Below are positions 1-34,367 of a stretch of DNA of 34,367 bases, piece after piece. The notes below the pieces were generated by a model. That model was not told the DNA's origin and made no database searches. It worked only from the letters and a program-made list of their open reading frames with translations. The stretch covers positions 1 through 34,367 of the forward strand of contig DOKP01000063.1 of the NCBI GenBank assembly GCA_003510795.1. Direction: 5' to 3'. This DNA comes from Candidatus Moraniibacteriota bacterium (lineage in GTDB: Bacteria; Patescibacteriota; Minisyncoccia; Moranbacterales; UBA9337). Within the stretch, counting starts at the first letter, position 1, and every line of letters begins with the position of its first letter. The translations under genes and the position numbers were made by a program.

Positions 1-27
1 ACATATTGTATTGGAAGAGACTGTTTT

Positions 28-56
28 TTGCGAGAAAAGGCGGGGTGGTATATAAT
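28..56 (+). promoter_or_regulatory. sigma70-like promoter (TTGCGA - 17 nt - TATAAT, with TGG just upstream of the -10 region)
   Basis: TTGCGA at 28-33 and TATAAT at 51-56 with 17-nt spacing, about 95 nt upstream of the ATG at 151. Read directly from sequence. Confidence 0.5.
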
Positions 57-68
57 TAGAGTGCAAAC

Positions 69-128
69 AACCCCCTCTGTCCTGCTGGACATCTCCCCCT
101 TTGAGTACAAAGATGGAGAGGGGAGGCT
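69..128 (+). repeat. TTG-AGTA-CAA hairpin element, copy A (5' leader of the acetyl-CoA synthetase gene)
   Basis: aaccccctct...catctccccctttgAGTAcaaagatggagagggg. CTTTG (99-103) pairs with CAAAG (108-112) around loop AGTA. CCCCTCT (72-78) is complementary to AGAGGGG (117-123). The element shares blocks with copies at 10436-10480 and 8594-8650 and is followed by ctttgatttttt. Confidence 0.5.
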
Positions 129-150
129 TTGATTTTTTAATAATAAAAAA

Positions 151-2202
151 ATGAAAAAAAATTTAGAAAAACTTTTTAATCCAAAGACGGTGGCGATTGT
201 GGGAGCTTCGGATAAGGCAGGCAGTGTGGGCAATGCCATTACCCAAAATCTTTTAAATTTAGGTTATGCGGGCGAGGTATTTTTGATTAATCCTAAATAT
301 CCAGAATTATTGGGACAAAAATGTTACGCTTCACTCAATGATGTGGAAAAAGAAATTGATTTGGCTATTATCGTGATTCCAGCTGCTTTTGTAAATGAAA
401 CTATAAAATTAGCAAAAAATGTAAAAAATTTCATCGTGATTTCTGCCGGTTTTTCGGAAATTGGAAAAGAAGGACGGCTTAAGGAGCTTGAATTATTGAA
501 AATTGCTAAAGAAAATGATGTGAATGTATTAGGGCCGAATTGTTTGGGTTTAATTATCCCAAAATTAAATTTAAATGCTTCTTTTGCGGGCGGGATGCCA
601 AAAAGCGGAGGAGTATCTTTGATTTCTCAGTCAGGGGCTTTGGTGGTGGCGATGATGGATATGGCGAGTGAAAGACAAATTAAATTTTCTCAAATTATTT
701 CTGTAGGCAATAAGATGCAACTGGACGAAATAGAACTAATGGAATATTTGGCCAATGACAATGAAACAAAAGTCATCGCTCTTTATCTTGAGGGGATTAA
801 AGATGGGCAAAAATTTATCGAAGTTGCCAAACGAGTGGTGCAAAAAAAACCTATTATCATACTCAAAGCCGGCATAAGTGAAAAAGCTCAAAAAGCTATC
901 GCTTCCCACACTGGGTCACTGGCTGGAAGTGATGAAATTATGAATGCGGCTTTTCGTAAAGCTGGAATTATCAGAGCGGAAAGTTTGGAAGATTTTTTTA
1001 TCCTAATAGCATTAATGGCTAACTTTAAAAATAATGTTAGCGGAGAATCAGTAATTATCACTAACGCCGGAGGGCCTGGCGTACTGGCCACAGATGCATT
1101 TGGCAGCAAGAAAATAAAATTAAAAGAGTTTTCAGCAGAAACTAAAGAAAAGCTAAGAGAATTCTTGCCCGCAGAATCTTCCGTAGAAAATCCGATTGAT
1201 TTGCTGGGGGACGCGACCCAGGAGCGCTACCAAAAAACTTTAGAATTATTGGAGAGTGAGGATGTGGGCAATGTACTTTGTCTGATGACTGCCCAAGATC
1301 AAACTCCGACCGAAAAAATTGCCCAAGTAATTGCAGACTTTAAAGAAAAATCTCAAAAAAATATTATCCCAGTTTTTATTGGAGGGGAAAAAATTAAAAA
1401 AGCCGTCGAAATTTTAGCCGAAAATAACATCCCTAATTTTAATTTTCCTAAAGAAGTGATTAATGGGCTAGAGAAGGCGCTGGAAAAGAAAGAAATTTTT
1501 GAAGCTAGCAAATCATTGCTGGGAAAATTATTCGGATCTAAAGATAAAAATATTATAAATATTGCTCTGGCGGAAAAGAAAAAAGCTCTCTTGTTTGGAG
1601 AGGCTGGAGAGTTGTCGCGAAAGTATTCAATCCCAGTCGTGGATTTTGTAAACTTGGCGCCAGGGCAAGAATTGGGCGAAGTTTCAGTAAAATTTCCAGT
1701 GGTGCTAAAAGTAGATAGCGAAAATGTCTTGCATAAGACTGAAAAAAGCGGATTGGTGTTGGGAATTAAAAATATCCAAGAACTTGGAGAAGCCGTGGCA
1801 GAAATGAAAAATAATTTTGCGGAAGAAAATTTAATTATCCAACCGATGTTGGAGCATGAAGCAGAATTAATTGTGGGACTAAAGCGAGATTTAGTTTTTG
1901 GTCCAGTAATCGTCTTTGGTTTGGGTGGAATTTATACAGAAGTTTTCAGAATGGTGGATTTCTTAATTTTACCGCTAGGGAAAGATGAGATAAAGAAAAG
2001 AATTATGGAAAGTAAAGTTGGATTTTTATTTAGAGAAACTCGCGGGAAGAAAGTGGGGGATATTGATGAGATGACAGAATTTATTTTTAATTTTGCTAGA
2101 TTAGTCGAAGAGCAAGAAGAAATAAAAGAAATTGATATCAATCCGCTTTTGATAACGAAAGAGGGAAAGCTGGTGGCGGTGGATGTTAAAGTGATACTTT
2201 AA
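151..2202 (+). CDS. acetate--CoA ligase family protein (ADP-forming acetyl-CoA synthetase, fused alpha/beta type: CoA-binding plus ATP-grasp)
   Basis: 683-aa ORF. The N-terminus KTVAIVGASDKAGSVGNAI is the CoA-binding Rossmann motif typical of ADP-forming acyl-CoA synthetases. It also has GPNCLG and SQSGAL motifs, and the C-terminal half looks like an ATP-grasp domain. Confidence 0.85.
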   Translation: MKKNLEKLFNPKTVAIVGASDKAGSVGNAITQNLLNLGYAGEVFLINPKYPELLGQKCYASLNDVEKEIDLAIIVIPAAFVNETIKLAKNVKNFIVISAGFSEIGKEGRLKELELLKIAKENDVNVLGPNCLGLIIPKLNLNASFAGGMPKSGGVSLISQSGALVVAMMDMASERQIKFSQIISVGNKMQLDEIELMEYLANDNETKVIALYLEGIKDGQKFIEVAKRVVQKKPIIILKAGISEKAQKAIASHTGSLAGSDEIMNAAFRKAGIIRAESLEDFFILIALMANFKNNVSGESVIITNAGGPGVLATDAFGSKKIKLKEFSAETKEKLREFLPAESSVENPIDLLGDATQERYQKTLELLESEDVGNVLCLMTAQDQTPTEKIAQVIADFKEKSQKNIIPVFIGGEKIKKAVEILAENNIPNFNFPKEVINGLEKALEKKEIFEASKSLLGKLFGSKDKNIINIALAEKKKALLFGEAGELSRKYSIPVVDFVNLAPGQELGEVSVKFPVVLKVDSENVLHKTEKSGLVLGIKNIQELGEAVAEMKNNFAEENLIIQPMLEHEAELIVGLKRDLVFGPVIVFGLGGIYTEVFRMVDFLILPLGKDEIKKRIMESKVGFLFRETRGKKVGDIDEMTEFIFNFARLVEEQEEIKEIDINPLLITKEGKLVAVDVKVIL

Positions 2203-2441
2203 AATTGATACAAATGACGCGAATGAAATGCAAATGATGCTAATATGCAAATTAAAATTAAAAAGTTTGTAAAGTTTTTAAAGTTCATAAGGTTTGTAAA
2301 GTTAATTTGGAATTAATTTTAAATTTGAAATTTTGAATTTTGATTCAAATCTTAATAACTAATTTATAAAAACAAATTAAGATATTAAATCATTAAAAGT
2401 TGATTCGAAATTTTAAATTCGAAATTAAAAATTATAAGGGT

Positions 2442-4157
2442 ATGATTTGGAAATTAAAAGAAAATAGTGAAGAGGTTTTTGAGAATGATTCATTGATTGA
2501 TGAACCACTGGCTTTACATCCAAAAGTATTAAAATTGCTTAATCAGAGAGGTATAAAAACCAAAGAGAAAATTAAAAAATTTATGTTTCCTAATTATGAT
2601 CAAGATATACTGGACCCATTTCTTTTCAAGGATATGCCTAAGGCAATGGAGCGTTTAAGATTAGCCAAAGAAAATAAAGAAAAAGTTCTAATTTTTGGAG
2701 ATTATGATGCTGACGGAATTACTTCGTCATTAATTTTGAAAGTTACTTTGGGGGAAGTTGGACTAAGCACAACTGTGTATATTCCTGACAAAGAGGATGG
2801 GTATGGATTGAGCGACGAAGCTCTTAAAATTTTTTCCGAGAAAGGTTTCACGCTTGTGATAACTACCGATTGCGGAATTACCAGCAAAGACGAGGTGGCA
2901 GGAGCGGCAAAAATTGGAATGGATGTGATTGTGACTGATCATCATCATGTTCCACCGGAGATCCCCTTGGCTGTAGCGGTAATAAATCCCAAGATAAAAA
3001 ATTGCGGTTATCCCGAAGATAATCTAGCTGGCGTGGGAGTGGCTTTCAAATTTGCCCAGGCGATTTATGACACTTTTTTACCGGAGAAAAAAGAGGCAAC
3101 TAAATGGATGCTGGATTTGGTGGCGATTGGAACAATCGCGGATATGGTGCCTTTGACCGGAGAAAATAGAACTATGGTTAAATTTGGGCTCTTGGTGCTT
3201 TCTAAGACTCGCCGAGTGGGACTTCAAGAAATGTTTAAGGTAGGGAGAATTTTAATTGATGAAAATAATTTTCCAGACGCACGAAAGATTTCTTTTCAAA
3301 TTGCGCCCAGAATTAACGCAGCTAGTCGCATGACGCATGCTGAAAAAGCTTTTTCACTTTTGGCAGAAACGGACAGAGTATTGGCTCGGGATATGGCGCT
3401 GGATATCGAATCTCAAAACAGCCGTCGGCAAAAAGAAACCGCCACAGTGGTAAGTGAAGCAGAAAAAATAGCAAAGAACTCTTTTAAAGATAAAAATTTT
3501 ATTTTAGTGGCTAACGAGAATTTTCCGATAGGTATCCTCGGTTTAGTGGCGGGGAAAATGGTGGATAAATTTAAGCGACCAGTGGCAATTTTGAAAAAAG
3601 GAAATGCAGAAAGCAAGGGATCATTCCGCAGTATTCCTCAAATAAATATTATCGAATCCATCGAAGCGTGTAGTGAATCATTGGTTAAATATGGCGGACA
3701 TGCTCAAGCGGCGGGAATTACGATAAAAAATGAAAATCTAGAAAAATTTTATGAAAAACTAGCAAGGATCATTGATGAAAAATTAGATGGGATGGATTTA
3801 TCGCCGGAAATAAAAGTAGATTTGGAATTAACTTCCCAAGACATCGGCCTTGAATTGATAGAAGATTTAAAAAAAATGGAACCTTTCGGCCAAGGAAACG
3901 AGCTACCGATTTTTATGATGAAAGAATTAATCATTCAAGATTTGAAATGGGTGGGAAATGGAGAAAAGCATTTGAAATTATTTGTACGTCCTAAAAATGG
4001 CAGTCCTAAAATTTTTGAAGCCATTGGTTTTAATCTGAGTGAGAGGTTTAAAGAATTAAAAGTAGGAGAAGAGATTAATTTACTTTTTAATTTGGAAGAG
4101 GATGAATGGAATGGGAACAAGAAGATACAGATGAAGATAATTGATATTAAAAAATAA
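2442..4157 (+). CDS. recJ: single-stranded-DNA-specific exonuclease RecJ
   Basis: DHH-family motifs DYDADGITS, TDCG and VTDHHH, plus the DHHA1 motif GGHAQAAG. The ORF track starts at TTG 2400, but the in-frame ATG at 2442 is the more plausible start. Confidence 0.9.
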   Translation: MIWKLKENSEEVFENDSLIDEPLALHPKVLKLLNQRGIKTKEKIKKFMFPNYDQDILDPFLFKDMPKAMERLRLAKENKEKVLIFGDYDADGITSSLILKVTLGEVGLSTTVYIPDKEDGYGLSDEALKIFSEKGFTLVITTDCGITSKDEVAGAAKIGMDVIVTDHHHVPPEIPLAVAVINPKIKNCGYPEDNLAGVGVAFKFAQAIYDTFLPEKKEATKWMLDLVAIGTIADMVPLTGENRTMVKFGLLVLSKTRRVGLQEMFKVGRILIDENNFPDARKISFQIAPRINAASRMTHAEKAFSLLAETDRVLARDMALDIESQNSRRQKETATVVSEAEKIAKNSFKDKNFILVANENFPIGILGLVAGKMVDKFKRPVAILKKGNAESKGSFRSIPQINIIESIEACSESLVKYGGHAQAAGITIKNENLEKFYEKLARIIDEKLDGMDLSPEIKVDLELTSQDIGLELIEDLKKMEPFGQGNELPIFMMKELIIQDLKWVGNGEKHLKLFVRPKNGSPKIFEAIGFNLSERFKELKVGEEINLLFNLEEDEWNGNKKIQMKIIDIKK

Positions 4158-4227
4158 TTTCAAATTTCAAATTTCCAATTCCAAATCAATTTCAAATGAT
4201 AAAAAGTTTAATTTAATTTTAAAAAAT

Positions 4228-4833
4228 ATGAATATAAAAGCAGTCGTGTTTGATGCGGATGGGGTGGTGATAAATTCGCCTGGATATTTTAGCGTACAAT
4301 ACCAAAAAGATTTTAATGTTTCCAATGATGTTATGCTACCTTTTTTTAAGGGAAAATTTCAAGAGTGCTTGGTGGGTGAGGCTGATTTGAAAAAAGAACT
4401 GAAACCTCTTTTAAAGGAATGGAAGTGGCAAGGCGGTGTCGAAGAGCTTTTAAAATATTGGTTTGAAGCGGAACATTATATAGATGACAGGGCGATAACT
4501 GAAATAAAAAGACTGAGAGAAAAGGGAATAAAATGTTATCTGGGCACTAAGCAAGAAAAATACAGAATGAAATATATAGAAGAAGATATGGGACTAGGTG
4601 CTTTTTTTGATGGAATTTTTTCCTCAAGCAATATCGGATACAAAAAACCAAATGAGAGATTTTATGATTCTATAGCTAGTGTGCTAGAAAAAACTGAAAA
4701 AATTAAACCAGAAAATATTCTTTTTTGGGATGACAAAAAAGAAAATGTTGATGGGGCTAATGGATGCGGTTGGAATGCTTTTCTTTTTGCAAGCTTCAAT
4801 GATTTCAAAAAAAGAATGGATGATATTTTTTAA
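4228..4833 (+). CDS. HAD-superfamily hydrolase
   Basis: Motif I is VVFDADGVV immediately after the ATG at 4228, with a later K...P and WDD (motif IV-like). The track ORF begins at 4141 on a non-ATG codon overlapping the recJ end, so the ATG at 4228 is preferred. Confidence 0.8.
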   Translation: MNIKAVVFDADGVVINSPGYFSVQYQKDFNVSNDVMLPFFKGKFQECLVGEADLKKELKPLLKEWKWQGGVEELLKYWFEAEHYIDDRAITEIKRLREKGIKCYLGTKQEKYRMKYIEEDMGLGAFFDGIFSSSNIGYKKPNERFYDSIASVLEKTEKIKPENILFWDDKKENVDGANGCGWNAFLFASFNDFKKRMDDIF

Positions 4834-5030
4834 AATTAAAATGAAAAATTTTCTCCGTAGTTTGTTTTGGTAGGCGGTTATATTATTACACAGGCGTATT
4901 TAATATGACTGTCTTAATTCTCAAGCTATTTAAAAATTATTATTACCTTATCAGCTTATTTCCAGATAGCGTATTGGAATTATTTTAAATGTTATTTCTA
5001 GAATTTCTAAATAGCAAAGATAAATAAAAT

Positions 5031-5066
5031 CCGGTTATTTTCCGCGTATGTTGATATTTAACAGGA
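5031..5066 (+). repeat. 36-nt dispersed repeat, copy 1 (invariant core GTTATTTTCCGCGTATGTT)
   Basis: ccggttattttccgcgtatgttgatatttaacagga. The 19-nt core lies at 5034-5052 and is identical in all four copies. Confidence 0.8.
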
Positions 5067-5136
5067 TAGGCGTATATGAAGAAATAAGAATATGGAAATA
5101 TTAAAAAATAAGAAGATAAAAATATGAAAAATAGTT

Positions 5137-5172
5137 GCGGTTATTTTCCGCGTATGTTTACAAATGACAGGA
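5137..5172 (+). repeat. 36-nt dispersed repeat, copy 2
   Basis: gcggttattttccgcgtatgtttacaaatgacagga, core at 5140-5158, 106 nt downstream of copy 1. Confidence 0.8.
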
Positions 5173-5237
5173 TTTTTTGTTGATTGCGTTTTTTAATTTA
5201 ATGTTTTTTACATAGATAATTTTTTAAAATTTAGAAT

Positions 5238-5855
5238 ATGAAAAACAAACACAAAAACAACAATAAAATTGATATTCAAGAAAGTATCGAAAATTTTCTT
5301 CATTCAGATAGCGCTCTGGCCATGACGACAAAATTTGTCTTGGCTTTTGTGGCAGTGGGGGCATTTGCTTTCGGGGGTGCGCTTATCCCTGGGATTTTAA
5401 AATGCATCAAAGAATTTGAGGGCAGTAGCAACTATTCAGATAAAAAAGTTAGGAATGCTGTGGAGGCTCTAAAAAGAGGAAAATTTATTAAAATAATAAA
5501 AAATAAAAATGGAAAAATAAAAATAAAACTTACTAATAAGGGAAGGAAAAGAATTATTGATATCGTTATAGATGATTTGATGATATGCGTGCCTAAGGTG
5601 TGGGATAAAAAATGGCGTATTTTAATTTTTGATATACCTAATCGGATGACTAATGAAAGAAATTCTTTTAGGCTAAAGATTAAGAAATTGGGTTTTTATC
5701 AATTTCAAAAGAGCGCCTGGTTTCATCCTTATCCTTGTGAAGATGAAATTTTGGCAGTGGCGGAATTTTATGCAGTAAGCGAATATGTGGAGATAATTAC
5801 TGCGGATAGAGTGCTTCATGAAAAAGAATTAAAAAAATATTTTAAATTAAAGTGA
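5238..5855 (+). CDS. PaaX-like / Cas2-fold putative DNA-binding protein with an N-terminal hydrophobic segment
   Basis: 205-aa ORF. A TM-like stretch (FVLAFVAVGAFAFGGALIPGIL) is followed by a basic wHTH-like segment. The C-terminal WRILIFDIPNRMTNERNSFRLKIKKLGFYQFQKSAWFHP matches the W-x-[LIV]-[LIV]-x-[FY]-D-[IL]-P...R...L...GF...Q.S.W pattern of PaaX C-terminal/Cas2-like ferredoxin folds. Confidence 0.6.
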   Translation: MKNKHKNNNKIDIQESIENFLHSDSALAMTTKFVLAFVAVGAFAFGGALIPGILKCIKEFEGSSNYSDKKVRNAVEALKRGKFIKIIKNKNGKIKIKLTNKGRKRIIDIVIDDLMICVPKVWDKKWRILIFDIPNRMTNERNSFRLKIKKLGFYQFQKSAWFHPYPCEDEILAVAEFYAVSEYVEIITADRVLHEKELKKYFKLK

Positions 5856-5899
5856 TTTTTTTAGTGTTTATTCTAATAATTTTATCTTAAAGCGGAAGT

Positions 5900-5935
5900 G
5901 CTGTTATTTTCCGCGTATGTTCATAAATAGCAGTA
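5900..5935 (+). repeat. 36-nt dispersed repeat, copy 3
   Basis: gctgttattttccgcgtatgttcataaatagcagta, core at 5903-5921, 45 nt after the stop of the PaaX/Cas2-fold gene. Confidence 0.8.
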
Positions 5936-5976
5936 TGTGCGAGGTTGAGAAAATTTAAAAAAATAAAAAAGAGAAA

Positions 5977-6012
5977 GCTGTTATTTTCCGCGTATGTTCA
6001 TATTTAACAGAA
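5977..6012 (+). repeat. 36-nt dispersed repeat, copy 4
   Basis: gctgttattttccgcgtatgttcatatttaacagaa, core at 5980-5998. The ends CTGTTA...TAACAG are perfectly complementary. It lies 77 nt after copy 3. Confidence 0.8.
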
Positions 6013-6145
6013 GAGATGTTGGGGCGCAAGTGGATTTTAGCGGTTGTCCATGATGATACTGGCTATGTGTTATTTGCTTACTTCTTATTATTTTACAATG
6101 GGTTGTTTCGTAAAACGAGTTTTTGTGATAAAATTGACTTGAATC

Positions 6146-7459
6146 ATGAAAAATAAAATAAAATTTTTATTGTTAATTGTTTTTTTCTTGGGAGCCTCAA
6201 ATATATCGGGGGTTGATTTTGGTGTTTCGAGGGCCTGGGCGGTGGATTGTGATGTGCTAACGGGTGAAGAAAAGACGGCTTGCGAAGATGAAAAAGATGA
6301 TATCGAAGACGATATTGATGCTTTGGAAAAGAAATTGAAGAAGCAAGAATCAGAAAAATCTTCATTGGAAAGTAGTCTGGGAAAAGTTAATGGAGCGGTT
6401 TCTAGCACTAGGCAAGCGATAGCTAGTACGCAAGCTCAAATTGACGCTACGGAAAAAAATATTGAGAATAAGAAAAAATATCTAATAAATCTTGAGGGAA
6501 ATATTGAAAAAGAAAAAGAAGCTCTACGAAAAATGATACAGGAAAACTACGTTAATTCTAGTCAGCCGTTTTTATTTATTTTTTTTGATAAGGATAATTT
6601 CTTGGATGCCGTTACCAGTATTGATAATTTACTTAGGGTAAAGGAGGAAATCTTAATTTTGATGGAGAATATAAAAAGTGATAAAGAAAGCGTAAAAAAT
6701 GAAACTGTTCAATTGGATAATACTAAAAAAGAAAAAGAAGAGTTATTGGACATAAAAGAAAGCCAAAAGAAAGCTTTGGAAAGAGAGGCTTATGGAATCC
6801 AAGAAGAAGTAGCAGAAGTAGCAGATAGCATTGAGAGTCTGCGTTCAAAATTATCTGAAACAAAAAACGATTTAAATAAATTGTTAGGAAAGAGCTACGA
6901 TACCAACGATGTAAAAGAAGCAATTAAATTTGCCAGCAAACAGACGGGAGTGAGAAAGGGTTTTCTTTTTGGAATGCTGTCCATCGAATCGCGATTAGGC
7001 GCCTCAGTGGGAGGCTGTGATTTTAAGCAAAGTCGGATGAGTGCGGCTCGAGCTACTATATTTAAAGATATTTGCGAGGAGCTGAATTATAATTATAAAA
7101 AGCAAAAAGTTTCCTGTCCGCCATCGAGCTATAAGGGCACAGGTGGCGCCATGGGGGCTGCGCAGTTCATGTCTGATACTTGGAGGGGCTATGAATCAAA
7201 AATAGCCAATGCATCGGGGCATAGCGTTCCTGATCCATGGAATCTAGTTGATGGAGTGATGGCGATGGCTTTAAAATTAGAAAACGACGGGGCAACTAAA
7301 GGTGGAAAAACTACGATCACCAGTCCTTGCAATGGGAAAAAGATTTCTATCAAATGGGAAGAATATGCTTCGCTTAAATATTTGGGTTGGAGCTGTTATG
7401 GACTGACAAATTATGCCAAAAGAGTCCAAGCGTTGTCGGGAAATTATGACCAACTTTAG
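6146..7459 (+). CDS. secreted coiled-coil protein with a C-terminal lytic transglycosylase-like (SLT/MltB-type) domain
   Basis: N-terminal signal/TM (KFLLLIVFFLGASNISG), then about 230 aa of heptad-rich E/K/L sequence. The C-terminal part has FGMLSIESRLG (catalytic E-S motif) and GAMGAAQFMSDTW (a GxMGxxQFMPxTW-like motif). Confidence 0.7.
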   Translation: MKNKIKFLLLIVFFLGASNISGVDFGVSRAWAVDCDVLTGEEKTACEDEKDDIEDDIDALEKKLKKQESEKSSLESSLGKVNGAVSSTRQAIASTQAQIDATEKNIENKKKYLINLEGNIEKEKEALRKMIQENYVNSSQPFLFIFFDKDNFLDAVTSIDNLLRVKEEILILMENIKSDKESVKNETVQLDNTKKEKEELLDIKESQKKALEREAYGIQEEVAEVADSIESLRSKLSETKNDLNKLLGKSYDTNDVKEAIKFASKQTGVRKGFLFGMLSIESRLGASVGGCDFKQSRMSAARATIFKDICEELNYNYKKQKVSCPPSSYKGTGGAMGAAQFMSDTWRGYESKIANASGHSVPDPWNLVDGVMAMALKLENDGATKGGKTTITSPCNGKKISIKWEEYASLKYLGWSCYGLTNYAKRVQALSGNYDQL

Positions 7460-7491
7460 GAATATTAAAATTTTTAAATTTTAATATTCCT
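7458..7491 (+). terminator. perfect 16-bp inverted repeat overlapping the stop codon (putative terminator hairpin)
   Basis: AGGAATATTAAAATTT (7458-7473), tt, AAATTTTAATATTCCT (7476-7491) are exact reverse complements. The stem is AT-rich and has no clean U-tract afterwards. Confidence 0.45.
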
Positions 7492-7559
7492 AATTAGTTT
7501 GCCCTGAGTTTATTTCTATGCTAGAATCTTAAAGTGTTAATTTATTATTTTAAAAAAAT

Positions 7560-8174
7560 ATGACAGAAAAAATGCATCTTAAAAAAGAGAGAACATTTGT
7601 GATGATTAAGCCTGATGGAATTCAAAGAACTCTCATTGGGGAAATTGTAAAAAGATATGAAAGGATGGGTCTCAAAATTACAGCTATGAAAATGCTTGTT
7701 CCAACTGCAGAGCATATTGAAGCGCATTACACTCTTGACCCGCAGTGGAGAAGAATTACTGGAGAAAAAACTATTGCTAGTTATGAAAAGAAAGGGATTG
7801 AGCCACCAAGCAAGGATCCGTTGGCAATAACAGCGGTTATCCTTGAGGGATTAAAAAAGTATATGACAAGCGGACCAGTAGTGGCAATGATTTTTGAAGG
7901 AGCGCACGCTGTGCAAATTGTAAGAAAAGTTACAGGAGGTACAGAACCACTAACAAGTGACGTGGGAACAATTAGAGGAGATTTTGTTTTAGATTCTTAT
8001 CAGTTAAGTGATGCTGATGGTAGAGCTGTGAGAAATTTAATTCACGCTTCGGGCTCTCCCGAAGAAGCAGAGATGGAAATTAAACACTGGTTTAAGGACG
8101 AAGAAATTTTTAATTATCGGCTAATTCAAGAACAAATAATTTATGACGTTAATCTTGATGGCATACTTGAATAG
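7560..8174 (+). CDS. ndk: nucleoside-diphosphate kinase (long form)
   Basis: ERTFVMIKPDGIQRTLIGEIVKRYERMGLKI, TIRGDF and NLIHASGSPEEAEMEIKHWF (active-site His region) are classic NDK motifs. Confidence 0.9.
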   Translation: MTEKMHLKKERTFVMIKPDGIQRTLIGEIVKRYERMGLKITAMKMLVPTAEHIEAHYTLDPQWRRITGEKTIASYEKKGIEPPSKDPLAITAVILEGLKKYMTSGPVVAMIFEGAHAVQIVRKVTGGTEPLTSDVGTIRGDFVLDSYQLSDADGRAVRNLIHASGSPEEAEMEIKHWFKDEEIFNYRLIQEQIIYDVNLDGILE

Positions 8175-8203
8175 TTTTTTTGCATTTATTTAAAAAAACA
8201 GCG

Positions 8204-8232
8204 AAAACCCTTGATATTAAAGGGTTTTTTGC
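8204..8232 (+). terminator. rho-independent terminator after ndk
   Basis: AAAACCCTT (8204-8212), 7-nt loop, AAGGGTTTT followed by a T-run (agggttttttgc), 30 nt after the ndk stop. Confidence 0.75.
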
Positions 8233-8250
8233 TTGATTATAAAAATTAAA

Positions 8251-8286
8251 AGTATATACCTAAGTATATACCTAAGTATATACTTA
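8251..8286. repeat. 12-bp tandem repeat x3 (AGTATATACCTA), ending in a 14-bp perfect palindrome
   Basis: agtataccta-type unit at 8251-8262 and 8263-8274, with variant agtatatactta at 8275-8286. TAAGTATATACTTA (8273-8286) is self-complementary. Confidence 0.85.
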
Positions 8287-8461
8287 GGAAAATTTCAAAA
8301 TCTAAATTTCAAATTTAAAATAAATGTCTAATTTCAAATTTCCAATGCCAAATAAATTATTTAATGTTAATAATTATAAAATTTTAATTTTAGGTTTTTG
8401 ATTTTATTGGAAATTTGGAATTTGAATTTCGGCATTTTGTATAATTGTTTTTTGAGTCCAA

Positions 8462-8520
8462 ATGTTTTAATGCTAAAATGCTAACGTGCTAATATGTTAA
8501 AATGTTAATATGCTAATATG
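8462..8520. repeat. 8-bp tandem repeat (ATGYTAAN) about 7.4 units
   Basis: atgtttta atgctaaa atgctaac gtgctaat atgttaaa atgttaat atgctaat atg, read in register from 8462. Confidence 0.8.
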
Positions 8521-8593
8521 ATTTTTTCCTTGCATTTTTCTCTAATTATATTTACCATAGGGATGATGTTAAGTTGTAGAATTAGTTGAGCAA

Positions 8594-8650
8594 GAGATCT
8601 CTCCACGCATAAATTTTTGAGTACAAAAATTTATTTGGTCGAGATGACAA
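8594..8650 (+). repeat. TTG-AGTA-CAA hairpin element, copy C (5' leader of uppS)
   Basis: ATAAATTTTTG (8609-8619), loop AGTA, CAAAAATTTAT (8624-8634) form a perfect 11-bp stem. It is flanked by gagATCTCTCC and tcGAGATGac, which resemble the ATCTCCCC and GATGGAGAG blocks of copy A. Confidence 0.5.
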
Positions 8651-8674
8651 GCGTAGATAGGTTAAAATGTTAAA

Positions 8675-9394
8675 ATGAATTTTATGAATAATTTAAATTT
8701 GCCTAACCATGTCGTGATTATTCCTGATGGTAATCGGCGCTGGGCAAAAGAGAAAAATCTTAAACCTTGGGAAGGGCATATGGCAGGAGCAGAGCGCATT
8801 GAAGAGTTGGTGCGAAAGGCGCTGGAAATGCAAATAGAAAACATTTCTTTCTGGGGATCATCTGTGGATAATTTGAAAAAGCGGCCACTTTTGGAAAAGA
8901 AAGCTCTTTTGGGAATTTATGAAAAATACTTCAAAAAACTTATGGATAGCGAGGAAATTCATCAAAATGAAGCTAGAATTAATATTATTGGATGCTGGCG
9001 GGAGCAATTTCCGGAAAGTTTGAAAAAAATATTGGAAGAAGGAATCAGCAAAACTAAAAATTATAAAAAACATAATTTGAATTTTTTCTTGGCGTACAAT
9101 GGCGACCATGAAATGCTGGAAGCTATTAAAAAAATATCCAAAAAAATTGGAGATAATGTGGGAAAAATTACGCCAGAATTAATTAAGGAAAATTTGATGA
9201 CCAAAGATTTGCCGATGGTGGATTTGCTAATTCGAACAGGTGGTGAACCTCATTTATCGGCGGGTTTTATGATGTGGGATTTGGCCAACGCGCAGCTTTA
9301 TTTTTCTAGAAAATTATTTCCCAGTTTTACTAAAAATGATTTTGAAAAAGCGATTGTTGATTTTTCACAGAGAGGCCGGAGGATGGGGAAGTGA
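8675..9394 (+). CDS. uppS: isoprenyl transferase (undecaprenyl-diphosphate synthase family)
   Basis: HVVIIPDGNRRWAKE, FWGSSVDNLKKRP and LLIRTGGEPHLSAGFMMWDLANAQLYF are canonical cis-prenyltransferase motifs. Confidence 0.9.
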   Translation: MNFMNNLNLPNHVVIIPDGNRRWAKEKNLKPWEGHMAGAERIEELVRKALEMQIENISFWGSSVDNLKKRPLLEKKALLGIYEKYFKKLMDSEEIHQNEARINIIGCWREQFPESLKKILEEGISKTKNYKKHNLNFFLAYNGDHEMLEAIKKISKKIGDNVGKITPELIKENLMTKDLPMVDLLIRTGGEPHLSAGFMMWDLANAQLYFSRKLFPSFTKNDFEKAIVDFSQRGRRMGK

Positions 9395-9711
9395 CCCTGG
9401 GGGGTGGAATTTTAATACTAAAAAATCATTAAGTGATGTAATAATTTAATAATCCTTGAGTTGTTTTGAAAAAGCTTTCGAATGGGGCTTTTTTTGTTTT
9501 GTGAAATTAGATTTTTTAATTTAATTCTAGGTGTTTTTTGAGTCTTAGAACCTATTTAAAAGACCCTTATTTTTATCCACATTTTTGGGCCCAAAAAGGC
9601 TTGGAGGTTTTTTGAAAAAGGTGTATAATATAAGAGTGAAGTTAAGTAAAATAGATTCGTTAAAAAGGCTTGAATTTGTTGAATTTTTAAGGATAAAATT
9701 TGCAAGATCCA

Positions 9712-10413
9712 ATGGATGAAAAAATTGAAAATAATAATAAAAAAAAATCCAAAAAAAAGAGGATTCTACTTTTGGTTATTTTGGCTTTATTTTTAATTAT
9801 AGCAGGTTTGTTTTTCTGGAATAAAAATAGGCAGCAAACTAACAATCCGAGTGATAATGAAAATTTAAGTTTGGAGGGAGATCTGGAAAACGGGGAGCCG
9901 GAAGATGAAATTTCTGAGAACGCAAAAGATAACGGAGAAAATGTTGATAAGGCAACGGTTTTCGAAGACACGAAAGAAATGGTGAGTGAAAATTATCGAG
10001 TTAGCCAGATAAATTTCGGAGTAGGCGTTCCCATAGAGCGAGGCTTGCCCAGAGATGTTACTTTGGAAATATTTCAAGTAAAAAGTGAGATGATAATTTC
10101 CCAAGAAGATAATGAGCCCAGAATATTGATTACTTGGAAAACAAACAAAGAAGCTATCTCCAATATCGAATACGCCAAAAGTGATGGGAAAAATGCCGTG
10201 GTCATTACGGAAGAGGGATACGGATTTGAACACAGCATGCTTGTAAAAAATATGGAATTTTCTACAATTTATACTTATCGGATTGAGTCTGCGGACAAGT
10301 GGGGAAATAAAGCTAGTACAGAATATTTCAGTGCCTATACTGGAGATAAATCAGAATCGATATTTGATTTAATAACTAATGCTGTAGAAGATGTGTTTGG
10401 CTGGGCGATGTAG
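9712..10413 (+). CDS. membrane-anchored protein with an acidic linker and a C-terminal FN3 / purple-acid-phosphatase-N-like beta-sandwich
   Basis: Basic N-terminus, TM segment (ILLLVILALFLIIAGLFFW), then an E/D/N-rich linker. ILITWKTNKEAISNIEYAKSDG...YTYRIESADKWGN is an FN3-like pattern. The track start at 9700 is TTG, so the in-frame ATG at 9712 is preferred. Confidence 0.6.
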   Translation: MDEKIENNNKKKSKKKRILLLVILALFLIIAGLFFWNKNRQQTNNPSDNENLSLEGDLENGEPEDEISENAKDNGENVDKATVFEDTKEMVSENYRVSQINFGVGVPIERGLPRDVTLEIFQVKSEMIISQEDNEPRILITWKTNKEAISNIEYAKSDGKNAVVITEEGYGFEHSMLVKNMEFSTIYTYRIESADKWGNKASTEYFSAYTGDKSESIFDLITNAVEDVFGWAM

Positions 10414-10435
10414 GGGAAAAATGAAAAAATAAAGA

Positions 10436-10480
10436 AACCCCCTCTTAATCTCCCCCTTGAGTACAAGAGGGAGAAGAGAA
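10436..10480 (+). repeat. TTG-AGTA-CAA hairpin element, copy B (between the FN3-like gene and the giant gene)
   Basis: aaccccctcttaaTCTCCCCCTTGagtaCAAGAGGGAGAagag. The 11-bp stem (10449-10459 / 10464-10474) has one mismatch and loop AGTA. The outer CTCT/AGAG extends the stem. It shares the aaccccctct and atctccccctt..gagtacaa..ga.ggaga blocks with copy A. Confidence 0.55.
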
Positions 10481-10517
10481 TTGAAAAAATAAAAAATAAA
10501 AAACAATTTAAATAAAA

Positions 10518-13500
10518 ATGTTTTTCGGTAAAAAAAATAAAATTCGGGTGATATTTTTTGCTACAGTGGGCGTGCTGTTGGCGGGTTTTGTTTTTGGTTT
10601 AAACTTAGTTAAGGCGCAAACAATAAAAACAACCAAGGGTACGCTTGATATTTCAGCTTATATTTTAAACCAAGAAAATAAAGAAATTCCCAATGGAAAG
10701 TATCAAGTAAGATTTGCAATTTATTCCAAGGATAGAAGTGAAAAAGATCCTTATCCATCTGATGATGATAAGAACTCGAGAATTTGGGAAGAGGAGCAGG
10801 AAGTTGAAATTTCCAGTGGTGTTTTTAATACTTATCTGGGCTTAGTCAGCGCTCTTCCGGAGAATATTGATTTGGCGGCTAGCGAATATTATTTGGGAAT
10901 TAGAATCGGTGAAGATAGTGAGAGCATACCAAGGAAAAAAATTGGCTATGTGCCCTCAGCCATAAATGCTATAAACTCAGTTAATTCTACTTTCGTTAAT
11001 GGTGCTACTACAGGAATTGCGCAAGGAAATATTTTACTGCTTGGAAAAAATGGCAAAATAGATTTAGACAGGTTGCCTACGGGAACTGATGCAAATTCAT
11101 TGGTTTTGGGAGATGATGGAAGATTGCATGATCAAAATACGGATACGGGAACAAATTCAACGGAATTTAATATTGGCAACGGGACTGGAGTAAATAGTAA
11201 TTTTAATTTAACGGTTTCAAATGCTTCCAACAAACCCGCTATTCGATTTAACGGATTAAGCCAGAAATGGGAACTTTCAAACGATGGAACGACTTTCGCG
11301 GAATTGGGCGGAGGTAGCGCTTTGCAAAGCCAAATCGATCAGCGAGCTTTGATCGGACATACTCATTCAACTGCAGATATAATTTCCGGAACACTATCGG
11401 CTAGCCGGGGAGGTACAGGATTGGATGGAGCGTTTGCAACAGACGGTCAGCTTTTAATTGGGAATGGCACCGGTTATTCTTTGGGAAATTTAAGCAGTTC
11501 AGATTCAAGTATCGTTATCACTAATGGATCGGGTGCTATTGATTTAGTTTCTTCTCTTGGGACAAATGTAGATATCTCAAGCGAAACTAACTTGACTGCT
11601 AGCGGTTTATTGCTGAATTTAACTGGAGATAATCTTTCCATAAATGAAGGAATTCTCACTGACGGAATGCTCTGTACTTACAGTTCTACAGATGGATTAA
11701 TTTGTGATACTCTAAGCAGTTCTGTCGGACATGCGCCAGTAAGTATAGGATCTCCAGCCAATGGTCTCTCAGTGAATGGAGCGCAAACCATCAGTTTAGC
11801 TTTAGCTAGCGCAACTACCAACGGAGCGTTAAGCAGTAGCGATTGGAATATTTTTAATAATAAAGTTTCCTCGCAATGGATTACCACTGGATCAGATATT
11901 TATTATCTGGCTGGGAATGTAGGAATAGGCACTTCTTCGATTGCAGAAAGATTAACCGTGGCTGGAAATATCCAATTAAGCGGAAGTATTTTTGCAACTA
12001 ATACTTCTCAAGATATCGGAACAGCGACAGAGAGATTCAGATATGGATATTTTGAAAATTTGGATGTTAATAATATAAGCGTGGGGGGATTGGATATTTC
12101 CGGATCAATAGCAAACATATTTACCATTAATTCCAATAATGCTACCAATGATACAGAAGACAGTTTCCTTGCTTTTGATCGAGGTGAAAATGGAGGAGTT
12201 TCAAATTTACCAGCTACAATTCAGTGGGATTCTGCCAATGATATTTTTGTAACTAACTATCCATTGAGTATTTCCGGCAATGCAACGGCGGCTGGATTTA
12301 GCGTGGGCGGAGAAACAATAACTGATTGGACGGGGACGGGAATGATAATTTCCGGAGGGGCTTTGACCACATCGTTGGGGACGGCAATCGATATTTCCAG
12401 TGAAACTAATCTGGCAGTTGGCGGTACATTGCTAACTAGGGCAGATGATACTCTTTCTTTGCGTGAAGGTTTCCTTGCCAACGGCAGACTTTGTACTTAT
12501 GACACAACCTCAGGCTTGGTTTGCAATACAGACAGTGCTACTGTTGGGCACAATGCTCTTACTATCAACGCTACTGCCAACGGTCTCAGTGTTAATGCTT
12601 CTCAAGTTTTATCTTTAGCTTTAGCGAGTACTTCTACCATCGGTGCCCTTAGCGATACAGATTGGGATACTTTCAATAACAAGCAAAATGCCCTAACCCT
12701 TGGAAATATTACAGGTACAACTAATCGAGTTTCCGTGGCAGGAGGAACAGGAGCTATTATCGGAACTGGAGTAACTTTGAATCTTCCTCAAGACATTGCC
12801 ACCACCAGTACTCCAACTTTCGGAGGCTTAACTGTCAGTGGTAATCAAACAATTACTGGTTCTTTAGGTATCCGAGAAAGTACTGGAGCAACTTTCTACA
12901 CATACTTCCAAGGAGGAGATCAAAGTGGAAATATTACTTACACTTTGCCAACTGGAGCTCCGGCAAGTGATGGTTATGTTTTAACTTCTGCTGCTAATGG
13001 AACAATGAGTTGGCAATCAGTTAGTGGAACCGGAGGCACCACTGGAACCGGATCAGCTAACCAGGTAACTTACTGGACCGGCACCTCTACCTTAGCTGGA
13101 GAAAATCAATTGAATGTCAGCCGAGGAGGCACTGGAATTGATGGAAGTACCGTTGCTAACGGTAGACTTTTAATTGGAAATGGAACCGGCTACACTTTAG
13201 CTAACCTAACTAGTGCTGACAGCAGTATTGTAATTACCAATGGAGCCGGAAGTATTAATTTGGTAAGTTCGTTGGGGACGGCAATCGACATCTCTTCTGA
13301 AACTAATCTAACTGGCGACGCTGAAATAGTTCTTACCGGAGATTCTCTAAGCATCGCTGCCAGTATTGCCAGAGATAGTGAACTTCATAGTGCTGTAACT
13401 TTAAGTGGTCAAACATATTTATCATTAGTCGGTCAAGCTCTGACTGCCAGCCAAATTAATTTAACTTCCCATGTGACAGGAACACTCCCCGTAGCTAACG

Positions 13501-16500
13501 GCGGAACCGGAGCCACATCTCTAAATGATTTAATTACTCTGGGCACTCACACAGCTGGAAATTACATCTCTACCGTCACCGGCAACACTCAAATCGTAGT
13601 CGGGGGAGTAGGAGCAGAAAATGCTACTGCAACTTTATCTATCGGAGCAGATTCAATTGGAGATACTCAACTAGCTTTTAACACCGGTCAACATCTAGCC
13701 ACCACCAACTCCCCAACCTTTGCCGGTCTAACTTTAAATGGCAATCAAACTTTAAATGGAACATTAGCTATTAGAGAAGGCGGAGGAACACCAACTAACT
13801 ACACAACTTTTGTCGGAGGAGTGCAAAGTGCGGATGTAACTTACACCCTTCCAACGGGAGCTCCTTCTAGCAATGGCTATTTCCTATCTGCTCAAACAGA
13901 TGGAACTTTAGCTTGGCAATCAATTTCTGGAGCAGGGGGAATGAATTCTTTTTCTCTCTCTGCCGATACTGGAACTACTCAAACAATTGGTGATTCAGAA
14001 ACAGTTAATATTTTAGGCGGAACTAATCTAGCTTCAACTATCGATGCTTCCAACAATGTTACTCTAAACTTAGATTCCACTTTAACGGGAGTAACTTGGA
14101 ATGGAAATGATATTGATATTTCTGATTACACTAATTTAAGTGGCAACGCTGAAATAGTTCTTACCGGAGATTCTCTAAGCATCGCTGCCAGTATTGCCAG
14201 AGACTCTGAACTTCACACTATCGCAACTGTCAGCGGTACTCCAAACTATATCACTCTAAGTGGACAAGATATCGTGCGAAGTTTAATTAATTTAACTTCC
14301 CATGTGACAGGAACACTCCCCGTAGCTAACGGCGGAACCGGAGCTATCACTTTAAATGATTTAATTACTCTCGGCACTCACACAACTGGCAGTTATGTGA
14401 ACACCATCACCGGCAACACTCAAATCGTAGTAGGCGGAGTAGGAGCAGAAAATGCTACTGCGACTTTATCTATCGGAGCTGATTCAATCGGAGATACTCA
14501 ACTGGAATTTAATACCGGGCAAAATTTAACTACCACATCTTCCCCAACCTTTGCCGGTCTAACTTTAAATGGCAATCAAACAGTTAATGGAACATTAGCT
14601 ATCAGAGAAGGCGGAGGAACACCAACTAATTACACAACTTTTGTCGGAGGAGTGCAAAGTGCGGATGTAACTTACACCCTTCCAGTTGCAGGAGGGAATG
14701 ATGGAGAAGTTTTAAAAACAGATGCTAGTGGTAACTTGTATTGGGCGTTAGTGGCTGGAGGAACAGGCGGGATTGGAACAGTTACTAGTGTTAGTTCAGG
14801 CAACGGTTTAACAGGAGGTCCAATAACTGGATCAGGAACTTTATCTATTAATTTATTATCTACTGACACCGATAGTGCAACAGCATCTTCTTATTCCGGA
14901 ATGGAATTTGTGGGCGGACAATTATCATTAATTAGAGGTTGTGGAGCCAATGAAGTAATGGGTTGGGACAATACAAATGGAGTTTGGAAATGTACATCGG
15001 TTTCTGGAACAGGTGGAACAACCGGCTCTGGTTTGGCGGGACATATTCCTTATTGGTCAAGCGCAAGTAATCTTACTTATGACAGTAATGGAGACTTTTT
15101 TTGGGATGTTGCTAATAATAGACTAGGAATTGGAACAACTTCTCCCGTAACTGCCTTGGATGTAAATGGAACAATTACAACTACCGGACTAACTTTAAAT
15201 GGCAATCAAACTTTAAATGGAACTCTCGCCATTAGAGAAGGCGGAGGAACACCAACTTTTTATACAACTTTTCAAGGAGCGGATCAACTAGGAAATATTA
15301 CTTATATATTGCCAGCATCAAATACAAACGGTTTGCTTCGAAATACTGCTGGAGTTTTATCTTGGGATACAAATAGCTATTTAACTGCTAATCAAACTAT
15401 TACACTTACGGGCGACGTGACAGGCAGTGGCACAACTTCAATTGATACTATAGTAGGAGATGATTCTCATGCTCATACTTCTACAACTCTTCCTGCTTCC
15501 ATTTCATATTTAGGAAGTCAAATTGACATTTCCAGTGAAACCAATCTCTCCGGCGACACAGAGATAGTTCTTACTGGAGACTCATTATCTATCGCAGCCT
15601 CGATTGCCAGAGATAGTGAACTTCACACTATCGCTACTATGAGTGGCACTCCAGACTATATTACTCTTGTTGGACAAGATATTGTCAGAGGATTAATCGA
15701 TTTAACAAGCGACATTATCGGAACACTCCCGATAGCCAATGGAGGAACCGGAGCTACATCTTTAAATGATTTAATTACTCTCGGCACTCACACAGCCGGA
15801 AATTACATCAACACTATTACCGGTAACACTCAAATTGTTGTCGGGGGAGTGGGAGCAGAAAATGCTACTGCGACTTTATCTATCGGAGCCGATTCCATCG
15901 GAGATACACAATTAGAATTCAACACCGGACAAAATCTAACTACCACAAGTTCCCCAACATTTGCCGGACTAACAGTTAGTGGTAATCAAACAGTAACCGG
16001 AACTTTAGGAATTAGAGAAAGTACCGGAGCAACTTTCTATACATATTTCCAAGGAGCAGATCAAATAGGGAATGTAACTTATACTTTACCCTCGGGTGCG
16101 CCAGTGGCTGATAATTATGTTTTGACTTCCGCTATGGATGGAACTTTGGCGTGGCAATCAAGTGGAGCGGTGGGAGCAGTAAATGGAAATGGGGCTGCTA
16201 ATCAAGTAGCCTATTGGACCGGAGTGGGAACAATTGCCGGAGAAAACCAACTCAACGTAAGTCGAGGAGGAACAGGAGTTAACGCTTCTGCTATTGCTGA
16301 TGGACAACTTCTAATTGGAAATGACACAGCTAATAACTATACTTTAGCCACCTTAACTCCCGGAGATGGAATTAATATTACCAATGGAGCCGGATCAATT
16401 ACAGTAGCTTCCACCTTAGGAACGAGTATTGATATATCCAGCGAAACTAATCTGGCTGGAGATTCTGAAATAGTTTTAGATAGTGACTCTCTATATATTG

Positions 16501-19500
16501 CCGCTTCAATTGCTCGCGACTCTGAACTACATGACTCTATGACCTTAAGCGGAGAGTCTTATCTTTCCAGAGTCGGTCAAGCTCTAACCGCTAACCAAAT
16601 TAATCTTGCCAGCCATGTAACTGGAACACTTCCAATTGCTAACGGCGGAACCGGAGCTGTAACTTTAGATAATTTAATCACTCTCGGCACTCACACAACG
16701 GGTAGTTATGTAAACACCATTACCGGCAACACTCAAATAGTTGTCGGCGGAGTAGGAGCAGAAAATGCTACCGCGACTTTAGCTATCGGAGCAGACTCCA
16801 TCGGAGATACTCAATTAGAATTTAATACCGGACAAAATTTAACTACCACAAGTTCCCCAACATTTGTCGGCTTAACTTTAAATGGCAATCAAGCAATTAC
16901 GGGAACTTTGGGAATCCGAGAAAGTGACGGAGCAACTTTCTATACTTATTTCCAAGGAGCCGATCAAATCGGGAATGTAACTTATACTTTACCATCAGGT
17001 GCGCCAGTGGCTGATAATTATGTTTTAACTTCCGCTACGGATGGAACCATGAGTTGGTCATTAGTCAGTGGAGTGGGCGGAATGAGTTCCTTTTCTCTCG
17101 CAGCGGACACCGGCACCACTCAAACTATTGGCAATACTGAAACAGTTTCAATTTTAGGCGGTACTAACATAGCTTCAACTATCGATGCGTCTAACAATGT
17201 TACTCTAAACTTAGATTCCACTTTAACGGGAGTGACTTGGAATGGAACTGATATTGATATTTCTGATTACACTAACCTTGCTGGCGACACAGAAATAGTT
17301 CTTACTGGAGATTCTCTAAGCATTGCAGCCAGTATCGCCAGAGATAGTGAGCTTCACAGCGAAGTAACTTTAGGCGGAGAGTCATATCTTTCCAGAGTTG
17401 GTCAAGCTCTAACGGCTAATCAAATTAATCTTGCCAGCCATGTAACCGGAACACTTCCGATTGCTAACGGCGGAACCGGAGCGACAACTCTTAATGATTT
17501 AATTACTCTCGGAACTCACACAGCTGGAAATTATGTGCAGTCGATAACTAATGGTGATGGAATTTTAGGTGGAAACGGAGGAAGCGAGGGTTCAGCGCTT
17601 ACTCTTTCTATAGACGCACTTACGACTGGCACAACTCTTACTACTTTTTCTAATTCCGGATTAGAGACCACCGCCGATGGAGTGAGATTAATCGGGGGAT
17701 GTAATGATGGACAAATTTTAACTTGGGATGCGGATGATGTCAGATGGGAGTGCACTACTAATACAGCCGGATCAAGCGATTGGACTGATGACGGAACCGC
17801 TACTTATCTAACAGACGTGACTAATGATTTTATTATCGGAGGAACTTCTCTAGCTTCTTCGATGTTTGGTGTTGATGAATCAGCTGGAGCGTTCTATTTT
17901 GGTTCAGACGCGAGCGCTAACCCAAGTTTTAACTTCACCGCTACCGATAGCGATACCGGAACTTTTGGATTTAATGATAATGACGCATTTTATTTCAGTG
18001 GAGCGAATGTGGGGATTGGGATAGCTGCTCCAACAGAAGCATTACATATTTCGGGGGGAAATATATTATTAGATAATACATATAGCTTAAAATGGTCTGC
18101 CGGTCCGCAAATTACAGGTGGCCCATCAATGACAATAGACGGGGGGACAAACGTATTGAACTTTAGAGGAAATTCCACAAATCATACTTTCATTTCCGTT
18201 GGCGGAAATTGGGGGCTTGGAGATGCGACACCTGAATCGCGGATGGAAATTAGCGCAAATGGAGGAGCTACTGATTTATTTATGCTTTCTTCGAATGATG
18301 ATCTTAATGGAGATTTATTTGTAGTTAAAAATTCTGGTTATGTCGGTATTGGCGACACCACTCCCGCCTCATTATTCACTGTTGGTGATGGTGATTTATT
18401 CCAAATCAATTCTTCTGGTCAAGTAGTGGCTGGAACATGGAACGGAACAGATATTGATATTTCTGACTATACCAATCTGGCCGTAGATGGATCAGGTGAA
18501 ATCGTTTTAACCGGAGATACTTTAAGTATCGCGGCTTCAATTGCTCGCGACGCTGAACTGCATGATGCTATGACCTTAAGTGGAGAATCGTATCTTTCCA
18601 GAGTCGGTCAAGCTCTGACAGCTGCTCAAATTAACCTCGCTTCTCATGTAACCGGAACTCTCCCAGTCGGAAATGGTGGCACCGGACTGAGTGCCTACGG
18701 AACCTCTAACCAAATCATGGGAATGAACGCGGCCGGCAATGCCCTCGAATACAAAACAGTTAGTGGAACTGCTAATCAAATTACAGTTACAAACGCGGTT
18801 AATTCTTTAACTTTATCTTTACCACAAGATATTGCCACCACATCGAGCCCAACATTTGCCGGAGTAACATTGAGTGGACTTACCCCCGGATCAATTCCAT
18901 TTATTGGAACGGGTGGAATAGTTTCGCAGGATAACTTAAATCTATCTTGGAATGACGCGAGCAATTATCTTTATCTTGGTTCAGCTTTCTCGTTTGGCAT
19001 TGACGCGACTGATTCCAATAAATTTAAAATATATTCCGGCAATGGCATCGCAGGAACATCTGAATTTAGCATTGATGAAAATGGAGTTACTTCAATTGCT
19101 AATCTTGAGCTGGGAGAATTGGCTTTTAATGATGATTCCGGGGCGATCTCTTGGATTGATATGGGAGTTACGTCTGGTGCAGTGGACAATACGATAGAAT
19201 CATATACTGCTCAACTTGACGGTAATCCAATGCTAACAATTTATGGCCTTTCTGATGGATTGGGTGGAGTAGACAATTTGGGGGTCGGCATCGGCACAGT
19301 TACTCCAACTGCCAAACTTCACATTGCTGCGGGAATGGCAACTGCAGGCGGAGCTCCTCTCAAACTAACCAGCGGAACAAATTTAACCACTCCCGAAGCT
19401 GGAGCTTTTGAATATGATGGTACTAACTTATATTTCACTCCAAATACTACTCGAGAAGAAGTCGCCTTTATGAGTGATATTACCGCTTCAGCTGTCACGC

Positions 19501-22500
19501 TCACCAATTCTCCCGCTACTTATGATTACCTTACAATTTCCGATCAAGCGATTACTCTTAATCAAATAAATTTAACTACTGATGTAACCGGAACATTGCC
19601 AGTCGGAAATGGTGGAACTGGCTTGACTTCATACGGCGCTGCTAATCAAATCATGGGAATGAATGCGGCTGGGGACGCCTTGGAATACAAAACAGTTTCT
19701 GGGACTGCCAATCAAGTTACAATTACCCCAGCCGCTAATTCTTTGACCTTATCTTTACCTCAAGATATCCACACCGCCGCCAATCCGACATTCGCTGGCC
19801 TGACTTTAAGCGGCCTCACTGCCGGTTCAATTCCATTCATCGGAACAGGCGGAATAGTTTCGGAGGATAATGACAATTTATTTTATGACGTGACAAATCA
19901 TTATCTGGGACTGGGTACAACAACTCCAACATATATGCTAGACATTGCAGGTGCTAGCGGACTTTCCAATCTATTTAGGATTTCTTCCGCCGGCTCCGAC
20001 ATCATGACCGTGACTGATACCCAAACAACTTTCAGCAATCCAGTCGCCTTCGGTTCAGTTGGAGATGTCTCAATGGCGTATGATTTGGTGATGAGTAATT
20101 CTTCATCTGCTAATATTAATTTTAATGGTTCAGGATATATTCAAACCACTAGCGCTTGGCAAAATCTAGATCTGACATTGAGCGCGGCTAATGATGGTTA
20201 TATCGTGGCGGCTGACACTCTTTTAAATGATGTCGATTTATCTGCTGTTACTGCCGGGGAGTATTATGGAACTAACATTGATGTGGATTCAACTGGAATA
20301 TTTACCACCGGCACGACTAATATTTATGGCATCAATTCTAACGCCACTGCCAGCGGAATTTCCACCGGTGGAACAGTCAATACTTACGGCGGATATTTCA
20401 GCGCCACAGGAGAAAACACCGGCGCTGCTACGACCAATGCTTATGGACTCTATGTAAACGGTGCCACCGGCGCGGATAATAATTATTCCGCCGCCTTTAT
20501 GAATGGAAATGTGGGGATTGGAACAGCCACGCCAACTTATAATTTAGAAATAGCTGATGATAGCAGTGAATTATATAGTTTTTATGCAAATAAAAGCAAT
20601 GGAAATACGGACAGTTCTGTAATTCGTGCTTCAGGAACCAGTAACACGACAGGTGTTCGTTCTTCGGCTGTTGGTGGATGGGCATTAAGAGGTGATCATG
20701 CTGGTACTGCTTCTGGAGGCGCACTGCAACTGTATAGTGGAAGCATAACTTCTTCTGTTCTTGCATATTTTACACAAGCTAGTAGTGTTTTTTCAGGCGA
20801 TGCATTAGTTATGAACATGGGAAGGGGAGGCGGATCGTTTACAGGAAACTTTATCAATCTTCAGGTTAATGATAGCTCTTTGTTTACAATCAACGCCAGC
20901 GGGCAAGTGGTAGCGGGCACCTGGATGGGCGCCACTATTGGAGTGGGTTATGGAGGAACGGGAACTTCGACTGCCTTTACAACTGGTTCAATTCCATTTG
21001 CTGGAGCGGGCGGAGTGTATACCCAGGATAATAGTAATTTCTTCTGGGATAACTCCACTAAGCGCTTAGGAATTGGTACCAATACTCCTGGATCAATGCT
21101 TGATTTATTTGGAGTAAATAATCAATTGAGATTCTCTTATGATATTAGCAATTACGCTACGCTTTCGGCTGATAATACTGGCGCTCTCGTGATGAGCGGT
21201 AGTGGCGCGAGTGGTTCAAAAATAACTATCGGTTCGGGCTTAGCCGAAGATTCTTTGGCAATTTTTGATGGCAATGCTCAGGACTTTCATTTAGGCTTGG
21301 ATGACACGGATGACATCTTTAAAATCGGTTTAGGCGGAGCTTTGGGCACGACTGATTTCTTATCCATGGATGCCAATGGAAGAATCGGCATTGGTACCGT
21401 AGCGCAAACAGCATTATTACACCTAAATGGAACTGAGGGCGTGGTGGGATTAGAAATTAATTCTAATCAAACTACCTCCACAAATAATATTATGATGCTT
21501 CGCTCAGATGTGGCGAGCGCCGATGATGCAGTTTTCCGCGTGCAAGCCAATGGAGCGGTTTATGCTGATGGAGCTTACACGGGGACAGGCGCAGACTATG
21601 CTGAGTATTTCTTTACTAAGAACAAAGATTTAGTGGCCGGAGAAACAGTTTGTATCGATGAAGAAAATAATAATGCCATAAAGAGATGTAGCCGAAGCGG
21701 AGACACTAATATCATGGGTATTGTTTCCAGCAATCCTTCGGTAATCGGTAATGGCCAAGATGACAGAGAAAATGATGAGAATTATAAAGTGATTGGAATG
21801 TTAGGCCAGATTCCAGCCAGAGTAAATGATGAAAACGGAGCTATCAAAATCGGAGATGGATTAGCTGCGGCCAATATGCCCGGATATTTAAGAAAAGCCG
21901 AAGCCGGAGAGTCAACGGTTGGTATCGCGTTGGAGAAATTAGTTAGCGGTGATAGTACAATTCAAGTGATGATTTCCAGGAGGAATAAAAGCTTGACCGT
22001 AGAAACCGTCGAGCAATCTATCCAAGACAGAATTGCCAATATGGAAATAGAAGATCAAGTTAATCAAATTATTGCCAATGGCGCAGAAATGTTGGAAGTT
22101 AGATCCAGTTTAGCGAGCTTGGAATTGGCTGTAACTGGCAATGGTCTTTTGGTTACTGATATTCAAATCCAGATGAATCAAATCAAAGAACAAATTAGAG
22201 AGATTGATTTTGTTGAGATGAATGATAAACTGGATACTCTTTTGAGCTTTTTAGATGCGTCCGATGGAAATGTAAAAATTGATGGAAAATTAGAAGTAGC
22301 CATAACGGAAACAGGCGCTTTGGTGATAAAAAATATTGACTTAGAGGCGCCAACAATTGGAACTGGAAAAATTTGCGGTTTGATTGCGGATACTAAAGAT
22401 GAGAACGGAAATTACGATAATATTGATGATTGCAGTGGAAATAAAATTCCATATGACAAAGATGGAGACCAAATGAATGATTGGACAAATAATACTGAGC

Positions 22501-22769
22501 CGATGCCCAAAGATGAAAATCATGATTGGATTGATGACGATACGCATGAGCCCATTATTAATAATGGAAAGAAAGTAATCGTTCCTACTAAAGCTGTAAG
22601 TAAAAATAGTAAGATATTTGTCACCTCTACTTCAGCCGCTATTATTCAACCATTGGCAGTAGTAGATATCAAAGAAGGTGAAAGCTTCACAATCGAAACA
22701 AATGACGGCATAGAAGTCGACAACGCTTTGGAATTCAATTGGTGGATTGTGGAAGAAGGGAAAGAATAA
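10518..22769 (+). CDS. giant (4083 aa) secreted tail-fibre-like repeat protein with a peptidase-G2/IMC-like C-terminal region, coiled coil and acidic Asp-rich tail
   Basis: Uninterrupted 12.25-kb ORF with an N-terminal signal/TM (VIFFATVGVLLAGFVFGLNLVKAQ). At least 8 modules begin with DISSETNL / DIDISDYTNL and contain LP[VI][AG]NGGTGA..LNDLITLG, a phage-tail-fibre-like GGTG motif. GADYAEYF...IMGIVSSNPSVIGN...IGDGL starting near nt 21588 resembles the peptidase G2 / intramolecular-chaperone autocleavage domain of phage appendage proteins. A heptad-like segment spans ~21990-22260, and the tail is DxD-rich. Confidence 0.85.
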   Translation: MFFGKKNKIRVIFFATVGVLLAGFVFGLNLVKAQTIKTTKGTLDISAYILNQENKEIPNGKYQVRFAIYSKDRSEKDPYPSDDDKNSRIWEEEQEVEISSGVFNTYLGLVSALPENIDLAASEYYLGIRIGEDSESIPRKKIGYVPSAINAINSVNSTFVNGATTGIAQGNILLLGKNGKIDLDRLPTGTDANSLVLGDDGRLHDQNTDTGTNSTEFNIGNGTGVNSNFNLTVSNASNKPAIRFNGLSQKWELSNDGTTFAELGGGSALQSQIDQRALIGHTHSTADIISGTLSASRGGTGLDGAFATDGQLLIGNGTGYSLGNLSSSDSSIVITNGSGAIDLVSSLGTNVDISSETNLTASGLLLNLTGDNLSINEGILTDGMLCTYSSTDGLICDTLSSSVGHAPVSIGSPANGLSVNGAQTISLALASATTNGALSSSDWNIFNNKVSSQWITTGSDIYYLAGNVGIGTSSIAERLTVAGNIQLSGSIFATNTSQDIGTATERFRYGYFENLDVNNISVGGLDISGSIANIFTINSNNATNDTEDSFLAFDRGENGGVSNLPATIQWDSANDIFVTNYPLSISGNATAAGFSVGGETITDWTGTGMIISGGALTTSLGTAIDISSETNLAVGGTLLTRADDTLSLREGFLANGRLCTYDTTSGLVCNTDSATVGHNALTINATANGLSVNASQVLSLALASTSTIGALSDTDWDTFNNKQNALTLGNITGTTNRVSVAGGTGAIIGTGVTLNLPQDIATTSTPTFGGLTVSGNQTITGSLGIRESTGATFYTYFQGGDQSGNITYTLPTGAPASDGYVLTSAANGTMSWQSVSGTGGTTGTGSANQVTYWTGTSTLAGENQLNVSRGGTGIDGSTVANGRLLIGNGTGYTLANLTSADSSIVITNGAGSINLVSSLGTAIDISSETNLTGDAEIVLTGDSLSIAASIARDSELHSAVTLSGQTYLSLVGQALTASQINLTSHVTGTLPVANGGTGATSLNDLITLGTHTAGNYISTVTGNTQIVVGGVGAENATATLSIGADSIGDTQLAFNTGQHLATTNSPTFAGLTLNGNQTLNGTLAIREGGGTPTNYTTFVGGVQSADVTYTLPTGAPSSNGYFLSAQTDGTLAWQSISGAGGMNSFSLSADTGTTQTIGDSETVNILGGTNLASTIDASNNVTLNLDSTLTGVTWNGNDIDISDYTNLSGNAEIVLTGDSLSIAASIARDSELHTIATVSGTPNYITLSGQDIVRSLINLTSHVTGTLPVANGGTGAITLNDLITLGTHTTGSYVNTITGNTQIVVGGVGAENATATLSIGADSIGDTQLEFNTGQNLTTTSSPTFAGLTLNGNQTVNGTLAIREGGGTPTNYTTFVGGVQSADVTYTLPVAGGNDGEVLKTDASGNLYWALVAGGTGGIGTVTSVSSGNGLTGGPITGSGTLSINLLSTDTDSATASSYSGMEFVGGQLSLIRGCGANEVMGWDNTNGVWKCTSVSGTGGTTGSGLAGHIPYWSSASNLTYDSNGDFFWDVANNRLGIGTTSPVTALDVNGTITTTGLTLNGNQTLNGTLAIREGGGTPTFYTTFQGADQLGNITYILPASNTNGLLRNTAGVLSWDTNSYLTANQTITLTGDVTGSGTTSIDTIVGDDSHAHTSTTLPASISYLGSQIDISSETNLSGDTEIVLTGDSLSIAASIARDSELHTIATMSGTPDYITLVGQDIVRGLIDLTSDIIGTLPIANGGTGATSLNDLITLGTHTAGNYINTITGNTQIVVGGVGAENATATLSIGADSIGDTQLEFNTGQNLTTTSSPTFAGLTVSGNQTVTGTLGIRESTGATFYTYFQGADQIGNVTYTLPSGAPVADNYVLTSAMDGTLAWQSSGAVGAVNGNGAANQVAYWTGVGTIAGENQLNVSRGGTGVNASAIADGQLLIGNDTANNYTLATLTPGDGINITNGAGSITVASTLGTSIDISSETNLAGDSEIVLDSDSLYIAASIARDSELHDSMTLSGESYLSRVGQALTANQINLASHVTGTLPIANGGTGAVTLDNLITLGTHTTGSYVNTITGNTQIVVGGVGAENATATLAIGADSIGDTQLEFNTGQNLTTTSSPTFVGLTLNGNQAITGTLGIRESDGATFYTYFQGADQIGNVTYTLPSGAPVADNYVLTSATDGTMSWSLVSGVGGMSSFSLAADTGTTQTIGNTETVSILGGTNIASTIDASNNVTLNLDSTLTGVTWNGTDIDISDYTNLAGDTEIVLTGDSLSIAASIARDSELHSEVTLGGESYLSRVGQALTANQINLASHVTGTLPIANGGTGATTLNDLITLGTHTAGNYVQSITNGDGILGGNGGSEGSALTLSIDALTTGTTLTTFSNSGLETTADGVRLIGGCNDGQILTWDADDVRWECTTNTAGSSDWTDDGTATYLTDVTNDFIIGGTSLASSMFGVDESAGAFYFGSDASANPSFNFTATDSDTGTFGFNDNDAFYFSGANVGIGIAAPTEALHISGGNILLDNTYSLKWSAGPQITGGPSMTIDGGTNVLNFRGNSTNHTFISVGGNWGLGDATPESRMEISANGGATDLFMLSSNDDLNGDLFVVKNSGYVGIGDTTPASLFTVGDGDLFQINSSGQVVAGTWNGTDIDISDYTNLAVDGSGEIVLTGDTLSIAASIARDAELHDAMTLSGESYLSRVGQALTAAQINLASHVTGTLPVGNGGTGLSAYGTSNQIMGMNAAGNALEYKTVSGTANQITVTNAVNSLTLSLPQDIATTSSPTFAGVTLSGLTPGSIPFIGTGGIVSQDNLNLSWNDASNYLYLGSAFSFGIDATDSNKFKIYSGNGIAGTSEFSIDENGVTSIANLELGELAFNDDSGAISWIDMGVTSGAVDNTIESYTAQLDGNPMLTIYGLSDGLGGVDNLGVGIGTVTPTAKLHIAAGMATAGGAPLKLTSGTNLTTPEAGAFEYDGTNLYFTPNTTREEVAFMSDITASAVTLTNSPATYDYLTISDQAITLNQINLTTDVTGTLPVGNGGTGLTSYGAANQIMGMNAAGDALEYKTVSGTANQVTITPAANSLTLSLPQDIHTAANPTFAGLTLSGLTAGSIPFIGTGGIVSEDNDNLFYDVTNHYLGLGTTTPTYMLDIAGASGLSNLFRISSAGSDIMTVTDTQTTFSNPVAFGSVGDVSMAYDLVMSNSSSANINFNGSGYIQTTSAWQNLDLTLSAANDGYIVAADTLLNDVDLSAVTAGEYYGTNIDVDSTGIFTTGTTNIYGINSNATASGISTGGTVNTYGGYFSATGENTGAATTNAYGLYVNGATGADNNYSAAFMNGNVGIGTATPTYNLEIADDSSELYSFYANKSNGNTDSSVIRASGTSNTTGVRSSAVGGWALRGDHAGTASGGALQLYSGSITSSVLAYFTQASSVFSGDALVMNMGRGGGSFTGNFINLQVNDSSLFTINASGQVVAGTWMGATIGVGYGGTGTSTAFTTGSIPFAGAGGVYTQDNSNFFWDNSTKRLGIGTNTPGSMLDLFGVNNQLRFSYDISNYATLSADNTGALVMSGSGASGSKITIGSGLAEDSLAIFDGNAQDFHLGLDDTDDIFKIGLGGALGTTDFLSMDANGRIGIGTVAQTALLHLNGTEGVVGLEINSNQTTSTNNIMMLRSDVASADDAVFRVQANGAVYADGAYTGTGADYAEYFFTKNKDLVAGETVCIDEENNNAIKRCSRSGDTNIMGIVSSNPSVIGNGQDDRENDENYKVIGMLGQIPARVNDENGAIKIGDGLAAANMPGYLRKAEAGESTVGIALEKLVSGDSTIQVMISRRNKSLTVETVEQSIQDRIANMEIEDQVNQIIANGAEMLEVRSSLASLELAVTGNGLLVTDIQIQMNQIKEQIREIDFVEMNDKLDTLLSFLDASDGNVKIDGKLEVAITETGALVIKNIDLEAPTIGTGKICGLIADTKDENGNYDNIDDCSGNKIPYDKDGDQMNDWTNNTEPMPKDENHDWIDDDTHEPIINNGKKVIVPTKAVSKNSKIFVTSTSAAIIQPLAVVDIKEGESFTIETNDGIEVDNALEFNWWIVEEGKE
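13287..18560 (+). repeat. array of ~0.83-1.4 kb intragenic repeat modules with long near-identical DNA stretches
   Basis: Module starts lie near 13287, 14109, 15525, 16431, 17250 and 18450, with degenerate copies near 11571 and 12390. For example, the 56-nt gctgaaatagttcttaccggagattctctaagcatcgctgccagtattgccagaga is identical at 13319 and 14148. A ~60-nt stretch (...catgtgacaggaacactccccgtagctaacggcggaaccggagc) is identical near 13450 and 14290. Confidence 0.85.
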
Positions 22770-22770
22770 T

Positions 22771-22809
22771 TCTTTGGATTTTTCGATGGGCGGGACGAGT
22801 TGGTGTGAG
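22771..22809 (+). pseudogene. 13-codon relic of the dockerin-like C-terminal module (SLDFSMGGTSWCE)
   Basis: atgggcgggacgagttggtgtga at 22786-22808 is an exact 23-nt match to 34340-34362, the 3' end of the gene at 32513-34366. The relic translates as SLDFSMGGTSWCE versus SLGLSMGGTSWCE. It begins 2 nt after the giant gene's stop and has no upstream ORF of its own. Confidence 0.7.
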
Positions 22810-22853
22810 TGGATCATTTTGCAATTAAAGTAATAATTTTTCTAAGTATTCTA

Positions 22854-24590
22854 ATGATGAAAGAAATAAAATTGATAATTATTTTAGTTTCTTTGATATT
22901 TTATCTGGGAGTGTCCGCTAAAAATGTTTTTGCCGCGGACTTCTATATCTCACCGACCGGGAATGATTCTAATAACGGGCAGACTTCCAGCACTCCTGTG
23001 GCGACATTCGCGCATGCTGAAACACTTCTCAATGCTGGCGATACACTCATTCTGATGGACGGGATATATAATCAGCAACTCCACCCGAGAAAATCAGGCA
23101 CTGAAGGGAACCCTATTACGTATATGGCGCAAAATCGGGGACAGGCGATAATCCAGATGACAACGCCTGGAGAAGCCATTCTTCTAGCCAGTAATTCAAG
23201 CGGTTATCCGGGGGGAGCGTTTTACTGTCACGACATTACCATCGATGGCCTGATTGCGAGGAGTAATGGAGAATATAATACAATTGTGATTAATAGCTGG
23301 GATTCTGCAACTGAAGCAGAAATGGTAAAACGCATTATAATCAGGAACATAGGAGCGTTCGGGTCGGCTCTTGACGCCAACGCCGCTGCCGTAGCAATAG
23401 GAAATAACGCTACTTATATTACCATTGAGGACAGCTTTGCCTACGGCATAGGTCGGGCAGCAATGATTGCTTTTGGTTCGAGTCATATAACCGTCAGGCG
23501 AGTCGTTTTGAGGTATGATTACTGGCGGGGAACAGGGAAAATAAACGATCCAAGGAGAGCATTTTCAGGATATAACACCCAAGACTCAGTTTTTGAAAAT
23601 ATTATAGTTCTCGATGGGGCGCCGATGCCCCCAGAAGTGAGCTGCGATATGGCGGGAATGGTTGCCAGTGGGAATTTGACTCCGGCGTACGTAACACATA
23701 GTGCCAGAAACAAATATTTAGGATCGATTGTTCTCAATACTGTTGGTAATGGTTTGTTAACAAATGGTGGTGGGTCGCCTAATGAAGATCAGCAATTTAA
23801 AGATTTGATATTTCATAAAGTTACCGGCTATGGTGCTGTTGTTGAACAGCTAGAGACAAGGGGAATATATGAATATATTACAATCAAAAACTCTGGGGCA
23901 CTTGGATTTAAAACAGGGACTAATGGTGTGTCAGACGAAACCATTAAAAACTTTTTTATTGACACTACAGGTGGGGTTGGATTTTATTTAGAAAATCCTT
24001 CTGCTGTAACCACGTTTGTAGATAATACAGCTATCAATCTTGTATCTGGTAGTCCAATCGAGGCATCATATGCTCCAACATTAGATTATCTCACTAGGCC
24101 CACAATGGTAACTGGACATGAGCGCGGTGGAACTATGGTAAACCGTTACGTCGATGGCAACTTGACATCAATCCCTTTGTGGCCATGGCCCAATGAGGAT
24201 TTAATCAGGGAAAATATGTGTGATCCTGATGATTTAATTACTGCCCATCGAACATCAGCCAATGGCGCAGGATGGGAACCTGAGTGGTGCGCTTCCAACA
24301 AAACATTAACAGAACATATTTGGGAATACTTGGGCAATGAATGTCCTGAAGAAATATGCGGAGCAATATCTATCCGCTCGGACGTCGACAATTCTTCCGC
24401 CACCAACACCACTGACGCACTTCTGACTCTCCGCAATTCCCTCGGCCTTTCCATGGACGGTACGGCGTGGCAAGTGGGAGCGACAACTGGCGACGTGGAT
24501 TGTAGTGGTGCTTCCAATTCGACTGATGCACTTTTAATTCTTCGATATTCTTTGGGACTCTCGATGGATGGGACGAGTTGGTGCGAATAA
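22854..24590 (+). CDS. secreted right-handed parallel beta-helix (pectin-lyase-fold) protein with a C-terminal double dockerin-like module
   Basis: Signal peptide MMKEIKLIIILVSLIFYLGVSAKNVFAA from the ATG at 22854 (the track start at 22809 is GTG). DFYISPTGNDSNNG...AGDTLILMDGIY is the typical beta-helix N-cap. The C-terminus has two EF-hand-like segments, DVDNSSATNTTDALLTLRNSLGL and GDVDCSGASNSTDALLILRYSLGL. Confidence 0.8.
   Translation: MMKEIKLIIILVSLIFYLGVSAKNVFAADFYISPTGNDSNNGQTSSTPVATFAHAETLLNAGDTLILMDGIYNQQLHPRKSGTEGNPITYMAQNRGQAIIQMTTPGEAILLASNSSGYPGGAFYCHDITIDGLIARSNGEYNTIVINSWDSATEAEMVKRIIIRNIGAFGSALDANAAAVAIGNNATYITIEDSFAYGIGRAAMIAFGSSHITVRRVVLRYDYWRGTGKINDPRRAFSGYNTQDSVFENIIVLDGAPMPPEVSCDMAGMVASGNLTPAYVTHSARNKYLGSIVLNTVGNGLLTNGGGSPNEDQQFKDLIFHKVTGYGAVVEQLETRGIYEYITIKNSGALGFKTGTNGVSDETIKNFFIDTTGGVGFYLENPSAVTTFVDNTAINLVSGSPIEASYAPTLDYLTRPTMVTGHERGGTMVNRYVDGNLTSIPLWPWPNEDLIRENMCDPDDLITAHRTSANGAGWEPEWCASNKTLTEHIWEYLGNECPEEICGAISIRSDVDNSSATNTTDALLTLRNSLGLSMDGTAWQVGATTGDVDCSGASNSTDALLILRYSLGLSMDGTSWCE
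24372..24590 (+). repeat. conserved 3' dockerin-like module, copy 1
   Basis: About 215 nt, roughly 85% identical by eye to 34146-34366, while the upstream parts of the two genes are unrelated in sequence. Confidence 0.8.
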
Positions 24591-24658
24591 ATTGAAAAAC
24601 TCCCCCTTTTATGCGATAATTGAAATATAAAATAACTAGCTAAATATCAAAAAAATAA

Positions 24659-25315
24659 ATGAAAAAAATAAAAGCCTATTGGCAAAAAAATCCCAAGAAA
24701 AGAAAATTGATGATGTTTGGGGTAGTAGTTGTAGGTATGGCTTTATCTTTCGGATTGTATGCCTTGGCGCAGTCGTTTATCGACAGTTTTCTGGACACAA
24801 CCAGAATTGCCAATACTTGGAATGTAAATGTGGACACTGGGGCGGGAGAAATCAAACTGGCTGATAAAACTTGCGATGACGGCGTGTGGTTTTGCTCTCT
24901 ATCGACCACTTGTACCAACAGTCTGGGAGATGGCACCAATATTATCGTCAAAAGAGTTAATGAAACCGGTAGCAAACAATGGAAACCGGCCAACACGGCT
25001 TGCGACAAACCAAATTGCGCGACTGACGGCGGGCAAGACGGAGATAATCTGGTGGCGGATAACACGGTCAACTTCTCTGGTTATCCCGCGCAGGATGCTT
25101 GCAAGATGGCAGGTGGTAGGTTGCCCACTATCAGCGAATTGCAATGCATCTATGCTAACCGTACGATTTTTGGAAATAATTTTGGCACGAGCTATTACTG
25201 GAGTGCGACAGAGGGCTCTACGACGTACGCCCGCCTCGTGAATTTCAATGACGGCAATTCGAACTACAACCTTAAGACGAATAGCTACTCAGTCCGCTGT
25301 GTGCGAGGTTGGTAA
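24659..25315 (+). CDS. DGR target protein: membrane-anchored, Cys-rich, C-terminal DUF1566 / C-type-lectin-like domain carrying the variable region
   Basis: N-terminal TM (LMMFGVVVVGMALSFGLYALA). GGRLPTISELQCIY...YYWSATE...VNFNDGN...YSVRCVRGW matches the DUF1566 (Lcl C-terminal-like) pattern. The last 44 codons are the VR. The gene is noticeably more GC-rich than its neighbours, which produces several spurious overlapping ORFs. Confidence 0.9.
   Translation: MKKIKAYWQKNPKKRKLMMFGVVVVGMALSFGLYALAQSFIDSFLDTTRIANTWNVNVDTGAGEIKLADKTCDDGVWFCSLSTTCTNSLGDGTNIIVKRVNETGSKQWKPANTACDKPNCATDGGQDGDNLVADNTVNFSGYPAQDACKMAGGRLPTISELQCIYANRTIFGNNFGTSYYWSATEGSTTYARLVNFNDGNSNYNLKTNSYSVRCVRGW
25181..25313 (+). 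other. DGR variable region (VR) with putative IMH at its 3' end
   Basis: Aligns without gaps to 25536-25668 (offset 355). There are 11 mismatches in 25181-25308, at 25193, 25214, 25215, 25226, 25235, 25236, 25265, 25271, 25272, 25286 (10 positions) plus none elsewhere; counting both bases of each doublet gives 11, and every one corresponds to an A in the TR. Confidence 0.95.
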
Positions 25316-25535
25316 TTTGGAAAATTTGGAATTTGGAAAATAAAAATAAAATGGGTCAGATTTTTTTGGATATTTGTATTTTTTCTCGGTATTGAATATA
25401 AATAATCAAAAAAGAGATGAAAAAACATTTACCACGATCTTAATCCAAACAAAAAGTTTGATAAAATGTCAGGTAATAATTTTTAATATTTTTTTAAATC
25501 TTATTGCCGCAGGATGGTACTGTGTTAAGATTTTA

Positions 25536-25668
25536 TTTGGCACGAGCAATTACTGGAGTGCGACAGAGAACTCTACGACGAACGCCCGCAACGTGAATTT
25601 CAATGACGGCAATTCGAACAACAACAATAAGACGAATAGCAACTCAGTCCGCTGTGTGCGAGGGTAGT
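25536..25668 (+). ncRNA. DGR template region (TR)
   Basis: A non-mutated, A-rich copy of the VR. Seven AAY codons (AAT/AAC) in the TR correspond to TAT, GGC, TAC, CTC, TAC, CTT and TAC in the VR. It lies in the 422-nt gap between the target gene and avd. Confidence 0.9.
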
Positions 25669-25737
25669 CATTATTTTTTCTGTTTTGAATAAGAATCAAA
25701 ACACCCATTTTATTTAAATTAATTAAATATATTTTCT

Positions 25738-26145
25738 ATGCCAAAAACCGACCAGCTCCCAATATATTTAAAGTTGTGGTTGCTTTTGAAATATTCTTAT
25801 AAAATGACGGGCAATTTCCCAAGAAATCATAAACATACTATCGGTCAAGACCTCTTGAATTTAGGTTGGCAATGTATTGATTTAATTTTTATCATAAATT
25901 CCGCTGATAATGAAAAAAAGAATGGTTCAATCAAACAACTTAGTCTAAAATTTGATCAATTAAAAATGCGATTCAGAATGGTTGCTGAAACGGAAATTAT
26001 ATCCCCAAAACAATTAGCCCATATCTATGAAAATTATCTTTATCCAATCGGCGACCAAATCGGCGGTTGGCAAAAATGGGCGATTGAGGAAGAGGCTAAA
26101 AGTATAAATAATAAAACTATCAATAATGATGCAGACAATATTTAA
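25738..26145 (+). CDS. avd: DGR accessory variability determinant (Avd), four-helix-bundle protein
   Basis: 135 aa and basic. LPIYLKLWLLLKYSYKMTGNFPRNHKHTIGQDL...QLKMRFRMVAE...ISPKQLAHI...IGDQIGGWQKW matches the Avd / 23S-IVS four-helix-bundle pattern (fPK..k..lg, GGW.K). It overlaps the RT start by 20 nt. Confidence 0.8.
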   Translation: MPKTDQLPIYLKLWLLLKYSYKMTGNFPRNHKHTIGQDLLNLGWQCIDLIFIINSADNEKKNGSIKQLSLKFDQLKMRFRMVAETEIISPKQLAHIYENYLYPIGDQIGGWQKWAIEEEAKSINNKTINNDADNI

Positions 26146-27211
26146 CACTGAAAAAATATTTAAGGCATATTTTGATTGTCGAAAAAATAAGCGAAAAACC
26201 CGTAATGCTTTAAAATTTGAGTGGAACTTTGAGGATAATTTGCAGATATTATTGAATGAATTATCGAATCGAACTTACGTGCCAGGAGAATCGATTTGCT
26301 TTGTCGTTTTGGAGCCGAGTGTAAGAGAAATATTCGCTGCTGATTTTCGCGATCGAGTGGTTCATCATCTTTTAATTAACGAGATAATCGAATCGGCAGA
26401 GAAACATTTTGTTTATGATAGTTTTGCCTGCCGAGTTAATAAAGGAACTCATCGCGCCATGTTGCGCCTTAAGGATTTTATCCGTAAAGTAACAAAAAAT
26501 AGTACAAAAGAAGGGTATTATCTTCATTTGGACATAAAAAGTTTTTTTATGTCTATCGATAAGGGAATTTTGTTTGATATTTATCAGCAATTTATAGAAA
26601 AGGAAAATATGCCCCAAAAATGGAAAGAAGAAATGTTTTGGCTGGGTAAAATTATTATTTTTCATAATCCGACGTTTAATTGCTGGCGTAAAAAAAGTTT
26701 AGTCAATAAATGCAAAGTTGACTTGAGTGGTTCGGTTCCGTTTGGAAAAAGTCTATTTGATGTTCCATCAACAAAGGGTTTGCCAATTGGAAATTATTCA
26801 TCGCAATTTTTTGCTAATCTTTATATGAATAAACTTGATCAGTATATTAAACGGGAGCTGAAGTGTATTTTTTATATTCGCTATGTAGATGATTTGATTT
26901 TATTAGATGCTGACGCAAAAGTTCTTACTGCTTGGCAAAAACAAATTGTAGATTGTTTGAAATATTCGTTAAATTTGGAAATAAATTCAAAAAAGACAAA
27001 AATAGAAAAAATAATAAAAGGAATTGATTTTTTGGGATATTATTTAAAACCAACGCATATTTTGGTCCGCAGAAAAGTAGTAGAAAGGTTTAAGAATAAA
27101 ATTTTTGAGTTAAATAAAGATGATGGAAATTTAAAAAAAATAATGGCTGTGCGAGCGTCTTTTTTTGGCCACGTCAAATGGGCTAATGCAAGAGCGCTTG
27201 ATACTGCATAA
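26126..27211 (+). CDS. DGR-type reverse transcriptase
   Basis: 361 aa. It carries REIFAADFRDRVVHHLL, SFACRVNKGTHRA, GLPIGNYSSQFFANLYMNKLDQ (the [IL]GxxxSQ motif 4 signature of DGR RTs) and the catalytic RYVDDLILL (YxDD). It has no maturase/X or endonuclease domain. Confidence 0.9.
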   Translation: MMQTIFNTEKIFKAYFDCRKNKRKTRNALKFEWNFEDNLQILLNELSNRTYVPGESICFVVLEPSVREIFAADFRDRVVHHLLINEIIESAEKHFVYDSFACRVNKGTHRAMLRLKDFIRKVTKNSTKEGYYLHLDIKSFFMSIDKGILFDIYQQFIEKENMPQKWKEEMFWLGKIIIFHNPTFNCWRKKSLVNKCKVDLSGSVPFGKSLFDVPSTKGLPIGNYSSQFFANLYMNKLDQYIKRELKCIFYIRYVDDLILLDADAKVLTAWQKQIVDCLKYSLNLEINSKKTKIEKIIKGIDFLGYYLKPTHILVRRKVVERFKNKIFELNKDDGNLKKIMAVRASFFGHVKWANARALDTA

Positions 27212-27235
27212 ATTCCATTTTTGTGAGTGCTCTTG

Positions 27236-27244
27236 TGGTATAAT
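27236..27244 (+). promoter_or_regulatory. extended -10 promoter element (TGGTATAAT)
   Basis: tggtataat lies 52 nt upstream of the ATG at 27296. No well-spaced -35 was seen. Confidence 0.4.
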
Positions 27245-27295
27245 AAAGTAGCGAAAATTTAAGTCGTTTAAAAAACTTAGAAAAATAAAAAAATT

Positions 27296-27859
27296 ATGCA
27301 ACCTTATAAAAAACTTTATACTTATTGGTTCTCAGTTATTATTTATGATTTGGAAGTTGAGTTTACTAATAAATGGATTAAAAGCTGGAAGCTAAAAGAG
27401 CAGATGGACGGCGCAGCCAGGAGTGGAAAGCAAAACATCGCAGAAGGCTCGGATGATATGTCCGTTTCCTTAAAAGTGGCTATTAACCTCACTGGAATTG
27501 CCAAGGGCTCATTAGAGGAATTGACTGGTGATTTGGAGGATTTTTTACGTCAAAGAAAATTATCCAAGTGGGATAAAAATGATCCGCGCGTGCTCGCAAT
27601 GCGCGCGCGAAGCGCACAATGGGTAAGAACCTTAAGTGACTTAAGCTGCTTAGACAAGGAGAAGGAAATCGAGGAACTCCTCAAGACAATCGAGCTACCC
27701 GAACAGGACGAGGAAGCAGCAAATTTCTTGTTGACACTTTGCCACCAAGCGACATTACTCCTTCATCGTCAAGTCGAAGCATTAAAATTAAAACATCAAA
27801 AGGAGGGCGGACTCTCGGAGGAGTTGTATCGGAAAAGGAAAGAATATAGGGGCTTTTAA
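27296..27859 (+). CDS. second four-helix-bundle (Avd / 23S rRNA-IVS family) protein with a C-terminal extension
   Basis: KKLYTYWFSVIIYDLEVEFT...QMDGAARSGKQNIAEGS...GIAKGSLEELTGDLEDFLRQRKL fits the four-helix-bundle (TIGR02436-like) pattern. An extra ~90-aa helical, charged tail follows. Confidence 0.7.
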   Translation: MQPYKKLYTYWFSVIIYDLEVEFTNKWIKSWKLKEQMDGAARSGKQNIAEGSDDMSVSLKVAINLTGIAKGSLEELTGDLEDFLRQRKLSKWDKNDPRVLAMRARSAQWVRTLSDLSCLDKEKEIEELLKTIELPEQDEEAANFLLTLCHQATLLLHRQVEALKLKHQKEGGLSEELYRKRKEYRGF

Positions 27860-27865
27860 GAAGCT

Positions 27866-27931
27866 TAGTAAGAATCTTAAGTAACTTAAGAATCTTAAAA
27901 TAAGAGTCTTAAGTTATCTAAGAAACTTAAA
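27866..27931. repeat. cluster of CTTAAG/CTTAAA palindromic half-repeats in the 72-nt spacer before the beta-helix/LamG gene
   Basis: CTTAAG at 27876, 27885 and 27908. CTTAAA at 27894 and 27926. CTTAG/CTAAG at 27863 and 27918. The first ~37 nt repeat a segment of the upstream CDS (27623-27658). Confidence 0.7.
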
Positions 27932-30900
27932 ATGAAAACAAAATTTACAATTTTTCTCTTATTCTGTCTAACCCTTTTCTCTTGGGCAACTTTTGCTTCG
28001 GCGGATTATTCCGCGCAAGGAATTGTAGAGTCCAAAAATATGCTTTCGGGCGCGACCGTGACGGCCATCAATGGTTTCCAAGTTACCGCCACTGTTCCAG
28101 CCAACACTACAGTGAGCGTTAAATTTTCCCAAGACAAAGTAAATTATTACAATTCAGCCGGAGTGAAAGAAGGTTGGGATACTTGCGCCAATGGAGTAAC
28201 TAATGTCAATTTGACAGGCTTGGCTTGGACGGGCGGAATTTTGTTTTATAAAATTCAATTGACTTCGACTGATGTGGCAGTAACGCCGACTATTAGTGAC
28301 GCGCAAGTGGATTATGACGGCACGGTTGTGCCGGCGCTCAGCGGAAATTCTTATCCTACTCAAGGAGCGGTGGTTTCTACCAATCTTCTGACTGGTGGCA
28401 CGATGGCTTTTGACAACACTGTGCGCTTTGCTTATAACGTCAGTTCTTTGCCATCGGGTACTAGCGCGAGTGTACAATTTTCCCAAGACGGCACTAATTG
28501 GTATTCATCTGGCGGTACGCTGTGGGGCGAGGATGTTTTGTCTTCTGGGGCGCATTTGGATATTACCAACTCACTGGATTTGTCGGCTTTGAATTGGAGT
28601 GGGGTGACCAGTTTTTATTACAAATTAAATCTCTATAGTCCTTTGGATGATAATCTCACTCCTGCGGTCAGTGATGCGGGATTGATTAATCCTGATCAAG
28701 TCTACTATAGTGTCGGGCAATCCGTCGCAAACCTGATGTCTGGAGCACCGACTGTAACCATTACTGGAGGTGCGGGGGTCTTCTCTGTGGCACAAACTGG
28801 CAACATCGGTGTAGGAGACCGGGTTACATATAACACTAGCGCAGTGGCATATATTAGCGCCAAGACCAACGCTGACGGCATGCACTGGAGCCTTGTAACG
28901 GCGACAGGGGGCTTACCAGGGGACATTTCCAATTCAGCGGTGGTTTCAATCACTCGGGAATTTACTTCCCTTAACTCGGCGGAAGCGGCGGCTAGCAATA
29001 TTTTTCATATCAATAGTTCCGACCTTGTCTCGGCTAATGTAGTTCTCAATCTGCCTTGCTATTATGACACCGGAGCGGACACTACCGAAGTCACAGTTGA
29101 TAGTTATACTACTAGTGCAAATAATTATATCAAGATTTATACGCCCAATAATACTTCCACAGAAGTGAACAATTCACAAAGGCATCAGGGGAAATGGGAT
29201 GATGGGAAATATAGATTAAATGTTACAGGAATAGGGATTTTAAATTCAGCTCACTATACGATAATTGATGGATTGCAGATATCAATATCGCCTAATGATA
29301 CGTATAGATACGGTATCCGCGGTAACAATAATATTGGAGGGATGAAAATATCAAATAATATAATTAAGCAACTTAATGCCCAGGATAATTCTGGTGGAAT
29401 ATATATTGCTACGATGCCATCTGGATATAAATCCTTTGCTTATAATAATATTATTTATGATATTGTAGGATCTGCTTATTTTTTCTCTAGCGTGGATATA
29501 GAATCTTTTTATATTTTTAATAATACTGCTCATGGCAATACGGTCGGATTTAGAGATTCGGGTCAAGATATTATTGTCAAAAATAATCTTGCATATGATA
29601 ATGGTACTGATTATGTTGGAACATTTAGTTCTTCTTCGACCAATAATATTTCCAAAGATGCTACCTCTCCAAATTCTGGCTCAACTGATTGTGGTGGACA
29701 TAGTTGTCGCAGTCAAACAATTTCTTTCGTCGATGCCATCAACAAAGATTTTCATCTTTCTCCTTCTGACACAGCCGCGAAAAATGCAGGCGCGGATTTA
29801 AGTGCGGATGCTAATTTCCCATTTAATACTGATATTGATGGTAGCTTCCGCCTCCACCAAGGTTTCGGCGCGACACAGTGGGACATCGGCGCTGATGAAA
29901 CCGCCACGCAAATATTCAGAAGTGTCGGACCATCTGCTACCGCAGTTCTTGAAAGCGATACCGCTCATGCTCGCAATGTGACGCTGACTTCTGGGGTGGC
30001 GACTTTTAGCAATGCTCTCGCCGATAACATCGGAGTGGGGGATGCGATTCTTATTGACACTGGAGGAACTGCTGATGCAATTGATACTTCTGATACTTTA
30101 TTATTTGTCCACGGAAGAACTGATAGTACTCATTACACTTTGCGCACTCATACTGGTGCAATACCAACTGACATTACAGTGAACAACACTTATCAAATCT
30201 TCCGCGCTTATACATCGTTATCTAACGCTGAAGCCGGCACGAAAAATACTTCCATCCCCATAACTTTCAACGGAGGTAATCGTGATTTGGTAGTAAATAA
30301 TGAACAATGGAACATCGCCTGCTACGGTGACGCGGTGGATACGACTTCTGTAACGATTGATGGCTGGAATACAGGGGAAAATAATTTTATTAAAGTATAT
30401 ACTCCGGTATATACCGAGGAAGTAGGGGTTTCTCAAAGACACAAGGGGAATTGGGATGATGGGAAATATCAATTATCGAAGGAAAATGTTAATGGTTATA
30501 CGATATATATACTTGATGAATATATCGAAATTGATGGATTGCAATTCGATGTTTCTGGTACCGGAACACATCCAAATGCAGTTAAAATTGGAGCTAATAA
30601 TATTATTTTAAGCAATTCCATGATTAAAGATTCATCTTTAAACAGCGAGTATATAATTAATATTGAAGGAACATTTGGGGATGTGAAAGTTATAAATAAC
30701 ATTGTTTATAGAACAGATGATCTTAAAGTAGGTATAGGCATAAGAAGTTATTCATCAACAAATTTATCAATGGGATATTTTTATAATAATACTGTGAACG
30801 GGTTTAATGTTGGAATCGAATCTCGAAACAATAGTGTGTTAGCAAAAAATAATATAGCCCAAAATTGTACAAATGGTTATAATAGTGGATTTGACGCTTC

Positions 30901-32503
30901 TTCTAATTATAATATTTCTGACTTAGCCGCTGATGCTCCCGGGGCTAATTCTAAAAATTCTACCACTGTTTCTTTCGTCGACGCCGCCAACAAAGATTTT
31001 CATCTTTCATTAAATGACACTGCCGCGCGAAACGCAGGCATATCGCTCGCGAACGATAGCGCTTTGCCATTTGACACGGATATCGACGGTCAGCAAAGAA
31101 CCGGTTCTTGGTCCATCGGTGCCGATGACGGCCCGGGGACGACAGTGCAAACTCCTGCACCAAATTCAACAGAAAGTCCAAACCTAGATATTAATCAGGG
31201 ATTAGTGGGGCATTGGTCCTTTGACGGCGAGACTATTTCTGGTTCGACAGTCCAAGATTTGAGCAGTCATAATAATGACGGCACGATAAGCGGTGCCACG
31301 AAAGCAATCGGCAAAAGAGGGCAAGGGATGAATTTTGATGGGGATGATTATATTCAAATAAATGATAATAATATATTAGATGGAGCTAGCGCAATGTCTT
31401 GGAGTTTCTGGATAAAATTGGCTGATACAGGATCTTCAAATAGAGGAATTATTAATAAGTATATTACTTCAGCAGGAGGTCGGTCATATAGTGTATTTAT
31501 TGATGCGGGCGAAGATATAAATTTAAGAATTTCTTCAGATGGAATAAATAATGAAATTCAAATTGCACAAACTAATTTAGATACAAATTGGAATCACGTT
31601 GCTATAATCTTCAATAATGGAGTGTTTGATATTTATAAGAATGGACAAGTAGTTTCTGATGATGGAGATTTCACTTCTCATATTTCCGTATACGCAGGTA
31701 GCGATGATTTGGATTTGGGCAGAGACTATAGCGGCAATTATTATAACGGTCAGTTTGATGAAACACGTATTTATAATCGTGCTTTAACTATTGATGAAAT
31801 TGGACATCTTTACCGAATGGGTGAAGATAAATTTCAAACCACGCAGACTGATAAACTAACCGACGGGTTGGTGGGGATGTGGAGTTTCGATGGCCCGGAT
31901 GTCTCCGGAGTAACGGCTTATGACAGAAGTGGCAACAATAACCACGGCACTATCTCCGGCGCCACGCCGGTGATGGGGAAAAAAGGGCAAGGAATGGGGT
32001 TTGATGGGAATGATAATATCGAGTGTGGGGATATTGATGTAGAGGGAACAATAACTATTCAATCCTGGATTAATCTAGGTGCCGTATCTGGCTATCAAAC
32101 TATTGTAGGTAAAAGAAGTAGCAGCGTGGGAAACTATTTATTACGACTTAACTCTGACGAAATTGAATTTATTTTTTGGAATACCGGTACAGAAAAACAA
32201 TGGAGAACGTCGGTTGCCAATTTGCAATCTAATAACTGGTATCATATTACTGTCGAGTATGCTGATAATGAGGCTAATCCGATAATTTATGTTAATGGGG
32301 CTTCTCAAGGCGGTTCTTGGACAGTGGGAGGTCCTAGCACAATGCAATTAAATGACTTGCCAACAAGAATAGGGGCTTTTGGTTTCGCTCCAACGCAATA
32401 TTTTAATGGTGCTATTGATGAAGTTCGTATCTACAGTCGAACACTTTCGGAAGACGAAATAAATGACTCATATGGAATGGGACAAGTCAAAATAAAGCAA
32501 TAA
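27932..32503 (+). CDS. secreted 1523-aa multidomain protein: two N-terminal beta-sandwich repeats, two beta-helix modules and two LamG (concanavalin-A-like lectin) domains
   Basis: Signal peptide MKTKFTIFLLFCLTLFSWATFASA. The ~120-aa unit is duplicated (..VKFSQDKVNYY.. / ..VQFSQDGTNWY..). The ~400-aa module is duplicated and ends SFVDA.NKDFHLS..DTAA.NAG...DIDG..R...W.IGADE. Two LamG-like units carry LVGHWSFDG...NNDGTISGA...GQGM.FDG...FDE.RIY.R.L..DEI. Confidence 0.8.
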   Translation: MKTKFTIFLLFCLTLFSWATFASADYSAQGIVESKNMLSGATVTAINGFQVTATVPANTTVSVKFSQDKVNYYNSAGVKEGWDTCANGVTNVNLTGLAWTGGILFYKIQLTSTDVAVTPTISDAQVDYDGTVVPALSGNSYPTQGAVVSTNLLTGGTMAFDNTVRFAYNVSSLPSGTSASVQFSQDGTNWYSSGGTLWGEDVLSSGAHLDITNSLDLSALNWSGVTSFYYKLNLYSPLDDNLTPAVSDAGLINPDQVYYSVGQSVANLMSGAPTVTITGGAGVFSVAQTGNIGVGDRVTYNTSAVAYISAKTNADGMHWSLVTATGGLPGDISNSAVVSITREFTSLNSAEAAASNIFHINSSDLVSANVVLNLPCYYDTGADTTEVTVDSYTTSANNYIKIYTPNNTSTEVNNSQRHQGKWDDGKYRLNVTGIGILNSAHYTIIDGLQISISPNDTYRYGIRGNNNIGGMKISNNIIKQLNAQDNSGGIYIATMPSGYKSFAYNNIIYDIVGSAYFFSSVDIESFYIFNNTAHGNTVGFRDSGQDIIVKNNLAYDNGTDYVGTFSSSSTNNISKDATSPNSGSTDCGGHSCRSQTISFVDAINKDFHLSPSDTAAKNAGADLSADANFPFNTDIDGSFRLHQGFGATQWDIGADETATQIFRSVGPSATAVLESDTAHARNVTLTSGVATFSNALADNIGVGDAILIDTGGTADAIDTSDTLLFVHGRTDSTHYTLRTHTGAIPTDITVNNTYQIFRAYTSLSNAEAGTKNTSIPITFNGGNRDLVVNNEQWNIACYGDAVDTTSVTIDGWNTGENNFIKVYTPVYTEEVGVSQRHKGNWDDGKYQLSKENVNGYTIYILDEYIEIDGLQFDVSGTGTHPNAVKIGANNIILSNSMIKDSSLNSEYIINIEGTFGDVKVINNIVYRTDDLKVGIGIRSYSSTNLSMGYFYNNTVNGFNVGIESRNNSVLAKNNIAQNCTNGYNSGFDASSNYNISDLAADAPGANSKNSTTVSFVDAANKDFHLSLNDTAARNAGISLANDSALPFDTDIDGQQRTGSWSIGADDGPGTTVQTPAPNSTESPNLDINQGLVGHWSFDGETISGSTVQDLSSHNNDGTISGATKAIGKRGQGMNFDGDDYIQINDNNILDGASAMSWSFWIKLADTGSSNRGIINKYITSAGGRSYSVFIDAGEDINLRISSDGINNEIQIAQTNLDTNWNHVAIIFNNGVFDIYKNGQVVSDDGDFTSHISVYAGSDDLDLGRDYSGNYYNGQFDETRIYNRALTIDEIGHLYRMGEDKFQTTQTDKLTDGLVGMWSFDGPDVSGVTAYDRSGNNNHGTISGATPVMGKKGQGMGFDGNDNIECGDIDVEGTITIQSWINLGAVSGYQTIVGKRSSSVGNYLLRLNSDEIEFIFWNTGTEKQWRTSVANLQSNNWYHITVEYADNEANPIIYVNGASQGGSWTVGGPSTMQLNDLPTRIGAFGFAPTQYFNGAIDEVRIYSRTLSEDEINDSYGMGQVKIKQ

Positions 32504-32512
32504 TTATAAAAT

Positions 32513-34366
32513 ATGGTTAAAACAACAAGTATATTCTTTATCTCTTTTGTCAGTATTCTAGGCGTTTTGATTATGGTGGATATTGTCGAAGCTTCTTCGC
32601 CTATTCTCAATTTTTCAGACATTACCAGCGGTCCTAAGACTGGAAATACTGATGGTATTGGGAGCGGAGCTATTGTGACAATCTGGGGGAATTATTTGGG
32701 ATCGGCGCAAGGCAGTTCCAAAATCTATGTCGGTGATGTTGAAGCTACAGCAGTCTATTATTGGAAAAATGCCGATGGCCAATTACCAGGTGGTCCCGCT
32801 GATCTCTATACTTATCATAAAATGCAAGAAATCACCTTTGCTATACCAAGCAGTGCTCCAAATGGAGAAACTACAATTAAAGTAGTGGTGGGTGGTATTA
32901 ACTCAACGACATTGCCTTTTACGGTGAGAGCGGGGAATATTTATTTTGTTAAATCGACTGGTAATGACACAACGGGGAATGGATCATGGGAAAATGCTTG
33001 GGCAAATTTATCCAATGCGTTATCTGGTGATGGAAAAATATCCGCGGGTGATGTCATCTATAGCGTTGGAGTGGGAAGCATGTCCGATGTCAATATTGGG
33101 TCAACTACAGCCCAGGTCGGAACACTCAGCGATCCATATTCTGTTATATGTTATCCAAATATTTCATGTTCTGCAACTAATGGCAATACAGCTAACTTTC
33201 GTAACTGGAACGGCGCCAATCGATATTGGAATTTTTCAAAATTTTCTCTGGCTACTGATTATCAAGCATTTTCGATTTTTCAGGGAAGTAGAATTATCGG
33301 TAATAATGTCACTGGACCAACAATTAATTCAGGTTATTCTGGTTGGGTTGGTGGTGGTTGCGCTGGAAATGTTTCGGATAACTGTGGCGGTCATCGAATT
33401 TATGGTAATGAAGTGCATGACTATGGTGCAGTGGATGGATCTGTTGATCAATTCCAACACCTCTTTTATATATCAAACCGGTCAGGGAGTGTAGCGGAGG
33501 GGTTTGAAATTGCATGGAATAATTTGCATGATAATCCTATCTATCAAGGTATTCATATTTATGACCAGGAATTATGTGGTGGTTGGAGTGGGAGTATTAA
33601 TATCCATCATAATGTTGTCAAAAATCAGGGAGGAAACGCGATAAATATTAACTTTGGTTGTGTTTCTAATCCGACAACAATTAATGTTTATAACAACCTG
33701 ACTATAACAGACACGTATTATAATCTACCGGGACTGAGTGCACCCGCCGCCGCACTGCGAGTAGATGCATCATCTGATACAGTGGTTAATATTGTCAATA
33801 ATACGTTTTCTGGATGGGCGAGTGCCAATAGTGTTGGCAGTGGATTTTTGACTTATGAGAACAATATTTTTCTTGGTAACAGGAATGTCGCCTACGTCAG
33901 TGGTACGCCAGATATTTATGACAATAACCTATTTTATGACGTTGTAGGTTCACCCGCTGTACCTGCCTGGGCTGAGTATAGCGAATCTCCACGATTGATA
34001 AATTATGTTCCTGAGTTGGAAAGCCCGGTTATTGATTCAGGGTCAGATACTATAGTAACTTACTCTGTGACAGATATGATCGGTGGTCCACATATCAGTG
34101 GAAATATCGATATTGGCGCGATTCAATATGTTTCTTCAGAAATAACCGTCCGCAGTGATGTTAATAACTCTTCTGTCACCAACACCACCGACGCTCTTTT
34201 AACTTTACGAAATTCCCTCGGCCTTTCGATGGACGGTACGGCATGGCAAGTGGGAGCGACAACTGGGGACGTGGACTGCAGCGGGACTTCCAATTCAACC
34301 GATGCTTTGTTAATCCTCCGATATTCTTTGGGGCTCTCTATGGGCGGGACGAGTTGGTGTGAATAA
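32513..34366 (+). CDS. secreted IPT/TIG plus right-handed beta-helix protein with a C-terminal double dockerin-like module
   Basis: Signal/TM (IFFISFVSILGVLIMVDIVEA). An IPT-like segment (ITSGPKTGNTDGIGSGAIVTIWGNYLG...IYVGDVEA) is followed by the beta-helix cap IYFVKSTGNDTTGNGSWENAW. The C-terminus DVNNSSVTNTTDALLTLRNSLGL...GDVDCSGTSNSTDALLILRYSLGLSMGGTSWCE precedes the stop at 34364-34366. It starts 9 nt after the previous gene, so the two are probably co-transcribed. Confidence 0.8.
   Translation: MVKTTSIFFISFVSILGVLIMVDIVEASSPILNFSDITSGPKTGNTDGIGSGAIVTIWGNYLGSAQGSSKIYVGDVEATAVYYWKNADGQLPGGPADLYTYHKMQEITFAIPSSAPNGETTIKVVVGGINSTTLPFTVRAGNIYFVKSTGNDTTGNGSWENAWANLSNALSGDGKISAGDVIYSVGVGSMSDVNIGSTTAQVGTLSDPYSVICYPNISCSATNGNTANFRNWNGANRYWNFSKFSLATDYQAFSIFQGSRIIGNNVTGPTINSGYSGWVGGGCAGNVSDNCGGHRIYGNEVHDYGAVDGSVDQFQHLFYISNRSGSVAEGFEIAWNNLHDNPIYQGIHIYDQELCGGWSGSINIHHNVVKNQGGNAININFGCVSNPTTINVYNNLTITDTYYNLPGLSAPAAALRVDASSDTVVNIVNNTFSGWASANSVGSGFLTYENNIFLGNRNVAYVSGTPDIYDNNLFYDVVGSPAVPAWAEYSESPRLINYVPELESPVIDSGSDTIVTYSVTDMIGGPHISGNIDIGAIQYVSSEITVRSDVNNSSVTNTTDALLTLRNSLGLSMDGTAWQVGATTGDVDCSGTSNSTDALLILRYSLGLSMGGTSWCE
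34146..34366 (+). repeat. conserved 3' dockerin-like module, copy 2
   Basis: Paralogous to 24372-24590, and its last 23 nt are identical to the relic at 22786-22808. Confidence 0.8.

Positions 34367-34367: not shown

What the first reader, a model, noticed from the sequence alone, without database searches (positions are those of the whole stretch)
10518..22769. 4083-aa giant surface protein built like a phage tail fibre, with a peptidase-G2/IMC-like autocleavage region
A single 12.25-kb ORF makes up more than a third of the window. It has a signal/anchor sequence. It has at least 8 modules, each carrying a DISSETNL-type start, LPxxNGGTG..LNDLITLG (a GGTG motif recurrent in phage tail fibre and collar proteins) and a TSSPTFAGLTLNGNQT..GTLAIRE..G motif. 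Then come Gly/Thr/Ser-rich beta-like regions. Starting near nt 21588, GADYAEYF..(35 aa)..IMGIVSSNPSVIGN..IPARVN..IKIGDGL follows the pattern I associate with the peptidase G2 / intramolecular-chaperone domain of phage phi29-type appendage proteins (DYAEYFEW...ILGVVS..P.V.GN). A heptad-like segment and an Asp-rich, possibly Ca-binding tail (DKDGDQMNDW..DENHDWIDDD) follow. A cellular, non-prophage gene combining fibre repeats with a self-cleaving chaperone module would be a candidate host-attachment fibre for an episymbiotic cell.
Basis: partly seen in the sequence, partly recalled or inferred. Interest (0 to 1): 0.7.

Follow-up and report, generated by a model that had tools for sequence, protein, structure and literature searches.

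The report
Giant phage-like surface fibre of Patescibacteria
A 4083-residue secreted protein of a tiny, probably symbiotic (Moranbacteria-like) bacterium is assembled from phage tail-fibre parts, including a phage-type self-cleaving folding domain, and belongs to a large, apparently undescribed family that is a good candidate for how these cells hold on to their hosts.

Summary
The key claim holds. Residues ~3674-3830 match Pfam Peptidase_G2 above its cut-off, a family profile finds phi29 gp12, and D3693/E3696 align with gp12 D692/E695, so A3692|D3693 is the predicted cleavage site. An AlphaFold model of the region best matches gp12. There is no S74 match.

The gene is cellular, not prophage. 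Housekeeping genes flank it, no phage structural genes are present, and a related genome has the same uppS / small membrane protein / fibre order.

It is not unique. CPR-type G2 domains occur in at least 169 places in species-representative genomes, nearly all Patescibacteria, and many of those proteins exceed 3000 aa.

One feature differs from phage proteins: the G2 domain is internal. A coiled coil and a K1-lyase_C-like β-domain follow it (253 aa here).

The closest cellular analogue is the Bdellovibrio MAT fibre, which uses S74 chaperones. Trimerisation, cleavage and host attachment are inferences, not shown.

Verdict: a new variant of a known kind, of moderate to high interest. A diversity-generating retroelement (DGR) lies downstream but does not target the fibre.

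The parts
10518..22769 (+). Whole fibre gene: 4083 aa, 417 kDa, pI 4.05, rich in G/T/S/N
10518..10616 (+). Signal peptide (aa 1-33). Predicted signal peptidase I site VKA|QT.
   Evidence: Read from the sequence. The same layout occurs in 13 N-terminal homologues and 3 full-length relatives. No signal-peptide predictor was available.
10617..11267 (+). Unique N-terminal domain (aa 34-~250). Not repeated internally. Conserved in Moranbacteria-type fibres. Proposed cell-proximal anchoring domain.
   Evidence: No internal repeat. 14 homologues, all Moranbacteria/Patescibacteria and all partial. Found in 8 related loci. The anchoring role is inferred by analogy with MAT fibres.
11571..19817 (+). Repeat stalk (aa 352-3100). 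8 modules of 273-470 aa starting with DIS[SD][EY]TNL. 4 are complete (LPxxNGGTG..LNDLITLG, SPTFAGLT, GTLAIRE) and 4 are partial. Includes a roughly 3.1-kb super-repeat (e.g. 12801-14195 with 15942-17336).
   Evidence: PHROG tail fibre phrog_31660, 5 stretches, E 5.6e-10. Sub-modules are shared with S74- and Mtd_N-bearing proteins, one of them in a T4-like phage contig.
19818..21536 (+). Distal stalk (aa 3101-3673) with x-V-G-I-G-T-x-x-P-x-x-x-L 'capping-loop' motifs. 9 in the whole protein, 4 of them here, at aa 3130, 3332, 3517 and 3623.
   Evidence: 9 observed against 0.37 expected in shuffles. The motif aligns to the Bd3182 β-helix, weakly (8ojn, E 0.058; 8onc, fold E 0.07). The motif is described in PMC10769870.
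21537..22007 (+). Peptidase_G2-type intramolecular chaperone domain (aa ~3674-3830). Predicted autocleavage between A3692 (21591-21593) and D3693 (21594-21596). E3696 corresponds to gp12 E695. The Cys3712/Cys3724 pair is specific to the CPR-type domain.
   Evidence: Pfam PF11962 above cut-off. Alignment to phi29 gp12 S691|D692, with 3gqh residue 1 on the Asp. pLDDT 89-97. Fold hits 3suc/3gqh and BFVD preneck appendage. ADYAE is invariant.
21999..22259 (+). Helical, heptad-like segment (aa 3828-3914). Presumed trimeric coiled coil.
   Evidence: AF2 helices in model residues 229-315, with low monomer confidence. The SLTVE.VE..V..RIA.M.IED.V consensus is conserved in the family. The trimer is inferred.
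22374..22571 (+). Acidic loop (aa 3953-4018) beginning with Cys3953 and containing Cys3972. Contains DKDGDQMND and DENHDWIDDD.
   Evidence: Sequence. Low pLDDT coil. Present in the closest relatives P0001 and P0003 but absent from P0010. Ca binding was not tested.
22572..22766 (+). C-terminal β-domain (aa 4019-4083) ending in FNWWIVEE. Related to K1-lyase_C.
   Evidence: PF24146 at E 1.8e-4 for this protein (below cut-off). 12 of 24 family members hit it, best E 1.4e-8. pLDDT ~80-90. 49 of 170 family tails end this way. No PDB sequence match.
9700..10413 (+). Conserved upstream partner: 237-aa protein with an N-terminal TM helix, an acidic linker and an FN3/Pur_ac_phosph_N-like domain. Candidate membrane dock for the fibre.
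   Evidence: Lies directly upstream of the fibre N-terminus in L002, L005, L008, L013, L031 and L049. Weak Pfam hits. The role is inferred from synteny only.

Best explanation
This is a chromosomal gene of a Moranbacteria-like member of the Patescibacteria (CPR). It encodes a Sec-exported, very long surface fibre, probably a homotrimer, built from phage tail-fibre-type modules.

Proposed steps, each marked as shown or inferred:
1. The signal peptide is removed at A33|Q34. This is inferred from the sequence.
2. The conserved N-terminal domain holds the fibre at the cell envelope, possibly through the conserved membrane protein encoded just upstream. This is inferred from synteny and from the MAT analogy.
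3. The chain leaves the cell N-terminus first, so the C-terminal unit emerges last. That unit is the G2-type chaperone domain, the coiled coil and a small β-domain. It brings three chains into register and lets the ~3600-residue stalk zip up from the distal end. The domain identity is shown. The trimerisation and folding role are inferred from phi29 gp12 and Dpo31.
4. The G2 domain then cuts the chain at A3692|D3693, separating a 371-kDa fibre from a 43-kDa C-terminal fragment. The site is shown by alignment. The cleavage itself is inferred.
5. The mature fibre is roughly 100-200 nm long, by extrapolation from Bd2133 (370 aa = 14.2 nm). It serves to contact and hold another cell or surface. 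This step is inferred.

The giant size comes from repeat expansion. Relatives with the same two ends range from about 1300 to 4083 aa.
For: G2 domain:
- Pfam PF11962 at 38.7-41.5 bits against a cut-off of 25.
- The family profile hits phi29 gp12 at E 6.5e-11, with A3692-D3693-Y-A-E3696 on S691-D692-F-A-E695. The crystallised cleaved fragment 3gqh (163 aa = residues 692-854) starts on that Asp.
- The Dpo31 autochaperone D4 is also hit.
- The AF2 model has pLDDT 89-97 there. Its best PDB matches are 3suc and 3gqh. In BFVD it matches 'preneck appendage protein barrel' at rmsd 2.1 Å over 141 columns, E 1.9e-10.
- The D[YF][AS]E[YFW] motif is kept in 135 of 138 family representatives.

Cellular origin:
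- Housekeeping neighbours and no phage structural genes.
- A syntenic orthologue lies next to uppS in a 197-kb contig.
- 169 related places were found in species-representative genomes, and the best 80 are nearly all Patescibacteria.

Extracellular location:
- A signal peptide is conserved in homologues.
- There are six Cys pairs. One of them, inside the G2 domain, is invariant in CPR-type sequences and absent from phage-type sequences.
- The pI is 4.05.

Fibre nature:
- PHROG tail-fibre family hit in 5 stretches.
- 67% identity over 94 aa to an S74-bearing protein.
- A sub-module is shared with a protein in a T4-like phage contig.
- 9 capping-loop motifs against 0.37 expected, the motif described for Bdellovibrio MAT and S74 fibres.

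Size range and conserved partner gene.
Against: - Nothing here shows trimerisation, cleavage, surface display or binding.
- The whole-protein Pfam scan finds nothing. The G2 match covers only profile positions ~32-98 of 228 plus a second weak stretch.
- The G2 domain is internal. 253 aa follow it here, and 150-650 aa or more follow it in nearly all relatives. That fits poorly with a simple use-and-discard chaperone.
- As I recall from Xiang et al. 2009, phi29 gp12 cleavage is ATP-dependent. That cannot apply outside the cell.
- The monomer AF2 model of a repeat module was poor (pLDDT 64), so the stalk fold is not established.
- There is no similarity to cultured-phage proteins beyond short stretches.
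- No adhesin or lectin domain was identified in the part that would remain after cleavage.
Confidence: 0.6

Rival explanations
1. The fibre is the same, but the G2-like domain does not cut. It acts only as a trimerisation (β-tulip-like) knot. The coiled coil and terminal β-domain that follow it are kept as the distal, ligand-binding tip of the mature fibre.
For: - The domain is internal in nearly all Patescibacteria relatives, with a median of 416 aa after it.
- The tails are variable and modular: a K1-lyase_C-like end in 49 of 170, a ...GFRCA[KR] end in 17 of 170, and others in 104. Precomputed Ig-like and other domains occur in some homologues.
- Variable C-terminal tips are what MAT fibres use for binding.
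- The P22 tailspike keeps its autochaperone uncleaved.
Against: - The residues that define the gp12 cleavage site and its Glu are nearly invariant (135 of 138 representatives; ADYAE invariant in A1 and A5). That conservation is hard to explain without catalysis.
- No binding domain was positively identified in this protein's tail.
Confidence: 0.25
2. It is a structural surface coat or spacer (S-layer-like, glycosylated fibrils, biofilm matrix) with no role in recognising a partner cell.
For: - Composition is very rich in G/T/S/N, and the pI is acidic.
- No recognisable adhesin, lectin or enzyme domain lies in aa 1-3650.
- Repeat number varies freely among relatives.
Against: - The architecture matches receptor-binding fibres of phages and of Bdellovibrio, not S-layer proteins.
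- The neighbourhood is rich in likely ligand-binding or glycan-active secreted proteins and a DGR lectin.
- Phage-type fibre modules are exchanged with phage genes.
Confidence: 0.1
3. It is an ordinary phage or prophage tail-fibre gene (or a tailocin fibre) that happens to lie in this window.
For: Phage-type modules and a G2 domain are present. The DGR nearby is of a kind first described in phages. All genes are on one strand.
Against: - No capsid, portal, terminase, tail tube, sheath or baseplate gene occurs in 34 kb.
- The gene is syntenic with uppS in a related genome.
- It has a cleavable signal peptide.
- The CPR-type G2 domain has a Cys pair that phage sequences lack.
- The C-terminal region has no match among 50,697 phage records.
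Confidence: 0.03

Closest known systems
Bacillus phage phi29 gp12 pre-neck appendage (MEROPS/Pfam Peptidase_G2; PDB 3GQ7-3GQK, 3SUC), and the D4 autochaperone of marine podovirus tailspike Dpo31
   Same: The chaperone domain is homologous (Pfam above cut-off; profile E 6.5e-11 and 4e-10). The S/A-D-[YF]-A-E-Y-F site and the fold are the same. The domain sits C-terminal to a fibrous or β-helical trimer-forming region.
   Different: - The gene is cellular and the protein secreted, not a virion part.
- The domain is internal, followed by a coiled coil and a β-domain (253 aa).
- It lacks the ~60-aa insert of phage-type domains and has a conserved Cys pair.
- The passenger is a 3650-aa repeat fibre, not a β-helix enzyme.
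Bdellovibrio bacteriovorus MAT (mosaic adhesive trimer) fibres, S74 subgroup, e.g. Bd3182 (Caulton et al. 2024, PMC10769870)
   Same: - Both are cellular, signal-peptide-bearing fibres of a bacterium that lives on other bacteria.
- Both have a conserved N-terminal domain of similar position and size.
- Both have a stalk with the V-G-x-G-T-x-x-P-x-x-x-L capping-loop motif.
- Both have a phage-type autoproteolytic chaperone at the C-terminal side and mosaic modules.
   Different: - The chaperone is G2-type, not S74 (no SDxxxK motif, no PF13884 hit).
- The protein is about four times longer.
- Different repeat modules make up the stalk.
- The envelope is probably monoderm.
- Homology of the N-terminal domains could not be tested.
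- MAT function is backed by experiments, and this protein's is not.
Phage tail fibres and tailspikes with S74 intramolecular chaperones (K1F endosialidase, T5 pb1), and Klebsiella phage K1 capsule lyase
   Same: The fold-then-cut logic is the same. Sub-modules are shared with S74-bearing proteins. The terminal β-domain is related to K1-lyase_C.
   Different: There is no S74 domain. No depolymerase domain was detected. The protein is not part of a virion.

Membership tests
Peptidase_G2 / IMC autoproteolytic cleavage domain (PF11962; phi29 gp12 type) | Match to the family HMM above the curated cut-off | tested here: met
   38.7, 39.0 and 41.5 bits against a cut-off of 25 when fragments are scanned. 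The match is partial (profile ~32-98 of 228). The whole 4083-aa protein gives no hit.
Peptidase_G2 / IMC autoproteolytic cleavage domain (PF11962; phi29 gp12 type) | Cleavage-site Asp and neighbouring Glu (gp12 S691|D692, E695) conserved and aligned | tested here: met
   GA-D3693-YA-E3696-YF aligns with WS-D692-FA-E695-YF. The cleaved fragment 3gqh starts on that Asp. ADYAE is invariant in A1 and A5 and kept in 135 of 138 representatives. The catalytic role of these residues is recalled from the literature, not read here.
Peptidase_G2 / IMC autoproteolytic cleavage domain (PF11962; phi29 gp12 type) | Fold of the gp12 C-terminal fragment | tested here: met
   AF2 pLDDT 89-97. Foldseek top PDB hits are 3suc (E 3.9e-5) and 3gqh_A (TM 0.55 normalised to the target). 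BFVD 'preneck appendage protein barrel' matches at rmsd 2.1 Å, E 1.9e-10.
Peptidase_G2 / IMC autoproteolytic cleavage domain (PF11962; phi29 gp12 type) | Domain forms the extreme C-terminus (~165-175 aa from the Asp to the end) | tested here: not met
   391 aa run from D3693 to the end, against ~173 in phage-type members P0047-P0054. Family median is 416 aa after the domain.
Peptidase_G2 / IMC autoproteolytic cleavage domain (PF11962; phi29 gp12 type) | Actual autocleavage and trimer-dependent chaperone activity | not testable with these tools
   Needs expression with D3693A/E3696A controls, or proteomics.
Peptidase_S74 (chaperone of endosialidase) | HMM match / SDxxxK catalytic motif | tested here: not met
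   PF13884 is not listed even at E<=10 for aa 3600-4083.
Bdellovibrio-type MAT fibres | Signal peptide followed by a conserved ~130-aa β-rich N-terminal domain homologous to that of the MATs | tested here: inconclusive
   A signal peptide and a conserved unique N-terminal domain are present. No MAT N-terminal sequence or structure was available to test homology.
Bdellovibrio-type MAT fibres | Capping-loop motif V-G-G/N-π-x-x-P-x-x-x-L on a trimeric β-helix/prism stalk | tested here: met
   9 motif copies against 0.37 in shuffles. The motif aligns to Bd3182, weakly. The motif is met, but the trimeric stalk fold was not shown.
Bdellovibrio-type MAT fibres | C-terminus is an S74 chaperone or one of the described non-S74 tip domains | tested here: not met
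   A G2-type domain plus a coiled coil and a K1-lyase_C-like domain take that place.
Phage virion tail fibre | Encoded among phage morphogenesis genes | tested here: not met
   Housekeeping and cellular neighbours, with synteny to uppS in a relative.

The most novel reading that the evidence does not exclude
Patescibacteria as a group have domesticated phage receptor-binding-fibre hardware. Giant trimeric fibres with an internal G2 'fold-then-cut' joint would be their main organelle for recognising host cells, and they would exchange modules with their own phages. On this reading the G2 joint is not a disposable chaperone. It is a built-in break point that turns one polypeptide into a two-part machine: a stalk plus a separable coiled-coil/tip module that differs between lineages. 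That would allow tip retention, release or swapping.
Probability: 0.3. Interest if true: 0.8.

Novelty: new variant of a known kind. Interest (0 to 1): 0.6.

Why it matters
How ultrasmall CPR/Patescibacteria cells find and hold their hosts is largely unknown. Type IV pili are the only well-supported device (abstracts).

This gene is a complete example of a protein that almost never assembles in full. All 14 N-terminal homologues are partial, and two related loci are broken by gaps.

It anchors a family spread across many Patescibacteria lineages: 332 clusters at E<=1e-30, and 169 places in species-representative genomes. The family parallels the prey-recognition fibres of Bdellovibrio but uses a different phage chaperone.

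It gives concrete, testable predictions:
- a cleavage site at A3692|D3693;
- a 43-kDa fragment;
- a partner membrane protein encoded just upstream.

It also raises a general question about what an internal intramolecular chaperone does. I found no paper describing these proteins, although NCBI already labels some relatives as 'peptidase G2 autoproteolytic cleavage domain-containing protein'.

Tried and rejected
- Whole-protein Pfam scan: no hit. Fragments were needed.
- Pfam and NCBIfam on ten 500-aa chunks: nothing in aa 1-3650.
- phmmer of the C-terminus against the PDB: only weak MAT hits. A family profile was needed to reach gp12.
- tblastn against 50,697 phage records: only three short hits for a module, and none for the C-terminus.
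- Exact-sequence contig look-up of the giant protein: not on record.
- AF2 monomer model of one repeat module: pLDDT 64, mostly coil. It was not used for fold search. No trimer prediction is possible with these tools.
It worked with A5.
- Idea that the ...GFRCA[KR]-ending tails of some relatives are DGR-type lectin domains: no Pfam or PDB support. Left open.
- Idea that the fibre is a DGR target: rejected. The only VR in the window is at 25181-25308.
- Idea that linkage to a DGR is general: rejected. An RT lies within 10 kb in only 3 of 81 loci.
- Profile of the terminal β-domain against the PDB: no match.
- Xiang et al. 2009 is not held in the paper library. A search for the gp12 residue numbers was uninformative.
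- Rfam and tRNA scans of the window: nothing.
Full report
OBSERVATION. The window holds one ATG-to-stop ORF at 10518-22769 on the + strand, 4083 aa. At this base composition a stop-free run of that length has a probability near 1e-109. The product is 417 kDa, has pI 4.05, and is 13% Gly, 13% Thr, 10% Ser and 8% Asn.

The N-terminus (MFFGKKNKIRVIFFATVGVLLAGFVFGLNLVKA|QT) reads as a Sec signal peptide. Every N-terminal homologue has the same layout, ending in ...A|Q before a conserved domain.

There are 8 DIS[SD][EY]TNL starts, 7 xNGGTG, 6 SPTFAGLT-type and 6 GTLAIRE-type motifs. Only four modules (starting at aa 924, 1200, 1670 and 1972) carry all of them.

The repeats are real at DNA level (70-95% identity), with a roughly 3.1-kb super-repeat. 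At protein level they cover aa ~250-3170, while aa 1-250 and 3650-4083 are unique. I also found nine x-V-G-I-G-T-x-x-P-x-x-x-L motifs, against 0.37 expected in shuffles.

THE G2 CLAIM. A Pfam scan of the whole protein returns nothing. Fragments covering the C-terminal end hit PF11962 Peptidase_G2 at 38.7-41.5 bits, against a cut-off of 25 (E 1e-10 to 1e-9). S74 is not matched.

A profile built from this protein and its relatives (A1) finds three solved structures:
- phi29 gp12, at E 6.5e-11;
- the Dpo31 tailspike and its D4 chaperone;
- a 1343-aa chain called 'P22' (8h2i), whose source I did not check.

In the gp12 alignment G-A3692-D3693-Y-A-E3696-Y-F lies on W-S691-D692-F-A-E695-Y-F. The crystallised autocleaved fragment 3gqh (163 residues = 692-854) begins exactly on that Asp. 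The literature held here says that the gp12 and Dpo31 C-terminal domains are autochaperones removed after folding, and that Ser is the last residue of mature gp12.

An AlphaFold2 model of aa 3600-4083 is confident in this region (pLDDT 89-97). Its best PDB matches are 3suc and 3gqh, followed by phage cement and decoration proteins. In BFVD it matches 'preneck appendage protein barrel' (rmsd 2.1 Å over 141 columns, E 1.9e-10) and a 'Peptidase G2 IMC' protein. The predicted cleavage site is therefore A3692|D3693 (nt 21593/21594). Cleavage would give a 371-kDa fibre and a 42.8-kDa C-terminal fragment.

WHAT FOLLOWS THE G2 DOMAIN. Phage-type members end about 173 aa after the Asp. This protein has 391 aa after it, and its relatives have 340-700. 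The extra part has three pieces:
- helices at aa 3828-3914, heptad-like, with low confidence as a monomer;
- an acidic loop that starts at Cys3953 and contains Cys3972, found only in the closest relatives;
- a β-domain ending in FNWWIVEE.

That last domain is related to Pfam K1-lyase_C, the C-terminal domain of a Klebsiella phage capsule lyase. 12 of 24 family members hit it, with best E 1.4e-8. This protein scores E 1.8e-4, below the cut-off.

CPR-type G2 domains also lack a ~60-aa insert of the phage type. They carry an invariant Cys pair (3712/3724 here) that phage sequences lack. That fits folding outside the cytoplasm, which is my inference.

CONTEXT.
- Upstream lie ADP-forming acyl-CoA synthetase, RecJ, a HAD hydrolase, NDK and UppS, a PaaX-like regulator, a transglycosylase, and a 237-aa membrane protein.
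- Downstream lie secreted β-helix, LamG and dockerin-like proteins and a DGR.
- No phage morphogenesis gene is present.
- A 197-kb contig of a 'Parcubacteria group' MAG (L002) has UppS (81% identity), the small membrane protein (62%) and then the fibre (N-terminus 64%, C-terminus 68%) in the same order.
- The small membrane protein lies directly upstream of the fibre in six related loci. One of these, L013, carries an intact 2623-aa fibre.

The gene is therefore cellular and vertically conserved, and it has a conserved partner.

FAMILY. The G2 segment finds 10,706 cluster representatives at E<=1e-3, and 332 at E<=1e-30. Of the best 150, 52 are >=2000 aa, 27 are >=3000 aa, 10 are >=4000 aa, and the longest is 6890 aa. 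Nearly all have 150-650 aa after the domain.

In one-genome-per-species contigs 169 places encode a relative. The best 80 are almost all Patescibacteria: Moraniibacteriota, Parcubacteria, Falkow-, Kaiser-, Sacchari-, Komeili-, Magasanik-, Nomura- and Peregrinibacteria, and WWE3. A few records are titled Gammaproteobacteria or Bdellovibrionales, which I could not verify.

In 48 of 81 loci the ORF runs past the end of the fetched or assembled sequence upstream of the G2 domain (a flank of up to 10 kb), so its full length is unknown. Homologues of this protein's own N-terminus are all Moranbacteria/Patescibacteria and all partial. Such genes evidently break assemblies.

Relatives with the same two ends span about 1300-4083 aa, so the size reflects repeat expansion.

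The stalk shares pieces with phage proteins:
- a PHROG tail-fibre family, in 5 stretches;
- 67% identity over 94 aa with an S74-bearing protein;
- 34% identity over 111 aa with a protein family (P0103/P0109), a member of which, P0109, lies among T4-like neck and packaging genes.

CLOSEST KNOWN. The chaperone belongs with phi29 gp12 and Dpo31 D4. As a cellular device the nearest described thing is the Bdellovibrio MAT fibre family. MAT fibres have a signal peptide, a conserved N-terminal domain, a trimeric stalk with the same capping-loop motif, and either an S74 chaperone or variable tips. They are used for prey recognition (PMC10769870). This protein's motif aligns weakly to Bd3182.

The differences are the G2 chaperone instead of S74, its internal position, the fourfold greater length, and different modules. 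I found no paper on such proteins in Patescibacteria. NCBI already names some relatives by the G2 domain.

MECHANISM (shown or inferred).
- Shown: domain identities, the aligned cleavage motif, the cellular context, the conserved partner, and the family distribution.
- Inferred: Sec export; anchoring through the N-terminal domain, perhaps to the upstream membrane protein; trimer nucleation by the C-terminal unit as the last part to leave the cell; autocleavage at A3692|D3693; a length of 100-200 nm, extrapolated from Bd2133; and a role in attaching to a host cell.

The main open point is whether the 43-kDa C-terminal piece is discarded, retained as the tip, or never cut. I rate the uncleaved-tip rival at 0.25, a purely structural coat at 0.1 and a phage or prophage fibre at 0.03.

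VERDICT. The gene is a complete, unusually long member of a widespread but apparently undescribed Patescibacteria fibre family that re-uses a phage G2 chaperone in an internal position. It is a new variant of a known kind. Interest is 0.6.

Noticed in passing
window 24659-27859: A complete diversity-generating retroelement (DGR). The target gene is 24659-25315 (Lcl_C lectin-like end). VR 25181-25308 compared with TR 25536-25663 shows 10 substitutions, all at TR adenines, and none elsewhere. bAvd is at 25738-26145, the RT at 26126-27211, and a 23S_rRNA_IVP-like four-helix protein at 27296-27859. It does not target the fibre.
   Followed up: yes
L001 1-13438 (relative of the window, P0003): The 3' end of the orthologous fibre gene is broken by an N gap and runs to the contig end. 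It is again followed by Lcl_C genes, an RT and bAvd. Even so, only 3 of 81 family loci have an RT within 10 kb, so the linkage is local and not general.
   Followed up: partly
window 9700-10413: A 237-aa protein with a TM helix, an acidic linker and an FN3/purple-acid-phosphatase-N-like domain. It lies directly upstream of the fibre gene in six related loci. It is a candidate docking partner.
   Followed up: partly
window 24362-24590 and 34138-34366: Two secreted β-helix-like proteins (22809-24590 and 32513-34366) end in an 82%-identical 229-nt segment that codes a dockerin-type-I-like double repeat. No cohesin partner was identified.
   Followed up: no
window 27932-32503: A 1523-aa secreted protein with two similar internal halves (repeats at 29721/30969 and 31271/31937) and two C-terminal LamG (Laminin_G_3) domains. 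Together with its neighbours this makes the region look like a surface-interaction gene cluster.
   Followed up: no
proteins P0014, P0024, P0036, P0140, P0192, P0222, P0248, P0252 and others (17 of 170 tails): In some relatives the tail after the G2 domain ends in ...GFVRG...IGFRCA[KR]. This is reminiscent of the C-type-lectin/FGE-like ends that DGRs diversify. No Pfam or PDB match was found.
   Followed up: partly
window 10518-22769 (aa 386/396, 659/669, 1475/1492, 2395/2412, 3712/3724, 3953/3972): All 12 cysteines occur as six close pairs, 10-19 residues apart. This suggests disulfide-stapled loops in an extracellular protein. The pair inside the G2 domain is specific to the Patescibacteria-type domain.
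   Followed up: partly
L003, L004, L006, L010, L014, L016, L017, L030, L032, L062, L067, L069: Genome records that carry the CPR-type G2 fibre domain are titled 'uncultured Gammaproteobacteria' or 'uncultured Bdellovibrionales'. This is either mislabelled taxonomy or a wider host range of the family. GC content (33-47%) does not decide it.
   Followed up: partly
L005 2467-11089: In a Moraniibacteriota MAG the fibre is split into two overlapping ORFs (2467-4461 and 4289-11089). The cause is a frameshift, an assembly error or a pseudogene.
   Followed up: no
window 6146-7459: A secreted 437-aa protein with a long coiled-coil N-terminal half and an SLT_2 lytic-transglycosylase-like C-terminal half. 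It is a possible cell-wall-cutting enzyme in the same neighbourhood.
   Followed up: no

What the first reader, a model, noticed from the sequence alone, without database searches (positions are those of the whole stretch)
22770..22853. Recombination scar: a 13-codon fragment of the dockerin-like tail sits 2 nt after the giant gene's stop codon
22771-22809 reads SLDFSMGGTSWCE, against YSLGLSMGGTSWCE at the end of the gene at 32513-34366. It includes an exact 23-nt match (22786-22808 = 34340-34362) and the same terminal WCE. Nothing upstream in that frame is coding, because the giant gene's stop is at 22767-22769. The simplest reading is that a dockerin-tailed gene once ended here and its body was replaced or deleted, or that the giant gene's 3' end was inserted into it. 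With two intact copies of the ~215-nt module at 24372-24590 and 34146-34366 attached to otherwise unrelated beta-helix bodies, the module looks like a portable 3' cassette and a recombination hotspot for shuffling surface-protein genes.
Basis: partly seen in the sequence, partly recalled or inferred. Interest (0 to 1): 0.65.

Follow-up and report, generated by a model that had tools for sequence, protein, structure and literature searches.

The report
Leftover end of a lost dockerin-tailed gene
A roughly 60-base leftover of the end of a lost surface-protein gene sits right after a giant gene's stop codon in a groundwater Moranbacteria genome; it is most likely a harmless recombination scar, and it points to a gene family whose shared tail is repeatedly cut, swapped and left behind.

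Summary
Positions 22769-22808 match the last 40 nt of both intact dockerin-like modules (35/40 and 33/40), including a 23-nt exact run where shuffles expect none. Against a related tail the homology continues through a former stop codon (TAG now TGG, 22810-22812) to about 22829. The piece is therefore the 3' end of a gene plus its downstream flank, with a single breakpoint on its left at 22769/70.

The giant gene's end is native. Nine sequenced homologues all end in ...WWIVEE (or WVIMEE) plus 2-11 residues, and none carries a dockerin. Four other assemblies of the same Candidatus Moranbacteria population carry the identical junction, so it is not an assembly artefact.

In that otherwise identical background the neighbouring gene's module carries 27 substitutions in 210 nt, against 0 in the 1,622 nt upstream. 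The module sits at the C-terminus of well over 100 distinct protein clusters. Related arrays contain many module remnants, often behind transposase, toxin-antitoxin or ATPase genes.

I found no promoter, terminator, RNA fold or Rfam match in the remnant. Verdict: a recombination scar, a new example of a known kind. A minority reading, that the tail end is a recombination anchor for gene cassettes, is not excluded.

The parts
22769..22809 (+). Coding part of the remnant: the last 13 codons (22771-22809, SLDFSMGGTSWCE) of a dockerin-like module. The left breakpoint is at 22769/70.
   Evidence: 35/40 to 34323-34362 and 33/40 to 24547-24586, with a 23-nt exact run. Profile positions 190-231 of 232, E = 1.7e-7.
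22810..22829 (+). Former stop codon (TGG at 22810-22812, TAG or TAA in related tails) plus about 17 nt of the 3' flank that follows such tails ('..ATCATTTT..').
   Evidence: Blastn aligns 22769-22829 to L011 6479-6540 at 82%, E = 9e-9. Similarity beyond about 22829 is not above shuffles.
10518..22769 (+). Giant gene (4083 aa) with a native C-terminus, ...EFNWWIVEEGKE*. Its stop codon (22767-22769) abuts the remnant.
   Evidence: Homologues P0001-P0012 all end ...WWIVEE (or WVIMEE) plus 2-11 residues and none has a dockerin. Several homologues carry a precomputed Pfam Peptidase_G2 hit.
22752..22784 (.). Imperfect palindrome centred on the junction: GAAGAAGGGAAAGAAT-A-ATTCTTTGGATTTTTC, with perfect 7-bp arms AAAGAAT/ATTCTTT.
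   Evidence: I2. The same stem appears in the RNA fold. Its significance is unexplained.
22723..22757 (+). Patch of 8 substitutions in the last ~15 codons of the giant gene, relative to four other assemblies that are otherwise identical here. It ends 11 nt before the remnant.
22854..24590 (+). Gene for a 578-aa right-handed beta-helix protein with a signal-peptide-like N-terminus. The remnant lies 45 nt upstream of its ATG.
   Evidence: Below-threshold Pfam hints (Chondroitinase B, Pel9A-like beta-helix, Dockerin_1). The cluster representative P0084 carries a precomputed Pel9A-like hit.
24363..24590 (+). Intact in-frame dockerin-like module of the 578-aa gene. It forms a direct repeat with the remnant, 1778 nt apart.
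   Evidence: It carries 27 substitutions against the same gene in other assemblies, versus 0 in the 1622 nt upstream.
34138..34366 (+). Intact in-frame dockerin-like module of the 617-aa TIG/beta-helix protein. It is the best in-window match to the remnant.

Best explanation
The segment 22769-~22829 is a non-functional remnant of the 3' end of a former 'unit' that ended in a dockerin-like module. It keeps the last 13 codons, the stop codon (now mutated) and the first ~20 nt of the downstream flank. That unit once lay directly upstream of the 578-aa beta-helix gene, in a co-directional array of the kind seen just beyond the window's end and in related Moranbacteria contigs.

One illegitimate joining event fused the position 40 nt before the end of that module to the base after the giant gene's native stop codon. 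The event was either a deletion of everything between the giant gene and that point, or the placement next to the giant gene of a segment that began there. The right side of the remnant is still continuous with its original flank and with the next gene. The remnant now survives as part of an 84-nt intergenic spacer.

Shown: the homology, its extent and its single breakpoint; the native end of the giant gene; fixation of the junction in the population; recombination confined to the module between strains.

Inferred: that the joining was illegitimate and used microhomology (the bases A/TT are shared by 'TAATT' and the module's 'TATTC'); which of deletion or insertion occurred; and that the remnant has no function.
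For: - Homology far above chance, extending through the former stop into the flank. There is no homology to the left of 22769.
- Signs of relaxed constraint: G->D and L->F in the near-invariant SLGLSM motif, and TAG->TGG.
- The giant protein family ends natively in WWIVEE plus a few residues.
- In more distant relatives (L001, L002, L003) the giant gene is followed by diversity-generating retroelement (DGR) parts, with no tail remnant.
- The identical junction occurs in four other assemblies from four samples, which excludes an artefact.
- No sigma-70-like promoter or terminator-like site lies in the remnant or spacer. The RNA folds worse than shuffles (z = +2.3). There is no Rfam match.
- The family is demonstrably in flux. 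The module alone is mosaic between strains (Fisher p = 8e-27). The UR83 copy of the same gene has lost its tail through a frameshifting change; the deletion is my inference from the protein sequence. Many 5'-truncated or internally deleted module copies exist in related arrays, including a second ~43-nt remnant at L006 2321-2363 behind an unrelated LamG gene.
Against: - No relative with an intact gene at this position was found, so the ancestral state is inferred.
- All six 5'-truncated remnants in the data keep the extreme 3' end and none is 3'-truncated. Purely random decay does not predict this.
- The two shortest remnants (the window's and L006's) share almost the same left boundary (ATTCTTTGG).
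- The junction is the centre of a 7-bp-arm palindrome.
- These points hint at a mechanism or a constraint tied to the tail's end.
- The identity of the remnant across the five assemblies says nothing about selection, because the flanking 1.6 kb is also identical.
Confidence: 0.74

Rival explanations
1. The last ~40 nt of the module, with its flank, is a functional recombination anchor (att-like, or a preferred site of homologous crossover). Units such as surface-protein genes, transposase, toxin-antitoxin pairs and ATPases would be inserted and exchanged at it in co-directional arrays. On this reading the window's remnant is a minimal copy of that site, marking the left edge of the '578-aa gene + module' unit.
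For: - In related loci nearly every gene or gene pair ends in a module or is followed within 0-92 nt by a module remnant, all on one strand.
- The genes in front of the out-of-frame copies are typical mobile or defence cargo: Y1_Tnp, RhuM, AAA_14+DUF4143, Bro-N, AbiEii, NTP_transf_2+HEPN, ORF6N.
- Homology between duplicated units stops exactly at the module's end in two pairs, and different units are butted together at the stop codon.
- All 5'-truncated copies keep the 3' end, 6 to 0.
- The two shortest remnants share a left boundary.
- Out-of-frame modules still show synonymous changes far exceeding non-synonymous ones.
- Thr62 ACG and Gly61 GGG in the tail vary less at synonymous sites than the equivalent codons of the first repeat.
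Against: - No integrase or recombinase is encoded in the window. The upstream genes are housekeeping.
- The module and flank have no attC-like imperfect palindrome and no Rfam match.
- The left boundaries of remnants are otherwise scattered (profile positions 74, 109, 133, 163, 178-190).
- Seven copies have a 28- or 57-nt insertion that splits the putative site.
- Several other codons also have low synonymous diversity, so the DNA-level signal is weak.
- Ordinary homologous recombination among about 230-nt repeats that are 76-88% identical, plus decay, can explain most of the pattern.
- The sample is about ten contigs from one aquifer lineage, retrieved with a pattern from the tail itself.
Confidence: 0.13
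2. The remnant has been co-opted as part of the 5' untranslated leader or promoter of the 578-aa gene, or as a weak stem-loop that stabilises or ends the giant gene's transcript.
For: - It lies 45 nt upstream of the ATG.
- The junction forms a small AU-rich stem.
- In arrays every gene is naturally preceded by the previous unit's tail.
Against: - No promoter-like or terminator-like site falls in 22770-22853.
- The predicted fold is weaker than shuffles.
- Other genes of the family sit 17-100 nt after quite different flanks.
- There are no expression data.
Confidence: 0.07
3. The giant gene itself once carried a dockerin tail and lost it through truncation or a frameshift, so the remnant is the giant gene's own former end.
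For: - The remnant begins at the giant gene's stop codon.
- The remnant's frame is open back to 22714.
Against: - All nine retrieved homologues of the giant protein's C-terminus, 37-79% identical, end ...WWIVEE (or WVIMEE) plus 2-11 residues and none continues into a dockerin.
- There is no module similarity upstream of 22769 in any frame.
- About 190 nt of module would have to vanish exactly at the native stop.
Confidence: 0.03
4. The match is a chance similarity or an assembly chimera at a repeated k-mer.
For: The match is short and the sequence comes from a metagenome.
Against: - Zero matches in 100 shuffles; E = 9e-9 and 1.7e-7.
- The same junction appears in five independent assemblies.
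- No k-mer is shared to the left of the junction, as a repeat-mediated misjoin would require.
Confidence: 0.01

Closest known systems
Orphaned gene-end fragments left by 'C-terminal displacement' in rhs, CDI and T6SS effector-immunity loci, with homology-facilitated illegitimate recombination as the proposed mechanism (as reviewed in PMC5361080)
   Same: Truncated pieces of gene ends lie next to intact family members. They are explained by recombination anchored in a conserved part of the gene, with an illegitimate junction on the other side. Strings of such fragments build up in arrays.
   Different: The polarity is reversed. Here the conserved anchor is the 3' module and what survives is a piece of that conserved part, not a displaced variable toxin tip with its immunity gene. 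No toxin or immunity function is involved. The mechanism here is inferred, not demonstrated.
Type I dockerin modules of cellulosomal enzymes (Pfam PF00404; e.g. PDB 1ohz_B, 4uyq_B)
   Same: A ~70-residue C-terminal module made of two loop-helix repeats with D/N-rich loops, attached to many unrelated secreted catalytic bodies. The best PDB sequence matches and the top 13 fold matches are all dockerins.
   Different: The host is a Candidatus Moranbacteria (CPR) bacterium. Scores are borderline: Pfam 23.1 and 17.6 bits against a cut-off of 22.9, and Foldseek E >= 0.18. Each repeat is followed by SLGLSM-GT-W, and the module ends in an almost invariant ...SWCE with two cysteines. No cohesin partner was identified.
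Integron cassette arrays (IntI plus attC)
   Same: In related loci the arrays are co-directional and compact. Each unit, including toxin-antitoxin pairs treated as one unit, ends with a copy of one conserved repeat.
   Different: No IntI-type integrase is present, the repeat has no attC-like palindromic structure, and the repeat is a protein-coding module of ~230 nt that is in frame in about half the units.
Ordinary gene remnants (pseudogene fragments) at deletion junctions in bacterial genomes
   Same: A short piece homologous to part of a functional paralogue, lacking a start and an upstream coding region, with a lost stop and non-conservative changes.
   Different: It abuts a neighbouring gene's stop codon to the base, and it belongs to a family in which such remnants recur.

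Membership tests
Gene remnant / recombination scar | Significant homology to only part of a functional gene present elsewhere | tested here: met
   40 nt at 83-88% with a 23-nt exact run. 61 nt at 82% to a related tail plus flank, E = 9e-9.
Gene remnant / recombination scar | No coding continuity: no start codon context, and the upstream homology is missing | tested here: met
   Nothing above shuffles upstream of 22769. The preceding sequence is the giant gene in another frame.
Gene remnant / recombination scar | Changes that functional copies do not tolerate | tested here: met
   GL->DF in SLGLSM. Leu is kept in 25 of 26 near-complete copies and Gly in all 26. The former stop TAG/TAA is now TGG.
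Gene remnant / recombination scar | Absent from the equivalent position in relatives that lack the event | tested here: inconclusive
   Absent after the giant-gene homologues in L001-L003, but those are distant (66-75% protein identity). All close relatives already carry it. No intermediate was found.
Type I dockerin domain (PF00404), applied to the intact modules | Two tandem loop-helix (EF-hand-like) repeats | tested here: met
   Internal repeat (D16). Alignment of both repeats to 1ohz_B and 4uyq_B. The model has two helices, at 13-24 and 50-60.
Type I dockerin domain (PF00404), applied to the intact modules | Score above Pfam's gathering threshold | tested here: inconclusive
   23.1 bits against 22.9 for the 617-aa protein, and 17.6 against 22.9 for the 578-aa protein. 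Several homologues carry a precomputed PF00404 hit.
Type I dockerin domain (PF00404), applied to the intact modules | Dockerin fold | tested here: inconclusive
   Mean pLDDT 73.9. The top 13 Foldseek PDB hits are all dockerins, but with E 0.18-1.9 and TM about 0.4.
Type I dockerin domain (PF00404), applied to the intact modules | Calcium-dependent binding to a cohesin partner | not testable with these tools
   No cohesin was searched for or found. This needs biochemistry.
Type I dockerin domain, applied to the remnant itself | A complete, translatable domain | tested here: not met
   Only 13 of about 70 codons remain. It is out of frame with the giant gene and has no upstream module sequence.
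Integron (attC / cassette array) | IntI tyrosine recombinase next to the array | tested here: not met
   The eight ORFs upstream of the giant gene are housekeeping or unrelated (acetyl-CoA synthetase-like, RecJ, HAD, PaaX-like, SLT, NDK, UppS and one uncharacterised). The ORFs scanned in related arrays include no integrase.
Integron (attC / cassette array) | attC-type imperfect inverted repeat ending each cassette | tested here: not met
   The module is a direct, not inverted, duplication. The only hairpin is a 16-bp stem in some flanks. No Rfam match.
Integron (attC / cassette array) | Co-directional cassettes, each ending in the conserved repeat | tested here: met
   Related loci L006, L010, L011, L013, L014, L018 and L020. 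In the window itself only the remnant and two modules are present.
IS200/IS605 or REP/RAYT element | HUH Y1 transposase with flanking hairpins at the site | tested here: not met
   There is no Y1 gene or hairpin at the remnant. Y1_Tnp genes with a 40-nt perfect hairpin do occur behind other tails, the nearest starting about 20 nt beyond the window's end (L010 2228-2941).

The most novel reading that the evidence does not exclude
In Moranbacteria the 3' end of a protein-coding dockerin-like module doubles as the landing and exchange site of a cassette system that has no integron integrase and no attC. Surface-protein genes and mobile or defence cargo (IS200-like transposase, HEPN/MNT and AbiE toxin-antitoxin pairs, AAA_14 ATPases, Bro-N, RhuM) are each delivered with, or next to, a module copy. 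Out-of-frame copies would be kept protein-like by gene conversion. The 40-nt remnant after the giant gene would be a minimal functional copy of that site.
Probability: 0.12. Interest if true: 0.8.

Novelty: new member of a known kind. Interest (0 to 1): 0.4.

Why it matters
On its own the remnant is a small molecular fossil. It shows that a dockerin-tailed unit once preceded the 578-aa gene and that the giant gene's end was joined to it.

Its value lies in what it points to. CPR bacteria are thought to depend on surface contacts with other cells. Here one lineage carries a ~70-residue dockerin-like tail on many unrelated secreted proteins. That tail is a measurable site of recombination between co-existing strains, and its copies also punctuate arrays of defence and mobile genes.

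That gives a concrete, testable handle on how these tiny genomes remodel their surface and accessory gene sets. If the minority reading is right, it would be a cassette system of a new type.

Tried and rejected
- Extension of homology upstream into the giant gene. MAFFT suggested a weak alignment, but local alignment against shuffles was not significant. Rejected.
- Giant gene as former owner of the tail. Rejected on the conserved WWIVEE ends of its homologues.
- Extension of the remnant's flank beyond about 22829 to the terminator hairpin seen after other tails. Not above shuffles in this AT-rich sequence.
- Donor of either module variant in the strain mosaic. None of the held loci is closer than 87%.
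- L018 as the ancestral state of the second short remnant in L006. The spacers are not homologous, so it is uninformative.
- Promoter, terminator, RNA structure and Rfam searches in 22400-23200. Nothing found.
- The 28/57-nt insertion. No Rfam match and no significant fold. It has no relation to the window's DGR template and no copy in the window.
- Programmed -1 frameshift joining the Y1 transposase to its trailing module. The frames overlap by 30 nt after 'T AAA AAA G' in two genomes, but a transposase-dockerin fusion makes no biological sense and there is no canonical heptamer. Left as unlikely.
- Exact look-ups of the window's own proteins failed until the cluster route was used.
- The tail pattern has no match in viral contigs.
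- Literature searches found no description of dockerin remnants or of integron-like arrays in CPR bacteria.

Full report
**1. What is in the sequence**

The giant ORF runs 10518-22769 (4083 aa) and ends with TAA at 22767-22769. Read from 22771, the next bases give SLDFSMGGTSWCE, followed by WIILQLK and a stop.

The 23-mer at 22786-22808 is identical to 34340-34362, and it matches 24564-24586 with three mismatches. None of 100 dinucleotide-preserving shuffles produced any match. Without gaps, 22769-22808 is 88% identical to 34323-34362 and 83% identical to 24547-24586. It is only 63% identical to the equivalent part of the module's first internal repeat.

I built a 232-position nucleotide profile from intact modules. 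It places the segment at positions 190-231 with E = 1.7e-7. The two intact modules in the window are 82% identical over 229 nt. The two proteins that carry them share nothing else at E < 1e-8.

**2. Extent and polarity of the remnant**

To the left of 22769 there is no similarity to the module above what shuffled sequence gives.

To the right, the similarity does not stop at the glutamate codon. Blastn aligns 22769-22829 with the tail plus 3' flank of a related gene (L011 6479-6540) at 82% over 62 nt, E = 9e-9. Several related tails are followed by GAG-TAG or GAG-TAA and then (G/A)TCAT..TT. One of them belongs to the 608-aa gene about 6 kb beyond the window's end. The window has GAG-TGG-ATCATTTT at the same place.

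The remnant is therefore a gene end with its stop codon (now TGG, 22810-22812) and the start of its own downstream flank. Neither in-window module was its parent type, because both end GAA-TAA. Beyond about 22829 the similarity to other flanks is not significant in this AT-rich sequence.

Only the left edge, at 22769/70, is a breakpoint. The right side runs on into the spacer and the next gene.

**3. The giant gene's end is native**

I searched with the last 500 residues of the giant protein and found 83 homologues. I retrieved nine of them, at 37-79% identity. Eight end ...WWIVEE or WWIVQE and one ends WVIMEE, each followed by 2-11 variable residues. None continues into a dockerin. Several carry a precomputed Peptidase_G2 (autoproteolytic, tail-fibre-like) Pfam hit.

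In three contigs that carry more distant homologues (L001, L002, L003), the gene is followed by AT-rich spacer and then by parts of a diversity-generating retroelement (DGR). There is no tail remnant and no beta-helix gene. This rules out the idea that the giant gene lost its own dockerin. It also suggests that giant-gene to DGR adjacency is the older arrangement.

**4. Origin and population context**

The tail pattern occurs in the species-representative genome collection only in Candidatus Moranbacteria bacterium GW2011_GWF2_35_54. In metagenome contigs it occurs only in groundwater data sets of the same kind. It does not occur in viral contigs.

The window's 578-aa protein clusters with proteins from other Moranbacteria genome bins. 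Four other assemblies of the same locus, from four samples (L022-L025), carry the remnant and the whole spacer 22769-22853 without a single difference. The junction is therefore real and fixed in this population. It cannot be used as evidence of selection, because the neighbouring 1.6 kb is equally identical.

**5. Direct evidence that the module recombines**

I compared the window with L022 over 22758-24590.
- There are no differences in the 1,622 nt from the remnant through the body of the 578-aa gene.
- There are 27 substitutions in the 210 nt of its module, and a 108-nt indel that removes the flank and hairpin in the window. Fisher's exact test gives p = 8e-27.
- The last ~15 codons of the giant gene (22723-22757) carry 8 substitutions in 35 nt. 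This patch ends 11 nt before the remnant.

These are short replacement tracts in an otherwise clonal background. No donor closer than 87% was among the loci I held.

In another bin (UR83), the same gene has a frameshifting change just before the module, which leaves the module stranded behind a premature stop. The deletion is my inference from the protein sequence.

**6. The module as a portable C-terminal unit**

Pfam Dockerin_1 scores 23.1 bits against a cut-off of 22.9 for the 617-aa protein. It scores 17.6 bits for the 578-aa protein. The best sequence matches among solved structures are all type I dockerins, led by 1ohz_B at E = 7e-4, and both repeats align. An AlphaFold model (mean pLDDT 73.9) has the two expected helices. 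Its top 13 Foldseek hits are all dockerins, but with weak scores.

An exhaustive search of cluster representatives found 699 proteins at E <= 1e-3 and 168 at E <= 1e-10. In nearly all of the best 150, the module ends within a few residues of the C-terminus, in proteins of 73-1082 aa. About 15 of them are 126 aa or shorter, and about six have the module near the N-terminus.

The closest paralogue of the 578-aa protein in the held loci is 32% identical in the body and about 90% identical in the module. Differences among module copies are overwhelmingly synonymous.

**7. What the related arrays add**

I scanned the fetched loci with the module profile. This showed many copies that are not fused in frame to the preceding ORF. 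They are full-length, 5'-truncated, internally deleted between the two repeats, or interrupted.

One is a second short remnant, L006 2321-2363. It lies 63 nt after an unrelated LamG gene and has almost the same left boundary (ATATTCTTTGG) as the window's.

The ORFs in front of these copies were a surprise. They are not surface-protein bodies. They are an IS200-like Y1 transposase, RhuM, AAA_14+DUF4143 ATPases, Bro-N, AbiEii, NTP_transf_2+HEPN pairs, ORF6N and RNA-ligase-like proteins.

The arrays are co-directional and compact, and nearly every gene or gene pair ends in a module or is followed by one within 0-92 nt. The window's own genome continues in this way immediately after position 34367. 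The order is: 617-aa gene with module, Y1 transposase with module, RhuM with module, AAA_14 with module, then a 608-aa gene with module (L010).

In two pairs of duplicated units the homology ends exactly at the module's end. Different units are also butted together at the stop codon.

All six 5'-truncated copies keep the extreme 3' end, and none is truncated from the 3' side. Out-of-frame near-complete copies still show far more synonymous than non-synonymous change. This includes one behind the transposase that is shared, frame break included, by two genomes 87% identical in that unit. Gene conversion from coding copies, of the kind seen in section 5, is the simplest explanation.

**8. Function of the remnant itself**

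No sigma-70-like promoter and no terminator-like site fall in 22770-22853. The RNA of 22755-22870 folds worse than shuffled controls, with z = +2.3. There is no Rfam match at E <= 1.

The only feature is an imperfect palindrome centred on the junction, AAAGAAT-A-ATTCTTT, which extends to 16-nt arms at 75% complementarity. I cannot explain it. It could be a coincidence, a trace of how the junction formed, or a weak transcript-end stem.

**9. Best explanation and rivals**

The best-supported account is a scar. A unit ending in a dockerin-like module once lay upstream of the 578-aa gene, as is the rule in these arrays. One illegitimate joining brought the point 40 nt before that module's end next to the base after the giant gene's stop. 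The bases A/TT are shared between TAATT and the module's TATTC. The event was either a deletion or the arrival of a segment that started there.

The remnant then drifted, gaining two non-conservative codon changes and losing its stop. I put this at about 0.74.

The main rival is that the tail's end is a functional recombination anchor for a cassette-like system. It draws on the regularity of the arrays, the 6:0 asymmetry, the shared boundary of the two shortest remnants and a weak excess of synonymous-site conservation in the tail. Against it stand:
- the absence of any recombinase nearby;
- the absence of attC-like structure;
- the otherwise scattered left boundaries;
- the copies split by the 28/57-nt insertion;
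- the small, lineage-restricted and pattern-selected sample.

I put this rival at about 0.13. A leader or stem-loop role (0.07), a lost tail of the giant gene (0.03) and chance or artefact (0.01) follow.

**10. Comparison with known systems**

The nearest precedents are the orphaned gene-end fragments left by 'C-terminal displacement' in rhs and CDI loci, and by effector-immunity replacement in T6SS clusters. [quoted passage not shown] The logic is the same: a conserved anchor, an illegitimate far junction, and fragments left behind.

The polarity is reversed, however. Here the conserved part is at the 3' end, and it is a piece of that conserved part that survives.

The module resembles cellulosomal type I dockerins but is borderline by every score, and it has its own conserved ...SLGLSM-GT-SWCE ending. 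The arrays look like integron cassette arrays, but they fail two defining tests: no IntI and no attC.

I found no paper describing dockerin remnants or such arrays in CPR bacteria.

**11. Verdict**

The feature itself is an ordinary kind of thing, a gene-end remnant at a recombination junction, so it is a new member of a known kind.

Its interest is moderate (0.4). It comes mainly from the family-level behaviour it exposes and from the minority possibility of a new cassette mechanism.

Noticed in passing
window 24659-27859: A complete diversity-generating retroelement. It comprises a target gene with an Lcl_C domain (24659-25315, variable region 25181-25317), a template repeat (25536-25672), bAvd (25738-26145), a reverse transcriptase (26126-27211) and a second four-helix-bundle protein (27296-27859). 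Of 13 mismatches between the variable region and the template, 11 fall at template adenines. The variable region also differs between strains.
   Followed up: partly
window 24380-24605, compared with L022-L025: Between otherwise identical assemblies, the module of the 578-aa gene carries 27 substitutions. The window also lacks 108 nt of 3' flank, including a hairpin, directly after the stop at 24590. This is a module-sized replacement tract.
   Followed up: yes
window 22723-22757: Eight substitutions in 35 nt at the very end of the giant gene, relative to four other assemblies. One changes an amino acid (N to S). The patch ends 11 nt before the remnant and looks like a short conversion tract from a paralogue.
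   Followed up: partly
L008 139 and 1874; L010 4435 and 6027; L011 3624; L013 7246; L018 6388: A nearly invariant insertion with core CCGCCTTGGTGAGCAAAGCGAGACAGG, 28 nt or 57 nt long, sits at the same spot (after ATGRAYGG) of either repeat in seven different module copies. It is always in one orientation and never lies outside modules in the held loci. All host copies are out of frame or broken. It has no Rfam match and no significant fold.
   Followed up: partly
L006, L010, L011, L013, L014, L018, L020 (whole loci): Co-directional arrays in which mobile or defence-type genes are each followed by a dockerin-module copy that is not fused in frame. The genes are an IS200-like Y1 transposase, RhuM, AAA_14+DUF4143, Bro-N, AbiEii, NTP_transf_2+HEPN pairs and ORF6N. 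Dockerin-tailed secreted proteins are interleaved among them.
   Followed up: partly
L010 2212-2272, L011 3780-3840, L014 9994-10054: A perfect 40-nt palindrome (TTTAGCGGTCCAACCGCTTTAAAGCGGTTGGACCGCTAAA) lies between a module's stop codon and the start of each IS200-like transposase gene. The nearest copy starts about 20 nt beyond the window's end.
   Followed up: no
L010 2900-2945 and L014 10690-10730: The transposase ORF and the trailing module overlap by about 30 nt in the -1 frame after 'T AAA AAA G'. The same arrangement occurs in two genomes 87% identical in this unit, and the module stays protein-like. Gene conversion is more likely than programmed frameshifting.
   Followed up: partly
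window 10518-22769: The giant gene has internal repeats of 830-1410 nt at 70-95% identity (12800-19900). Its length differs between assemblies: 4083 aa here, and 3227 to 4421 aa in called products elsewhere. Homologues of its C-terminus carry Peptidase_G2 (tail-fibre-like autoproteolytic) hits, while Pfam finds nothing in the full protein.
   Followed up: partly
window 5027-5085, 5136-5173, 5896-5954, 5973-6031: Four copies of a ~38-59-nt repeat (..GGTTATTTTCCGCGTATGTT.ATA..T.ACAG..) bracket the PaaX-like gene at 5238-5855, two copies on each side.
   Followed up: no
window 2300-2350, 4141-4191, 8308-8358; also L001 3500-3560: AT-rich 'TTCAAATTTCAAATTT..' repeats recur in intergenic regions of the window and of a related contig.
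   Followed up: no
protein P0205 (UR83 bin): The same 578-aa gene in another bin ends after 472 residues. A frameshifting change (a deletion, inferred from the protein sequence) just upstream of the module strands the module behind a stop. This is a snapshot of how out-of-frame modules arise.
   Followed up: partly

What the first reader, a model, noticed from the sequence alone, without database searches (positions are those of the whole stretch)
24659..27211. Complete diversity-generating retroelement: VR/TR pair with 11 of 11 mismatches at template adenines, plus Avd and a DGR-type RT
Seen directly: 25181-25308 (3' end of the DUF1566-like gene) and 25536-25663 align without gaps over 128 nt and differ at 11 positions. 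In every case the downstream copy has A and the genic copy has T, G or C: A>T at 25193, AA>GG at 25214-15, A>T at 25226, AA>CT at 25235-36, A>T at 25265, AA>CT at 25271-72, A>T at 25286. I counted 42 A in the 128-nt template (33%), so all 11 random mismatches falling on A has a probability of order 0.33^11, about 1e-5 to 1e-6. All substitutions hit codon positions 1-2 of AAY (Asn) codons, giving Tyr, Gly, Tyr, Leu, Tyr, Leu, Tyr. This is the classic DGR design, because AAY mutagenesis cannot create stop codons. An Avd-like four-helix-bundle gene and an RT with [IL]GxxxSQ and YVDD follow immediately, overlapping by 20 nt. Established knowledge: adenine-specific mutagenic retrohoming from TR to VR defines DGRs, and C-type-lectin-fold/DUF1566 ends are common targets. 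Here the target is a small (218 aa) membrane-anchored, Cys-rich protein embedded in an adhesin island.
Basis: partly seen in the sequence, partly recalled or inferred. Interest (0 to 1): 0.9.

Follow-up and report, generated by a model that had tools for sequence, protein, structure and literature searches.

The report
Intact DGR in a Moranbacteria genome
This is a genuine, apparently working diversity-generating retroelement that rewrites the tip of a small surface lectin-like protein in a groundwater Candidatus Moranbacteria genome. Such elements are already known to be abundant in this group of bacteria, so it is a good example rather than a discovery.

Summary
All 10 are adenines in the TR (P about 6e-6) and fall in 7 in-frame AAY codons.

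All parts of a DGR are present on one strand:
- a 218-aa target with a Lcl_C/DUF1566 C-type-lectin fold
- the TR
- Avd (Pfam bAvd above its cut-off)
- an RT carrying IGNYSSQ and YVDD, whose best solved relative by far is Bordetella phage bRT (E 3e-37; next RT 4e-10)

The window is an NCBI Candidatus Moranbacteria MAG contig. A sister strain from groundwater metagenomes (six assemblies, L004-L009) has an identical TR. Across about 5.4 kb (25079 to about 30500) it shows only 2 other differences. Its VR differs at 15 positions, and every one is a TR adenine. That is natural evidence of mutagenic retrohoming.

Of 80 genome loci with a related RT, 58 carry an A-biased TR/VR pair. The closest of them share the order VR-TR-avd-RT.

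Verdict: a new member of a known kind, the Patescibacteria (CPR) DGRs. Interest is low.

The parts
24659..25315 (+). Target gene (218 aa). It has an N-terminal basic stretch and a hydrophobic helix (about residues 18-36), 8 Cys, and a C-terminal Lcl_C/DUF1566 C-type-lectin-fold domain. NCBI HBR79588.1, annotated 'hypothetical protein'.
   Evidence: ORF. Pfam Lcl_C 43.5 bits against a cut-off of 34.9. AF2 model with pLDDT 83.8. Best Foldseek match is the Legionella Lcl C-terminal domain 8q4e (E 2e-5), followed by many C-type lectins. Cys positions and hydropathy. Identity of the record.
25181..25308 (+). Variable repeat (VR), the last 128 nt of the target's coding sequence apart from the final 'W' codon and the stop.
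   Evidence: 10 of 10 mismatches to the TR at TR adenines. 15 differences from the sister-strain VR, all at TR adenines.
25288..25308 (+). Candidate IMH-like 3' end of the VR (CTCAGTCCGCTGTGTGCGAGG). It is identical to the TR end and never varies. VR and TR diverge immediately after it (TTGGTAATTTGG against GTAGTCATTATT).
   Evidence: Sequence. The function is inferred by analogy with BPP-1 and was not tested.
25316..25535 (+). 220-nt AT-rich VR-TR spacer. No significant hairpin follows the VR.
   Evidence: DNA fold z-score 0.12. One T-run indel relative to the sister strain at 25488.
25536..25663 (+). Template repeat (TR). It has 42 A and 13 in-frame AAY codons, and it is 100% identical in the sister strain.
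25664..25737 (+). TR-avd spacer, containing the hairpin GTTTTGA/TCAAAAC (25682-25702) flanked by GGGT (25662-25665) and ACCC (25703-25706). It is a possible counterpart of the BPP-1 'Sp' region.
   Evidence: The hairpin is conserved in L002 and L003 only, and there is no consensus structure across more distant loci. This role is an inference.
25738..26145 (+). avd accessory gene (135 aa, pI 8.6).
   Evidence: Pfam bAvd 48.4 bits against 40. NCBIfam DivGenRetAVD is the only hit, at 57.8 bits, below its cut-off of 80. pI.
26126..27211 (+). DGR reverse transcriptase (361 aa). It overlaps avd by 20 nt and has IGNYSSQ at 26786-26806, YVDD at 26882-26893, and R67 aligned to bRT R74.
   Evidence: More than 7300 homologues, mostly from Patescibacteria. 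58 of 80 related genome loci carry an A-biased TR/VR pair.

Best explanation
This is a chromosomal diversity-generating retroelement of the Patescibacteria (CPR) type, with the order target(VR)-TR-avd-RT on one strand.

Inferred mechanism, by analogy with Bordetella phage BPP-1:
1. An RNA containing the TR and its flanks is transcribed in the same direction as avd and the RT.
2. The RT-Avd complex copies the TR into cDNA, inserting random nucleotides opposite template adenines.
3. The cDNA replaces the VR at the 3' end of the target gene. Direction is set by the GC-rich, invariant 3' end shared by VR and TR.

Because the variable adenines sit in 13 AAY codons, up to about 10^23 protein variants are reachable. 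Only one codon, AAG at Lys206, can produce a stop. The diversified residues lie in the C-terminal beta-strands of a disulfide-rich C-type-lectin-fold domain. An N-terminal helix exports or anchors that domain, so the element most likely retunes a ligand-binding surface on the cell exterior.

Shown here: the anatomy, the family assignments, and the A-only differences both within the element and between two natural alleles. Inferred: priming, the role of an IMH, export of the protein, and the ligand.
For: A-only mismatches:
- VR against TR: 10 of 10 at TR adenines, P 6.5e-6.
- The sister-strain loci L004-L009 have an identical TR. Their VR differs from the TR at 15 of 15 adenines (P 7e-9) and from this window's VR at 15 positions, all TR adenines.
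- The surrounding tract from 25079 to about 30500 has only 2 other differences: 25488 (an indel) and 26065. Against the overall background rate of 2.3%, P is 3e-7.
- All 18 positions seen to vary lie in AAY codons.

RT:
- PDB 8ub7 (bRT) matches at E 3e-37 over two segments that cover most of the protein. Retron, group II, DRT and other RTs score 4e-10 or worse and match only the palm region.
- It has the IGNYSSQ signature. R67 aligns with bRT R74 and I221 with bRT I181, the two residues shown to promote adenine mutagenesis (PMC7826257).

Other parts:
- Avd: Pfam bAvd above its gathering score.
- Target: Lcl_C above its gathering score, and an AF2 model whose best matches are the Lcl C-terminal domain and C-type lectins.

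Family context:
- 58 of 80 genome loci with a related RT have an A-biased TR/VR pair. The loci with the most similar RTs (about 50% identity or more) that also have a detected TR/VR pair mostly share the VR-TR-avd-RT order.
- In 15 natural variants of a homologous target (cluster of P0157), variation is almost entirely confined to the C-terminal VR.

Genomic context is chromosomal: RecJ, NDK, UppS and an acyl-CoA synthetase lie upstream.
Against: - No direct evidence of current activity. Only consensus assemblies were available and reads could not be mapped. The same sister allele was recovered in six shown assemblies (19 contigs on record), so turnover is not fast enough to differ in every sample.
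- No hairpin or cruciform follows the VR.
- No conserved RNA structure could be shown around the TR.
- The NCBIfam Avd model scores below its curated cut-off, and Avd has no sequence match to solved bAvd.
- No Rfam family matches.
Confidence: 0.95

Rival explanations
1. It is a DGR by descent but now inactive, a fossil cassette. The VR differences would be relics of past retrohoming, and the two alleles would have diverged long ago.
For: The same VR allele was recovered unchanged in six independent assemblies. No hairpin follows the VR. Only two alleles were seen.
Against: - The avd and RT ORFs are intact, with the catalytic YVDD and the signature motif.
- The TR is 100% identical between the strains.
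- The two strains are identical apart from 2 differences over about 5.4 kb around the VR, yet differ at 15 VR positions. The VR change is therefore younger than almost any other mutation in that tract.
Confidence: 0.1
2. The two repeats are an ordinary partial gene duplication or gene-conversion tract. The downstream copy would be a decaying or coding paralogue, and the A bias would be chance or compositional.
For: An ORF (25374-25667, TTG start) is open across the TR. The flanks are AT-rich.
Against: - 10 of 10 and 15 of 15 mismatches fall on one base of one copy (P 6e-6 and 7e-9).
- The union of 18 variable sites is all TR adenines (P 9e-11).
- Similarity begins and ends abruptly at the repeat.
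- The downstream copy is the invariant one between strains.
- An Avd gene and a DGR-type RT follow directly.
Confidence: 0.01
3. The RT belongs to a different system, such as a retron, a group II intron or a DRT/UG defence RT, and merely lies next to a repeat.
For: NCBIfam has no DGR RT model, and its best hits are group II, Drt3a and retron models. PADLOC lists many DRT models.
Against: - All those hits are far below their curated cut-offs (for example 91.6 against 300) and cover only the palm region.
- Full-length similarity is to bRT, at E 3e-37.
- The motif is IGxxxSQ, not QGxxxSP (PMC7826257).
- There is no intron RNA, retron msr/msd or other Rfam match.
- Most related RT loci carry A-biased TR/VR pairs.
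Confidence: 0.01

Closest known systems
Patescibacteria/CPR cellular DGRs ('DGR clade 2' of Roux et al. 2021, PMC8144416; 'CPR set' of Wu et al. 2018, PMC5758913; Paul et al. 2017 Nat Microbiol, cited from memory and from PMC5758913, text not held)
   Same: The host group is the same: a Candidatus Moranbacteria MAG, with sister-strain loci in a groundwater metagenome. The element is chromosomal, with a DGR RT plus Avd and A-specific TR/VR mismatches. RT homologues number in the thousands and are mostly labelled Patescibacteria.
   Different: Roux et al. report that CPR clade-2 targets typically show no recognisable transmembrane or conserved domain. This target has both an N-terminal hydrophobic helix and a recognisable Lcl_C/DUF1566 domain. 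I could not check whether this exact element, or its sister in the GW2011 Moranbacteria genomes, is already listed in those catalogues, because their supplements are not held.
Bordetella phage BPP-1 DGR (mtd-avd-TR-brt)
   Same: An RT-Avd pair, with the RT closest to bRT among solved structures. It shares the [I/V/L]GxxxSQ motif, the residues aligned with R74 and I181, AAY-rich TR design, a VR at the 3' end of a C-type-lectin-fold protein, and a GC-rich invariant 3' repeat end.
   Different: - Gene order is target-TR-avd-RT, so the sequence 3' of the TR is a 74-nt spacer and then avd, not a spacer leading into the RT.
- There is no hairpin after the VR.
- It is cellular, not phage-borne.
- The target fold is the Lcl_C/DUF1566 subtype rather than Mtd.
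Legionella pneumophila DGR (LdtA target; 'category d / CLec2' of Wu et al. 2018)
   Same: The VR lies in a DUF1566 / Fib_succ_major-type C-type-lectin domain of a small exported, Cys-containing surface protein (PMC5758913 section 14).
   Different: LdtA is a lipoprotein of a Gram-negative outer membrane, carried on an integrative conjugative element that also has an MSL accessory gene. Here there is no lipobox Cys near the N-terminus (the first Cys is C72), no MSL gene, and a chromosomal CPR context.

Membership tests
Diversity-generating retroelement (DGR) | A TR/VR repeat pair whose differences fall (almost) only at adenines of the TR | tested here: met
   10 of 10 in this window and 15 of 15 in the sister allele. 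The union of 18 sites is all TR adenines.
Diversity-generating retroelement (DGR) | A reverse transcriptase of the DGR clade with the signature motif [I/V/L]GxxxSQ and catalytic YxDD | tested here: met
   IGNYSSQ and YVDD are present. The best PDB relative is bRT 8ub7 at E 3e-37, against 4e-10 or worse for other RT classes. 58 of 80 related loci carry A-biased repeats. No formal phylogeny with reference sets was built.
Diversity-generating retroelement (DGR) | The VR lies at the 3' end of a protein-coding target, usually in a C-type-lectin fold | tested here: met
   The VR covers residues 175-217 of 218. Pfam Lcl_C is above its cut-off. The AF2 model matches the Lcl C-terminal domain and C-type lectins.
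Diversity-generating retroelement (DGR) | An accessory protein Avd (present in about 74% of DGRs, not universal) | tested here: met
   Pfam bAvd 48.4 bits against a gathering score of 40. NCBIfam DivGenRetAVD is the only hit but scores below its cut-off, 57.8 against 80.
Diversity-generating retroelement (DGR) | An IMH / IMH* pair at the 3' ends of VR and TR that sets directionality | tested here: inconclusive
   A 21-nt GC-rich end is shared and invariant, followed by divergent sequence. Function cannot be read from sequence.
Diversity-generating retroelement (DGR) | A hairpin or cruciform just downstream of the VR (a BPP-1 feature, not universal) | tested here: not met
   A DNA fold of 25290-25440 is no better than shuffles, z 0.12. 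This is not a defining feature of the family as a whole.
Diversity-generating retroelement (DGR) | Actual mutagenic retrohoming (VR changes while the TR stays constant) | tested here: met
   Indirect but strong. The two natural strains have an identical TR and 15 VR differences at TR adenines, inside a tract of about 5.4 kb with 2 other differences. Biochemical activity cannot be tested with these tools.
Retron / group II intron / DRT defence RTs (considered and rejected) | RT scoring above the family's curated cut-off, together with the cognate RNA (msr/msd or intron domains) | tested here: not met
   All NCBIfam RT family hits are far below their cut-offs. There is no Rfam match in the window.

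The most novel reading that the evidence does not exclude
The subclade with the order TR-avd-RT, to which this element belongs, may organise its template RNA differently from BPP-1. The priming ('Sp'-like) element would lie in the short TR-avd spacer, around the hairpin at 25682-25702 with its flanking GGGT/ACCC pairing, or inside the avd coding sequence. That would be a distinct RNP architecture for DGR cDNA priming. A weaker version of the idea is that the adjacent, highly conserved four-helix-bundle-suffix protein (27296-27859), a distant relative of Avd, takes part.
Probability: 0.1. Interest if true: 0.45.

Novelty: new member of a known kind. Interest (0 to 1): 0.25.

Why it matters
It adds one cleanly documented, apparently functional DGR to a group (CPR/Patescibacteria) already known to be rich in them. 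The record itself calls the target only 'hypothetical protein'.

Its practical value is as a compact example. The cassette is 2.6 kb and has a small, confidently modelled lectin-fold target. It also has a natural pair of alleles that isolates the DGR's footprint from background mutation. The variable sites are restricted to AAY codons, which shows selection acting on top of the mutagenesis.

It does not change how DGRs are understood.

Tried and rejected
1. A pattern made from the TR with N at every A found nothing in genome contigs or metagenome contigs. The sister alleles were reached through the protein cluster instead.

2. I looked for a conserved RNA structure in the TR-avd spacer across 12 loci with the same gene order.
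- RNAalifold gave no pairs.
- The single-sequence fold is not better than shuffles, z -0.55.

3. I looked for a hairpin or cruciform after the VR and found none.

4. I tested whether the four-helix-bundle-suffix gene after the RT (27296-27859) is a second DGR accessory, and rejected it.
- It has more than 5000 homologues.
- The four contexts examined lack any DGR. One is a 90%-identical copy lying between a large protein and a LamG protein, as here but without the cassette.
- Among RT-related loci it is clearly present only in the window's own lineage and in L002. One further jackhmmer hit, to an 884-aa ORF in L027, was not examined.

5. Neither Avd alone nor an Avd profile matched solved bAvd. 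The only weak hit is to the four-helix-bundle protein 2gsc, E 0.04.

6. My first offset-based comparison suggested that the upstream gene's C-terminus differs between the strains. That was an artefact of a 108-nt intergenic indel, and blastn shows 96% identity there.

7. I could not find whether this element is already catalogued. Paul et al. 2017 is not held, the Wu et al. supplements are not held, and no paper in the library pairs 'Moranbacteria' with 'retroelement'.

8. The promoter and terminator scan was uninformative in this AT-rich sequence.
Full report
**Observation**

- They differ at 10 positions: 25193, 25214-15, 25226, 25235-36, 25265, 25271-72 and 25286.
- At all 10 the downstream copy has A. 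That copy has 42 A in 128 nt, so the chance that 10 random mismatches all fall on A is 6.5e-6.
- In the frame of the 218-aa ORF 24659-25315, the 10 changes occupy positions 1-2 of seven AAY codons and give Y, G, Y, L, Y, L, Y.
- Past 25308 the copies diverge. If the alignment is forced on to 137 nt it gains three more mismatches, only one of them at a TR adenine.
- A pattern built from the downstream copy with N at every A matches only these two sites in the window. A low-stringency blastn finds no further copy.

**The parts**

All parts lie on the + strand.
- **Target.** It scores above Pfam's cut-off for Lcl_C, formerly DUF1566 (43.5 against 34.9 bits). An AlphaFold2 model built on 55 homologues has mean pLDDT 83.8, and above 88 from residue 70 onward. 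Its best PDB matches are the Legionella Lcl C-terminal domain (8q4e, E 2e-5), a Bdellovibrio C-terminal domain, and a long series of C-type lectin domains.
- **Target N-terminus and cysteines.** The N-terminus is a basic stretch followed by a hydrophobic helix (maximum Kyte-Doolittle window at residues 18-36), ending ...ALA-QS. The protein is therefore exported, but a signal anchor and a cleaved signal peptide cannot be told apart here. It has 8 Cys, all at least 90% conserved among homologues.
- **Avd.** ORF 25738-26145 scores above Pfam's cut-off for bAvd (48.4 against 40). NCBIfam's DGR Avd model is its only hit there, but below that model's cut-off (57.8 against 80).
- **RT.** ORF 26126-27211 overlaps avd by 20 nt. 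It has IGNYSSQ and YVDD.
- **RT relatives.** Among solved structures its best relative is the Bordetella phage bRT (8ub7), at E 3e-37, aligned in two segments that cover most of the protein. The next RT scores 4e-10, and group II, retron, DRT and other RTs match only the palm region.
- **RT residues.** In that alignment R67 and I221 correspond to bRT R74 and I181. Those two residues were shown experimentally to promote adenine mutagenesis, and [I/V/L]GxxxSQ is the DGR signature that replaces QGxxxSP (PMC7826257).

**Origin**

The target protein is identical to NCBI HBR79588.1, a 'hypothetical protein' of a Candidatus Moranbacteria MAG, on a contig of exactly 34367 nt. The upstream genes are housekeeping genes (an acyl-CoA synthetase, RecJ, NDK, UppS). 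The element is therefore chromosomal and not in a phage.

**A second natural allele**

The 90%-identity cluster of the target holds a second protein, P0238 (KKP67654.1, from GW2011 Moranbacteria genomes). It is found on 19 contigs, and six loci were fetched (L004-L009).
- At the DNA level the TR of these loci is 100% identical to the window's.
- Their VR differs from the TR at 15 positions, all TR adenines (P 7e-9).
- Their VR differs from the window's VR at 15 positions, again all TR adenines.
- The union of sites that vary in either allele is 18, all TR adenines (P 9e-11).
- The two strains are mosaics, 96-98.5% identical overall. From 25079 to about 30500 the only differences outside the VR are a 1-nt T-run indel at 25488 and one substitution at 26065.
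- Fifteen changes in 128 nt, inside a 5.4-kb tract with two other changes, is the footprint expected of mutagenic retrohoming. It shows that the VR was rewritten after the two lineages last shared this tract.
- All 18 variable sites lie in the 13 AAY codons and none in the 16 other TR adenines (P 4e-6). What survives has therefore been filtered by selection on scaffold positions.
- The same sister allele was recovered in all six assemblies. Diversification is thus not so fast that every sample differs, or else the assemblies report only the dominant allele.

**The family around it**

- The RT has more than 7300 homologues at E 1e-20 or better. Most named ones come from Patescibacteria.
- A genome-collection scan with an RT alignment returned 80 loci. 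A self-comparison script found a repeat pair with at least 80% of mismatches on one base (A or its complement) in 58 of those 80.
- Among the loci with the most similar RTs (about 50% identity or more), those with a detected TR/VR pair mostly have the same order, VR-TR-avd-RT. More distant loci mostly have the BPP-1-like avd-TR-RT order, or have avd, TR and target on the opposite strand.
- A homologous target cluster (P0157, 15 members aligned) is invariant over its first 111 residues. It varies almost only in the C-terminal 40 residues.
- This agrees with the literature. Roux et al. 2021 define a DGR clade restricted to Patescibacteria, cellular and mostly aquatic, and find DGRs enriched in CPR and groundwater (PMC8144416). 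Wu et al. 2018 set apart 126 'CPR' DGRs, mostly from groundwater, and describe DUF1566/Fib_succ_major targets as 14% of DGRs, exemplified by Legionella LdtA (PMC5758913).
- One mild difference: Roux et al. say CPR clade-2 targets usually lack a recognisable transmembrane or conserved domain, and this one has both.

**How it most likely works**

These steps are inferred from BPP-1 (PMC6182149; PMC5758913).
1. An RNA spanning the TR and its flanks is bound by the RT-Avd complex.
2. cDNA synthesis is primed from within the RNA and starts at the 3' end of the TR.
3. Adenines are copied unfaithfully.
4. The cDNA replaces the VR.

Supporting details:
- The mutable base is A on the + strand. The TR is therefore read in the same direction as avd and the RT, consistent with a TR-avd-RT transcript.
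- The repeat ends in a 21-nt GC-rich stretch (25288-25308 and 25643-25663). It never varies, and VR and TR diverge after it. This is the expected place for an IMH-like element.
- With 13 AAY codons and 12 other codons containing an A at a non-synonymous position, about 10^23 protein variants are reachable. Only the AAG codon (Lys206) can give a stop.

**What could not be shown**

- No hairpin follows the VR (z 0.12).
- The 74-nt TR-avd spacer has a 7-bp hairpin (25682-25702) flanked by a GGGT/ACCC pairing. This is conserved in the two closest foreign loci, L002 and L003. The fold is not better than shuffles, and loci of the same architecture share no consensus structure.
- No Rfam family matches anywhere in the window.

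**Rivals**

- *An ordinary duplication or a coding paralogue.* Excluded by the one-base, one-copy mismatch pattern, the abrupt ends of the similarity, and the invariance of the downstream copy between strains.
- *A retron, group II or defence RT.* Excluded by the full-length match to bRT, the signature motif, sub-threshold scores to every other RT family, and the absence of a cognate RNA.
- *A fossil DGR.* Cannot be fully excluded without reads or biochemistry. It is unlikely given intact genes, an identical TR, and a VR that changed more recently than almost anything else nearby.

**The neighbouring four-helix-bundle gene**

ORF 27296-27859 is a TIGR02436 domain plus a TIGR04258 suffix domain. 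Its family is distantly related to Avd and it sits directly after the RT, so I tested it as a possible second accessory.
- It has more than 5000 well-conserved homologues.
- The four contexts examined contain no DGR. One is a 90%-identical copy lying between a large protein and a LamG protein, as here but without the cassette.
- Among RT relatives it is clearly present only in the window's own lineage and in L002. One further hit, to a long ORF in L027, was not examined.

It belongs to the flank, not to the element.

**Verdict**

It is a new, unannotated member of a well-known kind. Its sister copy lies in genomes that earlier CPR DGR surveys drew on, though I could not check their tables. Interest for a specialist is low.

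Noticed in passing
window 27296-27859 (+); also L091-L097: A four-helix-bundle protein (TIGR02436) with the TIGR04258 'suffix' domain sits 85 nt after the RT. The family is very large (more than 5000 hits) and unusually well conserved (60-90% identity) across Patescibacteria. It turns up in unrelated housekeeping contexts, for example after rpoC and next to a tRNA synthetase gene. Its function is unknown.
   Followed up: yes
window 24362-24590 and 34138-34366; 40-nt copies at 22769-22808, 24547-24586, 34212-34251, 34323-34362: A dockerin-like C-terminal module (...LRYSLGLSMDGTSWCE) is shared by at least two of the large surface-protein genes, with weak Pfam Dockerin_1 hits. A 40-nt remnant of it lies just after the stop of the 4083-aa ORF, out of any called gene. 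This suggests recombination among these genes.
   Followed up: partly
window 10518-22769 (+): A 4083-aa ORF with long internal repeats has no Pfam match at E 1e-3 or better. Together with the 593-aa beta-helix-like protein, the 1523-aa LamG protein and the 617-aa TIG/dockerin-like protein, it forms the 'surface protein island' around the DGR.
   Followed up: partly
window 19905-31314 against L004: Divergence between the window and the sister strain is strongly patchy. There are 85 differences in 20000-20499 and 15 in 24838-25078, just upstream of the VR. There are none in 26500-30499, and only one (26065) between 25500 and 30499. A 108-nt intergenic indel lies before the target gene. The pattern looks like mosaic recombination tracts.
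   Followed up: partly
L020, L021, L022 (Moranbacteria MAGs), ORFs 1248-1778 and 4445-5011: In these related DGRs the TR lies inside an ORF that continues in frame into avd. The same ORF hits both the target profile and the Avd profile.
   Followed up: no
L011 (1238-1739 and 4299-4893); L017 (35-921 and 2783-3263): Each of these two related loci carries two separate A-biased TR/VR pairs within 8-10 kb, with two avd genes. They may be tandem or duplicated DGR cassettes.
   Followed up: no
L091/L092 against window 22809-27932: A related groundwater strain has the four-helix-bundle gene and a LamG gene side by side with no DGR cassette upstream. This suggests that the presence of the target-TR-avd-RT block varies between strains.
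   Followed up: partly
L013, L025, L038, L042, L080 and others: Several loci whose RTs are 45-53% identical to this one are labelled Gammaproteobacteria, Pseudomonadales or Saccharibacteria in 'binchicken' co-assembly MAGs. Given the short contigs, these labels may reflect mis-binning rather than the true host range.
   Followed up: no
window 5238-5855 (+): A 205-aa protein has a PaaX central 'Cas2-like' domain (Pfam PF20803, E 2e-21) and lies among housekeeping genes. It is unrelated to the DGR.
   Followed up: no
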